Source: an uncultured Alphaproteobacteria bacterium
GTDB taxonomy: Bacteria > Pseudomonadota > Alphaproteobacteria > RF32 > CAG-239
Direction of reading: 5' to 3'
Assembly: GCA_944391475.1 (NCBI GenBank)
Contig: CALXTR010000004.1
Coordinates: 25,807-89,806 of the forward strand
Length of the DNA: 64,000 nucleotides
Within the stretch, counting starts at the first letter, position 1. The number at the start of each line of letters is the position of its first letter. The position numbers and the translations under genes are program-made. Shown here in pieces: positions 1 to 64,000 of this stretch. The notes beneath the pieces were generated by a model. The model worked only from the letters and a program-made list of their open reading frames with translations. It ran no database searches and was not told the DNA's origin.

Positions 1-335
1 GTTTTGCAACCAGGCTCGGCGCGACCTACCTCTGGAAGGAGTGGGAACTCTCCGATACTAAATTTCAAAAGAAATTCGTCCTAACTTGGTCTTGCTTCAG
101 ACAGGGTTTGCCTGGACCATCCTTGTTGCCAAGAATGCGGTGAGCTCTTACCTCGCCTTTTCAACCTTACCTTCCATATAGAAAGGCGGTAATTTTCTGC
201 GGTACTTTCCCTTGGGTTTCCCCAGCCAGACGTTATCTGGTGTCTTGTTCCCTTGAAGCCCGGACTTTCCTCACAAGTGGATTTTACTTTCCGTTGCGCG
301 GCTATCCGGCCACCCGTTTGCTAATTTAACCATTA
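1..335 (-). ncRNA. rnpB: RNase P RNA (rnpB, type A). The 3' part is cut off by the window edge.
   Basis: The minus strand reads GAGGAAAGTCCGGGCT (P4 5' strand, plus-strand coordinates 270..262). CCAGATAACGTCTGG...GGGGAAACCC, GGTAAGGTTGAAAAGGCGAGGTAAGAGCTCACCGC and GGTAGGTCGCGCCGAGCCTGG match the conserved P10-P12, P13/14 and P15-P18 regions of bacterial RNase P RNA. The 5' end is estimated about 61 nt upstream of the GGAAAGTCC motif. Confidence 0.8.
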
Positions 336-525
336 TAAAATTTTTTTGCAAGAAAAAATTATCCACATCTTCCGTCACCATAAATCTATATTTTGTGCCT
401 TTCGAAATTAAAAACACAACATATTGAATATAGGCGAAAAAATTTAATAATATATGCATTTTCCCATTGCATCCCATGAAATCCCATGTTATACCATAAA
501 TAGTGGTGGTGAATTAGGGGGCAAA

Positions 526-999
526 ATGAGAAGTAATTTTCTCTTTTTAGATACAATAATCAATAAGGTGGACGCCAAAGGTCGCGTTTCTCTGCCCTCA
601 GATTACCGCGCAATAGTTAAAGAAACGTCAAGCGAAATCGTGTGCTATAGAAGCCTCACTTCTCCTTGCATTGAAGGCTGCTTGGAAGATTTGCTTGACA
701 AACTTGCCACCGAAATTGAGACCTCTACCGATTTTTTCTCTCAGACCCAAGATGATTTGACCAACCTGATTTTTGGTGATGCTAAGCGTTTTCCGTTTGA
801 CAGCACCGGTCGCATCGGGCTCACGGAAAAGCTCTTAAAACACGCCAATATTACCGACACAGCCGTATTTGTCGGGAAAGGTCGTAAATTCCAGATTTGG
901 AACCCCGAAAACTGGGAAAAAGAAGAAGCGCGTATCAGAGCCGAAGTGCTCAAAAACCGACCGGTTCTTCGCCCTACCCTCAAAGAGGAGAATAAGTGA
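526..999 (+). CDS. mraZ: Transcriptional regulator MraZ
   Basis: ORF 454..999. The N-terminus MRSNFLFLDTIINKVDAKGRVSLPSDYR matches the MraZ start (NxxDxKGRxSxP motif). The preferred start is the ATG at 526, preceded by a GGGGG RBS; the upstream extension would overlap the rnpB promoter region. The gene sits first in the dcw cluster. Confidence 0.8.
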   Translation: MRSNFLFLDTIINKVDAKGRVSLPSDYRAIVKETSSEIVCYRSLTSPCIEGCLEDLLDKLATEIETSTDFFSQTQDDLTNLIFGDAKRFPFDSTGRIGLTEKLLKHANITDTAVFVGKGRKFQIWNPENWEKEEARIRAEVLKNRPVLRPTLKEENK

Positions 1000-1919
1000 T
1001 GATTCCCGGCGGCTATGACAAACATTTTCCGGTGATGCTCCAAGAAGTATTATCCTCACTTTCACCTCAAGACGGGAAAACATATGTCGATGCCACTTTT
1101 GGAAACGGTGGCTACAGTGAAGCCATTCTCAATGCAGCCAACTGCAACCTCATTGCGCTTGACCGTGACCCCAATGTATTGCCCCGCACTGAAGAGTTCG
1201 CACAAAAATACGGCAATCGCTTCCGTTTTATTCCCGGTTGTTTCGGAGATTTTGAAACATTGGTTAACCAGCCGATTGACGGCGCCGTATTTGATATTGG
1301 AGTTTCTTCAATGCAGCTTGACCAAGCTGAGCGTGGTTTTTCGTTTGGGAAAGATGCTCCTTTAGATATGCGGATGTCATGCCATGGTGAAACTGCGGCA
1401 GATTTAGTGAATTCACTTTCCGAGCAAGAGCTGGCCGACCTCATTTATCAATATGGCGAAGAGCGAAAATCTCGCCAAATTGCCAATAAAATCGTTAACT
1501 TCCGCAAAACCAAACCTATTGAAACCACTCGTGAACTGGCGGAAATTATCTATACCGTCATTCACAAAAATCCCAATACCATTGATCCGGCTACCCGCAC
1601 TTTTCAAGCCTTGCGTATTGCCGTAAACGATGAACTAGGCGAGCTTAAGAGAGGGTTGCAAGGCGCAGCCAATCTCCTTAACCCCCAAGGGCGTTTGGTG
1701 GTGGTGAGTTTTCATTCTTTGGAGGATAGGATTGTAAAATCTTTCTTCAAGGAAAACACGGGGAAGAACCAGCATATCTCAAAATATGCCACTTCTCCCC
1801 AAACAACAGACTGCAATATCTTTGCCAGCTGTTCTAAAGCTATTGAGCCTTCTCAGGAGGAGACAAAGCTCAATAAGCGTTCACGCTCGGCAAAATTGAG
1901 ATTTGCAGTCAAAAAGTAA
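999..1919 (+). CDS. rsmH: 16S rRNA (cytosine1402-N4)-methyltransferase RsmH/MraW
   Basis: DATFGNGGYSEAIL and VVVSFHSLEDRIVK are classic RsmH motifs. The ATG at 999 overlaps the mraZ stop (TGATG); the GTG at 996 is an alternative start. Confidence 0.9.
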   Translation: MIPGGYDKHFPVMLQEVLSSLSPQDGKTYVDATFGNGGYSEAILNAANCNLIALDRDPNVLPRTEEFAQKYGNRFRFIPGCFGDFETLVNQPIDGAVFDIGVSSMQLDQAERGFSFGKDAPLDMRMSCHGETAADLVNSLSEQELADLIYQYGEERKSRQIANKIVNFRKTKPIETTRELAEIIYTVIHKNPNTIDPATRTFQALRIAVNDELGELKRGLQGAANLLNPQGRLVVVSFHSLEDRIVKSFFKENTGKNQHISKYATSPQTTDCNIFASCSKAIEPSQEETKLNKRSRSAKLRFAVKK

Positions 1920-1945
1920 CACGATAGCCAGAAAGGAAACGTGAC

Positions 1946-2332
1946 ATGAATAGTACAAGATCGGCAACTTTGGCATTATGGGTAACTTTGACCTTTTTGC
2001 TCGGTTCTGGACTGTTAGTAATGAAAAACCAGGTGCAAACCCTAGAAAATCGTTTGGTGAGTATCAACAAGGATATTGAAACCGACATCAAAACTATTCA
2101 TATTTTGCAGGCTGAATGGAGCCACTTGAACTCTCCTTCAAGACTGCGTAAGCTTGCGGAGAAACATATTTTGTTAAATCCGATACGAGCTGAACAAATT
2201 ATTAACTATTCTCAGGTACCATTCGAATATGAGAATAGCGAATCTGACAAACGACGCTTGGCTCAGAAAAATATTGCAGATTATGCGGCAAAAAACAAAG
2301 AACTGAAGCGTTTGGCCAGAGCTCAAAGATAA
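1946..2332 (+). CDS. ftsL: Cell division protein FtsL-like (small bitopic coiled-coil protein)
   Basis: 128 aa with an N-terminal transmembrane helix followed by a coiled coil. The position immediately after rsmH matches the alphaproteobacterial dcw order. The RBS is GAAAGGAAA. Confidence 0.6.
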   Translation: MNSTRSATLALWVTLTFLLGSGLLVMKNQVQTLENRLVSINKDIETDIKTIHILQAEWSHLNSPSRLRKLAEKHILLNPIRAEQIINYSQVPFEYENSESDKRRLAQKNIADYAAKNKELKRLARAQR

Positions 2333-2380
2333 AACAAGAACAAACAATAACACAGATTATAGTGGCAGAAGCAACGAATT

Positions 2381-4129
2381 ATGTGGGGAAAGTATTTTTC
2401 TAGAGATGGACGGGATAACTTCTATCTTCCCGGACAAGAAATTAAAATCGGGAGAAGTTTAGCTCTCAGGAACTTGACCTGCGAGAAAGATCCGTTGTCG
2501 ACCTGTCGAGTGCGCGTGCTTGTGGCCGTAATGGGCTTTATGTTTGTGTATTTGGTTATTGCTCTTCGGCTTTTTGATGTGTGTGTGGTCGAAAACTTGC
2601 GCTCGGAAAGAAATGTGGCCGAAGCACCAATCCTTGAAGTTATGCCAGACAGCCCCATTAAACGTGCCGATATTACTGACCGCAACGGCGCTATCATTGC
2701 GACCTCTCTTCCTACCGTTAACCTATTTGCTAACCCTAAAAAAATCTTGAATCCTCAAAAAGCAGCTATGGAGCTTGCTCGCATTTTGCCTGATTTACGT
2801 TATGAGGATATTTTATCAAAACTCAAACGTCGCGGAAGCTTTGTTTATATCAAACGCAACCTCACTCCTTCTCAGCAATATCAGATTAACTATCTCGGAA
2901 TTCCGGGGCTGGAGTTTGAAAATGGGGAAAAACGTATTTATCCTCACAAAAACTTGTTTGCTCATGTAATTGGTAACACCAATATTGACAATATCGGTAT
3001 CTCGGGCTTGGAGAAAAAGCTTGATGAACGTTTGACCCACTCTGATATTCCGCTAAAACTCTCAATCGATTTGGGTGTACAAGATACTATTCGCGAAATT
3101 TTAGCTCAGGGTATGCAAAAATTTAGTGCAAACGGTGCGACTGCAATTTTAATGGATGTGAACACCAGTGAAATTATTGCGATGGTTTCTCTACCTGATT
3201 ATGATCCTAACCGCACCCAAAACCCAGGTTCGAAAGCTCAATTTAATATGGCAACCAAAGGTGTGTATGAACCAGGTTCTGTCCTTAAAGTGTTTAATAC
3301 CGCAATGTCTTTAGAAAGTGGCAAAGTCAAAGTTGCTGATACTTTTGATGCTACCCAGCCGCTTAAGCTCAAGTACAATGTCATTAAAGATTATCGTGGT
3401 GAAAATCGTTGGCTCTCGGTGCCAGAAATTTTAATCTATTCTTCTAATATTGGTTCTGCACGCATGGCTTTTAAGGCCGGAGGCGATGAACAAAAAGAAT
3501 TTATGCGCAAAATCGGTTTCTTCCAAGAACTGCCGATTGAGGTCCCAGAAAAAGGAAAGCCCCTTGTACCTAAACGCTGGGGCGAAGGAACAATTGCAAC
3601 GGTTGCTTTTGGTTATGGTTTGGCGGTAACTCCTTTACACGTTATCACGGCCTTTTCGGCAATGGTAAACGGCGGTATTTATCACGATCCAACGCTGATT
3701 AAAAAAGAGCAAAATGATGACGGGCGCAGAGTAATTTCTTATAATACCTCGCAATCCATGCGCAAATTCTTGCGTTTGGTGGTGGTGGAAGGTTCGGGCA
3801 AACGGGCCAATGTCAAAGGTTATGAAGTGGCTGGTAAAACCGGTACGGCTAACAAACTCTCGGCCGAAGGTAAGTATGTGGACAAGAAAGTACGCACAAC
3901 CTTTGTATCGGCTTTCCCGATTTCTAACCCCAAATACGCCTTGTTGTTGATGCTCGATGAGCCTAAAGCCACCAAAGAAACCTGGGGATTTGTAACCTCT
4001 GGTTGGAACAGTGTGCCAACAGGTGGAAAAATCATTGAGGCAATTGCACCGCAGCTCAACCTCAAAGCCAACTATGACCTTGATGAATTGCGCCAAGAGC
4101 GGATTATTGAAGCTTCTTACAGTCGCTAG
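2381..4129 (+). CDS. ftsI: Peptidoglycan D,D-transpeptidase FtsI (PBP3)
   Basis: A transmembrane anchor is followed by a PBP dimerisation domain and a transpeptidase domain. The STxK active-site motif is present in ATSLPT..., with SxN- and KTGT-like (AGKTGTA) motifs. A later in-frame start at 2531 is possible. Confidence 0.85.
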   Translation: MWGKYFSRDGRDNFYLPGQEIKIGRSLALRNLTCEKDPLSTCRVRVLVAVMGFMFVYLVIALRLFDVCVVENLRSERNVAEAPILEVMPDSPIKRADITDRNGAIIATSLPTVNLFANPKKILNPQKAAMELARILPDLRYEDILSKLKRRGSFVYIKRNLTPSQQYQINYLGIPGLEFENGEKRIYPHKNLFAHVIGNTNIDNIGISGLEKKLDERLTHSDIPLKLSIDLGVQDTIREILAQGMQKFSANGATAILMDVNTSEIIAMVSLPDYDPNRTQNPGSKAQFNMATKGVYEPGSVLKVFNTAMSLESGKVKVADTFDATQPLKLKYNVIKDYRGENRWLSVPEILIYSSNIGSARMAFKAGGDEQKEFMRKIGFFQELPIEVPEKGKPLVPKRWGEGTIATVAFGYGLAVTPLHVITAFSAMVNGGIYHDPTLIKKEQNDDGRRVISYNTSQSMRKFLRLVVVEGSGKRANVKGYEVAGKTGTANKLSAEGKYVDKKVRTTFVSAFPISNPKYALLLMLDEPKATKETWGFVTSGWNSVPTGGKIIEAIAPQLNLKANYDLDELRQERIIEASYSR

Positions 4130-4133
4130 AACT

Positions 4134-5294
4134 CTAATTAGGTGAGTAAATCTTGCTGTTTTCAGGAATGGGCGCGCCAATGCCTTTTTCTAAAACATCA
4201 ACCGGTACAAAACCCATTTCGCCATTATCAACCATGACCCGATACCACTTACTATCAGGGGTTACCCCGCTGATACGAACGGTATGATTTTCCGGAAGTT
4301 CGAACATAACATCAAACTCTTTAGCCGGACCATACATTACCTTAGCCTCGCCTTTGAAGTGATATAATTTACTGGTATCATTAACATCAACCGGAATATT
4401 GAGCACTTTAGATACCACAATGTCGTCCACTGTTTGTTCACCGTTACTAAACTTAACCCGTTGGAAATAGGTTATCTCATCTTTTTTAGCAAACAACTTC
4501 ATCAACTCGGCATCACTAATGACGCTTGATGTAAGCGGAAACAGTGCCACAACAAACAACATTATCGGTACCGCTAATTGCAACATTTTTAACTTGGCAT
4601 AGTTCCAATGCGGCAAACGAGCTTTGTCGGTGCGAACTCCGGTTAGTCTAATAAACCGCTCCAACAAATCCTTTTGCTTATCATCGGCATATTCTTTAGC
4701 TTGCAGCGCCGAAAGCATAGACTTTTCCATTTTATTGTCTTGATAATATGCAATCGCATTATGAATGAGCAAGGTCAAATTTTGCGACCGATTGTGATTA
4801 ATGGCACTATAATTATGCGCAATAGCCTGCACGTTTTTGAACAGAGCCGGAATGCCCCACCAGCCTAAAAGCCAATTGCTAACCGAGGCTTTTAGCACCA
4901 CGGCCGGAGCTTCTAAAGCATTGCAGATTTCATCATCATTGCGTACTGAAGTGGAAACGATTTTGCCCCAAACCTTTTGCAAAGAGAAGGTGCGGATAAA
5001 CGGATTTTCAATTCCGGCGCGATCCTTATAAACTTTCAAGTTTGACATATCAGGAAAATTTTTGCTGACATAGGCCTGGCTTAACAAATCATATATAAGC
5101 CGGCTTTTCTCATCTTTTAATACATCATAGGCAACGGAGAGGTGTTGGAACTTCTCGGTTGCTTCCTCGCTGGTATTATGGTCAGGGTGCCAGCGTTTGG
5201 CTCGCTCGCGGTAGTTAGCTTTTATCTCAGCTTCGCTTGCGGCGGGAGTGAGGTCTAATATCTGATAATATCCTAAAGGGTCACGCATACTCAT
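4134..5294 (-). CDS. J-domain (DnaJ-like) membrane protein with a C-terminal SH3-like domain
   Basis: The N-terminal J domain carries the HPD motif (YYQILDL...YRERAKRWHPDHN...LSVAYDVLKD). A central transmembrane helix (LAVPIMLFVVALFPL) is followed by a C-terminal SH3-like stretch (SKWYRVMVDNGEMGFVPVDVLE). The start ATG overlaps the stop of the upstream 558-aa ORF as ATGA. Confidence 0.7.
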   Translation of the reverse strand: MSMRDPLGYYQILDLTPAASEAEIKANYRERAKRWHPDHNTSEEATEKFQHLSVAYDVLKDEKSRLIYDLLSQAYVSKNFPDMSNLKVYKDRAGIENPFIRTFSLQKVWGKIVSTSVRNDDEICNALEAPAVVLKASVSNWLLGWWGIPALFKNVQAIAHNYSAINHNRSQNLTLLIHNAIAYYQDNKMEKSMLSALQAKEYADDKQKDLLERFIRLTGVRTDKARLPHWNYAKLKMLQLAVPIMLFVVALFPLTSSVISDAELMKLFAKKDEITYFQRVKFSNGEQTVDDIVVSKVLNIPVDVNDTSKLYHFKGEAKVMYGPAKEFDVMFELPENHTVRISGVTPDSKWYRVMVDNGEMGFVPVDVLEKGIGAPIPENSKIYSPN

Positions 5295-6967
5295 ATATAT
5301 ATTCCATCCTGCAAAAGTGGGGGTTCGGGTTCATCATCGCATAGCTTGATAAACTTTTCTTTAATATTAATCCGAATATTACCGGCATAGTCAACCTCTG
5401 ACAGAGATTTCCTAAATAAATTCATAATTTCGGTGCAAAAGTCGGTATCAATTTCCTTTTCGGTACGGATAATAAGGTCAAAGCGTCTCTCTTGCGGCAG
5501 CGAAAAACCATCAAACTGAAAACCGCCCAGAGCCGTAAAAGAAGTATCAACCACAAAACGAGCTGCGCCTTTGCCTTTGGGGCTGGACTGTTGGTGGCGC
5601 CCATCTTTACCAAACCTTCTAACTGCAATCTGAATTCGGCTTAAGTTTTCGGCCCCATAAAACGGAATTTCAATAATCCGCCACTGGGTATTATCTTCAC
5701 GACGGCCGATAATCATATCTTCTAAGCGGGCCAAGGCCTTTTGTCCCTCGGGGCCGGAAAGGCGCAAGCTATCGACCACATCTTGCCCCAACCAACTCTC
5801 AATTTTTCCCTCACCGGTGGCTTTGAGAAAGGTCATAATATTAGATAGCATTTTGTGGTTGTGAGCCGGAATTTTATCAATAATGGCATTGTAAACCTTT
5901 GGTGACACCTGTGTTTGGAGCGGAGCCAAAATTTCGTGTAACTTGCTTCCTAATGACTGCGCTGTTCCTCCCTCTGATTTTTGGTTTATTTTAGGTTCTC
6001 GTTCTAGCCCCAGCAGTTCGGAAAAACGCAGGATAAATTTTTCACCAACGGCGATTTTGAGCGGAACTTCAGGGATTATCTCGCCTAAGGGCGTACGCAA
6101 CACAACTTTATCCCCGCGCAGGGAGGTTTCAGCCGTAATCTCGCGGCCAGAGGGACCATTTTCAAAAAAGTTTTTAATGGTCTCAATTATCTTTTCAGGC
6201 AAGCCTTGAGATAGTTTTGTATCAATACTGCTTGGCTGGTTGGAATATACCGCAGAATTGCTCTGTGGCAAAGATGTTTCCAGCAAAGGTTTGAGTGTGG
6301 CAGCCAAATTACGGATAACTTCCGGTAAGCTTTGAGCCATTGTAGTTGGTGGTGGCGAAACCGTAGTATTTGATTGCAACGCTGTTTCGACAATTTCGGG
6401 TTTGAGTGACAAATTTTCAATCAAATTGGATAGTTGGCGGATTTCAGAGCTCCCTACTCCCATAGCGGATAATTCACGTGCCAAAAGTGGCTGCAAGCGC
6501 AGCGGAACCAAAGCGACATCTTGCAAATTGCCAATGGTTTTAACCACTGCCGCAGTATTGCTAATAGTGTCTTTTATTGCTGACGTGGATACAAAATTTT
6601 CAACCTTCTGCCCATCAACACTTATCAAGCGGACATCTATCCGCTGAGGAGTTTTGGCGACTACTCGCGCCTGAATTTGGCTGGCTTGTTCAGGAAGCTG
6701 TACTTGTGGTGGCAAGTTCATTGTAACGGTAGCATTTGCGCTCCCGGTGTTCTCCCCGCTTCCTACACCTAAATCAATACTGACCAGCAACTTTCCGGTT
6801 AAGGTTTGCATAGTTTGCGGCTTAATCTGCAGGTTAATCTGCTGGCCTAAATTCAGGTTTCCCATGCCGCCTTCGGGAGTTTCAATCCCTGCGGTCACCC
6901 CAGAGCCGGTACTGCCGCCTTCGGGAAGAGTCACATTTAGCGGCGGAACCAGATTAGTCATTGGCAA
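5291..6967 (-). CDS. Hypothetical protein encoded inside the flagellar export operon (no recognisable domain)
   Basis: A 558-aa ORF directly downstream of flhG, overlapping its last codons. The sequence is Gly/Ser/Thr/Pro-rich. The first codon at 6967 is TTG; the ATG at 6961 is an alternative start. No confident motif was found. Confidence 0.5.
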   Translation of the reverse strand: MPMTNLVPPLNVTLPEGGSTGSGVTAGIETPEGGMGNLNLGQQINLQIKPQTMQTLTGKLLVSIDLGVGSGENTGSANATVTMNLPPQVQLPEQASQIQARVVAKTPQRIDVRLISVDGQKVENFVSTSAIKDTISNTAAVVKTIGNLQDVALVPLRLQPLLARELSAMGVGSSEIRQLSNLIENLSLKPEIVETALQSNTTVSPPPTTMAQSLPEVIRNLAATLKPLLETSLPQSNSAVYSNQPSSIDTKLSQGLPEKIIETIKNFFENGPSGREITAETSLRGDKVVLRTPLGEIIPEVPLKIAVGEKFILRFSELLGLEREPKINQKSEGGTAQSLGSKLHEILAPLQTQVSPKVYNAIIDKIPAHNHKMLSNIMTFLKATGEGKIESWLGQDVVDSLRLSGPEGQKALARLEDMIIGRREDNTQWRIIEIPFYGAENLSRIQIAVRRFGKDGRHQQSSPKGKGAARFVVDTSFTALGGFQFDGFSLPQERRFDLIIRTEKEIDTDFCTEIMNLFRKSLSEVDYAGNIRINIKEKFIKLCDDEPEPPLLQDGIYI

Positions 6968-7766
6968 CTAACCTCTTGGCGATGGCATAAACATCTTCAG
7001 CCGCTTCGGATGTGGGGTAGCGGTTAAAAATTGTACTTTGGTTGCGAATGGCGTCGCGGACGCGGGTATCTCGACGGACAATCCCCAACAGCGGCGGATT
7101 TATCTTTAAGAAATTGGTACAAGCTTTGAGCAATGTATCATAAGTGCGCTGGCCTTCACGCAAAGAATTGGCCTGATTGACCACAATGCTAATATCGCAT
7201 TTAGTATATTGCATGGTCATAATCTTGATAAAAGCATAGGCATCGGTCAAAGAAGTGGGTTCATCGGTACAAACTACAATTATCTTTTCGGCTAAGCCAG
7301 ACAAAATCCTCACTGGTTTTTCTACTCCGGCACCCATATCCAAAATTACCTTATCGTAAGAAGAGGCCAATACATTCAAATCCTCTCCTAATATCTGCAA
7401 TCTACCGACCGGAAGAGAGGCCAAACCTGCAGAGCCCGAACGACCGGCAATGACATCAAAGTGTCCTTTATCATAATGATGTACAACCTGATTTAAGGTA
7501 AGGCTTCCCGAAACAACGCTCCCGATATCATATTTTGCCATTAACCCTAACTGAATGTCGACATTAGCCAAGCCTAAGTCGCCGTCAAAAAGTAAGGTCT
7601 TTTGTTTTAAGATGCTAAGCGAGTGTGCCAAGGTGATGGAAAACCAAGTTTTGCCAACACCGCCCTTACCCGAGGCAACCGCAATCAGGTTCTTGCCTTT
7701 TTTGGTGCTACGGGGAGTGGTCCCTCGGGGCATGATTTTTAGTTCTTCGGGTTTGTTTTGTTCCAT
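6954..7766 (-). CDS. flhG: Flagellar number regulator FlhG/FleN (MinD-type ATPase)
   Basis: A deviant Walker A motif (GKGGVGKT) and MinD/ParA-family features. The gene is immediately downstream of flhF. Confidence 0.8.
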   Translation of the reverse strand: MEQNKPEELKIMPRGTTPRSTKKGKNLIAVASGKGGVGKTWFSITLAHSLSILKQKTLLFDGDLGLANVDIQLGLMAKYDIGSVVSGSLTLNQVVHHYDKGHFDVIAGRSGSAGLASLPVGRLQILGEDLNVLASSYDKVILDMGAGVEKPVRILSGLAEKIIVVCTDEPTSLTDAYAFIKIMTMQYTKCDISIVVNQANSLREGQRTYDTLLKACTNFLKINPPLLGIVRRDTRVRDAIRNQSTIFNRYPTSEAAEDVYAIAKRLVAND

Positions 7767-7793
7767 GGCATCCTCTTTTCACTTAAAAAATTT

Positions 7794-8750
7794 TTAAGCC
7801 AAAATCAGTTTACTTAATCCGGCAGGTGTTATCTCTGATAAACCTCCGGCAATGTTTGCGCTCACACTAGCTGCACTAAAACTCAGTTCGCAACAAGCGG
7901 CAACCGATAATAGTGAGCCGATGCGGCGGGTTAAATCAAGCCGGGTTGGCAAAAGTTGTTTGGCACCAAGTTCGGTAAAGACTTCGGCTATTTCTATAGC
8001 TTCATAAGTATTGCTACCTGCAGACATAACCAAAATCTTATCTCCTTTAATTACCTCCAGCCAGCGACCGACTTTTTTGACATCTTCTTCTAAAAACGGA
8101 TTAATCCCCGGGGTATCTATCAAGACCAAATCATAATTTTTTTCAGCCTTTTGCAACAGCTCGTACAAATTGCGCTCGCTCTTACAGAAGAAAAAATCTT
8201 GCTCCAAAATCTTGGCAAAAGCTTCTAACTGCTTGTTGGCTCCGGCGCGGACATTATCAGTGGAAACAATGCAACAAGAAAGCTTTTTCATCAGCGCTAA
8301 AGCCGCCGTTTTGGCAATGGCGGTGGACTTGCCGCTACCGGGAGCCCCCATAAAAACTTTGCAAGGGTTGCTTTTATCTAAGATATCGCAATAAGTATAT
8401 AACTCCCCTAATGCCAACTCCAAGAGCCTACGGTCATCAAAAATTTGCCGCTCGGCACTCAACTTCCTAACTGCAGATAATATCCGCTGTTTAACCAAGT
8501 CCAAAGTATCGTGATATTCTAAACTCTCGCGCAGCAAGCGGTCGGTATAGCGCGAGGGATTGTCGTGCACTTCCAGTTCTTGTGCTTCGTTAAAGCTAAT
8601 CTCTTGGGTTTCTTCAACGGCAGCAGTAACTCTGATTTGTCCGTCGTCCAAGGTTTCAGTCGAAATAATGACGGCATCATTGCCCAAAGCCTCGCGGGCT
8701 AAGCTCATAGCCTCCAAACTTCCTGATGCAGTAAAGGTTTTGATTTTCAT
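7794..8750 (-). CDS. flhF: Flagellar biosynthesis GTPase FlhF (SRP-type)
   Basis: SRP-GTPase motifs GAPGSGKST and DTPG, with a B-domain-like N-terminus. The gene lies between flhA and flhG. Confidence 0.8.
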   Translation of the reverse strand: MKIKTFTASGSLEAMSLAREALGNDAVIISTETLDDGQIRVTAAVEETQEISFNEAQELEVHDNPSRYTDRLLRESLEYHDTLDLVKQRILSAVRKLSAERQIFDDRRLLELALGELYTYCDILDKSNPCKVFMGAPGSGKSTAIAKTAALALMKKLSCCIVSTDNVRAGANKQLEAFAKILEQDFFFCKSERNLYELLQKAEKNYDLVLIDTPGINPFLEEDVKKVGRWLEVIKGDKILVMSAGSNTYEAIEIAEVFTELGAKQLLPTRLDLTRRIGSLLSVAACCELSFSAASVSANIAGGLSEITPAGLSKLILA

Positions 8751-8762
8751 TTGCCTTTACTC

Positions 8763-10889
8763 CTAAATTTGGCCAACCGTCTTGATTTTGGCTTTGGGGT
8801 GAATTTCATTTTGGGACATGACCACGGTCAGCGGGCGAAAACGCTCAATAATCGAACGTACAAACGGTCTAATCCCCGGACTGGTCAGCAAAACTGCGGT
8901 TTCTCCTTTGGCAGCTAATTCTTCCAGCGAATTTCTAACCTTGGTGATAAACTGCTGCAAGGCACTCGGAGCCATAGCCAACTGGCGGTCATCGCCCTCA
9001 CCTACAATTGCTTCGGCGAAGGCATGCTCCCATTCGGGCGACAAGGTAATCAGCGGAATTACCCCAAACTCATTGGCATTGGCATTAGACAGCTGGCGTG
9101 CCAAACGTGAACGGACATGCTCGGTTATCATCATCAGGCTGTGGGTTGAAGACACGGCTTCGGAAATGCCTTCCAAAATGGTGGGCAAATCGCGAATCGA
9201 AACCCGCTCTTGCAACAAGTTTTGCAAAATACGTTGTACCGCACCCAAGCTTACTTTGCTTGGAATAAGTTCTTTAACCAGTTTTTGCTGCTCTTTATCC
9301 ATTTCTTCGAGCAATTTCTGCGTCTCGGCGTAAGACAACAATTCTGGCATATTATCTTTGACCAACTCAGTGATATGTGTGGTCACCACGGTGGCCGGAT
9401 CAACCACCGTATAGCCCCTAAACATGGCTTCTTCGCGGTAACTCTGGTCAATCCACATAGCCTTGAGCCCGAAAGTCGGCTCATAAGTTTGCTCTCCCGG
9501 CAAGGTGATAGGCTCACCTCTTGGATCCATCACCAGCAACTGGGTTGGGCGAAGTTCTCCTTTGCCGGCCTTAACTTCTTTAATGTAAATATTGTACTCA
9601 TTGGCCTCTAACTGCATATTATCCTGAATGCGGATAGAAGGCATGACAAAACCTAATTCTGAGGCTAAAGCTCGCCGCAAAGCTTTAATCTGGTCGGTCA
9701 ATTTCTTATTAGCCTCTTCATTAATCAACGGCAGCAAACCATAGCCGATTTCCAAACGTATCAAATCCATTCTCAAGGCTGTGGCTATCGGCTCATCGGC
9801 CGCTTTGGTTACTTTGCCTTGCTTCTTTTCTTGCTCCATAACCTCTTGGGCGCGCGCTTGGGCCGCTTTTTGCTGCTTGTCTAAATAATAGGCCGTGGCT
9901 CCGGTCAATGAGGCAAGCAAAATAAACGGAGCAGCCGGAGTGCCAGGTAACATACCTAAAGCCAAAGCCATAAATGCGCTCATACCCAAGGCTTTAGGAT
10001 AATTGGTAACCTGCTCAAACAAAACTTTATCAGTTGAATCGGTCATGCCGGCTTTAGATACCAAAATACCGGCAGCAATAGAAATTATCAGCGCCGGAAC
10101 CTGACTGACCAAACCATCACCAACTGTCAAGCGAGTATAAGTTTCGGCCGCATCAGAAAAGCTCATATCATTTTGAACCATACCAATGATAATACCGGCG
10201 ACCACGTTAATAAAGGTAATAATCAAGCCGGCGATAGCATCTCCGCGGACAAACTTGGAGGCACCATCCATGGCTCCATAAAAAGAGCTTTCTTTGGACA
10301 AGTCTTCGCGGCGGGCTCGCGCCTCATCTTCGGTTATCAACCCTGATGACAAGTCAGCGTCAATCGCCATTTGCTTACCGGGCATTGCATCCAAGGCAAA
10401 ACGAGCGGCAACTTCGGCAATACGTCCCGAACCTTTGGTAATAACTACAAAGTTAACCAAAACCAAAATGGCAAATACAATCACACCGATAACAAAGTTG
10501 TTACCCATAATGAACCCGCCAAATGCCTTAATGACTTCACCGGCGGCATCAGGGCCCATATAACCATTGGCCAAAATCAATCGGGTGGAGGCTAAGTTCA
10601 ACGACAATCGATACATAGTGGTGATGAGCAATACCAACGGAAAAGCACTAAACTGATTGGGCTTTTCGATAAAAATGGCAGTCATTAAGACCAAGCACGA
10701 TATGGTAATGGAAAATGCCAAGGCAATATCAAGCAACCAGGCTGGCATCGGCAAAATCAAGATTACCAGCATTAGGACAATGGATAACGCAAAGAAAATA
10801 TCGCCCCGCTTTGTGGAGGCAACTATCAAATCCTTAAACGAACGTCCGCCAAATACCGAACTGCTGACATTTTCTGCTTTTTTTGCCAT
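8763..10889 (-). CDS. flhA: Flagellar type III export apparatus protein FlhA
   Basis: A 708-aa protein with a multi-transmembrane N-terminal domain and a cytoplasmic C-terminal domain. The FHIPEP-like core and the characteristic FlhA N-terminus are present. Confidence 0.9.
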   Translation of the reverse strand: MAKKAENVSSSVFGGRSFKDLIVASTKRGDIFFALSIVLMLVILILPMPAWLLDIALAFSITISCLVLMTAIFIEKPNQFSAFPLVLLITTMYRLSLNLASTRLILANGYMGPDAAGEVIKAFGGFIMGNNFVIGVIVFAILVLVNFVVITKGSGRIAEVAARFALDAMPGKQMAIDADLSSGLITEDEARARREDLSKESSFYGAMDGASKFVRGDAIAGLIITFINVVAGIIIGMVQNDMSFSDAAETYTRLTVGDGLVSQVPALIISIAAGILVSKAGMTDSTDKVLFEQVTNYPKALGMSAFMALALGMLPGTPAAPFILLASLTGATAYYLDKQQKAAQARAQEVMEQEKKQGKVTKAADEPIATALRMDLIRLEIGYGLLPLINEEANKKLTDQIKALRRALASELGFVMPSIRIQDNMQLEANEYNIYIKEVKAGKGELRPTQLLVMDPRGEPITLPGEQTYEPTFGLKAMWIDQSYREEAMFRGYTVVDPATVVTTHITELVKDNMPELLSYAETQKLLEEMDKEQQKLVKELIPSKVSLGAVQRILQNLLQERVSIRDLPTILEGISEAVSSTHSLMMITEHVRSRLARQLSNANANEFGVIPLITLSPEWEHAFAEAIVGEGDDRQLAMAPSALQQFITKVRNSLEELAAKGETAVLLTSPGIRPFVRSIIERFRPLTVVMSQNEIHPKAKIKTVGQI

Positions 10890-10907
10890 GATTAGACTTT
10901 AGTTTTC

Positions 10908-12242
10908 CTATCCGTTAGAGGGCGGGACTTCATAGCCTTCGTCCTGATATTGTTTGAGTTTGTTGCGCAAGGTGCGAATCGATATTCCCAGCAAATTTGC
11001 CGCTTGTGTTCGATTGCCAAAGGTATGCTTTAAGGTATCAATTATCAAATTTCTTTCCATGCCGGCCAAGGTTTGTCCGCCTCCTACAATTCCGGCAGAA
11101 GGGACTGTTTCTTCCGCTATCGGGGTCGGATTAATTACGGCACTCGGGTCTGTTAAAATGATAGCTTCAGGCTCAATTTCTTCGGCATTAGACAGTAGAA
11201 CCGCACGGTGGATGGTGTTTTCTAGCTCACGGACATTGCCCGGCCACAAATAATTGAGCAACATATCGCCTGATGCCTTAGACAAGTCTTTCATCGGCAA
11301 ACCATTTAGCTCGGAATATTTTTTGATGAAATGCTTGGCCAAAACCAAGATATCTTCCGGACGATCTTTCAAATCGGGAATATTGATATTGACCACATTC
11401 AAACGATAATACAAGTCCTCACGGAATGCACCGTCTTTAACCGCTTGGGCCAAATTGCGGTTAGAAGTAGCAATAATCCGCACATCTACTTTTATTGGAG
11501 TTTTTCCGCCTATTCTATCAATCTCTTTTTCTTGAATGGCACGCAACAATTTGGCCTGAATTCGGATATCCATTTCCGAAATTTCATCTAGCAGCAATGT
11601 TCCGCCTGAAGCTTCCTCAAACTTACCAATACGGCGGGCCACCGCGCCGGTGAAAGCGCCCTTTTCATAGCCAAAGAGTTCAGATTCCAACAAAGTTTCA
11701 GGGATAGCTGCGCAGTTAACTGCTACAAATTTTTTATTGGCTCTTTTGGAATTGTCATGAATGAACCGAGAAAAAACTTCCTTACCGGTTCCAGAGGAGC
11801 CGGTCAACAAAACACTGGCTTCCGATGGCGCAATTTGCTTGGCCATTTTCAAAATAGCCTCAGTTTTCTTATCACCATAAATTAATGCATGGTTCTCGCG
11901 AGTGGCTGCGGCTAAAACCGCACCAATCAGCTCAGGGTCGGGAGGAAGCGGAATATACTCTTTGGCTCCGGCCTTAATCGCCTTAACGGCTAGGCTCGGG
12001 TCATTGGCCACACCACAAGCTACCACCAAAACATTTATCCGCTCGCTTTCCAAAGAACTGATAAACTTATAGACATCGAGCTTGACATCAATCATGACCA
12101 GCTCAATACTCTTGCCGGAACGAAGAATATTCAATGCAGCATCAATATCTTGTGCCAGCGAAACTTGACCACCCTGCGAAATGGCAATCTTGCTGGCAGC
12201 GCCTATCTGCCCGTCTAAAGTTCCAACAATTAACAGCTCCAT
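10908..12242 (-). CDS. flbD: Sigma-54-dependent flagellar transcriptional activator (FlbD/FleR-like)
   Basis: A receiver-like N-terminus and an AAA+ sigma-54 interaction domain (GSSGTGKE Walker A, GAFTGA motif, ESELFGYEKGAFTGA). A C-terminal HTH follows (NRTQAANLLGISIRTLRNKL). The position after fliN matches the Caulobacter order. Confidence 0.8.
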   Translation of the reverse strand: MELLIVGTLDGQIGAASKIAISQGGQVSLAQDIDAALNILRSGKSIELVMIDVKLDVYKFISSLESERINVLVVACGVANDPSLAVKAIKAGAKEYIPLPPDPELIGAVLAAATRENHALIYGDKKTEAILKMAKQIAPSEASVLLTGSSGTGKEVFSRFIHDNSKRANKKFVAVNCAAIPETLLESELFGYEKGAFTGAVARRIGKFEEASGGTLLLDEISEMDIRIQAKLLRAIQEKEIDRIGGKTPIKVDVRIIATSNRNLAQAVKDGAFREDLYYRLNVVNINIPDLKDRPEDILVLAKHFIKKYSELNGLPMKDLSKASGDMLLNYLWPGNVRELENTIHRAVLLSNAEEIEPEAIILTDPSAVINPTPIAEETVPSAGIVGGGQTLAGMERNLIIDTLKHTFGNRTQAANLLGISIRTLRNKLKQYQDEGYEVPPSNG

Positions 12243-12266
12243 GGCTTTTTACCCTAAAATCCTTTC

Positions 12267-12620
12267 TTATTTGGTTACCGATTTGACTATCTCAGTCATG
12301 GTGATGCCCAATTTATCATCAACAACCACAACTTCACCTCGGGCAACCAAGTTGTTATTAACGTATATGTCTATCGCTTCACCGACTTTGCGATCTAGTT
12401 CAATAATCGCGCCTTTGTTGAGTTTCATCAACTGGCTGACCTTCATTTGGGTTTTGCCTAAAATGGCTGAAACTTTAACCGGTATCTCATATACGGCTTC
12501 CAAGTCGCTGGTCGAGCTTGGAATATCATAGTCTTCCATATTGTTATCGGATTTTAAGACCGGCTCGTTGTTGACGATGCTGCTTTCATCCATTTCATCC
12601 AAATTCAATTCGTTTGTCAT
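12267..12620 (-). CDS. fliN: Flagellar motor switch protein FliN
   Basis: The C-terminal SpoA/FliN domain is present (ILGKTQMKVSQLMKLNKGAIIELDRKVGEAIDIYVNNNLVARGEVVVVDDKLGITMTEIV). The first codon at 12641 is TTG. The ATG at about 12620, preceded by a GAGAGGA RBS, is preferred. Confidence 0.85.
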   Translation of the reverse strand: MTNELNLDEMDESSIVNNEPVLKSDNNMEDYDIPSSTSDLEAVYEIPVKVSAILGKTQMKVSQLMKLNKGAIIELDRKVGEAIDIYVNNNLVARGEVVVVDDKLGITMTEIVKSVTK

Positions 12621-12665
12621 AACATTCCTCTCATTACCCAAAAGCTAGCTTAATCTTACTTTAGC

Positions 12666-13382
12666 TTAATTTTCAGCCGCGGTTTCTTCAAGCAAATTAT
12701 TAACTTTTTCCAATAATTTATCACTGCCGCTTTGAACACCGCCATTTTCCCATTCAACTCGGCAATCTGAAACTCCTAAACTCGAATCCTTATGCAGCGC
12801 TATTTTACCCTCAAAATCATTAATCCGCGCCAGATTGGCAATTTTAGCCTGCATCTTACCTATAATATCGGGATTAAAATAAAATGACAGCTTGGCCTCA
12901 GATTTGAAGTTGGCAAAGTTTTCATCTAAAAACTGAATAAGAATTTCTTCTGCGTGTTCTTGGCTAATTTGAGGGAGTAATTTTTTGATTACTGCCATAT
13001 TTAGTGCCATGAAGTCTCGCTCGAGCTCTTTTTGCAACTGTTCTCTTTGAGAAAGCAAATCACCTATGCGCTTATCTAACTCAACCAACAAACCGGTGGT
13101 TTGGTTATCAATTTCTTCTGTTTTGGCGCGATAACCTTCTTCATAGCCAGACTTGGCGGCCTCATCTTTGGCTGCAGCTAACTCTTCTTCCGAATAGCTT
13201 GGTGCCGCAATCTCAACCGGCTCAACAACAATTTCTGAAACTTCCGGTTCTTGAGGTGGCTCAGGTATAGCGAGCTCCTCCACAGCGACAGCTTCTTCTT
13301 GAGAAGACGTATCTTCTGCTTCTTTCTCATCTAAGATGAAATTATCAAACTCGTATCTTTTGTAGCCGCTCATGATACTCAT
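12666..13382 (-). CDS. fliH: Flagellar assembly protein FliH (FlbE-like)
   Basis: An acidic N-terminus, a GYEEGY motif characteristic of FliH, and a central coiled coil. The position between fliG and fliN matches the alphaproteobacterial order. Confidence 0.6.
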   Translation of the reverse strand: MSIMSGYKRYEFDNFILDEKEAEDTSSQEEAVAVEELAIPEPPQEPEVSEIVVEPVEIAAPSYSEEELAAAKDEAAKSGYEEGYRAKTEEIDNQTTGLLVELDKRIGDLLSQREQLQKELERDFMALNMAVIKKLLPQISQEHAEEILIQFLDENFANFKSEAKLSFYFNPDIIGKMQAKIANLARINDFEGKIALHKDSSLGVSDCRVEWENGGVQSGSDKLLEKVNNLLEETAAEN

Positions 13383-13386
13383 CCGA

Positions 13387-14409
13387 CTAGTAAATCAACT
13401 CATCATTGTCTTTGCCTTCGCTAATCACAATCTCGCCGGCATTGGACAACTCTTTAGTCGTGGTAACAATGTACTGCTGAGCTTCTTCAACATCGCGCAA
13501 GCGCACCGGACCCATGGCCTCCATATCTTCGCGGATAATTTTTCCGGCACGAGAGGACATATTGCTGAAGAACAGTTCTTTGATGGTGTCTGATGCACCT
13601 TTCAAGGCAATGGCTAGTTTATCCTTATCAATGTTACGCAGCAAAATTTGAATACCTTGAGCATCGACACGAACCAAATCTTCAAAGGTAAACATAAGAG
13701 ATTTGACGCGGTCGGCACTCTCGCGGTTGCGCTCTTCCAAGGCCTCCATAAATCTGGTTTCGGTATTGCGATCCAAAGAATTGAAGATATCGGCAATAAG
13801 CTCGTGCGAATCTCGTCTGGTGGATTTTGACAAGTTGCTCATAAACTCTTTTCTCAAGGTCTTTTCCAAACTGTCTAACACTTCTTTTTGAACGGCATCC
13901 ATACGCAACATACGCATAATGATTTCCATCGCAAAGTTTTCCGGCAAGAGTGCAATCACCTTGGCGGCGTGCTCAGCCTTAATCTTGGATAAGATAACGG
14001 CAATGGTCTGCGGATATTCGTTCTTCAAATAATTGGCTAAAACATGCTCATTGACATTACCTAGCTTATCCCACATGGTGCGTCCGGCCGGACCGCTAAT
14101 CTCATCCATAATGGCAGAAACACGATCCTTATCCAAAGCTTTAGACAACAAACGCTCGGTGGTTTCATAAGTACCTATCAGAGAACTGTTGCTAGATAGT
14201 CTATCCGTAAATTCTTGAAACAGCTGCTCAACAACTCCGGCATTGACCTTACCTAGGCTAGCCATTATAACCGAAAGCTCTTTGATTTCTTCATCATCCA
14301 TCAGCGAGAACAAAGCTGAAGAACGCTCCTCATCTAACGACAACATTAAGATAGCAGCTTTTTGCTGACCGGAAATTAAATTATAATCATCTACTACATT
14401 TTGTTTCAT
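13387..14409 (-). CDS. fliG: Flagellar motor switch protein FliG
   Basis: MKQNVVDDYNLISGQQKAAILMLSL matches the FliG N-terminus, and the C-terminal torque helix region is present. The first ORF codon at 14451 is TTG. The ATG at 14409, preceded by a GGAAAA RBS, is preferred. Confidence 0.85.
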   Translation of the reverse strand: MKQNVVDDYNLISGQQKAAILMLSLDEERSSALFSLMDDEEIKELSVIMASLGKVNAGVVEQLFQEFTDRLSSNSSLIGTYETTERLLSKALDKDRVSAIMDEISGPAGRTMWDKLGNVNEHVLANYLKNEYPQTIAVILSKIKAEHAAKVIALLPENFAMEIIMRMLRMDAVQKEVLDSLEKTLRKEFMSNLSKSTRRDSHELIADIFNSLDRNTETRFMEALEERNRESADRVKSLMFTFEDLVRVDAQGIQILLRNIDKDKLAIALKGASDTIKELFFSNMSSRAGKIIREDMEAMGPVRLRDVEEAQQYIVTTTKELSNAGEIVISEGKDNDELIY

Positions 14410-14426
14410 GGCAATTTTCCAATCTC

Positions 14427-16052
14427 TTAATTGTCGTTCTGATATAACCAAGCTCGGATTACGTTAACAGCAGCATCGGGATTTTTGGCTACCAAATCAT
14501 TAATCTTTTTCAAGGACGAGACCTTAACTCGGCCATCCACCTTATTGATATTAATGAGCTCTTCCAAACCGCTATCATCTTCATTTAGGAAGTTGGACAA
14601 GAGCAAGTTCTCTTCTTCTGCATTATCACCCAAGAGACGCATATCACTGCCGCTGCCACCATCAAACGCATTGTTTATCAGCGGACGGATAACCAGTAAG
14701 ATAACCAAGATAGCAACAATTGCAACACCTAGACCTTCTAGCATACGCATAATCTCTTCTTTTGTGAAACCAAAGAACATTATGGCTTCGACATTTTCCT
14801 CAGCATTATTGAGGTTGACAAACTTGATGTTCTCAACTTCAACCATATCTCCACGATTGGCATCATAACCAACTGCAGATTTAACCAAAGCGGTTAACTG
14901 TTCCATCTCCTCTTTGGTACGGTCGCGATAAACCAATTCGCCGGCTTCATTTTTATCATATACGCCATCTACCATAACCGCAACCGTTAATCTTTTAATT
15001 ACTCCACTGTTGCGGACTTTATTTCTGACCACTTTGGAGATTTCATAATTTACGGTTTCTTCAACTCGTGAATTTTGCGAAAAATTATTGGTACCATTAA
15101 GCAAATTATCACCATTTGGAATGTTTTGGGCTACAGTGACAGCTCTTTCACCATCACGAGAAGTACCATCTTCGCTTACTGACGACTGTGATCTAACCAC
15201 CTGACTATCGGGGTCATAGATTTCTTCATTGGTAACAACTTGGTCAAAGTCCATCTCAATATTGACCTGAGCACGAACCTTACCAGGCCCAATGGCATTT
15301 TCTAACATGTTTTGCAACGAAGTTGCCATTTTGCGCTCTTGATCTTGGCGAATGAGCTCATTATTAGTGTTATTTAAGGTTTGCTCGTCATCATAGTTAT
15401 TCGTCAACAAATTACCAGCAGCGTCTACAATCGCAACATTTTTAACATCTAGTTTGGGAACGGCGGCAGCAACCAGCTTTTGAATCGACAAGATACTTTG
15501 AGCGCTCAACTTGCCATGATAGGTTTTAATAACCACTGAGGCGCTGGGAGCTTGCTCCTCACGCGAGAACATCTCTCTTTTAGGCATAACCAAATGAACT
15601 CGTGCGCTTTTAATATTATCAACAGAGCGAATCGTACGAGCCAATTCACCTTCCAATGCCCTGACCAAATTTACGTTTTGCACAAAATTGGTAGTGCCTA
15701 ATGCATCGGCATTATCAAAGATTTCATAGCCGACGTTTGAGCCTTTAGAAGCCAAAGCAAGCTCGGCGGTGTCAACGCGCATTTTGTTGACCATTTCTTT
15801 GGGAACTAGAATCTCAGTACCGTTTTTTGCCAATTTGTATTTTACATTGGCAGATTCAAGACGGCTTACAATTTGCTTGGCATCTTCAAGTTCCAAATCT
15901 GTATATAACACCCCATATTCAGAGCGTCCCATTTGCATGGCGATATAAATGAAAAAGCTGATTAAAAAGATAAAAATTGCCACAAGTGATGCTAAACGTC
16001 CGGGTGACAAATTTTTGATGCTTTGCAAAAAGTTATTCACGAGATTCCCCAA
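14427..16052 (-). CDS. fliF: Flagellar MS-ring protein FliF
   Basis: A 541-aa protein with an N-terminal transmembrane helix, a large periplasmic region and a C-terminal transmembrane helix. The start is non-ATG: TTG at 16052, or GTG at 16040 preceded by GGGGAA. Confidence 0.85.
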   Translation of the reverse strand: MGNLVNNFLQSIKNLSPGRLASLVAIFIFLISFFIYIAMQMGRSEYGVLYTDLELEDAKQIVSRLESANVKYKLAKNGTEILVPKEMVNKMRVDTAELALASKGSNVGYEIFDNADALGTTNFVQNVNLVRALEGELARTIRSVDNIKSARVHLVMPKREMFSREEQAPSASVVIKTYHGKLSAQSILSIQKLVAAAVPKLDVKNVAIVDAAGNLLTNNYDDEQTLNNTNNELIRQDQERKMATSLQNMLENAIGPGKVRAQVNIEMDFDQVVTNEEIYDPDSQVVRSQSSVSEDGTSRDGERAVTVAQNIPNGDNLLNGTNNFSQNSRVEETVNYEISKVVRNKVRNSGVIKRLTVAVMVDGVYDKNEAGELVYRDRTKEEMEQLTALVKSAVGYDANRGDMVEVENIKFVNLNNAEENVEAIMFFGFTKEEIMRMLEGLGVAIVAILVILLVIRPLINNAFDGGSGSDMRLLGDNAEEENLLLSNFLNEDDSGLEELININKVDGRVKVSSLKKINDLVAKNPDAAVNVIRAWLYQNDN

Positions 16053-16167
16053 TCTGTAAATTTATTAAAAAAATTCCCCGAAACTATGATTAGCGCAAAA
16101 ATCAATTTTAGGGAAACATAAAAAATCACATATTCACAGCCTGTTTAGCAACCTGCTATATTTTCTA

Positions 16168-16200
16168 TAAAAAATGCCCCGGAAATTTCTTCTCCGGGGC
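16168..16200 (-). terminator. Rho-independent terminator downstream of flgE
   Basis: The hairpin GCCCCGGAGAAGAAATTTCCGGGGC is followed by a T-run on the minus strand. Confidence 0.7.
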
Positions 16201-16231
16201 GACTTTAGGATACGGATTTTTTAGTATACTA

Positions 16232-18463
16232 CTAGCTCATCCGGGTTAACTCGTCGAGCATTTCATCGGCTGTGGTAATAATCTTGGTAGCTGCTGAATA
16301 AGCTCGTTGGGTTACAATCATATTTGAGAACTCTGTAGCCAAGTCTACGGTTGATTGCTCTACCGAGCTGGCGGCAATCTCACCGGCACCATTGGTTCCC
16401 GGGCGCTTCAACAAAGCTTCGCCAGAGTAGTCGGTTTCAATCCAGGCGTTACCTGTTAGAGCTTCCAAACCATTGGCATTGGCAAAAGTTGCTAATGGCA
16501 GAATAGCAATCGGTCTGGTTTCGCCGTTATCAAACAGAGCTGTGACCACACCATCATCACTAACACTTACACCTGAGTAGCTACCGAATTTGGCACCATC
16601 TTGGGTGATGTAGTTGGTGGTGAAATCTCCCGAAAGACTGGTCAAGCCATCGTTGGTGCCAATATTACCGGCATTGATGGTAATGGTCGTACCTTGTCCA
16701 TAGCCACCGTCCATATTTTGTGCACCATTAGCCCACTGAATGGCTGCCTCATCAACAAAGAAGTATTTGGGGGTACCATCAGCATTGAAACGTACAGAAG
16801 GAACAATTGCACCGGTTTCTACTTCAGTACCATTTACATTGAAGGTATTGGACAATGTATATTCCGTACCATTGCCAATATCACTCCAACCTTGCGGAGC
16901 GGTTGAACGAATCCGTCCGGTGATAGCACTATCTCCGTTTACGTTATTAACGGTAATTTTGATATCAGGACCGGTAGAAGTCGGCAAAATCTCAATGCTG
17001 CTGCCGCTGGCGGTGAAGCGTTCGGGCTCAACACTGTCATTTTTGAGTTGTTTTACGACCAATTCAGCTATGGTTGCACCTGGGTTAACATCGCCATCAA
17101 ATGCAGAACTGATATCAATTTGGTCTGGACCTGCACCGCCATCTACCAAGGTATAGGTCTTATCTCCAACTTTGATAGTACTATTTACATAGTCATCTTT
17201 TTCGCTGCTGGTGAAATCTATGCGTCCGCAGTTTTTGATGTCTTCGTCAATTGCGGGGATTTCAAAAATACCAGTGGCAATACCGGTTTCAAGATTGGGG
17301 TTAGCGGCACTTTGTACGCAAGCTAAGGTCTTGCTGGCATCAATAGTTAAAGCCTCTCCTGAGATTGATTGCACAATCTCAATCTTGTTGCCATTTACGC
17401 TAAAGCGGTTAGCTCCCGGCATATTTTCTTTTAGGGATTCTAAAAATTTATTAGCAAAATCGCTTGCAGAGGTAATACCTGTGGAGATATCAACACCAAT
17501 ATTTCCGGGCTGAGCAACGGCACCATCGGTGCTTAAGAACTCAAAAGTATAGGTCTTGCCACCACTCGTAATCGAAATGGTCGAACCATTGGAAGGAATA
17601 CTTGAAAATTCTAACTGACCTGCAGCATAGTATACGTCGCTGACCGTATCACCGTGAGTTTCACGAGAGCCGGAAAGGACAATATTGGAAGCTCCTGGCG
17701 GGATTGATGCTGCCATACCCCAACCATTTGAAGACTCCTTGGTGTAGGTCAAGCTCAAGTTGCTGGCATTACCCAAGCTATCATAAATCAGCGCTGATAC
17801 CGAGTGACGTCCGCCTGCTTCCGGATTGGAGGCATCAAATATCGGATCACCAGATGGTAAGTTTGCACCAAAGTTAATCTGCTTGGTAGCGGTGGCTGTT
17901 CCGCCAATTGTATTAAGATTAATCGGGCGAAGGTTACGATTATCAACAATGTTGTCATTGATGTAAACAACCTTACCATTGGCATCGTAATAAGCCTTCA
18001 TGTAGTCAATACCATTAATATTAACCACGGTTGCATTGGGGTTTTTGTCCCAAGGCAATAATGACCAGCCTTGGGCATAGAAACCACCAGTGTTTCTAAG
18101 GTAGCCGTTGTTATCAATATCAAAGTCGCCGGCACGGGTATATGCCCATAAGTCCCCCTCTCCGGGGTTGGCTGCTTGGTTAACTACAAAGTAACCTTGA
18201 CCACTAATGGCCAAAGATGTCGAGGAAGATACTGATGCCAACAAACCTTGAACATTAATACCTTGCTTGGCTGAAGGTTGCACACCACCGGGGGAATATC
18301 TTGAAGTAGTTGTTTGTTTGGTTACCAAAGTTTGAAACGAGGTATTGGCTCCTTTGTAGCCGACGGTGTTAACATTGACGATATTATCCGAGATAGCTCC
18401 CATCGCGCTAGATTGGGCGGCCAATCCCGATATACCTGACTGCATTGCACCAAAAATACTCAT
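16232..18463 (-). CDS. flgE: Flagellar hook protein FlgE (large, 743 aa, extended central domain)
   Basis: The N-terminal rod/hook motif (NIVNVNTVGYKG) and the C-terminal motif (VTQRAYSAATKIITTADEMLDELTRMS) are present. A long central insertion lies between them. Confidence 0.85.
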   Translation of the reverse strand: MSIFGAMQSGISGLAAQSSAMGAISDNIVNVNTVGYKGANTSFQTLVTKQTTTSRYSPGGVQPSAKQGINVQGLLASVSSSTSLAISGQGYFVVNQAANPGEGDLWAYTRAGDFDIDNNGYLRNTGGFYAQGWSLLPWDKNPNATVVNINGIDYMKAYYDANGKVVYINDNIVDNRNLRPINLNTIGGTATATKQINFGANLPSGDPIFDASNPEAGGRHSVSALIYDSLGNASNLSLTYTKESSNGWGMAASIPPGASNIVLSGSRETHGDTVSDVYYAAGQLEFSSIPSNGSTISITSGGKTYTFEFLSTDGAVAQPGNIGVDISTGITSASDFANKFLESLKENMPGANRFSVNGNKIEIVQSISGEALTIDASKTLACVQSAANPNLETGIATGIFEIPAIDEDIKNCGRIDFTSSEKDDYVNSTIKVGDKTYTLVDGGAGPDQIDISSAFDGDVNPGATIAELVVKQLKNDSVEPERFTASGSSIEILPTSTGPDIKITVNNVNGDSAITGRIRSTAPQGWSDIGNGTEYTLSNTFNVNGTEVETGAIVPSVRFNADGTPKYFFVDEAAIQWANGAQNMDGGYGQGTTITINAGNIGTNDGLTSLSGDFTTNYITQDGAKFGSYSGVSVSDDGVVTALFDNGETRPIAILPLATFANANGLEALTGNAWIETDYSGEALLKRPGTNGAGEIAASSVEQSTVDLATEFSNMIVTQRAYSAATKIITTADEMLDELTRMS

Positions 18464-18513
18464 TTTTTTTCTCCTAAAGTCTTATCTTAATTAATTATAT
18501 TTGGAAGGCTTGG

Positions 18514-19311
18514 CTAAACAGACTGCGTTTGTGTTTCGCCACCGTTTTCGCCGCTGTTTTCGCCATCGGCATCACTGCCGTTGTCTTCATTGCCGTTATC
18601 TTCGCCTCCAGAAGAATCCGGCACTTTGTCAAAATAGTCATCATTTCGAATGGTTACGATATCGCCTAAAGATGCTGTAACGGCATCACCCAAGCCAACG
18701 TAAACGTTGTTTTCATCGCTTGCTACGCCTGTTACCTTACCAAATACGGTGGTCATGACATTGGCGTTAGTTTCTCCATTCGGAACTTTGGTTGAAACTG
18801 AAATTTGGTAAGCTCCATCTTCAAGTTGGTTGCCGTTAGAATCCTTACCGTCCCAAGTAAACTCATGAGTTCCGGAAGTGATTTTACCTTGTTCTGAATA
18901 CACGACTTTGCCGTTCATATCCTTAACTGTAATTGTAACAGCTGTTACATCTTTATCTAAGGTATATGTTGCTTTGGCCTTGCCGTTTTCAAGCGGCATT
19001 ACATCGCCTAAAACCTGAACAGTTTTGCCAATATAAGAAACTGCTTGCGCTCCTAAATTTGCAATATTTAAGGACAAGAGCGTATCTAGTTTCTCGTTGG
19101 TTTGGATTGACTGTTCAACGCTTGAGTATTGTACCAACTGATTGGTAAATTCGGCAGTATCCATTGGATCCATCGGATCTTGATATTTGAGCTGGGTAGT
19201 CAGCAAGGTCAAAAAGGTGTTCATATCAGCCGAAAGAGTTTGACGGCTGGAATTGCTGCTGCCAGTGTTGCTTTGGGTATAACCGGTAAGGCTGCTGATG
19301 TCTGTGGTCAT
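18514..19311 (-). CDS. flgD: Flagellar hook capping/assembly protein FlgD
   Basis: The FlgD N-terminal motif LKYQDPMDPMD...FTNQLVQYSSVEQ is present, followed by a Tudor-like C-terminus. Confidence 0.85.
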   Translation of the reverse strand: MTTDISSLTGYTQSNTGSSNSSRQTLSADMNTFLTLLTTQLKYQDPMDPMDTAEFTNQLVQYSSVEQSIQTNEKLDTLLSLNIANLGAQAVSYIGKTVQVLGDVMPLENGKAKATYTLDKDVTAVTITVKDMNGKVVYSEQGKITSGTHEFTWDGKDSNGNQLEDGAYQISVSTKVPNGETNANVMTTVFGKVTGVASDENNVYVGLGDAVTASLGDIVTIRNDDYFDKVPDSSGGEDNGNEDNGSDADGENSGENGGETQTQSV

Positions 19312-19331
19312 CTCTCTTACTCCTTAATAGT

Positions 19332-21083
19332 TTATACTCTAATATTGAGAGCGGACTTGCCATCCCAAGCCATTTCGGCTGCAGGTTGGTTGTCATTGCC
19401 GCTTTCTTGTTCAAAAATATTGCCCATGAAGTGTCGAAGTCCGTTTTCTTCTTCACGCTGTTGTTGCCATGTCTGATTGTTATCGTTATAGGCAAAGCTC
19501 AAGCTGTTGTCATCGGTTTGGAAACCGGCATCGGCAAAGGCTTTTTGCAAAATTTGCATATCTTTTTGCAGAATTTCCATAGTTTCAGGACGGCTGGCAA
19601 TAATATGAGCTTGCAGTTTGCCGTCTTTACTAAGCTGCATCTTAATTTCGATATGTCCTAAATCTTCCGGTTTGAGGCTGATATCAATTTTATCTACACC
19701 TTTAACTGCGGATTTAGTGATATTTACTTTTACTTGGTCGATAACCTCCTTGCTCATTCCTTTTAAGGCATCTTGCAAAGGTGATTTCATCTCTGCGTGC
19801 GAAAGCCCTTGAGCTTGGCGAGCAGCTCCGCTGCCAACCGTAGAGCCGGCAACAACCATTGCATCGGCCACGGGAGCGCTAGCTTTGGCAATGCCGGAAC
19901 TTACATTCTCGACCATAGTTTGAATAGCTGCCGCCTGCGGTACTGCTGCTCCTTGGGGAAAAGAAGCGTTCGGGGAAGTGAGGTTAGCACCTGTGGCGGC
20001 AGCGGGGGAAACTTGTGTGCCGTGCAAAGATTTTGGTGTTTCTACAACATTTTCGACACCTTCTTGAATAGATAGCGAATTTGCAACCATATCCTGACGG
20101 CTACGGTAGGAAATTTTTTCCTCAGCATTCTTAACTGTAACATCTAGCTTTACTTTTTTATCTTCGTTGACCTGGATTTCAGTTGCGAGCTCTCCGTTAG
20201 CATCATCTAAGATTTCGGTTGCAACATCTTCTTGAGCTAAAGATGTATTCTTTTTAGCAGCAGCAACATTCTCTTTTGCAGACAATTCAACATTTTCTTC
20301 GGCTACTGCAAGCGGAATATCAATCTCTTCCTCATTAACCGGTGTGAGCTGACTAATATCAATACCTTCTTGATTAGCATCAGAGCGAGCCACTTGCTCT
20401 AAAGATATCGGATTGCCATCCATATCGGTTATATCTGACAAAGTTAATCCGGCGACTTCTCCTCTCTCCATGGCCACAGCGAGTTCAGCTCCGGTTGTAG
20501 CCACAAAACCTCCGCTTTTTGCATCAAAATACATAATTTCACCCAAACCTTCGACATCTGCCGCACTAAGTTGGGTCGGCAAATTTTGCCGCGGTGTTTT
20601 ACCTTCGACATTTGTAAGCGGAGCAGATTGCGCAGGAGCATCTGCAGTTTGAGGAGCAACAGAAGAATCTGCACCATCTGCGACAGGAGCTTCGTCAACC
20701 GTTTGGCGAGGTGCCTCAACTGCTGCTGAAGCTTCGGCGCGCTCAGGAGCTTGACGACTATCAAACTGAGCCGGAGCAGCGACAACATCTTCTTTAACAG
20801 TATCTTTTCGCTTATTGTCCTTACGTGGTTTATTTTCGACAACATCGGAAGCTGTATTTTCACTGCGCGATGCCTCAGGAGCCTTAGCATCTACAGCTTT
20901 ATCTACTATAGAAACTCCGTTTTGAGCACCAAAATTTACCGCTGCAGAACCAAAGTCTTGCTTTTTGGCCGCAATTAAACTGGAAAAATCAAGCGCACTT
21001 ATCGGGCTATTGTTTTTCTTAATCAGGGCCAGTGGGTTATTCTGGTTATTTACGTCTTTAACTTCCATTGTTATCTCACTCAT
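19332..21083 (-). CDS. fliK: Flagellar hook-length control protein FliK
   Basis: The Pro/Ala/Glu-rich N-terminal ruler region and the C-terminal Flg_hook domain (IDISLKPEDLGHIEIKMQL...LQKAFADAGF) are present. The position upstream of flgD-flgE supports the call. The Met at 21068 is an alternative start. Confidence 0.7.
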   Translation of the reverse strand: MSEITMEVKDVNNQNNPLALIKKNNSPISALDFSSLIAAKKQDFGSAAVNFGAQNGVSIVDKAVDAKAPEASRSENTASDVVENKPRKDNKRKDTVKEDVVAAPAQFDSRQAPERAEASAAVEAPRQTVDEAPVADGADSSVAPQTADAPAQSAPLTNVEGKTPRQNLPTQLSAADVEGLGEIMYFDAKSGGFVATTGAELAVAMERGEVAGLTLSDITDMDGNPISLEQVARSDANQEGIDISQLTPVNEEEIDIPLAVAEENVELSAKENVAAAKKNTSLAQEDVATEILDDANGELATEIQVNEDKKVKLDVTVKNAEEKISYRSRQDMVANSLSIQEGVENVVETPKSLHGTQVSPAAATGANLTSPNASFPQGAAVPQAAAIQTMVENVSSGIAKASAPVADAMVVAGSTVGSGAARQAQGLSHAEMKSPLQDALKGMSKEVIDQVKVNITKSAVKGVDKIDISLKPEDLGHIEIKMQLSKDGKLQAHIIASRPETMEILQKDMQILQKAFADAGFQTDDNSLSFAYNDNNQTWQQQREEENGLRHFMGNIFEQESGNDNQPAAEMAWDGKSALNIRV

Positions 21084-21106
21084 AAAAGTTCATTTGAGTT
21101 TATATA

Positions 21107-21122
21107 TGCAAACAGCGTGCCA
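21107..21122 (-). promoter_or_regulatory. Sigma-54 (RpoN) promoter upstream of fliK-flgD-flgE
   Basis: The minus strand reads TGGCACGCTGTTTGCAT, which is the canonical TGGCAC-N5-TTGCA. It lies about 25 nt upstream of the fliK start. Confidence 0.7.
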
Positions 21123-21152
21123 TTTTTTTTACAAACATAAAAAAAACAGCAT

Positions 21153-21182
21153 AAAAAAAGTGCCTCACTAACAGCAAGGCAC
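21153..21182 (-). terminator. Rho-independent terminator downstream of flaF
   Basis: The hairpin GTGCCTTGCTGTTAGTGAGGCAC is followed by TTTTTTT on the minus strand. Confidence 0.65.
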
Positions 21183-21207
21183 TTAGCTTTCATCTTTATT
21201 ATGACAT

Positions 21208-21594
21208 CTAAGATTGAGGATTCTCAGCCGGAGTTTCGTGAGCGCTCAGGCCTTTGGCGATATTCATATTTATATCTATCAACACGCCTAAGCTTTCGGG
21301 CTTGGGATCAACCATAATAGAGACGGTCCGTTTGAAAATAAAGACCCCTAAGTTAATGATATTGGCTCGCACTTCTTGCGGTTGCTGACAATTTTGCTCT
21401 TGCATGGCAGATACGATAATTGTCCACAATTTGCGATTTTTTTCTAAGGCTTCATCTAATTCATTTTTACGAGTTTCCCAATTTTCCTTAATTAGGTTTA
21501 GGGCGGAAGCCGTACGAATCAGCGCGCGGCTTTCGAGTTCAACCTGATTGAGCGTGTTTACCTCATTGGTGGAATATTGCTGTAAATTATCCAT
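21208..21594 (-). CDS. flaF: Flagellar biosynthesis regulator FlaF
   Basis: 128 aa. NRKLWTIIVSAMQEQNCQQPQEVRANIINLGVFI matches the FlaF family signature (NRRLW...LPxELRAxIISL). An alphaproteobacterial flagellin regulator. Confidence 0.7.
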   Translation of the reverse strand: MDNLQQYSTNEVNTLNQVELESRALIRTASALNLIKENWETRKNELDEALEKNRKLWTIIVSAMQEQNCQQPQEVRANIINLGVFIFKRTVSIMVDPKPESLGVLIDINMNIAKGLSAHETPAENPQS

Positions 21595-21705
21595 ATTGAC
21601 CTTTCAAAACATGCAAATTAAAATCTTTTTTAAGAATAATATGCTAAATTGATTAAAATTGTAATAATATTATCATATTTTATCTTTCTTTTAAATGGTG
21701 ATAAC

Positions 21706-22551
21706 ATGAAAAATATATGGTTGATGATTTTTTCTTTGTTGTTTTTAACTCAAAATGCGCAGGCTGTGGTTGATTTTACTCCCGATAAAAACAAAACCAC
21801 CATTAAATATACCAGCTTTATGGATTATCCGCCGTTTGGGGTATATACCATTCGTGATTTAGGGTATGGCTTGAGCCGTGATGAATATGCTAGTATTTTT
21901 TCAAATTTAATTAATGATTTTTTTCAAGACAGCTCTATGAAATCTGAATTTGTCGGCAGTTTAGAATATACTGATTTGGTTCGTCAGGTGCGCGCCGGAA
22001 ACATTGACATTATCTTTGGAATTTATTACGGAACAAAAATTTATGACGGCCTTGATTATGTTATGCCGGCAATTGTTGATAATCCGGTTACCATTATTAT
22101 GCTGCCAGAGCGAGTGAGCGAAGTTAAACAACTTGCAGATTTGAAAAAGCTTAAAGGCGCTAAGTTTAGTGACGATCGTTTTAGCGACTATGTTAGCGGT
22201 GAACTGGAACAATTTAATCTTTTAAGCGAATCTGATGCTAACGAAATATTTAAGAAACTTTATAATAAAGAAATTGATTATATTATTGCCAGCTATTATC
22301 TCGGTGTTATCAAAGCATCAAAACTCGGACTTCGCAGCAAACTCAGTTTTTCTAAACAAGCAATTTGGAATATGCCGTTGTTTATTGGGGTTTCAAAAGC
22401 CTCTAAATATCATGATTCTTTGATGAGAAGCCTAATTGTCTACATTGAAAACAAAGAAAATCGAGATAAATTTGCCAAAGACCTTCAAAATATGGTGCGA
22501 AAATATGAACAAGAAAGTATGCGCACCGTACCCCCGATTTTTACCGAATAA
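21706..22551 (+). CDS. Periplasmic substrate-binding-like protein (SBP family 3-like), hypothetical
   Basis: A signal peptide (MKNIWLMIFSLLFLTQNAQA). The length and composition resemble amino-acid SBP folds. The start was moved to the ATG at 21706, which has a GGTGA RBS. Confidence 0.4.
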   Translation: MKNIWLMIFSLLFLTQNAQAVVDFTPDKNKTTIKYTSFMDYPPFGVYTIRDLGYGLSRDEYASIFSNLINDFFQDSSMKSEFVGSLEYTDLVRQVRAGNIDIIFGIYYGTKIYDGLDYVMPAIVDNPVTIIMLPERVSEVKQLADLKKLKGAKFSDDRFSDYVSGELEQFNLLSESDANEIFKKLYNKEIDYIIASYYLGVIKASKLGLRSKLSFSKQAIWNMPLFIGVSKASKYHDSLMRSLIVYIENKENRDKFAKDLQNMVRKYEQESMRTVPPIFTE

Positions 22552-22628
22552 TCGGTTTTGGTGTTGACCTTTAAATTATAACGGTTAAAATTTGCTTATT
22601 GAATCTTTGTTTAGGAAAGTGTTTTAAC

Positions 22629-23294
22629 ATGGTTTTACTCATACATCATCCGATATTGCCGCAATGTCGCAAAATCCGTCTGCAAATGAGCGAAAAGAAA
22701 ATGCTTTTTGTGCTCAAAGAAGAAGAACCATGGAAGCTTTCTCCTGATGTATATAAGCTCAATCCGGCCGGCGAAATACCCATTTTTGTCAGCGATGGGC
22801 AAGTTATTTCCGGACAATATCCAATTTGTGAATTTTTGGAAGATATTTCTTCTGAAAATCGTTTATTACCACAAACACCCGGAGAAAGAGCCGAATGTCG
22901 GCGCTTGATGGCTTGGTTTGATGAGAAATTTTATCGCGATGTTTATCGCAACATTGCTCAAGAAAAAGTCTTTAAGCGCTTTAGCCAAGGCTTGGCTCCG
23001 GATTCAAAAATCTTGAAAATCGGGCTCAACAATCTTAAATTTCATATGGAATATATTGATTGGCTGGCCGAAAGGCGAAATTATCTCGGAGGAACAGAAT
23101 TTTCTCTAGCAGACATTACAGCTGCAGCGCATCTTTCGGTGATTGATTATTTGGGCGATGTACCTTGGGAAAATTATCGTTATGCTAAGCTGTGGTATTC
23201 AAAAATCAAATCGCGCCCTAGCTTTAAGGATATTTTGAAAGATTCTGTTAAAGGTATTTTGCCTGCCAAAAATTATGCTAATTTGGATTTTTAG
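22629..23294 (+). CDS. Glutathione S-transferase family protein
   Basis: A GST N-terminal thioredoxin-like region and a C-terminal helical domain. The start was moved to the ATG at 22629, which has an AGGAAAG RBS. Confidence 0.6.
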   Translation: MVLLIHHPILPQCRKIRLQMSEKKMLFVLKEEEPWKLSPDVYKLNPAGEIPIFVSDGQVISGQYPICEFLEDISSENRLLPQTPGERAECRRLMAWFDEKFYRDVYRNIAQEKVFKRFSQGLAPDSKILKIGLNNLKFHMEYIDWLAERRNYLGGTEFSLADITAAAHLSVIDYLGDVPWENYRYAKLWYSKIKSRPSFKDILKDSVKGILPAKNYANLDF

Positions 23295-23303
23295 AGAAAA
23301 ATT

Positions 23304-23777
23304 ATGAAACTCGGAAATTTGCTCTTGTGTTTGCCCATATTTTTTGTAAGTGCTTGTACTTCCGTATATGAAGACAAGGCGCAAGGGCAGATTGTGTACC
23401 ATTGGGAAAGACCAAGAACCGGCGTAATCAAATTTTCACGCGATCACTCCGAGTGCTTGCGTGAGGCCGAAAACTGGACTTGGACACCCGATATAAACAG
23501 TTGGTTCTACTCAGAAGAGGCTAAGCTCAATATTCGTGCCGATTGGCATGCCGAACGCGGAATTTGGGCAACTTATGTGCCTTATCCTGGGGCTCAACCA
23601 TTAATCGTCAACTCCCTGCGCGATGATGAAAACATTAAGCCCAAAGCTTATCGCGAATGCATGGAAAAACGCGGGTATGCTCACCGCTTTACCGATATTC
23701 CCGAAACCACTAACTTATATATTTATCGGCCGCAGCGAGTTTTGCAGGGCAAGCCATTTAACCAAGGTGACATATAA
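23304..23777 (+). CDS. Hypothetical lipoprotein
   Basis: A signal peptide with the lipobox FFVSAC. No recognised domain was found. The 3' end overlaps the convergent oprM-like gene by about 55 nt. Confidence 0.45.
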   Translation: MKLGNLLLCLPIFFVSACTSVYEDKAQGQIVYHWERPRTGVIKFSRDHSECLREAENWTWTPDINSWFYSEEAKLNIRADWHAERGIWATYVPYPGAQPLIVNSLRDDENIKPKAYRECMEKRGYAHRFTDIPETTNLYIYRPQRVLQGKPFNQGDI

Positions 23778-25192
23778 GCCTCCTCAAAGCTTTGGGGCTG
23801 GTAACCTCCTCCACTGGCTTTATAAAAAGCAATTATCTCCTGATAGATTTGACCATTGCTTGCCACCAATTGGTTTTGGGCGGCAAGCAAGTTTTGCTCA
23901 GCAGTCATAACATCGCTAAACTCGATCAGACCGCGCTCATATTTATCTAAGGTCAATTCGGTGGCTTTTTTCTGTTCCTTGGCGGCTGCATAAGCCGAAC
24001 TGTTTTTCCGGTACTCCTCATTAACTGCGGTCATGGCATTTTTTATCTCGGCGATGGCATTTAAGACACTGTTTTGATACTGATAAAAATATTCCCGCGT
24101 AGCTTCTTTTTGCAGTTCGACCTGATTTTGAAGTGCGCCCCAATGGAAAACCGGCAAACTGATAGCCGGAGAATAATTATACATATAGCTATCGGTATCG
24201 ACCAAATCCGGAACTTTTAATGCCTGCCAGCCTAAAAATCCACTCAAAGACAAATTGGGATACAAATTGGCAATGGCCGCACCTATCTGAGCATTTTGTG
24301 CATGAAGCTGGTGTTCGACAATACGAACATCGGGGCGATTTCTGACTACTGATACCGGAAGTTCGTACAGTCTGGAAAGTTTATACTCAAAACGGCGGCG
24401 CACCAAATTATGTTCGTTTGCAGAGAGTTGCTTTTCCAAACTGCCGGGGAGTTTGCCAACCAAAATGGTTAAGGCATTTTTATAGGCTTCGGCTTGTTTT
24501 TTGAGCTCAGGAATGGCAGCTTTGGTGTTTTCGACCGTATATTGAGCCTGATTAAGCGCCAAATTATCCGCCAGGCCATATTTATTCTTGGTGGCAACCG
24601 TATTATAAATGTCTTCCTGCAATTTAAGATTCTGCTCAGCAATGCGGATTTGGGCCTGTGCCGTGCGCAAGCTAATATAATCGGCGGCAACTTCGGCGGT
24701 CAGGCTTAAGTAGACATTATCCAAGTTGGCGGCCGCAGCTTCAAACATAGCCTGATAGCTCTCGGTTTGGCGGCGGGTTTTACCCCAAATGTCTACTTCC
24801 CAAGTGGCATCAAACCCTAGCTGGTAGTAATCGGTATCTATCGTGTAGCCAATGCTTTTACTAGGCTTATTATAATGATAGCTACCATCAGCATCAATCA
24901 TTGGCAGACTTCCGACCGCATTTATTTTTAGGCTACTGCGTGCCTGGCGCAATTTTTCAATGGCGATTTTGGCATTAGGGCTATCTTTCAAGGCTTGTTC
25001 CACCAACTGATTTAAGATGGGGTCACGAAACTCTTTATACCATTCTTTACTTACCATTTGCCCCGAGATTTCTACTAGTCCCAAGCTTTTTTGAATATCT
25101 TGGCTACGGTATAACTCCGGGCGCTCAAAATCCGGACCGACCGAACAAGCCGCCACACTCAATCCTAACAGCAAAATTGTGGTTTTACGCAT
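23723..25192 (-). CDS. RND efflux outer-membrane factor lipoprotein (NodT/OprM family)
   Basis: [26 protein letters not shown] is the typical lipobox N-terminus of the NodT family. A TolC-like repeat architecture follows. The preferred ATG is at 25192; the ORF track extends upstream to 25315. Confidence 0.85.
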
Positions 25193-28100
25193 TTTCCTTA
25201 CCTCCTTTTTTGTGTTTTGAAGGAGAAGGTGTCGGTAGATTTTCTTTTTCGCCGCTCCACTCTTTGATACTTTCAAACAAGGCAAACAGCGCCGGAATAA
25301 AAATAATTCCCACAAAAGTTGCCGCTATCATTCCAAAAAACACCGATGTACCAATGGCAATTTGGCTCGAGGCTCCGGCTCCGGTGGCTATCACCATCGG
25401 GAAAACACCCAAGATGAAGGTTAAGGCGGTCATCAGCACAGCGCGAAAACGTTCGGAAGCGCCTTTCTCGGCGGCCTCGACAATGCTTTTGCCTTCTTCG
25501 CGATAAGCCTTGGTGAACTCCACAATCAAAATGGCATTTTTAGCGGCCAAGCCAATCAACATAATCAGTCCCAACTGGGCATATATACTCAAAGACAAGC
25601 TCATGAGGTGCAAACCTATCAATGCGCCTAAAATGGCAAAAACAGTAGAAAACATTACTGCAAAAGCCAACATCCAGCTCTCGTATAGTGCCACTAAAAA
25701 CAGATAGCAAAAGACCAAAGCTAAGGCAATTAAGATACCGGCAAGTCCTGCGGCCTCCACTTCTTGTAAGCTAAGTCCGGTCCAAGCAATCTTATAATCT
25801 TGTCCCAGAAGTTGTTCGCCTAAGCTCAAAATGCTGTCAATGGCTGTACCGGTACTAACCTCTGGCTTGGTTTGAGCTGTAATGGAGGCAGCAGTGTACT
25901 GATTGTAGCGATAAATGGTTTTGGGGGAAACCTCGGTGCTGATATCGGCAAAGCTTTTGAGCCGGATTAACTGTCCGCTATTGGAGCGCACGTACAAATC
26001 CTCCACATCTTGAATATTTTGACGATAGGGAAAGTCGGCCTGAATAATCACCTTATTGACCTGCCCGCTCAAGGTAATGTTATTGATATAGCGTGAACCC
26101 AAATTATTCTGCAAAGCCGCAAACAGCGATGAAACTGGTATTTGGTAAGACTGGAGTTTGGTGCGGTCAACATCCAAATATATATGCGGCGTATCGGCAG
26201 TAAAAGTCGAAAATGCATAAGACAATGCGGTACCGGTGTTCATCTTGATAAGCATTTCTTGGAGTTTTTCAAACAACTCGTTGGGTGTGATGTCGGCATT
26301 AATCGCCAAAAGCTCTAAGGACAGGCCATCGGCATTACCAATTCCGGGAATGGCCGGTGGGGCAAAAAAGTTGACTTCGGCTTGCTGATTGCCGGCAAAG
26401 GTTTCGGTCAGCCTTTGGACAATGCTTTCAATGGAAAGCGATTTTTTAGTACGTTTGCTCCAAGGCTCCAGACCAATTACGCCCAAGGCCACATTCTCTC
26501 CGCCACCGCCCAAAATGGAATAGCCGGCCACGGAAATATAATATTTGATACCCTCCATTTGCAAAAGTTTTTCCCCGACTTCTTGCAAAACATCATTGGT
26601 TTGGTTAATGGTGGCAGTATTGGGAAGCTGGATATTGGCAAAAATGATACCCTGGTCTTCTTCGGGGATAAAAGATGAGGCGGTATGCCTGAAAACCAAT
26701 CCTACCACGGCGATAGTTCCCAGTACAATCAGGGTGGTAAGTTTCAATCGGGAAGAAAACCAGCCCACGCTATGAGTATATTTTTCTCTAAAAAATTCGA
26801 TAAAATCATTAAACCAGCCAAAGAAACGATTTTTGACCGAAGAATCGTCATTTTGGAGAAAAATAGCGCAGAGTGCCGGACTTAAGGTCAGGGCATTAAA
26901 GGCCGAAAAAACCACGGCGGTAGCAATGGTCACGGCAAACTGCTGGTAGATTTTTCCGGTGATGCCGGCCATAAGCCCAACCGGAATGAAAATAGAGAGC
27001 AACACAAAGGTGGTGGCAATAATTGCACTGGCAATTTGCTGCATGGCCTTAATTGAGGCGGCTTTGGCATCTAATTTTTCATAAAACATCAGATACTGGA
27101 CGCGCTCCACCACGATAATGGCATCGTCTACCACCAGGCCAATGGCCAAAATCATGGCAAACAAAGTCAAAATGTTGATGTTAAAGCCCAGCAAATATAT
27201 CACCGCAAAAGTGGCAACGAGCGAAACCGGAATGGTGATAAGCGGGATAAGCGTGGTTTTCCAGCGTTGCAGAAAGAGAAAGGTAACAGCCACAACCAGC
27301 GAAAAAGTAATGACCAGTGTTTCTAAGATACTTTTAATCGAGGCACGGACAAAATCGGTCGAATCGTAGGCGACTTCTAATTTGATATCCTCAGGGAAAG
27401 TGGCTTGCAGTTTTTCTATCTCCTGATAGACATTGTTCATAATATCTAACGAGTTGGAGTTTGGAGTTTGACTCAAGGCAATAACCACCGCCGGAGTGTT
27501 ATCAAAGTCGGCATTCATTTGGTAGCTATCTGCTCCCAGCTCTATTCTTGCAACATCTTTGAGCCGGATAATGCCGCCGTCTTCTGAGGTGGCAACCACA
27601 ATGTTCTCAAAGTCTTTGACATTGTTTAACAAGCCCTTGGCGGTGAGGCTCAAAACTACCGGTGTATCTTTAGTGCTCGGAGCTGCACCAATACGGCCAA
27701 TGGAGGCTTGGGTGTTTTGGTCCTCTATGGCTTGCACAATGTCTGCACTATCTAGCCCCAGTGATGAAATCCGCGCCGGATTGAGCCAAATACGCATACT
27801 ATACTGCGGTCCATAGATAGAAACATCGCCCATGCTGGGAATGCGTGCAATGGAGTTTTTGACATTATCATAGGCAAAATTGCTTAAAAACAAATCTTTA
27901 TAAGTATGCTTAGGTGAACGCAAAACCAACATACCCAGCATATTGGCCGACTGGGTTTTAACCTCTAGGCCTTCCTGAGTGACAATGGCGGGTAACTGCG
28001 ACATTACCTGTTGGAGCCGATTTTCGACTTTGACTTGCGCAATGTCGGGGTTGGTGCCAATATTAAAAGTAATGGTCAGATTGTAAGAGCCATTGTCGTC

Positions 28101-28349
28101 AGAAGTGGATGACATATAGAGCATATCTTCCACGCCGTTAATTTCATTTTCAATCGGGACGGCAACCGTATCGACCAAAACTTGAGCATTGGCACCGGGG
28201 TAATTGGTACTGACCACAATTTGCGGCGGGGTGATTTCGGGATATTGCGAAACCGGTAAGACCACAATGGCCATGAGCCCAAGCAAGACCATTACAATGG
28301 CAATTACTCCGGCAAAGCGCGGCTTATCAATAAAATATTCTGAAAACAT
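25185..28349 (-). CDS. RND multidrug efflux transporter permease (AcrB/MexB family)
   Basis: A 1054-aa protein with 12 transmembrane helices and two large periplasmic loops. The N-terminus is [24 protein letters not shown]. Its start overlaps the acrA stop as ATGA. Confidence 0.9.
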
Positions 28350-29515
28350 CAGCGTTTGCCCTCCCCGCTGTTGCGATCAAGAATGTTGAGTTTGAACTTT
28401 TGGTCAGGGCTTAGGCGGCTGCTGAATTTATCAATCACCAAATACTCACCGGGAGCAAAAGTATTTTTGATTACATAGTCATCGCCTTTAATACCGATTA
28501 TCTCAATTAACCGGCGCTCAATTTGGTTATCTTTGGCAACATACACATAATTGCCGCTGTCTTCCATGGTGACCTGATTTTGGCGCACCAAGACGGCATT
28601 CTTAACCGTTTTTTCCAGCAAAACATCGACATAAGCATTGGCAACTAAAGTGTGGCGAGGGTTTTTGAAATCGGCATAGACGGCAATAGAATTGGTGGAG
28701 CGGTCAATTTGGTTATCTAAGAACTGAAACGCGCCACTTTGGTTATAAATTTGCCCATTGCTGAGGCGAATTTTGATGTTTTCGCCGGCAAACAAATCCC
28801 CATTTGAGCGCGCAAGCTCGTTTAAGTAATCTTTATCAGAAATGGAAAACACCACACGAATTGGGTCAAACTGAATGATTTTAAGCAAACTGCCACCACT
28901 TGGAGAGACATAGTCGCCGCGAGAGAGGTTGACGTTGCCGACCGTTCCGCTGATGGGCGCAGAAATCAAAGTATAGTCCAAATTGACCTGAGCCAAGTTA
29001 CGCTTGGCTTGAGCTTGGGCTAGTGCGGCTTTGGCATTGAGGTACGAGGCTTTGGCATTATCAAGCTCGGTTTTAGAAATAACTTCAGTTCCGGCTTGTT
29101 TCATTCGCTCATAATAAACCGAGGCATTGTTTAAGGTGGCTTTAGCTTCCATAACTGCGGCTTTGGCGGCATCAAGGCTGGCTTGATATTCATCGGGGCG
29201 GATTAAAATAAGTTTGTCGCCGCTATCGACGTATTGGCCACCTGAAACATAGATTTTTTCAAGAAAACCGCTGATATAGGGCACAATATCAACCTCGTGA
29301 ATGGGCATGACATAGCCAATGTAAGACTGAGTAATCTCCACATCTTGAGGAAGAAGCGACACCACATTTAGGCTGAGCTCACGCGGGGCGGCCTCGGGTG
29401 CAGTTTTTTTGCCCGTCAATGGAAAAAAATGCCAAGCCAAGGCAAAAGCGCCTAAAATCAATATCAAAAGCAGATAAGAAAAAGTTTTATGTTCTTTTTT
29501 TTGCGCAGATTTCAT
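28349..29515 (-). CDS. RND efflux membrane fusion protein (AcrA/MexA family)
   Basis: An N-terminal transmembrane anchor, a coiled-coil hairpin, and lipoyl and beta-barrel domains. It is the first gene of a three-gene efflux operon. Confidence 0.85.
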
Positions 29516-29621
29516 ATTGCCACAACCTTAGTTATATTGCCATTTGCACAATAGATAATGGCTCTAAGGCTTAATTCAAGCTTTAGGGATATAACAAAAT
29601 CAGCATCAAATTTAAGAATAT

Positions 29622-30368
29622 TTATTCGAGAAAAAATTCTATCGAATTTAGTATTTCAGCGATATCTCCGTCTTCTTGCATTCGGTGGCTTGAACCTTTA
29701 CGCAGCTTTAGCACCACATTGTCGTGGCTGATTTGTTTTACAATCTCGAGCGAATATTTCCACGGATAGGCCGCATCTTTAATCCCTTGAATCAGTTGCA
29801 CCGGGCATTCCAGCTTGATTTCCTTATCTAACAAGCGGTTTTCGCGGCCACTATCAAGCAATCCCTTCGTAAACAAATAATCATAATCATCAGTATGAAA
29901 AAAGATTTGCCCTTTTTCTTGCAACTCTTGCTTTTGGGCGGCACTCATATATTCTTCCTCCAGCCCGATAGTAAAATCGGGAGCAGCCGAAATGCCCACA
30001 ATCCCCACGACCCGCCGTGGTCTTAAAACTCCGCCCAACAGTGCCAGCCAGCCGCCAACCGACATTCCAACCAAAAGAACCGGCTCGCTTATTATATCAT
30101 CTATCATTTCAAGCATTTGGCTTTTCCAGACATTAATATCAGATTTGGCATAATTTTCAATATCTGAGCCATGTCCGGCCATTTCAAACCGCGCAAAGCC
30201 CAAACCTTTTTCTATACAAAAGCTTTTTATGCTTTCGGGTTTTCTGCCCCAAGGGTCGGAGCACAAGCCGTGCAGGTATAAAACCGTAAAATTGTTAGTT
30301 TTTGCGGAATTTGCTTTGATGTATTCAAAATTTGTGGTAAATCTGCTCTTAAATGTATGAACGGGCAT
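29622..30368 (-). CDS. Alpha/beta hydrolase fold protein
   Basis: A nucleophile elbow GMSVGG (GxSxG) and an HG oxyanion region (YLHGLCSD). Confidence 0.6.
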   Translation of the reverse strand: MPVHTFKSRFTTNFEYIKANSAKTNNFTVLYLHGLCSDPWGRKPESIKSFCIEKGLGFARFEMAGHGSDIENYAKSDINVWKSQMLEMIDDIISEPVLLVGMSVGGWLALLGGVLRPRRVVGIVGISAAPDFTIGLEEEYMSAAQKQELQEKGQIFFHTDDYDYLFTKGLLDSGRENRLLDKEIKLECPVQLIQGIKDAAYPWKYSLEIVKQISHDNVVLKLRKGSSHRMQEDGDIAEILNSIEFFLE

Positions 30369-30416
30369 GTCAAAAATCCGTATTGTTAAGGTTAATAGTG
30401 AGGATAATATAAGAAA

Positions 30417-31568
30417 ATGGCTAACTTACAAGCAAAATCTCCGGTGGTGTTACAAGTTTTGCCGGAGCTTGATACTGGCGGGGTTGAACGCGGAACTATC
30501 GAAATTGCGACCGAACTCCAAAAACGCGGCATCAAAAATTTTGTAGCCTCCCAAGGCGGACGTTTGGTGCATGAGCTAGACAAGCTCAAAATCCCTCACC
30601 TCACCTTGCCGCTTAAAACTAAAAATATTTTCAAAATGCGCAAGAACGCCAAACTCTTGGAAGATTTTATTCGCAAAAATAACATCAACATTGTTCATGC
30701 GCGTTCCAGAGCTCCGGCTTGGAGTGCTTATTGGACGGCTAAAAAAGCTAATGTGCATTTTATGACCACTTTTCACGGTACTTATGGGCTAGGACCTTGG
30801 GGTATCAAAAAAATTTATAACAAAGTCATGACCTTTGGAGAACGTGTGATTGCGATTTCTAACCACATCAAAAACCACATGCTCAAAAACTACAAAGTTG
30901 ATGAAAGTAAAATCCGCCTAATCCATCGCTGTGCCGATGTGGAGATTTTTTCGCCTAAGGCAGTGACGCAGGCGCGGATGATTGGCAAACTCCGCGAATA
31001 TAAAATCCGCGAGGACAAGCCGGTTATCTTGCTTCCCGGTCGAGTAACCCGTTGGAAAGGTCAGCATATCCTCATTGAGGCTCTGCACCTGATGAAAAAC
31101 CAAAACTACTACTGCATTATTGCCGGCGACAGCCAAGGACGGCAAAAATATGTTGACTACCTTGAAAGGTTAGTCAGTAAGTATAAACTAAAAGGTAAAG
31201 TCGGCTTCTTTGGACGCTATAGCGATGCTCCGGCTTTGATGATGGTGTCAAATGTGGTCTTGTCTACCGCAATTGAGCCAGAGGCTTTTGGGCGGATTTC
31301 GATTGAGGGGCAAGCTATGGGCAAAATCGTAGTGGCATCAAATATTGGTGGCTCGGTCGAAACCATTATTGACGGAGTGACCGGTAAGCTTTATCAATAT
31401 GACAATCCGCAAGAACTTGCCAATGCGTTAGACTGGGCTTTGGGGCTATCTGAAGAAGAAGTTGGCAAAATCTCGAAAGCGGCGATAAAAAATGTAAAAG
31501 AAAACTTCACAAAACAAATAATGTGTGATAAGACTATTGAGGTTTATGAGGAGCTTGTAAACTCTTAA
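30417..31568 (+). CDS. Glycosyltransferase family 4 (GT-B, group 1)
   Basis: A GT4 N-terminal domain with a C-terminal EX7E-like region. The N-terminus reads LPELDTGGVERGTIEIATEL. Confidence 0.6.
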   Translation: MANLQAKSPVVLQVLPELDTGGVERGTIEIATELQKRGIKNFVASQGGRLVHELDKLKIPHLTLPLKTKNIFKMRKNAKLLEDFIRKNNINIVHARSRAPAWSAYWTAKKANVHFMTTFHGTYGLGPWGIKKIYNKVMTFGERVIAISNHIKNHMLKNYKVDESKIRLIHRCADVEIFSPKAVTQARMIGKLREYKIREDKPVILLPGRVTRWKGQHILIEALHLMKNQNYYCIIAGDSQGRQKYVDYLERLVSKYKLKGKVGFFGRYSDAPALMMVSNVVLSTAIEPEAFGRISIEGQAMGKIVVASNIGGSVETIIDGVTGKLYQYDNPQELANALDWALGLSEEEVGKISKAAIKNVKENFTKQIMCDKTIEVYEELVNS

Positions 31569-31680
31569 GTAAGCCAAAAGTTTCTGCCGAAAAGCTGTTG
31601 CGGCGGAAGGCGGCATAGGTATTTGTCGCCAATTAACAGTAAAAACAGCATGTTAGATAAATTTAATAAGGAAATTTAAA

Positions 31681-33612
31681 ATGGTTGCGATTAAATTACC
31701 CGATGGGTCAATTATGAATATGGAGAGCGGCGTCAGCGGTTTTGACGTTGCTGAAAAAATTAGTGCAAACTTAGCAAAAGCGGCTTTGGCTATCACCGTG
31801 AACGGCAAGACACAAGATTTGAGCACTCCTATCACTACCGACGCAACCGTAACTATCATTACCGGTAAAGACAAGGAAGGTCTCCAAATCATTCGTCACA
31901 GCTGTTCTCACGTAATGGCGCAAGCTGTCAAAGAACTGTGGCCTGATGTTCAAGTTACTATCGGGCCGGCTATTGATAACGGCTTTTACTATGACTTTGC
32001 TCGCAAAGAGCCCTTCAACACCGATGATTTTGCGAAAATCGAAGCTAAAATGCACGAGATTGTCAAACGCGACGAAAAGCTGGAACGTATCGTGATGCCG
32101 AGAAACGAAGCAATTGCTTATTTCAAAAATTTGGGCGAGCACTACAAAGCCGAAATTATTGAAGATTTGCCCGAAGATGAAGTGATTTCGCTTTATCGCC
32201 AAGGCAGCTTTACCGATCTTTGCCGCGGTCCGCACGTGCCCTCAACCGGAAAAATCGGCGATGCTTTCAAACTGATGAAGGTGGCAGGTGCATATTGGCG
32301 CGGCGACTCGACTAAAGAAATGTTGCAGCGTATTTATGCAACTGCTTGGGCAAACAAAAAAGATTTAGACGAATATCTCAAAATGCTTGAAGAAGCCGAA
32401 AAACGCGATCACCGCAAACTCGGCAAAGAAATGGATTTGTTCCATTTTGAACCAGAATATGCTCCGGGAGCGGTTTTCTGGCATGACAAAGGATACAAAA
32501 TCTATCGCAAGCTGATTGAGTATATGCGCAAACGCCAGGAAAATAACGGTTATATTGAAGTGGCAACTCCGCGGATTATGGATCGCTGTTTGTGGGAGAC
32601 TTCCGGTCACTGGGATAAATATGGTGCTCACAACTATTCGGGCAAAACCGAAGATAACAAAATGTTCTGCGTAAAACCAATGAACTGCCCAGGTGGTTTG
32701 TTGGTCTACAAGCAAGGTGTTAAATCTTATCGTGATTTGCCGCTCAGAATGGCCGAATTTGGTATGGTTAACCGCTATGAAGCCTCGGGTTCGTTAATGG
32801 GTTTGATGCGGGTGCGCGAATTTACTCAAGATGATGCTCACATCTTCTGCACTCCTGAGCAAATGGAAGAAGAATGCGTATCTACCATTAAGCTTATCTT
32901 GGATATTTACAAAGATTTTGGCTTTGATGATGTCAAAATCTATCTCTCAACCCGTCCGGACAGCATTTATCGTATTGGCTCAGACGAGATTTGGGATATG
33001 TCCGAAAAAGCTTTGGCCAATGCCTTGGAGCACAATGGTTATAAATATGAAATCAACCCCGGCGAAGGTGCATTCTATGGTCCGAAGCTTGAATTTATTC
33101 TCAAAGATGCTATCGGACGTGAATGGCAGTGTGGTACGGTTCAGATGGATATGAACTTGCCGCAGCGCTTTGATATCTCCTACATTGGCGAAGACGGCGA
33201 AAAGCATCAGCCGGTGATGTTGCACCGTGCATTGTTTGGCTCGATTGAGCGTTTCTTGGGCATTTTGATTGAAAATCATGCCGGCAAACTGCCTCTGTGG
33301 CTCTCTCCGGAACAGGTTGTTGTATGCCCGGTTACCAATGATTTTGATGATTATGCTCAAAGCGTGGCCAAAGCATTGAAGACTGCCGGATTGTATGTTG
33401 ACACAGATTTACGCAACGAAAAAATCACTTACAAAATTCGTGAACATTCGGTAGCAAAAGTTCCGGTCATTGCCGTGGTTGGTGCCAAAGAGAAAGAAAA
33501 CGGCACGGTAACTATCCGTCGCATTGGTTCGGACAAACAAGAAGTGTTGAAGCTAGAAGACCTTGTAAGAATTTTGCAAGAAGAAGCTAAAATGCCTTCT
33601 CAAGATCGCTAA
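31681..33612 (+). CDS. thrS: Threonyl-tRNA synthetase
   Basis: A TGS domain, a second additional domain, a class II catalytic core (RMAEFGMVNRYEASG...REFTQDDAHIF) and an anticodon-binding domain. Confidence 0.95.
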   Translation: MVAIKLPDGSIMNMESGVSGFDVAEKISANLAKAALAITVNGKTQDLSTPITTDATVTIITGKDKEGLQIIRHSCSHVMAQAVKELWPDVQVTIGPAIDNGFYYDFARKEPFNTDDFAKIEAKMHEIVKRDEKLERIVMPRNEAIAYFKNLGEHYKAEIIEDLPEDEVISLYRQGSFTDLCRGPHVPSTGKIGDAFKLMKVAGAYWRGDSTKEMLQRIYATAWANKKDLDEYLKMLEEAEKRDHRKLGKEMDLFHFEPEYAPGAVFWHDKGYKIYRKLIEYMRKRQENNGYIEVATPRIMDRCLWETSGHWDKYGAHNYSGKTEDNKMFCVKPMNCPGGLLVYKQGVKSYRDLPLRMAEFGMVNRYEASGSLMGLMRVREFTQDDAHIFCTPEQMEEECVSTIKLILDIYKDFGFDDVKIYLSTRPDSIYRIGSDEIWDMSEKALANALEHNGYKYEINPGEGAFYGPKLEFILKDAIGREWQCGTVQMDMNLPQRFDISYIGEDGEKHQPVMLHRALFGSIERFLGILIENHAGKLPLWLSPEQVVVCPVTNDFDDYAQSVAKALKTAGLYVDTDLRNEKITYKIREHSVAKVPVIAVVGAKEKENGTVTIRRIGSDKQEVLKLEDLVRILQEEAKMPSQDR

Positions 33613-33637
33613 CTTACTAATACTACTAAATTATTTC

Positions 33638-33669
33638 AGCCCTTTCTGTGATAGAAAGGGCTTTTTTTA
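33638..33669 (+). terminator. Rho-independent terminator after thrS
   Basis: The hairpin AGCCCTTTCTGTGATAGAAAGGGCT is followed by TTTTTTT. Confidence 0.75.
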
Positions 33670-33935
33670 TAGGCTTAATTGGGAAGAGTTTTTTCAATTG
33701 AATCCGACTCGCGATTATAGCTTATTTAAGCCTATTGATGATGACAAGATTAAGAATTTTAACCCTTTCTTCATATTTGGGCTATATAATTGAAATAGCG
33801 ATAAAAGGTTTTGAAACGAGATAAAAAAGCTTGCGAAGCAGGCAATTTTGTGTTATGATAAATCTTGTATTGTTAGTAAAACAATCACATGTTTTAACGT
33901 GAAACACTATGTGATCCTAGTATTGGAGAAAAACA

Positions 33936-35054
33936 ATGGCAGATATTTCATTAACAGCAAGTATGCGTTCAAACTTGCTTTCCTTGCAGCAGACACAGTC
34001 GCTGATGGATACTACTCAAGAACGCCTTTCTACAGGTAAGAAAGTTAACTCAGCTATTGACAACCCGTCATCTTACTACGCAGCACAGTCTTTGACTAAC
34101 CGTGCGAGCGACTTGAGCGCTTTGCTTGATAGCATGGGCCAAGCCATTCAAACCATTCAGGCTGCCGATGAAGGTATTAAGACCATCACCGAGTTTGCTG
34201 AACAAGCCAAAGCTGTGGCTAACTCCGCTCGTGACGAAGCTGTTGACATGAGTGACATTTCAGTTGCGCTTGATATTAAAGCTCAAGCGGCAGCAGCAAG
34301 TACTCTTAAGATTGATATTACTAAAGCAGATGGAACTGCTGGTACCTCAACAACGGTATCAATTGCACAAAATACCACTGCTGAAGAAGCCAAAGCACAA
34401 ATTCTGGAAGAATTGAATGCTGATGGCACTGGCGTTAAAGCCTCTTTTGATAAAGATGGTAAATTGGTTATTACAGCTCAAGATGGTGCTACTGCCAAAT
34501 TGACAGGCACAGGAGACTACAATGCCGCTACCGGCACTTCTGCACCGCAAGTAAACGAGTCACGTCAAAAATTAGCCGCTCAATTTGACAGCATTTTGGC
34601 TCAGATTGATAAAGTTGCTAATGACTCTAGCTACAAAGGTGTTAACTTGTTGCAAGGTAATGACCTTAAAGTAGTGTTCAACGAAGACCGTTCTTCTGAC
34701 TTGGTTATTGAAGGTAAGGACGCTTCTTCTGCCGGCTTGAAGATTGCCGCTTCTGCTAATGATTGGAAGACCAATGCTGACGTTGATGCCGCAATCACTC
34801 AGATTGAAGATGCAATTAAAGAATTGCGTACTATGTCATCTGAGTTTGGTAACAACTACTCAATCGTTCAAAGCCGCGAAACCTTTACCGAAAACTTGAT
34901 TAACGTTTTGGAAGAAGGTTCAGATAAATTGACCTTGGCTGATATGAACGAAGAATCAGCAAATATGTTGGCTCTTCAAACCAGACAGCAGTTGGCTATT
35001 AACTCCTTGAGTTTGGCTTCTCAGGCTGCTCAATCAGTATTGAAACTGTTCTAA
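33936..35054 (+). CDS. Flagellin (372 aa)
   Basis: The conserved flagellin N-terminus (MADISLTASMRSNLLSLQQTQ...STGKKVNSAIDNPSSYYAAQSL) and C-terminus (NMLALQTRQQLAINSLSLASQAAQSVLKLF) are present. The RBS is GGAGA. Confidence 0.9.
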   Translation: MADISLTASMRSNLLSLQQTQSLMDTTQERLSTGKKVNSAIDNPSSYYAAQSLTNRASDLSALLDSMGQAIQTIQAADEGIKTITEFAEQAKAVANSARDEAVDMSDISVALDIKAQAAAASTLKIDITKADGTAGTSTTVSIAQNTTAEEAKAQILEELNADGTGVKASFDKDGKLVITAQDGATAKLTGTGDYNAATGTSAPQVNESRQKLAAQFDSILAQIDKVANDSSYKGVNLLQGNDLKVVFNEDRSSDLVIEGKDASSAGLKIAASANDWKTNADVDAAITQIEDAIKELRTMSSEFGNNYSIVQSRETFTENLINVLEEGSDKLTLADMNEESANMLALQTRQQLAINSLSLASQAAQSVLKLF

Positions 35055-35072
35055 TTGCAGTTTTATTAAAGA

Positions 35073-35104
35073 AAATCCCCAAGATAAAAACTTGGGGATT
35101 TTTG
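35073..35104 (+). terminator. Rho-independent terminator after flagellin 1 (duplicated at 35526..35557)
   Basis: The hairpin AAATCCCCAAGATAAAAACTTGGGGATTT is followed by a T-run. Confidence 0.7.
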
Positions 35105-35118
35105 TTGTCTATCGCTCG

Positions 35119-35397
35119 TCACTTAGTACTACAGAGCGCATAAAGATCAGACACCTTGTGAACTTCATTTAACTCATCGTCGCCGATACTAACATTAAAC
35201 TCATCTTCCAAATCCATAACTATTTCGACCACATTCAAAGAATCTGCTCCGAGGTCATCATGTAAATCAGCATTGTCGGACACATAGTCTGGGGAAAGCG
35301 ATAATTTGTTTGCTACCACATTTTTGATTGTTTGTATCATCTGAGGATCATAACTTGGGGTAGCAGCCTTTTGTTTGTTAAATAATTTGATATTCAT
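35119..35397 (-). CDS. Acyl carrier protein-like (specialised ACP, copy 1)
   Basis: 92 aa. DLGADSLNVVEIVMDLEDEFNVSI contains the DSL phosphopantetheine attachment motif and the helix II signature. Confidence 0.75.
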   Translation of the reverse strand: MNIKLFNKQKAATPSYDPQMIQTIKNVVANKLSLSPDYVSDNADLHDDLGADSLNVVEIVMDLEDEFNVSIGDDELNEVHKVSDLYALCSTK

Positions 35398-35424
35398 AAT
35401 CTGAAAATTTTAATTAATAATTTT

Positions 35425-35442
35425 AACATTCGGCCGAATGTT
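35425..35442. promoter_or_regulatory. 18-bp perfect palindrome AACATTCGGCCGAATGTT upstream of the ACP gene (second copy at 35878..35895)
   Basis: A perfect inverted repeat about 30 nt upstream of each ACP start codon. It is a candidate operator site. Confidence 0.45.
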
Positions 35443-35571
35443 AGAATTTAGAGATGATTTTGTCAAGCAATATCATCGGCGCTCAATCAGTATTGAAACT
35501 GTTCTAATTGCAGTTTTATTAAAGAAAATCCCCAAGCTAAAAACTTGGGGATTTTTGCGGTCTATCGCTCG

Positions 35572-35850
35572 TCACTTAGCACTACAGAGCGCATAAAGAT
35601 CAGACACCTTGTGAACTTCATTTAACTCATCGTCGCCGATACTAACATTAAACTCATCTTCCAAATCCATAACTATTTCGACCACATTCAAAGAATCTGC
35701 TCCGAGGTCATCATGTAAATCAGCATTGTCGGACACATAGTCTGGGGAAAGCGATAATTTGTTTGCTACCACATTTTTGATTGTTTGTATCATCTGAGGA
35801 TCATAACTTGGGGTAGCAGCCTTTTGTTTGTTAAATAATTTGATATTCAT
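35572..35850 (-). CDS. Acyl carrier protein-like (specialised ACP, copy 2)
   Basis: Differs from copy 1 only at the penultimate residue (A instead of T). It lies within a 453-bp tandem duplication. Confidence 0.75.
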   Translation of the reverse strand: MNIKLFNKQKAATPSYDPQMIQTIKNVVANKLSLSPDYVSDNADLHDDLGADSLNVVEIVMDLEDEFNVSIGDDELNEVHKVSDLYALCSAK

Positions 35851-35936
35851 AATCTGAAAATTTTAATTAATAATTTTAACATTCGGCCGAATGTTAGAAT
35901 TTAGAGATGATTTTGTCAAGCAATATCATCGGCGCT

Positions 35937-36411
35937 CAATCAGCCTACACAACCATTAAAAAAAGCCTCCCTTGGGGGAGGCTTATAATTTGGAAGGGAC
36001 GGGATTTTCCAGCTCGGTTTGTAACACTCGCTTGCCACGCTTTCGCGGGCTCGCTCTTTAACAAACTTTCGCCTGTCGTTATAAAAAGCTCCACCGGAGC
36101 TTTTTATCGCCTCCAGCCACCGAACACGAGAGCTCGTGTCGGTGTTCAATCGGCCTACACAACCATTAAAAAAAGCCTCCCTTGGGGGAGGCTTATAATT
36201 TGGAAGGGACGGGATTTTCCAGCTCGGTTTGTAACACTCGCTTGCCACGCTTTCGCGGGCTCGCTCTTTAACAAACTTTCGCCTGTCGTTATAAAAAGCT
36301 CCACCGGAGCTTTTTATCGCCTCCAGCCACCGAACACGAGAGCTCGTGTCGGTGTTCAATCGGCCTACACAACCATTAAAAAAAGCCTCCCTTGGGGGAG
36401 GCTTTTTTTAA
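35937..36411. repeat. Tandem direct repeats with a 210-bp period (2 full copies and a partial third) abutting tRNA-Phe
   Basis: Units begin at 35937, 36147 and 36357. Each carries a terminator-like hairpin (GCCTCCCTTGGGGGAGGC) and fragments resembling the tRNA-Phe 3' half (GGGACGGGAT, CCACCGAACACGAG). Confidence 0.8.
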
Positions 36412-36487
<76 letters not shown>

Positions 36488-36572
36488 ATTATCTGTCGGT
36501 CAGCAATGAATTGTCTTATAATGTATATTTTTTATATTGTCCAGAAAAAAATTTGCATTTAGTGCAAAAAAT

Positions 36573-38708
36573 TTAGTTCCGCCCCGGCACATTTTTGGCC
36601 AACAATTCATAATTTATCGATTTATCAAACTCTTGACCTTCATGATTGGTTTTATACAAATTGTAACGGAAATAAATTGATGACTGCTCTTTTAGCAACT
36701 CTGCCGAATTATTCACATTATCCATAAGCTGCTCGGTGTAGTTATAATAAGTTTGGTAACTATTGAGATTGATGGATATATCCTCAGCAATTGGACTGTT
36801 TATCTCTTGGGTATGTTGCAAAATGGCTGCTTCGGTAAAATCATCCGTGGCCTTGAAAATACTGCTCATGGCTTGCTCCGGAAAAGCACCCAGTGCAGCT
36901 ATATCTTCAACTTCATCAAACAAATTGCTGTCGGCATCATTAAAGTTATCATCACCCAAATAGCCAGGAACCAAATATGAATTGCAGACACCTCGCTCCA
37001 ACTCGTGGGCTAACTTATTAATGCCATATTTTTCAAGTTCAGGATATGCTGAAGCAATTACATCTAGGTTATTGGAGAACTTATTAAACTGCGCTTGGTG
37101 CAATTGTGACATACTTTGCAGTGAAGCTTCCAAAGTTTCTCGCTCTTTGCTTATCATTAACCGTTGGATAGCCATGTTGGCATGATAATAGAGCTCAACT
37201 GCTCCAAATTTTTCTAAACTATCCGGCAATGCCTCAATTTGTTGATATAAGTTATTGCTGGGTTCAATGAATTTGGTAGTCGTGATAATTTGGTTTATCT
37301 CTTGATAATGAGATGAAAACGAGGTCCAAAATGGAGCCAGCACATTAAAGTTATCTGCGGTGAGCGAATCTGCATATGACATTTCTGCCAACAATTTGCG
37401 GTCCAACTTGCTATCAGTGAGCTTTTTACCTAAATATTTTTCGCTGTGTTCGGAAAAAATCATCATCTCTTTAGTGAAATCGAGTAAATTGCGCGCAACC
37501 AGACTATTTATCGGGCGATTATCTGTTATAGATAAAACCTTGAATAGCTGATTTAGCTCAAAATTTACTAATGGAACCTGTCCTTTGTCAGGGTAAAAAT
37601 CTGATGCCAAAGCATTTCCTAGAAGATCTCTGAGCCCCTCAAACAGCTCGCTGCCTTCTACAATGGTGCGCGATTTTTCATATTGCTGCCATTTATCTTG
37701 CTGAAATTGGTCTTTGGTATGTTGTTGGAGTTCAAGCTTTTGAAGCTCGCCATCTGATGCATAATCCTTGGGCAGCTGAATCGGCTTGGATAATGATAAA
37801 TCGACCGGAGAAATGCGAATTGGAGCTTCCCATTGGTGAGCTAATTTCTGACGGAAAATTTGCAAACGCAATTCTTCTGCGCTCAAAACTGCAGAATCGT
37901 TTGCATGCTGGAGTAGGGTTAAGTGATGGCGATTTTCCATGACTTCGGCAATAACCCCATGGTCAGATACTATAATTTTACTTAAAGCTGAGGTTGACTG
38001 ATATACTATCTTATACATTTGCTCAGGCGTCACAACATTTTCATAGCCCTTAATGCGTGATAAGATTTGTTCGGTTAAATCTTGGCGGTTGGGGTCCAGT
38101 CCATTTTCCACATACCGAATACAATTGTCATATAAGATGCCGTTAAGCGCCTCAATGTTATCCAACAAATTGCGCTTGTTGCTAAAAAATATTGCAATAC
38201 TTTGCCCTAAATCGCGGTCATCTATTTGCTCATAGAGCTCTGCTTTGCGTTGGGTAGCGACCGTGTCTAAATAGGCATCGGCAATGTTGCTTAAAAACAT
38301 AGCCCAACTCGTGGCATGCTTCTTGTCCTCCTCTGCGGGAAGATTTTGAGCCCAATCAAACAATTGGTGTATCGGAGCCGCTAGAGAATAACCACTTTCA
38401 CTTATGGGAGATACATCAGCAAACTTACGATCATCTAAAACATGACCATGAAGGCTTATGGACAACAAATATGCGGCTTCGGCCCTATCGTTGGCGTCTA
38501 TCGGTTCAACCTTGTGCCCATAAAAAACTTCTAGCTCTGTAGCATAGGCCTTTAGCATCGGATAAAAACCGGCAATAATTTCGCGGTCTGCAAAATATTT
38601 GGCTTGCTCTTGATCGTGAATGTTATTGGCTAAAAAATACTCCTCCAGCAAATCCGGAATGGAGACCAGAAGCTGCATATATTCTTGTTGATGTTGTATA
38701 TCTGTCAT
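36573..38708 (-). CDS. Large hypothetical protein (711 aa), no recognisable domain
   Basis: A long ORF with an ATG start, 71 nt downstream of flgE2 with no intervening terminator. It has no signal peptide or transmembrane segment, and an acidic composition. Confidence 0.55.
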   Translation of the reverse strand: MTDIQHQQEYMQLLVSIPDLLEEYFLANNIHDQEQAKYFADREIIAGFYPMLKAYATELEVFYGHKVEPIDANDRAEAAYLLSISLHGHVLDDRKFADVSPISESGYSLAAPIHQLFDWAQNLPAEEDKKHATSWAMFLSNIADAYLDTVATQRKAELYEQIDDRDLGQSIAIFFSNKRNLLDNIEALNGILYDNCIRYVENGLDPNRQDLTEQILSRIKGYENVVTPEQMYKIVYQSTSALSKIIVSDHGVIAEVMENRHHLTLLQHANDSAVLSAEELRLQIFRQKLAHQWEAPIRISPVDLSLSKPIQLPKDYASDGELQKLELQQHTKDQFQQDKWQQYEKSRTIVEGSELFEGLRDLLGNALASDFYPDKGQVPLVNFELNQLFKVLSITDNRPINSLVARNLLDFTKEMMIFSEHSEKYLGKKLTDSKLDRKLLAEMSYADSLTADNFNVLAPFWTSFSSHYQEINQIITTTKFIEPSNNLYQQIEALPDSLEKFGAVELYYHANMAIQRLMISKERETLEASLQSMSQLHQAQFNKFSNNLDVIASAYPELEKYGINKLAHELERGVCNSYLVPGYLGDDNFNDADSNLFDEVEDIAALGAFPEQAMSSIFKATDDFTEAAILQHTQEINSPIAEDISINLNSYQTYYNYTEQLMDNVNNSAELLKEQSSIYFRYNLYKTNHEGQEFDKSINYELLAKNVPGRN

Positions 38709-38779
38709 AAACTCGCTCTCCGTATTTATGTCAAAATATACACAAAATTCGTAATTTTGTCAACTAAGATATTTGAAAA

Positions 38780-39985
38780 TTATGTCTTTAAGTTAACGAG
38801 CTCTTGAAGCATCTCATCACTGGTGGTAAAAGCTGTCGCATTCAAGGAATATGCACGCTGCACAATCATCATAGTGCTAAACTCCTCCTCAACATTGGCT
38901 GTAGAGGATTCCAAGGCTTGTGATTGTATCAGCCCAGAGGTTTCAAGATACGTGCTTTCTCCGGCATCGGGATAGGCCTCAAACAAGGTGCCAGAAACCG
39001 GATACAAATTGTTAGGAGCACTAAAACCTACCAATGCCAGCTTAGCATTATTAAATGTTTTTCCATTACTATAAACTGCTTGAACAACTCCGTTTTCATC
39101 AATCCAGCTTTTGCTAAAGCGGCCACTTTGCATACCATCTTGGGTAACGTTAGTTAACTCGTTGCTACCGGTATACTGGGTCATATTGCTGATATCAATA
39201 TTGACGGTTTGAGACATTCCATCTTCCCATGCAATATTTATATCAATGTTTTTGGGAGAAACCAGCTGACCATTAGCATCGAAAAGCACTTCTACTGGCT
39301 CGGATGTAGTTACGGTTCCGTCTTCAATTACAAAAGAAACATCCCAAATGTTGTTTTGGCCTTCTACCTTATCAAATTTCATATTCATGGTGCGACCGTC
39401 ATACTGCTCACCATAAATGGTAAGAGCATAGCTGCTGGAAGTTTCATCAGCAGGAACATTGGCCGTGATGCTCATTTCACTGGTTGGTGTGGGAGGAATG
39501 GTTTCCGGACTGATAATTTCAATATCTTCCGGATTGCTGCCAAAACCACCGCCTTCCAAAGCCGGAAAGCCCTGAACGCGGAGACCGCCTGAGGTGATGA
39601 GGTAAGTTTTGCCGTCCACGGTTCTGGTTTCAAAATCGCCGGCACGGGTATAATAAACATCTTCACCATCTTTAACCATAAAAAATGCATTACCGGTACC
39701 ATTAATGGCAACATCGTAGTTGCCGCCGGTGGAGGTGACAACACCTTGCATATCTATGAGGTTGCGATTATAGTACCCAACCCCGTCTATATCCGTGTGT
39801 GAAGAAGATAGCCCTGACTGGTTGCCTTTGACAATTGGCTGACTACCGAGCAAAGTATAAAACATGGTTTCGCTGACCTTATAACCGGTAGTGCGAATAT
39901 TGGCAATATTGGTCGAAACCGTTTCCAAAGCCTGAGACTGCGCGCTCATGCCGGTACAAGAGGGAGTGAATATACTTAGAGCCAT
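38780..39985 (-). CDS. flgE: Flagellar hook protein FlgE paralogue (401 aa)
   Basis: The N-terminal rod/hook motif (STNIANIRTTGYK) and the C-terminal motif (MIVQRAYSLNATAFTTSDEMLQELVNL) are present. The RBS is GGAGAG. Confidence 0.8.
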   Translation of the reverse strand: MALSIFTPSCTGMSAQSQALETVSTNIANIRTTGYKVSETMFYTLLGSQPIVKGNQSGLSSSHTDIDGVGYYNRNLIDMQGVVTSTGGNYDVAINGTGNAFFMVKDGEDVYYTRAGDFETRTVDGKTYLITSGGLRVQGFPALEGGGFGSNPEDIEIISPETIPPTPTSEMSITANVPADETSSSYALTIYGEQYDGRTMNMKFDKVEGQNNIWDVSFVIEDGTVTTSEPVEVLFDANGQLVSPKNIDINIAWEDGMSQTVNIDISNMTQYTGSNELTNVTQDGMQSGRFSKSWIDENGVVQAVYSNGKTFNNAKLALVGFSAPNNLYPVSGTLFEAYPDAGESTYLETSGLIQSQALESSTANVEEEFSTMMIVQRAYSLNATAFTTSDEMLQELVNLKT

Positions 39986-40024
39986 AGCTACTCTCCATAA
40001 AAAAATTTACTTGCAGTTTTACAT

Positions 40025-40040
40025 GCAAAATGTATGCCAA
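40025..40040 (-). promoter_or_regulatory. Sigma-54 promoter upstream of the flgE paralogue
   Basis: The minus strand reads TGGCATACATTTTGCAT (TGGCAT-N5-TTGCA). It lies about 40 nt upstream of the ATG. Confidence 0.65.
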
Positions 40041-48314: not shown

Positions 48315-50137
48315 TTAGATGATTGTTCCAAGCTTTCTTTTAGCATTTGGAGCTCAAGCCACATATTTTCTTTGTCTTCTTTTTGCCGGTTTAATTCTTC
48401 CAATTCTTTACTTAAGCGGCCAAACTCTTCAGGATTTTGGAGATACAAATTGCTATCAGAAAGAGCTTGTTCATTTTGATAAATTTTGGCTTCTAACTGT
48501 TCAATTTCCTCAGGCAGCACATTTAGCAGTCGTTGCTGATTGTAACTTAACCGCACCATTTTCTGCGAAGAAGTGGAGATATTTTTTTCGGGCTCTTTTT
48601 TTATTATCTTTTTAACCGCACCTACTCCGGCAGAAATTTTTTGTTCAGACAGTTTGCTCAGCAAATCGCTATAACTTCCGGCATGCTCATAGACCGTACC
48701 GTTACCCGGCATATAAATTACTGAAGTGACCACACGGTCAATAAAATCTCGGTCGTGACTGACTAACAGCACCGTTCCGCTATAATCATCTAAGACTTCT
48801 TGCAACAAGTCTAATGTATCCATATCCAAGTCATTTGTTGGCTCGTCTAAAACCAAAAAGTTTGACGGCTGTGCTAAAGCTACCGCCAGCATAAGCCGAT
48901 TTTTCTCACCACCTGATAAAGCCGAAACAGGGCATTGCGCTTGGTCGGGACGGAACAAAAAGTCCTTCAGATAGGCCACGACATGACGATACTGTCCTCG
49001 CACCCAAATATGATCACCTTTACCACACAAGGTTTGCCACAAGGTCTTTTTGGGGTCAAGCGTGATGCGATTTTGGTCAAAGTAGGCTTCTTCCAAATTT
49101 TTACCTAAGCGCACAAAACCGCTATCGGGCTCAATGCGTTTGGTCAACAATTTAATTAGAGTAGTTTTGCCGGCACCATTGGGACCAACAATGCCTATTT
49201 TATTGCCCTTGATTATCCGAATCGAGAAATCTTTAACCAATTCCCTATCGCCATAGCTTTTATAAATATGTTTGGCTTCAATAACCAATTTGGAACGAAA
49301 ATCGCCCTCAGCAATCTCCAAATCGACACTACCAATACGCTTTATCTGCTCTTTACGCTCTTGACGAAGCTGCTGCAAACGTCTAAGCCGCCCCATATTG
49401 CGGCGACGTCGAGCGGTGACGCCTTTGTGTAGCCACTCGGTTTCTTCTTCAATCTTCTTGTTTAAGTATTTTTGCTCAATAATCTCTTGTTCAATGACTT
49501 GTTCTTGCCACTCTTCAAAATACTTAAAACCGCGATTGTTACGGCGCAAAATTCCTCTATCGAGCCAAAACATGGTTTGTGACACGTGGCTTAAAAACAT
49601 TCGGTCATGAGATATGACTATTACTGCTCCACGAAAATCGGCAATAATTTGCTCTAATATTTCAATAGATGGCATATCCAAATGGTTGGTCGGCTCATCT
49701 AAGAGTAAAATATCTGGCTCGCCTATCAGGGCTTTTGCCAATGCGGCTTTACGTCTTTCCCCTCCGGAGGACTCAAAAGGAGCGCTATCGGCAGCAATAG
49801 AAAATTTCTCAATTAAAATATCGGCTTGATAATCTTGACTACCATCTTGATTTAAAAGTCCCGATTTTACAACATCGCGCAGAGTAGCATAGCCTTCAAA
49901 ATCTGGCTCTTGCGGCATATAGGCAATGCGTAGTCCGGGCTGCATAAAAATTTCGGATTTATCAGCCTCGATTACTCCGGCAATCACTTTAAGGAGGGTA
50001 GACTTACCTGAACCATTGCGTCCAACCAGCGAAATTTTATCGCCGCGGTTAATATACAAGTCTACATTTGAAAACAACTGATTGGTGCCAAAACTAAGGG
50101 CGGCACCTTTTAAGGTATAAATAGGAGCTTCGGCCAT
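48311..50137 (-). CDS. ABC-F family ATPase (Uup/EttA-like, two ABC domains)
   Basis: Two nucleotide-binding domains with Walker A motifs (GRNGSGKST and GPNGAGKTT) and ABC signature motifs (LSGGERRKAALAKAL and LSGGEKNRLMLAVAL). A C-terminal coiled coil follows. Confidence 0.85.
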   Translation of the reverse strand: MAEAPIYTLKGAALSFGTNQLFSNVDLYINRGDKISLVGRNGSGKSTLLKVIAGVIEADKSEIFMQPGLRIAYMPQEPDFEGYATLRDVVKSGLLNQDGSQDYQADILIEKFSIAADSAPFESSGGERRKAALAKALIGEPDILLLDEPTNHLDMPSIEILEQIIADFRGAVIVISHDRMFLSHVSQTMFWLDRGILRRNNRGFKYFEEWQEQVIEQEIIEQKYLNKKIEEETEWLHKGVTARRRRNMGRLRRLQQLRQERKEQIKRIGSVDLEIAEGDFRSKLVIEAKHIYKSYGDRELVKDFSIRIIKGNKIGIVGPNGAGKTTLIKLLTKRIEPDSGFVRLGKNLEEAYFDQNRITLDPKKTLWQTLCGKGDHIWVRGQYRHVVAYLKDFLFRPDQAQCPVSALSGGEKNRLMLAVALAQPSNFLVLDEPTNDLDMDTLDLLQEVLDDYSGTVLLVSHDRDFIDRVVTSVIYMPGNGTVYEHAGSYSDLLSKLSEQKISAGVGAVKKIIKKEPEKNISTSSQKMVRLSYNQQRLLNVLPEEIEQLEAKIYQNEQALSDSNLYLQNPEEFGRLSKELEELNRQKEDKENMWLELQMLKESLEQSSN

Positions 50138-50139
50138 AA

Positions 50140-50556
50140 TTAGATATCTTCATCAATTAGTCTGCTGCCATCGACCTGCCACTCAAGCCCCCTGGCCGCC
50201 CAGAGGAAAAAATCATCTATTTTTTCAGCCTTAAGCCCTATCTTGGTGCCAATTTCATAAATTTCTCCAATTTCTTGGTCACTTAAATCGTGATCGGCAG
50301 CTGCAAGCAGTATCATATCTCTTAGCATACTGCGCTTGGTGCGAACAGATGGAATCGGCAGCAAAAGTTTTATCAATTCTGCTGATGAACGAACTTTTTT
50401 GAGTTTTGAAAGCGCACATCCCAACTCACGAGCTTTGTTTTTCATAAACTCTTTTTTAGCATCATTATCTTCGCTATCTAAGGTTAAGATGTATTGCAGA
50501 GCCGTCAAATATAGTTGTTTTTCTGACTCTGACCAAGTGGAGCTTAATTCATTCAT
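50140..50556 (-). CDS. TerB-like/DjlA N-terminal-like small protein
   Basis: 138 aa, helical. The segment LSDQEIGEIYEIGTKIGL is typical of the TerB fold. Its stop abuts the ABC-F start codon (no intergenic gap). Confidence 0.4.
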   Translation of the reverse strand: MNELSSTWSESEKQLYLTALQYILTLDSEDNDAKKEFMKNKARELGCALSKLKKVRSSAELIKLLLPIPSVRTKRSMLRDMILLAAADHDLSDQEIGEIYEIGTKIGLKAEKIDDFFLWAARGLEWQVDGSRLIDEDI

Positions 50557-50683
50557 TGTATTTTTCCCATCACAACTGTTTTATTCGTTTATAGCAGACA
50601 AAATAAAGATTTGCAAAAAAATTATTTTATTATATTATAAAAATAATACGTAACTTAACCAAGAAAAGAGAAAGGGAGCAACT

Positions 50684-51082
50684 ATGCCTCTGAAAATTGA
50701 ACTCAAACCCCACGAGAGTATTATTATCGGCGAAGCGCTGATTACAAATGATGGGGAAAGAACTCGTTTTTATATTGAGGGGAATGTACCGATCTTGCGT
50801 GAAAAATTTATCTTGCGTGAAAATGAAGCAAACACACCTAGTAAACGGGTGTATTTTGTAGTACAACAAATGTATTTGTCACGCGACCCCAGAAAACTGC
50901 AAGATATTTATTTGGACTATGTGCGCGATTTACAAAATGCCGCACCAAGCTTGATTCCATATATCAACCCCGTAAATGAAAATATTTTGAATAATGATTA
51001 TTATTCAGCAATTAAAGAAGCCAGTAAGTTGGTTGCCAAAGAAGAAGAGCTATTTGGCGAAGCATTACGCGGAAATATTTAA
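50684..51082 (+). CDS. flbT: Flagellin synthesis regulator FlbT
   Basis: MPLKIELKPHESIIIGEALITNDGERTRFYIEGNVPILREKFIL matches the FlbT family N-terminus (MPLKLxLKPGE...NGAV). It lies immediately upstream of flagellin 2. Confidence 0.75.
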   Translation: MPLKIELKPHESIIIGEALITNDGERTRFYIEGNVPILREKFILRENEANTPSKRVYFVVQQMYLSRDPRKLQDIYLDYVRDLQNAAPSLIPYINPVNENILNNDYYSAIKEASKLVAKEEELFGEALRGNI

Positions 51083-51106
51083 GAAAAATTAAGCCGAAAT
51101 CTTAAG

Positions 51107-51134
51107 ACATCGCCTTTGGGCGATGTTTTTTTTA
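51107..51134 (+). terminator. Rho-independent terminator after flbT
   Basis: The hairpin ACATCGCCTTTGGGCGATGT is followed by TTTTTTTT. Confidence 0.65.
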
Positions 51135-51246
51135 TTTTTTTCTTTAACTTTCTGTTAATAAAATTTAATTTTTTATTTACACTTTTTAGTTTTTTCTTCT
51201 AACCTAAGGCTAGAATTCTTAGTAGTCCAATTTTTGGAGATATAAA

Positions 51247-52629
51247 ATGGCTGATATTTCATTAACCGCAAGTATGCGTTCTAACCTTTTATCTTTGCAG
51301 AACACTCAGTCTTTGATGGACATGACACAAGAGCGTCTTTCCACCGGAAAAAAGGTTAACTCTGCAATTGATAACCCTACTTCTTACTATGCTTCTCAAT
51401 CTTTAACAAATAGAGCTGGCGACTTAAATGCTCTGCTTGATAGTATGGGACAGGCTATCCAAACGATTAAAGCTGCAAATGAAGGTATTGAAGCAATTAC
51501 GTCTTTTGCCGAACAAGCTAAAGCTATTGTTAACTCGGCAAGAGATATTCCGAGCAATTATGATAAATATTCCATCACTTCTAATGATGTGAGTGATGCT
51601 GGTTTGGCTGCCGATGATGTGTTGATTGTGGACAGTCGTACAGATATGAGCGAGTTTACTCTCACTTTCGGCGCTGCTGATGCAGAGCAAAAGTTTAATG
51701 TCTATGTCAACGGAGAAGCTCATGAAGTGGCGCTGGAAGCAACTTCAACTGATGCTGCTAAGGCTGCCGCAGACGCTAAAACTAAGCTGCAAGCTTTGGG
51801 CTTGATTGTAGAAGATGGTGATGCTGCTGGTTCATTAAATGTGCGATCCAAAGACGGTTCGGATATCTATTGGATTAATGATGGGACTGATGGTATCGGA
51901 ACTGCAACAACCGCCGCAAAAAGCGTTACATTAGAGGCAGCCGACATTGCAAACTCTGCTGCTTTGGCCGCAAAACTGACTACCGGATTGGGGACAACCG
52001 CTACGGTTGAGGTGAATGCCGACCAAATTACCATTATGGCGGAAGGAAAAGAGTTTGTGGTGGCCGGAGATGCTGCCGATAAGCTCAATATGGCCGACAG
52101 CCGTAAATCAGGAAATGCAAATGAGCCTGTGGCAGAGCGCGTTAGCTATGCTGAACAGTTTAACAAAATTTTGGTGCAGATTGATCAGCTGGCTCAAGAC
52201 TCCGGTTATAAAGGGGTTAACCTCTTGCAAGAAAATGACCTGAAAGTTATTTTCAATGAATACAGAACTTCTGATTTGATTGTGGAAGGCAAGGATGCAT
52301 CGACCAAAGGGCTGCAAATGTCTGAGGCTGTGGGCGATTGGCAAAAAGATGCCGATTTGGAAATTTCTTTACAACAAGTGGAAGATGCTATTAATACACT
52401 TAGAACTATGGCTTCTGAATTTGGTACTAACTACTCAATTATTCAAAGCCGCGAAGACTTTACTGAAAACTTGGTCAATGTGTTGGAAGAAGGTTCCGAC
52501 AAGTTAGTCTTGGCCGATATGAACGAAGAATCGGCTAATATGTTAGCTCTGCAAACAAGACAGCAACTTGCGATTAACTCTTTGAGTTTGGCTTCGCAAG
52601 CAGCTCAAGCAGTGCTCAAATTATTCTAA
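51247..52629 (+). CDS. Flagellin (460 aa, longer central domain)
   Basis: The N- and C-termini are nearly identical to flagellin 1. The central region is divergent and longer. Confidence 0.9.
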   Translation: MADISLTASMRSNLLSLQNTQSLMDMTQERLSTGKKVNSAIDNPTSYYASQSLTNRAGDLNALLDSMGQAIQTIKAANEGIEAITSFAEQAKAIVNSARDIPSNYDKYSITSNDVSDAGLAADDVLIVDSRTDMSEFTLTFGAADAEQKFNVYVNGEAHEVALEATSTDAAKAAADAKTKLQALGLIVEDGDAAGSLNVRSKDGSDIYWINDGTDGIGTATTAAKSVTLEAADIANSAALAAKLTTGLGTTATVEVNADQITIMAEGKEFVVAGDAADKLNMADSRKSGNANEPVAERVSYAEQFNKILVQIDQLAQDSGYKGVNLLQENDLKVIFNEYRTSDLIVEGKDASTKGLQMSEAVGDWQKDADLEISLQQVEDAINTLRTMASEFGTNYSIIQSREDFTENLVNVLEEGSDKLVLADMNEESANMLALQTRQQLAINSLSLASQAAQAVLKLF

Positions 52630-52654
52630 AGTCTATCTTAATAAATATCAGTCA

Positions 52655-52688
52655 AAAAAAAGCAGAACTCAAAAGTTCTGCTTTTTTT
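52655..52688 (+). terminator. Rho-independent terminator after flagellin 2
   Basis: The hairpin AGCAGAACTCAAAAGTTCTGCT is followed by TTTTTTT. Confidence 0.75.
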
Positions 52689-52789
52689 ATACCCTAGATA
52701 AGATTATTAATAATTGTTTACTAACCAGCGGACAAATTGTTGCCAACCAATTGTAAATTACTAAATGCAATAATTCCTCCCTCTTGAAA

Positions 52790-53797
52790 TTAGCGAGTTT
52801 TCTTTTGTTGGGCGGCAGCCATAGCGGCACGGCTGGCGGCGAGTGACTTATCCAATTTATCAATAAACTTCTGATACTTGATTTTGGTAAACAGGCCTAA
52901 CTTACCATAGTCTTGTTTGGGGATACGAATGTTACCAATCGGCTTTATTCCGACTTCATCGCAGGCTAAAACCAAACGTGCTTTATACTCAGGACTGCTA
53001 ATTTCTCCTAAAGGCATAATATTGCGTCCCATGCGGCGTTCTTCTTGCAAAATAGCCTTAAAATCATCTAGGGTTGGAATGCCCTTGGAATTACTAATCA
53101 CAAGGTCATCAACATTGCGATAATCGTAGGTCGTATCCCCGACTAAAGCACGATAGCCGCCTTTAACCGAAGGCAACTCTTTATAAGGCTTGTTTTGCCT
53201 TTTAGCATAATCTTGCAGAGCCTTGCGGCGTGATGTATAGGCATCTTGCTTTTGAAGGCGAATGACTATTTTCTGAGCTTCTTTAGCGGGCGGAGGAGGA
53301 GTATAGTCATCTTCATAGTTATCTTCCTCGCCATAGCCGTCATCATAATCATCATCATCTGATGAATTGCCTTCATAGCTATATCCATCATCTTCATCAG
53401 AATGCGCGCGACCAAGTTCATCTTCGTACTGATGAAGTTCATGATAAAGACCGGAAAGCTCACGTCGATAATCCTTAACGATACGTTCGCCTTCTTTGAG
53501 GTTGTTGCGAGGAACTTCGGATAATTCTTTATCATAAAAACGTATTTGCTGGCGGTTGTCCCAATATTCGCCGCGCTCTTCAAAATATTCGCCTAAATCG
53601 TTGCGCCATTCGTTTTGGTTACTAATCCATTCATTATAATTGCGTTCGTGATAATCATTAATTTGGGTTTGAATATCGCGCAACTGTTCCCGATAGCCAT
53701 CGTTTTTATATTCTTGATCGGAGATGCGACTTTTGATATCGCGGATTTGGCTTTCTAAATCGCGAATCTTACTTTCTAACTCTGATTTACGGCTCAT
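52790..53797 (-). CDS. Hypothetical coiled-coil protein with an acidic low-complexity region
   Basis: An N-terminal heptad coiled coil (ELESKIRDLESQIRDIKSRI), then an Asp/Glu/Tyr-rich tract (DEDDGYSYEGNSSDDDDYDDGYGEEDNYEDDYTPPPP), then a globular C-terminus. Confidence 0.5.
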   Translation of the reverse strand: MSRKSELESKIRDLESQIRDIKSRISDQEYKNDGYREQLRDIQTQINDYHERNYNEWISNQNEWRNDLGEYFEERGEYWDNRQQIRFYDKELSEVPRNNLKEGERIVKDYRRELSGLYHELHQYEDELGRAHSDEDDGYSYEGNSSDDDDYDDGYGEEDNYEDDYTPPPPAKEAQKIVIRLQKQDAYTSRRKALQDYAKRQNKPYKELPSVKGGYRALVGDTTYDYRNVDDLVISNSKGIPTLDDFKAILQEERRMGRNIMPLGEISSPEYKARLVLACDEVGIKPIGNIRIPKQDYGKLGLFTKIKYQKFIDKLDKSLAASRAAMAAAQQKKTR

Positions 53798-53814
53798 CGG
53801 CTAATTCTCCTAAA

Positions 53815-53850
53815 AAGAAACGGCAGTCAGACAGCTAAGTCCGACTGCCG
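53815..53850. terminator. Bidirectional hairpin terminator between ileS and the coiled-coil gene
   Basis: The hairpin CGGCAGTCAGACAGCTAAGTCCGACTGCCG is flanked by T-runs on both strands. Confidence 0.65.
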
Positions 53851-53870
53851 TCTTTACTTTTTAGTCTATT

Positions 53871-56800
53871 TTACGCTACTTTTGCATCAAAGTAAATAGA
53901 AATTCCTTCAATATCTCCTTTGGTGCCATTATTGCAGCTATTCTCAACCTTAACCGCCAAGACCTGTTCGGCAATGTAGCTTTGGTTCTCGCTTAAAGCC
54001 AAAGACAACTCAGCATTGTCGGTTTGGTAGCACAAATCAATCCGGTCAGAAATGTTGAAGTCTTTGTCCTTGCGCAAAGTTTGAACTAAGCGGACAAAGT
54101 CTCTGGCCATACCTTCGCGGCGAAGCTCGTCGGTAACATTTGTATCTAAGGTTACCACCGCCTTATTATCAGCAAAAGCTAAGCCAGCGACACCTGGTTT
54201 CATCTCCAGACGGACTTCAAACAAATCCGGCGTTAGGGTTTGTCCTGCGATACTTAATGTACCATCGGCATTTAAGGTCCACTGACCTTGTTTATAGGCG
54301 CCCATAACCGGCCCCATATTTTTGCCCAAAGCTTTACCTAACAACGGAGTATAGAGGTAGATGGTTTTGGTAGCATAGTTCTCTAAACAATCATCAAAGC
54401 GAACTTCTTTAACATTGAGCTCATCTTTGACAATGTCTTGATATGCCGGACTTAAGTGCTCGCCAATCAAGGTCAAACTACCCAAAGGCAAACGGTTGCG
54501 GAGATTTTTCTCCTCGCGGATAAACTTACCGGCCGAGCATAGCTCTTGCACAAAATCCATCTCTTTGACCAAAGCCTCATCAAGCTTGATATCGCTCAGG
54601 CTCGGATAGTCAGCCAAATGTACAGATTCTAATCCGGTGAGGTTCTTGTAGATATATTCACTCAAGAACGGCATCAGCGGAGCAATGATTTTGCATACAT
54701 TTACTAAAACAGTATACAAAGTATCAAACGCTTTAACATCGCCCTCCCAGAAACGGTCACGAGTGCGGCGGATATACCAGTTGTTGAGCACCTCAACAAA
54801 TGCGGCCAACTCATTGGTAGCCATGGAAACATCATAGCTTGAGATACCCTCTTTAACCACCAAGCTCAAGCGTTTGAGCTTGGAGAGAATATAATTATCA
54901 ATAGCCTCAGATGATTGGCTGATTTCTTTAGCCTGATAGCCCTCGGCATTGGCATAAAGAGTAAAGAAGTAATAAGCATTCCAAAGCGGGATTTGAGCCA
55001 CGCGGGAAGCCTTGGCAATTTCTTTACCTTCTTTATCAACGGCCAAGTTACCACCTTTTAAGACCGGAGAAGAAACCAAGAACCAACGCAGAGCATCGGA
55101 GCCGATACTATCCAAAACTTCATTCGGGTCAGGATAGTTTTTGAGCCGTTTGGAAAGCTTTTGTCCGCCTTCAGCCATCAGCAAGCCGGTACAAATGCAG
55201 TTTTTGAAGGCCGGGCGATTGTGCAAAGCGGTTGACAACACCGTCAAGGTATAGAACCAACCACGGGTCTGGTCCATGGCCTCGACAATGAAGTCAGCGG
55301 GGAAGTGGCTCTCAAACCACTCCTTATTCTCAAAGGGATAGTGCACTTGAGCATAAGGCATGGAACCACTTTCAAACCAGCAGTCAAACACATCGCCAAC
55401 ACGGCGCATCATGCTTTTACCGGTTGGATCATCAGGATTGGGATAGACCACCTCATCAATGTATGGTTTGTGCAAATCCTTAACCTCAATGCCGGTTTTT
55501 TCTTTAATCTCGGCAAGTGAGCCAAAAACATCTATCCGCGGGTATTGCGGGTTGTCTGATTTCCATACCGGAATCGGCGTACCCCAGAATCGATTACGAG
55601 AAATGGACCAATCGCGGGCGCCTTCCAGCCATTTACCAAAACGGCCGTCTTTAATGTGCTCTGGCACCCAATTTATCTGTTGATTATTTTTGACCATGTC
55701 ATCTCTGAAATCCGTAACCTTAACAAACCAGCTGGACATGGCTTTATAAATCAACGGAGTGTCCGTACGCCAACAGAACGGATAAGAGTGAGTGTATTGC
55801 TCTTTTTTGACCAAGAGGCCATTTTCTTTGAGCCACAGCATTATCGGTTCGTTGGTTTCAAAAACTTGTTTACCCTGATAGTCGGGAACTTCGGCAGTAA
55901 ACTTACCAGCCTCATCAACCGGACAAACTACCGGGAAGTTCTCATCATAAGCACGGCAAGCATCAAAGTCGTCTTGACCAAATCCTGGGGCGATGTGAAC
56001 AACGCCGGTACCGTCTTCGGTTGAAACAAACTCTCCGCTCAAAACCTTGAACGCACCCTTATCTTTGAGGTGTTTGAAATATGGGAACATCGGCTCATAG
56101 CTCATTCCGACCAAGTCGCGACCTTTTAAGTTGCCAACCTTAACGGCTTTTTCGAGCTGTTTTTTGTAGCGCCCCAACAAGGCCTCAGCCAAGATATATT
56201 TCTGGCCGTCTTCTTCCATTATCGCATAGTCAATATCTAGCCCCACAGCCAACATCAAGTTTGAGGGCAAAGTCCAAGGAGTGGTGGTCCAGACCAAAAT
56301 GTTCATGCCGTTTTCGAGCTTAAACATTACGGTAATGGCGTTATCGGTTTTATCTTGGTAGCCCTGATTGACCTCAAAGTTTGACAACGGAGTTTCGGCC
56401 GCCCAAGAATAGGGCAACACCCGATAATCCTCATATACCAAACCCTTATCGTAGAGTTGTTTGAAGTTGGAAATGACGCTTTCCATAAACGAGAGGTTCA
56501 TGGTTTTGTAGTCATTATTGAAATCTACCCAACGGCCGATGCGTTTGAACATATCAACCCAGATATTGGAATATTTCAACACGTCTTGGCGGCAGAAATT
56601 ATTAAACTTTTCGACCCCATATTCTTCAATTTGCTTGCGGCCGGACACCCCCAACTGCTTTTCGGCAGACATTTCGGCCGGAAGTCCGTGGCAGTCCCAA
56701 CCCAAGCGGCGTTCAACCTTTTTGCCCAACATGGTCTGGAAACGAGCGACCACGTCTTTGACATAGGACACCATTATATGTCCATAGTGCGGTGTGCCGT

Positions 56801-56960
56801 TGGCGAACGGAGGACCATCATAAAAAACAAATTCTTCGGCGCCGCTACGTTGGGTGACCGATTTTTCAAAGGTTTTATTTTCTTCCCAAAATTTGAGAAC
56901 TTCTTTTTCAAGCTCGACAAAGTCGGCCTTGGCTTTGACTTCTTTATAGTATTTGCTCAT
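53871..56960 (-). CDS. ileS: Isoleucyl-tRNA synthetase, type 2 (eukaryote-like form)
   Basis: A 1029-aa protein. A HIGH-region variant (PPFANGTPHYGHIM), a KMSKS variant (KLSKRLKNYPDP), the CP1 editing domain and the type-2 C-terminal architecture are present. Confidence 0.95.
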   Translation of the reverse strand: MSKYYKEVKAKADFVELEKEVLKFWEENKTFEKSVTQRSGAEEFVFYDGPPFANGTPHYGHIMVSYVKDVVARFQTMLGKKVERRLGWDCHGLPAEMSAEKQLGVSGRKQIEEYGVEKFNNFCRQDVLKYSNIWVDMFKRIGRWVDFNNDYKTMNLSFMESVISNFKQLYDKGLVYEDYRVLPYSWAAETPLSNFEVNQGYQDKTDNAITVMFKLENGMNILVWTTTPWTLPSNLMLAVGLDIDYAIMEEDGQKYILAEALLGRYKKQLEKAVKVGNLKGRDLVGMSYEPMFPYFKHLKDKGAFKVLSGEFVSTEDGTGVVHIAPGFGQDDFDACRAYDENFPVVCPVDEAGKFTAEVPDYQGKQVFETNEPIMLWLKENGLLVKKEQYTHSYPFCWRTDTPLIYKAMSSWFVKVTDFRDDMVKNNQQINWVPEHIKDGRFGKWLEGARDWSISRNRFWGTPIPVWKSDNPQYPRIDVFGSLAEIKEKTGIEVKDLHKPYIDEVVYPNPDDPTGKSMMRRVGDVFDCWFESGSMPYAQVHYPFENKEWFESHFPADFIVEAMDQTRGWFYTLTVLSTALHNRPAFKNCICTGLLMAEGGQKLSKRLKNYPDPNEVLDSIGSDALRWFLVSSPVLKGGNLAVDKEGKEIAKASRVAQIPLWNAYYFFTLYANAEGYQAKEISQSSEAIDNYILSKLKRLSLVVKEGISSYDVSMATNELAAFVEVLNNWYIRRTRDRFWEGDVKAFDTLYTVLVNVCKIIAPLMPFLSEYIYKNLTGLESVHLADYPSLSDIKLDEALVKEMDFVQELCSAGKFIREEKNLRNRLPLGSLTLIGEHLSPAYQDIVKDELNVKEVRFDDCLENYATKTIYLYTPLLGKALGKNMGPVMGAYKQGQWTLNADGTLSIAGQTLTPDLFEVRLEMKPGVAGLAFADNKAVVTLDTNVTDELRREGMARDFVRLVQTLRKDKDFNISDRIDLCYQTDNAELSLALSENQSYIAEQVLAVKVENSCNNGTKGDIEGISIYFDAKVA

Positions 56961-57190
56961 CTTTGATATTACCCACAGATGTTATAAGGTTAAAATGATT
57001 AATCAGATTAAGAAAAAAGAAATGTTTTTGATATACGCAAAGAATCCCCTTAGGGGATAATAATCAGAGGAATGTGATGTATAAACAAGTGTTGCATTTG
57101 CGTATCTAAAGATAAATTAACTTAACTCGTTGCTAACGTTAATACAAGAATCCACCGGAGTCAAGGGCTTATATTCTAATTTGCGAAAGA

Positions 57191-57224
57191 AAAAAGAGCT
57201 GCCGCAGATAGGCGACAGCTCTTA
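57191..57224 (-). terminator. Rho-independent terminator downstream of the Tyr-rich lipoprotein gene
   Basis: The minus strand shows the hairpin AGAGCTG...CAGCTCT followed by TTTTTT. Confidence 0.5.
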
Positions 57225-57239
57225 ATAGTTTGGCTTCAA

Positions 57240-57626
57240 TTAGTAATCATTAAGGTGCACGACTATACGGGCACCATGATAATTACAACTGATAGAGCGC
57301 CCGTTGTTGTAGACATATGTCTGATAGGGGGCCATGGTAGCATATCCGGGAAGGTCGTAGCCAACTAGTGGATAATACTGATATCTCTCCAAACGAACAG
57401 ACACCAAAAAATCGGCATTGGTCGTAAAGTAGAGGATATTACCCCATTCATACACATAGCCGTCAAAACGGGCCGGGCCGGCGCGATAATAAAAGTTGGG
57501 ATAACCACCGATATACTCCATATACAAGTACTCGGTTGTATAATACAAAATGTCATCAACAATACGATAACATGAACTCAACCCTAAACTCATGGACGCC
57601 ACTAATAATAATAAAAGCTTTTTCAT
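57240..57626 (-). CDS. Tyrosine-rich small lipoprotein, hypothetical
   Basis: A signal peptide with the lipobox MKKLLLLLVASMSLGLSSC. The mature protein is about 20% Tyr (YYTTEYLYMEYIGGYPNFYY...). The ATG is at 57626. Confidence 0.5.
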   Translation of the reverse strand: MKKLLLLLVASMSLGLSSCYRIVDDILYYTTEYLYMEYIGGYPNFYYRAGPARFDGYVYEWGNILYFTTNADFLVSVRLERYQYYPLVGYDLPGYATMAPYQTYVYNNGRSISCNYHGARIVVHLNDY

Positions 57627-57727
57627 ATACATAGGATTTAAATTAATAATCAGAAATTGCGTTTTTGTTATAGCATATTTTATAGACAAAGTCTAGCCAA
57701 AAAAAATATTTTTTAATTAAAACAAAG

Positions 57728-57763
57728 AAAAGCCTCTTTCCCGTCGAGTGGAAAGAGGCTTTT
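57728..57763. terminator. Strong GC hairpin with flanking T-runs in an ORF-free region (orphan terminator)
   Basis: AAAGCCTCTTTCCCGTCGAGTGGAAAGAGGCTTTTT. No annotated CDS ends here on either strand. Confidence 0.4.
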
Positions 57764-58296
57764 TGTCTTATCAAAGCAAATTTAGGTAAAGGAACCCATG
57801 GCTCTTGCGGCAAGATTAAGATATGGCACATTCTTGCGGCACGCTTCTTCATTACTCACCATGGTAGTTTCGTCATGAGGCACGCCTTTACATAACAACA
57901 TATTAACGGCGGAAAGTCACTTTTTCAAACAAAAGCTGTTCCCCAGGTTCCGAGACAAACTTTCGCTTTTCACTACTTGTTTGTACTTATGCCGAACTTC
58001 CGATAAAACCATCCGTTAATTTTAGCTCGCTTGCCAAAATAAACGGCGAATAGTATCCGCATACCAAGCTAAGTTCAAAATGCAATAAAAAAGTGATTGA
58101 AACATATACCGGATTAAAACCAACGGATAGCTAACCATAATTATACGCAAATACTAATTCAAAAGTAGGCTTAGTTATAGTGAAGTTCACGAAATTGTCA
58201 AGTTTTATTTTTTTAATTTGACTTTTGAAAATTGCGAACTATTGTACGTGAACAACATGATATTTTTTTATTAATTAACATATTAATTATTAGGTT

Positions 58297-64000: not shown

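Follow-up and report, generated by a model that had tools for sequence, protein, structure and literature searches.

Examination of the window, namely, the whole 64,000-nt stretch of contig CALXTR010000004.1 (GCA_944391475.1) of an uncultured Alphaproteobacteria bacterium (RF32; CAG-239), revealed a string of flagellar genes in the order fliK, flgD, flgE, fliF, fliG, fliH, fliN, a sigma54 activator gene, flhA, flhF, flhG, orf558 and, as the final gene, a sequence encoding a protein with a J domain, a transmembrane helix and an SH3-like domain (positions 4134..5294, minus strand; 386 amino acids from an ATG start codon). This last sequence, referred to below as the J gene and its product as the J protein, was delineated from a list of ORFs, its homologues and an AlphaFold model, and the 356 full-length homologues returned by a homologue search mark it as a real gene. 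FliN, FliH, FliG, FliF, FlgE, FlgD, FliK and FlaF are all encoded on the same strand 5' of the J gene, as are the sigma54 activator, FlhA, FlhF and FlhG, with the intergenic spacing from the activator gene through the J gene ranging from -14 to +27 nt. A first-pass annotation of this DNA had placed the J gene at the end of a flagellar operon, a placement with which this arrangement agrees, operon status being judged here from gene spacing. The ATGA overlap proposed at the same time between the J gene and the preceding ORF can be read directly at positions 5291..5294 (minus strand), where orf558 ends in ATA TAT ATA TGA and the J gene begins with ATG AGT ATG. On the other side, ftsI is convergent with the J gene, the two stop codons lying 4 nt apart.

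Scans for regulatory signals were also considered. Sigma70 promoter-like sites were found at about 2 sd above shuffled sequences, with none being interpretable, while terminator-like sites were fewer than in shuffled sequences and were not informative. A scan for sigma54 motifs revealed a perfect site upstream of fliK and no site near the J gene, with the total number of sites not being above chance.

Genes Upstream of the J Gene

The sigma54-dependent activator (10908..12242, minus strand) is FlbD/FleQ-like and contains the Pfam domains Sigma54_activat and HTH_8, while FlhA (8763..10889, minus strand) was recognized by Pfam FHIPEP (E 3e-260). FlhF, an SRP-type GTPase (7794..8750, minus strand), matches Pfam SRP54 and also the NCBIfam FlhF model TIGR03499 (E 1.6e-34), the latter match falling short of the curated cutoff. 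The gene following flhF encodes a MinD-like ATPase of the FlhG/FleN type (6954..7766, minus strand), as reflected in matches to PDB sequences, being closer to FleN (5j1j; E 2.3e-37) and Geobacillus FlhG (E 1.8e-35) than to MinD (E 4.9e-17). Elsewhere, FlhG binds the membrane through a C-terminal amphipathic helix (PMC7226244). The FlhG encoded in the window does not contain this membrane-targeting helix, ending 5 residues past the conserved core, whereas FleN and Geobacillus FlhG extend 26-31 residues beyond the aligned core. Of six related loci compared, five encode an FlhG with a similarly short C-terminus, the sixth (L077) encoding a longer, divergent FlhG-like ATPase of 285 amino acids.

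Domain Architecture of the J Protein

At its N-terminus, the J protein presents a predicted cytoplasmic J domain (residues 9-69; 5088..5270, minus strand), matched by Pfam DnaJ with an E value of 7.2e-21 and a score of 74.5 bits against a cutoff of 27.8, and superimposed by Foldseek on solved J domains with an rmsd of 0.6-1.3 A. The HPD motif (residues 36-38; 5181..5189, minus strand) is intact, being encoded by CAC CCT GAC. All 17 of the 17 close homologues from the gut clade share it, as do 17 of 18 divergent family members. In the gut clade, residues in helices II and III are likewise invariant, and conservation along the protein is highest in the J domain (63% mean identity). The one relative that has lost HPD, P0304, is otherwise complete, and its gene still follows flhG.

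The J domain is followed by a beta-hairpin (residues 101-124; 4923..4994, minus strand; AlphaFold strands 101-110 and 115-124) representing a degenerate zinc ribbon. In the region aligned with this hairpin, a CxxC...CxxC pattern is found in 14 of 17 remote relatives and in none of the 17 gut-clade sequences, such that the four-cysteine zinc ribbon predicted for the remote relatives is, judging from these alignments, lost in the gut clade. Next comes a predicted cytoplasmic helical domain (residues 129-218; 4641..4910, minus strand), seen as helices in the AlphaFold model and assigned to no Pfam family. This domain contains the motif NW.(L).GWW, in which columns N140, W141, G144, W145 and W146 are invariant and which is conserved in the remote relatives.

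A single transmembrane helix (residues 232-258; 4521..4601, minus strand) is supported both by one long AlphaFold helix at these residues and by a lone Kyte-Doolittle peak (19-residue mean of 2.25 at residues 241-259), any other peak remaining at or below 1.1. The peak is found at the identical position in all 17 aligned homologues. Beyond the membrane lie a predicted periplasmic linker (residues 259-297; 4404..4520, minus strand), modelled with a pLDDT below 50 for residues 268-294, and a predicted periplasmic SH3b-like domain (residues 298-370; 4185..4403, minus strand). For the latter, the match to Pfam SH3_3 (PF08239) in the window protein (E 0.003; 18.2 bits) is below the 27-bit cutoff, whereas remote family members exceed it, at 30.7-31.6 bits. 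The beta-barrel predicted for residues 298-370 matches the SH3b domains of cell-wall hydrolases (4krt, 3npf and 6biq) in Foldseek searches, the matches including endolysin Psm and NlpC/P60 proteins, and a profile of the family built without the J domain matches multi-SH3 repeat proteins. A bacterial SH3 domain is thus a feature of the family that is sub-threshold when the window sequence is taken alone. The pLDDT of the AlphaFold model as a whole is 84. Since no other orientation is compatible with a working J domain, we infer that the N-terminal J domain faces the cytoplasm and that the C-terminal SH3-like domain faces the periplasm. The intact HPD, single transmembrane helix and SH3-like C-terminus put forward in the first-pass annotation were accordingly all recovered.

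Class Assignment

As judged from its sequence, the J protein is a bitopic inner-membrane J-domain protein of class C (type III). It has the J-domain fold, with HPD lying between helices II and III, and lacks the G/F region, CxxCxGxG zinc-finger repeats and substrate-binding C-terminal domains of DnaJ, no further DnaJ-type Pfam domains having been found in it. Alignment to the DnaJ model TIGR02349 is limited to residues 9-112 and scores 73 bits against a cutoff of 377, leading to the rejection of DnaJ as its identity. CbpA (NF007618), a soluble protein with DNA-binding C-terminal domains, was rejected with a score of 48.6 bits against 403, involving the J domain only, and given the presence of a transmembrane helix; TopJ was rejected on its NCBIfam score. 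DnaJ and CbpA, of classes A/B, share the canonical HPD-containing J domain with the J protein, which differs from both in being membrane-anchored. A search of PHROGs matched the J domain alone, and a search of PDB sequences with the profile built without the J domain returned nothing significant. Relatives of the J protein are currently annotated as CbpA or as 'DnaJ domain-containing protein'; the CbpA label is wrong.

The J protein and Escherichia coli DjlA are both of class C, with one inner-membrane transmembrane helix and a J domain facing the cytoplasm. The helix of DjlA is, however, N-terminal and its J domain C-terminal, with no periplasmic domain, so that the opposite topology claimed earlier for the J protein is borne out by the reversed order of domains (J domain N-terminal, SH3-like domain C-terminal). 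For this reason, and given a score of 19.8 bits against a cutoff of 162 for NF006948, DjlA was also rejected as its identity. We know of no flagellar gene context for DjlA.

Conservation of Gene Order

Synteny was considered in 80 species-level genomes of gut Alphaproteobacteria. In all 80, the J gene directly follows either flhG (28 loci) or flhG-orf558 (52 loci), its start overlapping or abutting the upstream stop codon in 73 species, with the largest gap being 44 nt. Genes downstream of the J gene vary across this clade. In four species, a divergent FleN-type ATPase gene and the J gene form a pair alone, away from other flagellar genes.

Remote relatives, at about 25% identity, were sought with the profile built without the J domain. 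These retain the J domain, middle domain, transmembrane helix and SH3 domain, together with the four-cysteine zinc ribbon. All nine genomic places read, comprising eight distinct contexts (L086 being a near-identical copy of L085), are flagellar neighbourhoods. The order FlhA-FlhF-FlhG-X-J is found in L082, L084 and L085 and FlhG-J in L083, while in Magnetospirillum UT-4, the J gene is divergent from fliF, and in L081, L088 and L089, it is convergent with fliJ-fliI. In Rhodospirillum-type genomes, the J gene adjoins fliI-fliJ and not flhG. Gene context was read for Magnetospirillum and Rhodospirillum, with Pararhodospirillum and R. rubrum being named matches only. Judging from these sequences, the J proteins constitute an unnamed family of Rhodospirillales-like Alphaproteobacteria, encoded most often directly behind flhG. 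The absence of flagellar synteny in other genomes had been named beforehand as an outcome that would speak against a flagellar assignment; in both the gut clade and the remote relatives, the opposite was seen.

This distribution bears on whether the J protein could be a housekeeping or envelope-stress membrane J protein, either DjlA-like or coupled to division through ftsI, with its flagellar position being incidental. The closeness of the convergent ftsI stop codon, the link of Bacillus subtilis FlhG to cell-wall synthesis via GpsB and PBP1 (PMC12826062), and the annotation of relatives merely as CbpA or DnaJ-domain proteins would fit such a role. Yet, flagellar neighbourhoods were found at all 80 close loci and at each of the nine remote ones, with identities as low as some 25%, scores for the DjlA, CbpA and DnaJ families are far under their cutoffs, and adjacency to ftsI is confined to the closest relative. 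Linkage to cell division via ftsI was rejected because this adjacency is not conserved, and a housekeeping role in general appears very improbable.

The sequence immediately upstream of the J gene, orf558 (5291..6961, minus strand), encodes 556 amino acids from an ATG start codon, or 558 from a TTG at position 6967. Neither a transmembrane segment nor any match in Pfam, NCBIfam or PHROGs was found. Remote loci contain homologous ORFs of 525-650 amino acids in the corresponding place (E 6e-33 to 7e-44). The AlphaFold model of the orf558 product is poor (pLDDT 62), a fold search with this model finding nothing. The idea that orf558 encodes a second FliK was rejected as unproven: the genuine FliK, with its Flg_hook domain, is encoded elsewhere in the window, and comparison of the orf558 family with that FliK by hhalign gave an E value of 0.67, although over a stretch inside Flg_hook.

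The J protein might instead serve as a dedicated co-chaperone for the orf558 product, or for a substrate of flagellar export or assembly, maintaining its assembly competence without regulating flagellar placement. Such a relationship could account for the overlap of the J gene start with the orf558 stop, seen in the window and in 48 of the 52 orf558-bearing species, for the co-occurrence of the two families in remote loci, and for the long low-confidence segments in the orf558 model. On the other hand, no adjacent orf558 is found in 28 of the 80 species, in L083 or in the Rhodospirillum and Magnetospirillum loci, and a simple client chaperone needs no periplasmic SH3 anchor. We consider this relationship unlikely.

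Comparison With Known Flagellar Systems

According to the first-pass annotation, no J protein had been described in the flagellar system. This is wrong, as Vibrio alginolyticus SflA, a single-transmembrane DnaJ-family protein, colocalises with flagella and acts in flhFG mutants to repress their formation (PMC7226244). Like the J protein, SflA spans the inner membrane once, with its J domain in the cytoplasm and a domain of a protein- or ligand-binding type in the periplasm. In SflA, however, a signal peptide and a periplasmic N-terminus precede a C-terminal J domain, the reverse of the order seen here, its periplasmic domain is TPR/Sel1-like (TPR/SLR) rather than SH3b, and the zinc-ribbon/helical middle domain of the J-TM-SH3 family is not present. 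Moreover, SflA is confined to Vibrio, with its gene lying apart from flagellar clusters, whereas the J-TM-SH3 family belongs to Alphaproteobacteria and has its genes within such clusters; SflA is tied to FlhF/FlhG functionally, and the J protein by gene context alone. When the profile built without the J domain was compared with PDB chains, presumed to include the solved SflA N-domain (PMC7226244), no SflA chain was found at E values of up to 1. The J protein is best read, by analogy, as a functional analogue of SflA and not as a homologue.

Membrane proteins other than J proteins also position FlhF and FlhG. Among those of gammaproteobacteria, the polar landmarks HubP/FimV comprise a periplasmic LysM domain, a transmembrane segment and a cytoplasmic part (PMC12918733), and FipA is described as FlhF-interacting and required for FlhF-dependent polar flagellum formation. 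Neither contains a J domain or shows a sequence relationship to the J protein, in which no Pfam match to FipA, HubP or FimV domains was found at E values of up to 0.01. A J protein acting in the manner of these proteins would be a static landmark or membrane receptor, mainly tethering an FlhG without a membrane-targeting sequence, or FlhF, to a site in the envelope by means of its cytoplasmic and periplasmic SH3 domains, with DnaK recruitment being secondary or regulatory. The order of a wall-binding-type periplasmic domain, a transmembrane helix and a cytoplasmic domain parallels that of HubP/FimV (PMC12918733), and the short FlhG C-terminus, as well as P0304, with its lost HPD yet otherwise preserved parts and place, would be in keeping with tethering. 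Against this stand the near-complete invariance of HPD and the other J-domain residues among both gut-clade and divergent members, the J domain being the best conserved part of the protein, and no LysM, FimV or DUF2802 Pfam match in it. We see little likelihood that the J protein is such a landmark.

Discussion

Beyond its architecture, the function of the J protein was deduced from gene context, i.e., guilt by association. On this basis, there is a somewhat better than even chance that it is a flagellum-dedicated class-C co-chaperone that would bring DnaK to an envelope-anchored site, with FlhG, FlhF or early basal-body proteins as its client. That the J gene adjoins flagellar placement or assembly genes throughout the related genomes considered suggests that a chaperone helps to determine the site or number of flagella. 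The putative SH3b anchor may fix the J protein in the envelope, on peptidoglycan or on a periplasmic component of the basal body, while the cytoplasmic zinc-ribbon/helical domain would bind a flagellar client. The J domain would then trigger ATP hydrolysis by DnaK, a step for which the HPD kept in 17 of 17 close homologues speaks indirectly, and DnaK would clamp onto the client and remodel it locally. The likeliest client would be the FlhF/FlhG switch, because FlhG is without its own membrane-targeting helix and because the pair of divergent FlhG and J protein persists alone in some species; the orf558 product or nascent MS/C-ring proteins are candidate alternatives. The net effect could be control over where and how many flagella start, as proposed for the non-homologous Vibrio SflA. 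Since the J gene adjoins fliI-fliJ in Rhodospirillum-type genomes, the client of such a co-chaperone need not be FlhG, and since P0304 has lost HPD, part of its function may be DnaK-independent.

More speculatively, the FlhF/FlhG switch of Rhodospirillales-like bacteria could itself be chaperone-driven, with the anchored J protein capturing helix-less FlhG and DnaK loading, releasing or disassembling FlhG/FlhF or the nascent MS/C ring, a mechanism that we regard as possible, if doubtful.

Searches for published work on an alphaproteobacterial J protein encoded beside flhG or flhF found nothing relevant, and no description of the J-TM-SH3 family, of its topology or of its place in the operon was found in the literature searched. 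A December 2025 review treats the positioning and regulation of FlhF/FlhG outside Gammaproteobacteria and Bacillota as an open question, and does not mention DnaJ, J-domain proteins, SflA or Alphaproteobacteria (PMC12826062). SflA stands as a membrane J protein able to control flagellation, with its mechanism and partners being unknown (PMC7226244).

The family considered here is widespread, has cultured members and is hard-wired into the flhFG/fliF neighbourhood, beside an FlhG with no anchor of its own. The proposed role is directly testable in tractable organisms, such as Magnetospirillum or Rhodospirillum rubrum, and many genes now listed as 'DnaJ domain-containing protein' or 'CbpA' could be renamed. 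Should a chaperone-driven switch operate, Hsp70 would be an integral and dedicated component of the control of flagellar number and position, and the as yet unexplained effect of SflA in Vibrio would gain a mechanism.

The J protein: architecture and predicted topology

The J gene (4134..5294, minus strand; ATG start in the ORF list) encodes a protein of 386 aa. Residues 9-69 match Pfam DnaJ (E 7.2e-21; 74.5 bits versus a cutoff of 27.8), with the HPD motif at residues 36-38 being encoded by CAC CCT GAC (5181-5189) in the sequence as read. Hydropathy analysis revealed one membrane-spanning peak at residues 241-259 (19-residue Kyte-Doolittle mean 2.25; next best 1.03), a single peak common to all 17 aligned homologues. 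An AlphaFold model built from 17 sequences (mean pLDDT 84; pTM 0.62) comprises a J domain (residues 1-74), a beta-hairpin (101-124), five helices (129-218), one long helix (232-258), a low-confidence linker (268-294) and a small beta-barrel (298-370). In Foldseek comparisons with the PDB, the N-terminus resembled solved J domains (rmsd 0.6-1.3 A), while the C-terminal barrel resembled the SH3b domains of cell-wall enzymes (endolysin Psm, 4krt; NlpC/P60, 3npf and 6biq) and also matched eukaryotic SH3 domains. In this protein alone, Pfam SH3_3 is sub-threshold (E 0.003; 18.2 versus 27 bits), the cutoff being passed by homologous remote members (30.7-31.6 bits); many multi-SH3 repeat proteins were likewise matched by a profile of the family that omits the J domain. 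As such, the J-domain, transmembrane, SH3-like ORF proposed in the first-pass annotation, together with its ATGA overlap with the upstream ORF, is real, as seen from Pfam, the HPD motif, hydropathy, AlphaFold and Foldseek. Assignment of the protein as DnaJ, CbpA, DjlA or TopJ was rejected on the basis of NCBIfam scores.

No N-terminal signal peptide is present in the protein. Because a J domain is functional only where Hsp70 and ATP are found, the N-terminus is probably cytoplasmic and the SH3 domain periplasmic. The charges flanking the transmembrane helix (five K/R before, three after) are weakly consistent with this orientation.

Position at the end of the flagellar operon

Examination of the minus strand revealed FlaF, FliK (bearing a genuine Flg_hook domain), FlgD, FlgE, FliF, FliG, FliH and FliN, followed on the same strand by a sigma54-dependent activator, FlhA, FlhF, a FleN/FlhG-type ATPase, a conserved ORF termed orf558, and the J gene, bearing out the reported location at the end of the flagellar operon. 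Spacing from the activator onward is +18, +12 and +27, giving way to overlaps of 8-14 nt and finally 4 nt, the last (5291-5294) joining the upstream stop (ATA TGA) to the J gene start (ATG AGT). The J gene ends the flagellar gene string, its stop (4134, minus strand) lying 4 nt from the convergent ftsI stop (4129, plus strand). Within 4129-4185, a plus-strand terminator-like hairpin (4170-4185) falls within the coding sequence of the J gene. The mraZ-rsmH-ftsL-ftsI cluster ends at ftsI, murE not being next.

Consensus promoter and terminator scans of the window gave no usable signal, and a scan for the sigma54 -24/-12 motif detected a perfect copy (TGGCACGCTGTTTGC; 21108-21122, minus strand), 25 nt upstream of the fliK start, and none near the J gene. 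It is thus the spacing that suggests co-transcription of the J gene with the flagellar operon. Two flagellin genes and a second FlgE-like hook-protein gene are likewise present in the window, such that the source organism is flagellated; this second flagellar set (36573-38708 and 38780-39985, minus strand; 33936-35054 and 51247-52629, plus strand) includes a 711-aa ORF without a Pfam match, adjoining the second FlgE-like gene.

Conservation and synteny of the J family

A database search returned 356 homologues, nearly all full length, from gut-associated alphaproteobacterial MAGs, mostly unnamed or labelled 'J domain-containing protein' or 'CbpA'. All domains are conserved, with mean identity to the window protein of 63% in the J domain, 46-48% in the middle domain and 53% in the SH3 domain; the HPD and NW..GWW motifs are invariant in close homologues. 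In a collection of species-representative genomes, 208 stretches contained a relative, and in each of the best 80 loci the J gene immediately follows flhG (28 loci) or flhG-orf558 (52 loci). When the J start is set at the ATG closest to the expected N-terminus, a choice on which the gap values depend, 73 of the 80 loci show an overlap with the upstream stop, mostly as ATGA, and the largest gap is 44 nt. Downstream genes vary by lineage, ftsI adjoining only in the closest relative among these loci. One locus, L022, reads FliG-like, FlhG, J. In four others (L066, L070, L075 and L077; about 9100-11160), only a divergent FleN-type ATPase and the J gene are seen, with FlhA, FlhF, the sigma54 activator and orf558 not being matched within 10 kb; in L077, the only one annotated for neighbours, the pair is flanked by an RND efflux operon and tgt.

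When run against 1.84 billion representatives, the profile lacking the J domain matched 785 proteins (E up to 1e-3), which were split between SH3-repeat proteins and proteins of 330-550 aa matching the middle domain. When ten of the latter were scanned, nine presented an N-terminal J domain and six Pfam SH3_3. At the position of the beta-hairpin of the window protein, a zinc-ribbon-like CxxC...CxxC motif occurs in 14/17 remote and 0/17 gut-clade members. Named members, from Rhodospirillum sp., Magnetospirillum sp. UT-4, Pararhodospirillum photometricum and Rhodospirillum rubrum, are annotated merely as DnaJ-domain proteins.

All nine readable remote places are flagellar, so that the synteny check proposed in the first-pass annotation favours a flagellar link in both sets. 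L082 reads FliH-FliN-activator-FlhA-FlhF-FlhG-650 aa-J; L083 reads FliF...FlhF-FlhG-J, convergent with fliJ-fliI; L085 and L086, from beach sand, read FlhG-525 aa-J; and L084 reads FlhG-621 aa-129 aa-J-J, ending in two tandem J-TM-SH3 paralogues (P0233 and P0265; 8920-11194). In L087 (Magnetospirillum), the J gene is divergent from fliF-fliG-fliH-fliN-flbD-flhA-flhF-flhG, and in L081, L088 and L089 it is convergent with fliJ-fliI, beside a CtrA-like regulator. Since the flagellar association persists in relatives with only about 25% identity and despite several rearrangements, chance placement is ruled out.

In one relative, P0304 (L083, 8001-9515), DGG replaces HPD, while the middle and SH3 domains and the place right after flhG are kept. 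This protein may be a DnaK-independent variant, and hints at a scaffold role for which DnaK is not needed. P0279, P0287, P0298, P0304 and P0309 carry an extra conserved C-terminal domain of ~150 aa after SH3 (columns about 545-690 of the remote-relative alignment), with a WC...P.NG...L motif and no Pfam match. In Rhodospirillum-type loci, a gene of ~130 aa often directly precedes J (L081, 7598-7987; L084, 8534-8923; L088, 7592-7993), two of the three copies (L081 and L088) giving a weak QueF-like Pfam match; no counterpart was found in the window.

The neighboring orf558 and FlhG

Searches of Pfam, NCBIfam and PHROG returned no match for the fast-evolving orf558 (5291-6961, minus strand), which separates flhG from the J gene and contains no hydrophobic segment. 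Homologous ORFs of 525-650 aa fill the corresponding slot in L082, L084 and L085 (hmmsearch E 6e-33 to 7e-44), so that the flagellar cluster includes a second undescribed gene. The structure prediction for orf558 was poor (pLDDT 62), and a fold search with the model returned no matches. The C-terminus of orf558 resembles the C-terminal domain of FliK, but without statistical support (hhalign E 0.67).

The FleN/FlhG-type ATPase (6954-7766, minus strand) is closer in PDB matches to FleN (5j1j; E 2.3e-37) and Geobacillus FlhG (1.8e-35) than to MinD (4.9e-17). It stops five residues past the conserved MinD-like core, whereas FleN and Geobacillus FlhG run 26-31 residues further. That C-terminal stretch is the amphipathic helix by which FlhG, when bound to ATP, attaches to the membrane (PMC7226244). 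FlhG is equally short (265-272 aa) in five of six related alphaproteobacterial loci compared (L022 and L082-L085). The window FlhG lacks the residues that make up this membrane-targeting helix in FleN and Geobacillus FlhG.

A proposed role and comparison with known systems

J domains bearing HPD stimulate ATP hydrolysis by Hsp70, and class-C J proteins localise Hsp70 to a site or client. The J family combines a conserved architecture with conserved gene linkage, and it is very likely, on genomic grounds, that the protein is linked to the flagellum. In the proposed mechanism, the SH3b domain would anchor the protein in the envelope and the cytoplasmic zinc-ribbon/helical module would bind a flagellar client, upon which DnaK would thereby be made to act locally. 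FlhG is the preferred client because it shows the tightest linkage, forms an isolated pair with J in four species and is missing its membrane helix. As the J gene lies beside fliI-fliJ in Rhodospirillum-type genomes, FlhF, orf558 or nascent MS/C-ring proteins are possible clients as well.

The first-pass view that no flagellar J protein had ever been described is wrong, given Vibrio SflA, a DnaJ-family protein with one TM helix, which is located together with flagella and, in cells lacking FlhF and FlhG, acts as a repressor of flagellation (PMC7226244). SflA is the closest functional precedent. Homology was, however, rejected: SflA has the opposite domain order and topology, with a TPR/SLR periplasmic domain in place of SH3b, the J family has an additional middle domain, the two occur in different classes of bacteria, and sflA lies outside flagellar clusters whereas the J gene lies inside them. 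Moreover, no SflA chain was matched when the profile lacking the J domain was compared with PDB sequences. Nor does the window protein contain any domain of HubP/FimV or FipA. The FlhF/FlhG partners given in a December 2025 review (PMC12826062) are HubP/FimV, FipA, GpsB, C-ring proteins and FlrA/FleQ; the terms DnaJ, J-domain, SflA and Alphaproteobacteria do not occur in it.

The literature searched, which covered some but not all journals, contains no description of the J family, of its location behind flhG, of the N-in J/zinc-ribbon/TM/SH3 architecture or of the pairing with a helix-less FlhG. As defined here by comparative genomics, the J family offers a solid, testable lead for the field of flagellar placement.

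Follow-up and report, generated by a model that had tools for sequence, protein, structure and literature searches.

Immediately downstream of a flagellin gene of an uncultured alphaproteobacterium, two head-to-tail copies of a small transcription unit each carry a gene for a 92-aa acyl carrier protein (ACP). The explanation that best fits the locus as a whole, to which we assign a probability of about 70%, is that these are two autonomous units of a genus-restricted ACP, that they go back to a single microhomology-mediated event, and that they would supply a dedicated, non-housekeeping acyl donor. The ACP is an additional member of the specialised-ACP kind, and the locus is a real but modest feature. 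It is a clean natural case of a tandem duplication that arose through microhomology and whose copies gene conversion has kept alike in a wild population. Moreover, the ACP belongs to an unusually fast-evolving family, although ACPs are usually regarded as highly conserved. In what follows, the window is the whole 64-kb stretch of DNA that was analysed.

Structure of the tandem duplication

Tandem Repeats Finder, applied to the window, reported a period of 453 with 2.0 copies, 99% matches and no indels at 35028-35943. By direct comparison, the flagellin-proximal unit (unit 1, 35028-35480, minus strand) and the unit on the tRNA side (unit 2, 35481-35933, minus strand) differ at 4 of 453 positions, which corresponds to 99.1% identity. 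The differences are A/C at 35084, TT/CG at 35105-35106 and T/C at 35127, the last of which replaces Thr by Ala at codon 91 of the ACP. Both units have the same length, and the 10-bp direct repeat GCTCAATCAG is found at both ends and at the joint between them (35028-35037, 35481-35490 and, as a third copy, 35934-35943), marking the recombination joints of the duplication. From the flagellin side, unit 1 contains the 3′ end of the flagellin gene, a terminator, the ACP gene and its promoter.

These results bear out the preliminary description in so far as it had reported a tandem duplication of an ACP gene with units ∼99% identical. Its boundaries had to be corrected: the repeat had been taken to begin at 35014, but the actual start is 35028, since 35014-35027 have no counterpart in unit 2. 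The duplicated part of the flagellin gene amounts to 27 nt including the stop codon (35028-35054, repeated at 35481-35507) and not to ∼40 nt. Nor is the ACP gene fused to the flagellin 3′ end, as had been written; the 27 nt are a passenger fragment from the microhomology junction, and there is no gene fusion.

Predicted transcription units

Each unit is predicted to be self-contained, with a sigma-70-like promoter, an AT-rich leader, the ACP gene on the minus strand and a bidirectional terminator. The promoter of the proximal ACP gene (TTGACA-17-TAACAT, 35438-35466, minus strand; copy at 35891-35919) has 10 of 12 matches and is the best of the region. In a congener (contig L063), TTGACA-17-TAGATT is found at the equivalent place upstream of the ACP gene. 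The immediate effect of the duplication would be a roughly doubled ACP dose from a strong promoter of the constitutive type. The sequence GCCGATGA, which precedes the ACP gene, was also considered as a sigma-28-type element; this was rejected, as inspection by eye revealed no −35 TAAA at the right spacing.

The terminator (35071-35103; copy at 35524-35556) is an intrinsic hairpin common to the flagellin gene (plus strand) and the proximal ACP gene (minus strand), whose stop codons are separated by 64 nt. A comparable hairpin lies between the ACP and flagellin genes of L063. A palindromic element upstream of the ACP gene had been noted before, and it is indeed present in both units, as the perfect 18-bp palindrome AACATTCGGCCGAATGTT (35425-35442; copy at 35878-35895), for which ∼0.02 matches are expected by chance. 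It overlaps the −10 hexamer and the likely transcription start. However, it is absent from the other promoter allele of the species and from the sister species, and no further site that could point to a regulon operator was found elsewhere in the 64-kb window. This palindrome is a candidate operator, though not a conserved one.

Distribution of the two copies among strains and relatives

Two copies with the identical junction are present in at least six other metagenome contigs (L001, L002, L003, L005, L054 and L057). These are independent assemblies from different samples and studies, and they bring the contigs that share the junction to seven. Among strains, the two copies are 94.3-100% identical to each other, the present pair lying within this range. 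The species has two promoter alleles, and the protein alleles P0003-P0010 are mosaic, being combinations of three variable blocks. From this range of identity and these mosaic alleles, we infer that gene conversion keeps the copies alike. The common junction in at least six other contigs, taken together with the same range of identity, indicates that the duplication predates the diversification of the strains. The near-identity of the two units here would reflect homogenisation and not recency, and on this evidence the term 'recent', previously applied to the duplication, is misleading.

That the second copy is an assembly artefact, or a decaying and non-functional duplicate, appears hardly credible. 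Near-identical copies are poorly handled by short-read assemblers, and some contigs carry a single copy. Against this, the same two-copy arrangement was assembled independently in at least six other contigs, and in some strains 9-26 differences between the copies resolve them unambiguously. An artefact thus appears largely refuted by the contig sequences. As for decay, all copies read have an intact ORF, with neither a frameshift nor a stop codon, and the within-species dN/dS of the ACP is ∼0.4; these data suggest that the gene is maintained. It had also been proposed that the copy number may vary. This is plausible, as single-copy contigs exist, among them L058-L060, where a putative recombinant would combine the promoter allele of the tRNA side with the 3′ allele of the flagellin side, but collapse of the two copies by the assembler would give contigs that look alike.

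In L063, a single syntenic ACP gene is present, and the contig shares 86% DNA identity over accBC-alr-tatD-thiF-flgE. The order there is tRNA-Phe, the 210-bp element described later in the text, promoter, ACP gene, terminator and flagellin end. In a more distant relative (L049), accB and tRNA-Phe lie next to the flagellin gene without an ACP gene. The contig of a third species (P0369) ends at an assembly break after tRNA-Phe, as do those of most relatives.

The duplication can be traced to a single event, an illegitimate recombination between two 10-bp GCTCAATCAG sequences 453 bp apart: the final codons of the flagellin gene contain the first, and an incomplete 210-bp element after tRNA-Phe contains the second. 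This event occurred after the split from the single-copy congener and before the strains of the species diversified. Later exchange between the copies, by gene conversion or unequal crossing-over, would then explain why their identity ranges from 94 to 100% depending on the strain. Microhomology-mediated tandem duplication with concerted evolution is established general bacterial genetics. The locus resembles the textbook case in its equal head-to-tail units, the 10-bp microhomology at the joints, the single junction across carriers, the mosaic alleles and the strain-dependent homogenisation, and nothing in it is unusual in this respect.

The ACP and its family

The proximal (35119-35397, ending in CSTK) and distal (35572-35850, ending in CSAK) ACP genes, both on the minus strand, match PF00550 with an E-value of 1.7e-12 (47.8 bits for a cut-off of 20.8). 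The DSL serine is intact and corresponds to Ser53, placed at the start of helix 53-67 in an AlphaFold2 model. The existence of an ACP-like gene of 92 aa with a DSL motif, opposite in strand to the flagellin gene, is thus confirmed, as is that of an N-terminal extension, which was given as 15 aa and extends ∼16-17 aa beyond the ACP core; it is basic and predicted to be disordered. The model has a pLDDT of 84, with helices at 18-32, 53-67, 73-76 and 82-91, and a Foldseek comparison with the PDB gave TM-scores of 0.85-0.93 and an rmsd of ∼1 Å to the E. coli, H. pylori and T. maritima ACPs. The predicted structure is that of a canonical four-helix type II ACP.

The protein has a pI of 4.2 and an acidic, AcpP-like helix II, and columns D48-L54 (DLGADSL) are invariant in all three clades of its family. 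Since both the DLGADSL site and this helix II are kept, conversion to holo-ACP is probable. The preliminary description had called for a check for a phosphopantetheinyl transferase (PPTase) partner; the 64-kb window holds no PPTase gene, and the enzyme is probably encoded elsewhere. The ACP may also be loaded by the FAS II machinery of the cell.

A word-indexed protein search with the ACP alone returned its own cluster and one chimera only. In a profile search, three clades were obtained, after which the scores drop from 112 to 82 bits, where generic AcpPs begin; the third clade was reached only with a profile built from the other two. Among the single-domain ACPs listed by HMMER against 1.84 billion representatives, nothing above ∼51% identity lies outside the own cluster. 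The GTDB representative genomes scanned with the ACP yielded generic ACPs only (≤49% identity), and no cluster of the family comes from JGI. These searches place the ACP in a genus-restricted, three-clade family of stand-alone ACPs derived from AcpP. A phage or defence origin of the ACP unit was also considered and found no support: viral contigs contain generic ACPs only (≤52% identity) and lack the 210-bp element, PHROGs gave a generic 'acyl carrier protein' match only, and PADLOC gave no match.

It appears very unlikely that we are dealing with a reduced genome that has duplicated its housekeeping AcpP to raise the dosage. The closest models and PDB matches are indeed type II FAS ACPs, the looser subfamily model NF002148 is passed (75.9 for a cut-off of 71), and accB and accC lie 5 kb away. 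However, the score against the TIGR00517 equivalog (69.0 bits) is below the cut-off of 70.45, identity to E. coli AcpP is 39%, and the window contains no fabD-fabG-acpP-fabF cluster. The ACP is missing from the L049 site, which has accB on the same contig, and contigs L046 and L047, which carry an identical 712-aa protein, have accBC. Between the congeners, the ACP is 38% identical and has a dN of 0.59, whereas AccC is 99% identical and the neighbouring genes are 91-99% identical, with dN values of 0.008-0.047. With neighbours so well conserved, an identity of 38% therefore argues that the ACP is not the housekeeping AcpP, a canonical acpP being presumed elsewhere than on the one contig read. 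The preliminary description had considered a housekeeping role improbable, and the divergence, the absence from L049 and the TIGR00517 score agree with it. The high divergence between species could also come from xenologous replacement at a recombination hot spot instead of fast orthologous evolution.

Compared with AcpP (TIGR00517; E. coli, PDB 1L0H/1T8K), the ACP shares the four-helix fold, the DLGADSL serine at the N-terminus of helix II and the acidic character of this helix. It differs by its basic, disordered extension of ∼17 aa, its C-terminal motif DLYxxC, its position outside a fab cluster, its restriction to one genus and an evolution 12 to 70 times faster than that of its neighbours. 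Other NCBIfam ACP equivalog models score far below their cut-offs; NF005079, which presumably resembles the AcpXL type, reaches 21.6 bits. Rhizobial AcpXL, NodF and RkpF are extra ACP paralogues encoded in dedicated biosynthetic operons, unlike the ACP described here. What it has in common with them and with P. aeruginosa Acp1 and Acp3 (PMC6158461) is to be a lineage-specific extra ACP beside a presumed canonical AcpP.

Neighbourhood of the locus

The flagellin gene (33936-35054, plus strand, 372 aa) is convergent with the ACP genes. On the other side of the duplication, a 210-bp element forms a tandem array of 2.3 copies (35929-36404, minus strand) downstream of tRNA-Phe (GAA; 36412-36487, minus strand), and its partial last copy supplies the upstream microhomology. 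Rfam contains no family for this element at the gathering or E-value threshold, the weak matches being all terminator hairpins, and a scan of JGI metagenomes with a 27-nt anchor from it gave 0 matches. Further on, a 401-aa FlgE-like gene is followed by one for a 711-aa all-alpha protein with no assigned function (36573-38708, minus strand), which shares the hypervariability of the ACP. At 40270-42143 lie accB and accC. The assignment to the Alphaproteobacteria is based on FlaF, FlbT and FlbD and on a member of the AccC cluster annotated 'Alphaproteobacteria bacterium'.

Pfam and NCBIfam scans of ORFs of at least 100 aa taken as likely genes identified no fab, PPTase, nonulosonic-acid (Pse/Neu/Leg), Maf, AMP-ligase, acyltransferase or LuxCE genes in the 64-kb window. 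The only glycosyltransferase is a GT4 (30417-31568), and thrS lies between it and the locus. The earlier statements that glycan-pathway genes are lacking from the window and that the ACPs are not next to fab genes thus hold, the latter for fabD, fabG, fabF and fabH, yet with accB and accC only 5 kb away.

Possible roles of the ACP

Judging from the gene and its surroundings, the ACP would act as a dedicated acyl donor, and several destinations for the acyl group can be envisaged. It is quite possible, at somewhat below even odds, that the flagellar neighbourhood is incidental, the ACP being a carrier for an unrelated pathway elsewhere (lipid, polyketide or cofactor) that landed and was duplicated by chance in a recombination-prone tRNA-Phe spacer. 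Sequence downstream of tRNA-Phe is plastic, with a 210-bp array of varying copy number, other genes after the tRNA in L046/L047 and in L049, and breaks at this point in the contigs of most relatives. Moreover, the GC content of the repeat unit is 34.9% against 42.9% for the window, and the unit is autonomous, has no linked enzymes and is absent from the L049 species. However, the ACP unit is not flanked by an integrase, a transposase or att-type repeats, the searches for phage and defence systems matched nothing beyond generic ACPs, and the gene occupies the same place in two species despite an extreme sequence turnover. Our best single guess for a target, a tentative one, lies among the products of the flagellar filament locus around it, either through modification of the flagellin or through the 711-aa protein, itself hypervariable; in its rate of evolution the ACP keeps pace with these neighbours. 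Against a flagellar target, one can note that the ACP has its own sigma-70-type promoter and no obvious flagellar-class promoter, that synteny in a congener at 86% DNA identity says little on a functional link, that L049 keeps the flagellin/tRNA arrangement without the ACP, and that 0 partner enzymes are present in the 64-kb window. An action of the ACP on a flagellar component, if real, would account for a rate of evolution equal to that of the surface-exposed parts of the locus. It would also extend dedicated-ACP acylation of proteins or glycans to the alphaproteobacterial flagellum; to our knowledge, such acylation is so far known from SPI-1 injectisomes and gamma-proteobacterial flagellin glycosylation islands.

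Within this flagellar reading, two forms can be compared with known systems. The ACP could be of the flagellin-glycosylation-island type, in which case its acyl or hydroxyacyl cargo would decorate a flagellin glycan, of nonulosonic acid or of another kind; we regard this as unlikely. The ACP gene abuts the flagellin gene and has a terminator in common with it in two congeneric species, the flagellin varies in length among strains (366-405 aa), and ACP genes next to flagellin are known parts of flagellin glycosylation islands in Enterobacteriaceae and in Aeromonas (group II) (PMC4875605; PMC7874193). In those multi-gene islands, however, the ACP gene is accompanied by pse and glycosyltransferase genes and by genes for FabG, an AMP-dependent synthetase/ligase and LuxC/LuxE (PMC4875605; PMC7874193), whereas here it stands alone: FabG, AMP-dependent synthetase/ligase, LuxC/LuxE, pse and Maf are lacking from the 64-kb window, thrS separates the sole glycosyltransferase from the locus, and the relative L049 has no ACP. 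In the link to a flagellin glycan suggested earlier, the adjacency stands (64 nt, common terminator) and the partner genes do not; with none of these genes in the window, the idea therefore comes down to adjacency. It is more doubtful still that the ACP hands an acyl chain directly to a substrate of flagellar type III export, such as the 711-aa protein, in the way that IacP acts on SipB in Salmonella SPI-1 (PMC5279801). Like IacP and Shigella Acp, it is a small stand-alone, non-housekeeping paralogue with no fatty-acid or polyketide enzymes nearby, here among genes of flagellar type III secretion substrates (Viala et al. 2017, PMC5279801). Its AcpP-like helix II might allow FAS II loading, which has been proposed for IacP via FabB. 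Hypervariability within the locus is confined to two genes, those of the ACP and of the 711-aa protein, and the latter protein has two invariant cysteines, C196 and C575. However, these are equally conserved in the ACP-less L049 species, both flagellins are devoid of cysteine, and no cysteine-bearing substrate co-varies with the ACP. The NCBIfam model NF006031, which we take to be that of IacP, gives 45 bits for a cut-off of 76. Furthermore, IacP belongs to an injectisome and to the operon of its substrate, whereas the present ACP gene lies in a flagellar locus, has its own promoter and terminator, is in no operon with a candidate substrate and is convergent with the flagellin gene; to reach the 711-aa gene, one has to pass tRNA-Phe and at least three terminator hairpins. 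The authors of the IacP study report no ACP-translocator association outside SPI-1-type systems (PMC5279801). The fullest version of this reading, in which the genus would have a flagellar counterpart of IacP, with a co-evolving stand-alone ACP that acylates the 711-aa protein or the flagellin and a duplication that tunes donor supply, seems to us improbable. If an IacP-like mode of action were true, protein lipidation would for the first time have a pathway linked to a flagellum.

Organization of the duplicated unit

Between the flagellin gene (33936-35054, +) and the tRNA-Phe gene (36412-36487, -), Tandem Repeats Finder detected an array at 35028-35943 with a period of 453 bp, 2.0 copies, 99% matches and no indels, in accordance with the tandem duplication reported in the preliminary description. 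A position-by-position comparison of 35028-35480 with 35481-35933 revealed four differences (at 35084, 35105, 35106 and 35127), confined to a 44-nt stretch that takes in the terminator region and the final codons of the acyl carrier protein (ACP) gene; the other 409 nt are identical. The decamer GCTCAATCAG is present at 35028, 35481 and 35934, at the start of each unit and directly after the second. The boundaries must be corrected: the span first proposed (35014-35919) is 14 nt out of phase, 35014-35027 having no counterpart in the second unit, and the duplicated part of the flagellin gene amounts to its final 27 nt, including the stop codon, rather than about 40 nt.

The other components announced for each unit were recovered. 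The 92-aa ACP-like genes correspond to two minus-strand ORFs (35119-35397 and 35572-35850), the only ACP ORFs found in the window by a six-frame HMM scan. On the ACP strand, a sigma-70-like promoter, TTGACA-17-TAACAT (35466-35438 and 35919-35891), matches 10 of 12 positions and is the best in the region. The upstream element is a perfect 18-bp palindrome, AACATTCGGCCGAATGTT (35425 and 35878; 0.02 matches expected by chance), which covers five bases of the -10 hexamer and extends over the probable transcription start. It is followed by an AT-rich leader of 40 nt, without a Shine-Dalgarno sequence, ahead of the first ATG. This ATG is supported as the start codon because the leader and the TTGACA box are kept in the sister species although the coding sequence has diverged, and because the two within-species substitutions in codons 1-19 are both synonymous. 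A G+C-rich hairpin with a T run (35071-35103 and 35524-35556) lies 3' of the ACP gene; it can terminate transcription both ways and also serves the convergent flagellin gene. Each unit thus has a promoter, leader, ORF and terminator of its own and forms a complete monocistronic gene. A 52-aa ORF across the junction (35438-35596) exists solely through the joint and was not considered real.

Properties and distribution of the ACP

The protein matches PF00550 (E 1.7e-12), and among the NCBIfam models those for generic AcpP score highest (NF002148, 75.9 against a cut-off of 71); with the AcpP equivalog TIGR00517 it scores 69.0, slightly under the cut-off of 70.45. It shares 39% identity over 61 residues with E. 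coli AcpP, and its best matches among PDB sequences are type II fatty acid synthase (FAS) ACPs (∼53 bits). In an AlphaFold2 model (pLDDT 84), the four ACP helices span residues 18-32, 53-67, 73-76 and 82-91, Ser53 stands at the start of helix II and residues 1-17 are disordered. Foldseek superimposed this model on the E. coli, H. pylori and T. maritima ACPs with TM values of 0.85-0.93 and an rmsd of ∼1 Å. The core is acidic (pI 4.05) and the N-terminal extension basic (pI 9.5).

An exhaustive HMMER search of 1.84 billion cluster representatives placed the ACP's own cluster alone at the top (E 7e-52), followed by multi-ACP megasynthases, which add up the scores of several domains, and by single ACPs that, among the matches listed, are at most 51% identical and score ∼60 bits. 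A profile built on two clades found a third (P0374, 91 aa, 41% identical), after which scores fell from 112 to 82 bits, to generic AcpPs of unrelated phyla. Common to the three clades are the N-terminal extension, a DLGADSL motif and a C-terminal H(K/T)V(S/Q)DLYxxC motif, the last of which AcpP lacks.

Origin and history of the duplication

Downstream of tRNA-Phe lies a 210-bp element (window 35929-36404, -; L063, a contig of a sister species, 10304-10598; L045, a relative's contig, 12307-12428), in 2.3 tandem copies in the window and ∼1.3-1.4 in all other contigs. Within it are two hairpins of the bidirectional terminator type, the palindrome CGACACGAGCTCTCGTGTTCG and ATCCCGTCCCT, a degenerate repeat of the tRNA-Phe 3' end. 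Between congeneric species it is 96-98% identical in DNA against 82-86% for the flanking housekeeping genes, and is therefore more conserved than the surrounding coding sequence. It has no match in Rfam and is a candidate for a small RNA or for an element bound by protein. The same spacer contains GCCGACACGAGG (window 36100-36140 and 36310-36350; 4585-4600 in L049, a contig of a more distant species), the reverse complement of tRNA-Phe anticodon/variable-region positions (CCTCGTGTCGGC), apparently a tRNA fragment that sits in inverted orientation inside this conserved element.

On the ACP strand, a further copy of the 210-bp element starts immediately upstream of the distal promoter with the sequence TTTAATGGTTGTGTAGGCTGATTGAGCGCCGA, which contains CTGATTGAGC. 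The same decamer is also present, by chance, in the last flagellin codons (…AQSVLKLF*), where the more closely and more distantly related species read CCGATTGAGC (L063) and CGACTGAGC (L049), respectively. An illegitimate recombination joining these decamers, which lie 453 bp apart, accounts exactly for the observed structure, with the 27-nt flagellin fragment as its passenger.

The exact ACP protein was found on contigs of several ENA studies. Six other contigs (L001, L002, L003, L005, L054 and L057) likewise have two copies, spaced by 453 bp and joined at the identical junction TTAGAACAGTTTCAATACTGATTGAGCGCCGATGATATTGC, which led us to reject an assembly artefact. Identity between copies is 100% in L002 and L054, 99.1% in the window, 98.0% in L005 and L057, and 94.3% in L001. 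The differences fall in blocks (promoter, codons 11-32, codons 55-57 and codon 91), of which the nine protein variants of the 90% cluster are mosaics; the promoter block exists as two alleles, one alone palindromic. Because the joint is common to all carriers and homogenisation is strain-dependent, we infer a single duplication of older date, after which gene conversion or unequal crossing-over took place. Contrary to what had been supposed, the duplication is thus not particularly recent. Its mechanism and population history are now clear and ordinary.

A variable copy number had also been suggested, and four contigs (L056, L058, L059 and L060) do carry a single copy. In L058-L060, the tRNA-side promoter allele and N-terminal block are joined to the flagellin-side C-terminal block. 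This would be the exact product of an unequal crossover, but equally of an assembler jump through a 68-nt identical stretch, so that copy-number polymorphism is plausible but unproven. The ORF is intact in every copy read and the within-species dN/dS is ∼0.4, indicating that the gene is maintained by selection.

The locus in related genomes

Relatives' loci were retrieved through homologues of the 711-aa gene beside tRNA-Phe (36573-38708, -; 56, 54, 48 and 43% identity); in all the relatives examined this gene comes directly after the 401-aa FlgE-like gene. Over accBC-alr-tatD-thiF-flgE, L063 is 86% identical to the window in DNA and 91-99% in proteins. Its order is a 710-aa gene, tRNA-Phe, the 210-bp element, a TTGACA-17-TAGATT promoter, a single 91-aa ACP, a terminator and the flagellin end. 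The two ACPs share only 38% identity, with a dN of 0.59 against 0.008-0.047 for neighbour genes; the 711-aa protein also diverges very fast, at 54% identity (dN 0.39) where the FlgE-like protein is 95% identical. In L049 (∼75% DNA identity), tRNA-Phe is followed by a 150-nt spacer and flagellin, with no ACP between them. L046 and L047 encode a 712-aa protein identical to that of L049, and carry divIC and pgpA after the tRNA where L049 has flagellin. From the L063 and L049 comparisons, the ACP occupies a plastic spacer; two species at least have kept it, the sister species in one copy, and it turns over very quickly. The position that follows tRNA-Phe is a hot spot, either of rearrangement or of variation between strains.

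Most contigs of relatives (L045, L048, L050-L053 and L064-L066) end within ∼300 nt after tRNA-Phe. In L062 (1-4733), an in-frame fusion joins the last 30 ACP codons to the N-terminus of a DUF8429 membrane-protein-like ORF that is unrelated; a flagellin gene with a 33-aa internal insertion (405 aa) follows. Neither flank matches the window, and the contig may be a chimeric scaffold or reflect a real rearrangement. Across close strains and species (window, L059, L060, L049, L062), flagellin lengths are 366, 372, 375, 380 and 405 aa, the variation being confined to the central domain with conserved termini.

Possible function

The preliminary description thought it improbable that the ACP is the housekeeping AcpP. 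On the evidence of the window, the database searches and the relatives' contigs we reject that role on four grounds: its evolutionary rate, its restricted distribution, its sub-cut-off TIGR00517 score and its lack at the L049 locus, where accB is present on the contig (L046/L047 have accBC). We adopt the reading that it would act as a dedicated acyl donor. Enzymes encoded elsewhere probably phosphopantetheinylate it, and the FAS II machinery may load it. A target within the flagellar locus, glycan and protein routes combined, is the most likely specific option (probability about 0.35). No PPTase, fab, AMP-ligase, LuxCE, pse/neu, Maf or acyltransferase gene is present in the 64-kb window, confirming the reported lack of glycan-pathway genes there. 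In two published accounts of flagellin glycosylation islands, the ACPs appear alongside partners of this type (PMC4875605, PMC7874193). Because these are missing from the 64 kb we do not assign the ACP to an island of this kind, although a role in flagellin glycan modification keeps some probability.

For the protein route, the closest functional analogue is IacP, which acylates SipB in Salmonella SPI-1 and is likewise an ACP standing alone among genes for type III secretion substrates (PMC5279801). However, the window ACP has its own promoter, the window flagellins are without cysteine, and the two invariant cysteines of the 711-aa protein (C196 and C575) are also kept in the ACP-less species of L049. 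That protein is all-alpha; neither a family nor a fold was matched to it, and none of its detectable relatives has a known function. The main alternative, service to an unrelated pathway, is a serious contender, if somewhat short of even odds. The initial observation thus stands with small corrections, and its interpretation is partly supported. We regard the putative acyl donor as a new, unusually fast-evolving member of the specialised ACP paralogue class; there is as yet no evidence for a new kind of system.

Other features of the region

The window is an alphaproteobacterial flagellar region (FlhA, FlhF-like, FlhG-like, FlbD, FliF/G/H/N, FlgD, FliK, FlaF, FlbT) with two FlgE-like hook proteins (16232-18463, -, 743 aa; 38780-39985, -, 401 aa) and two flagellins (33936-35054, +, 372 aa; 51247-52629, +, 460 aa). 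FlaF (21208-21594) and FlbT (50684-51082) are 29 kb apart, not side by side. A class A RNase P RNA (1-317, -; 197.9 bits), truncated by the window start, lies upstream of the mraZ-mraW-ftsI cell-division cluster. [FeFe]-hydrogenase maturase genes (HydF, radical-SAM/BATS HydE/G-like) adjoin the syntenic block in L045 (1-1848), which suggests an anaerobic lifestyle of the genus. Proteins at least 90% identical to the FtsL-like (1946-2332) and FlhG-like (6954-7766) proteins occur on 600-776 contigs, one of 1,885,872 bp; an abundant relative with a complete ∼1.9 Mb genome therefore exists.
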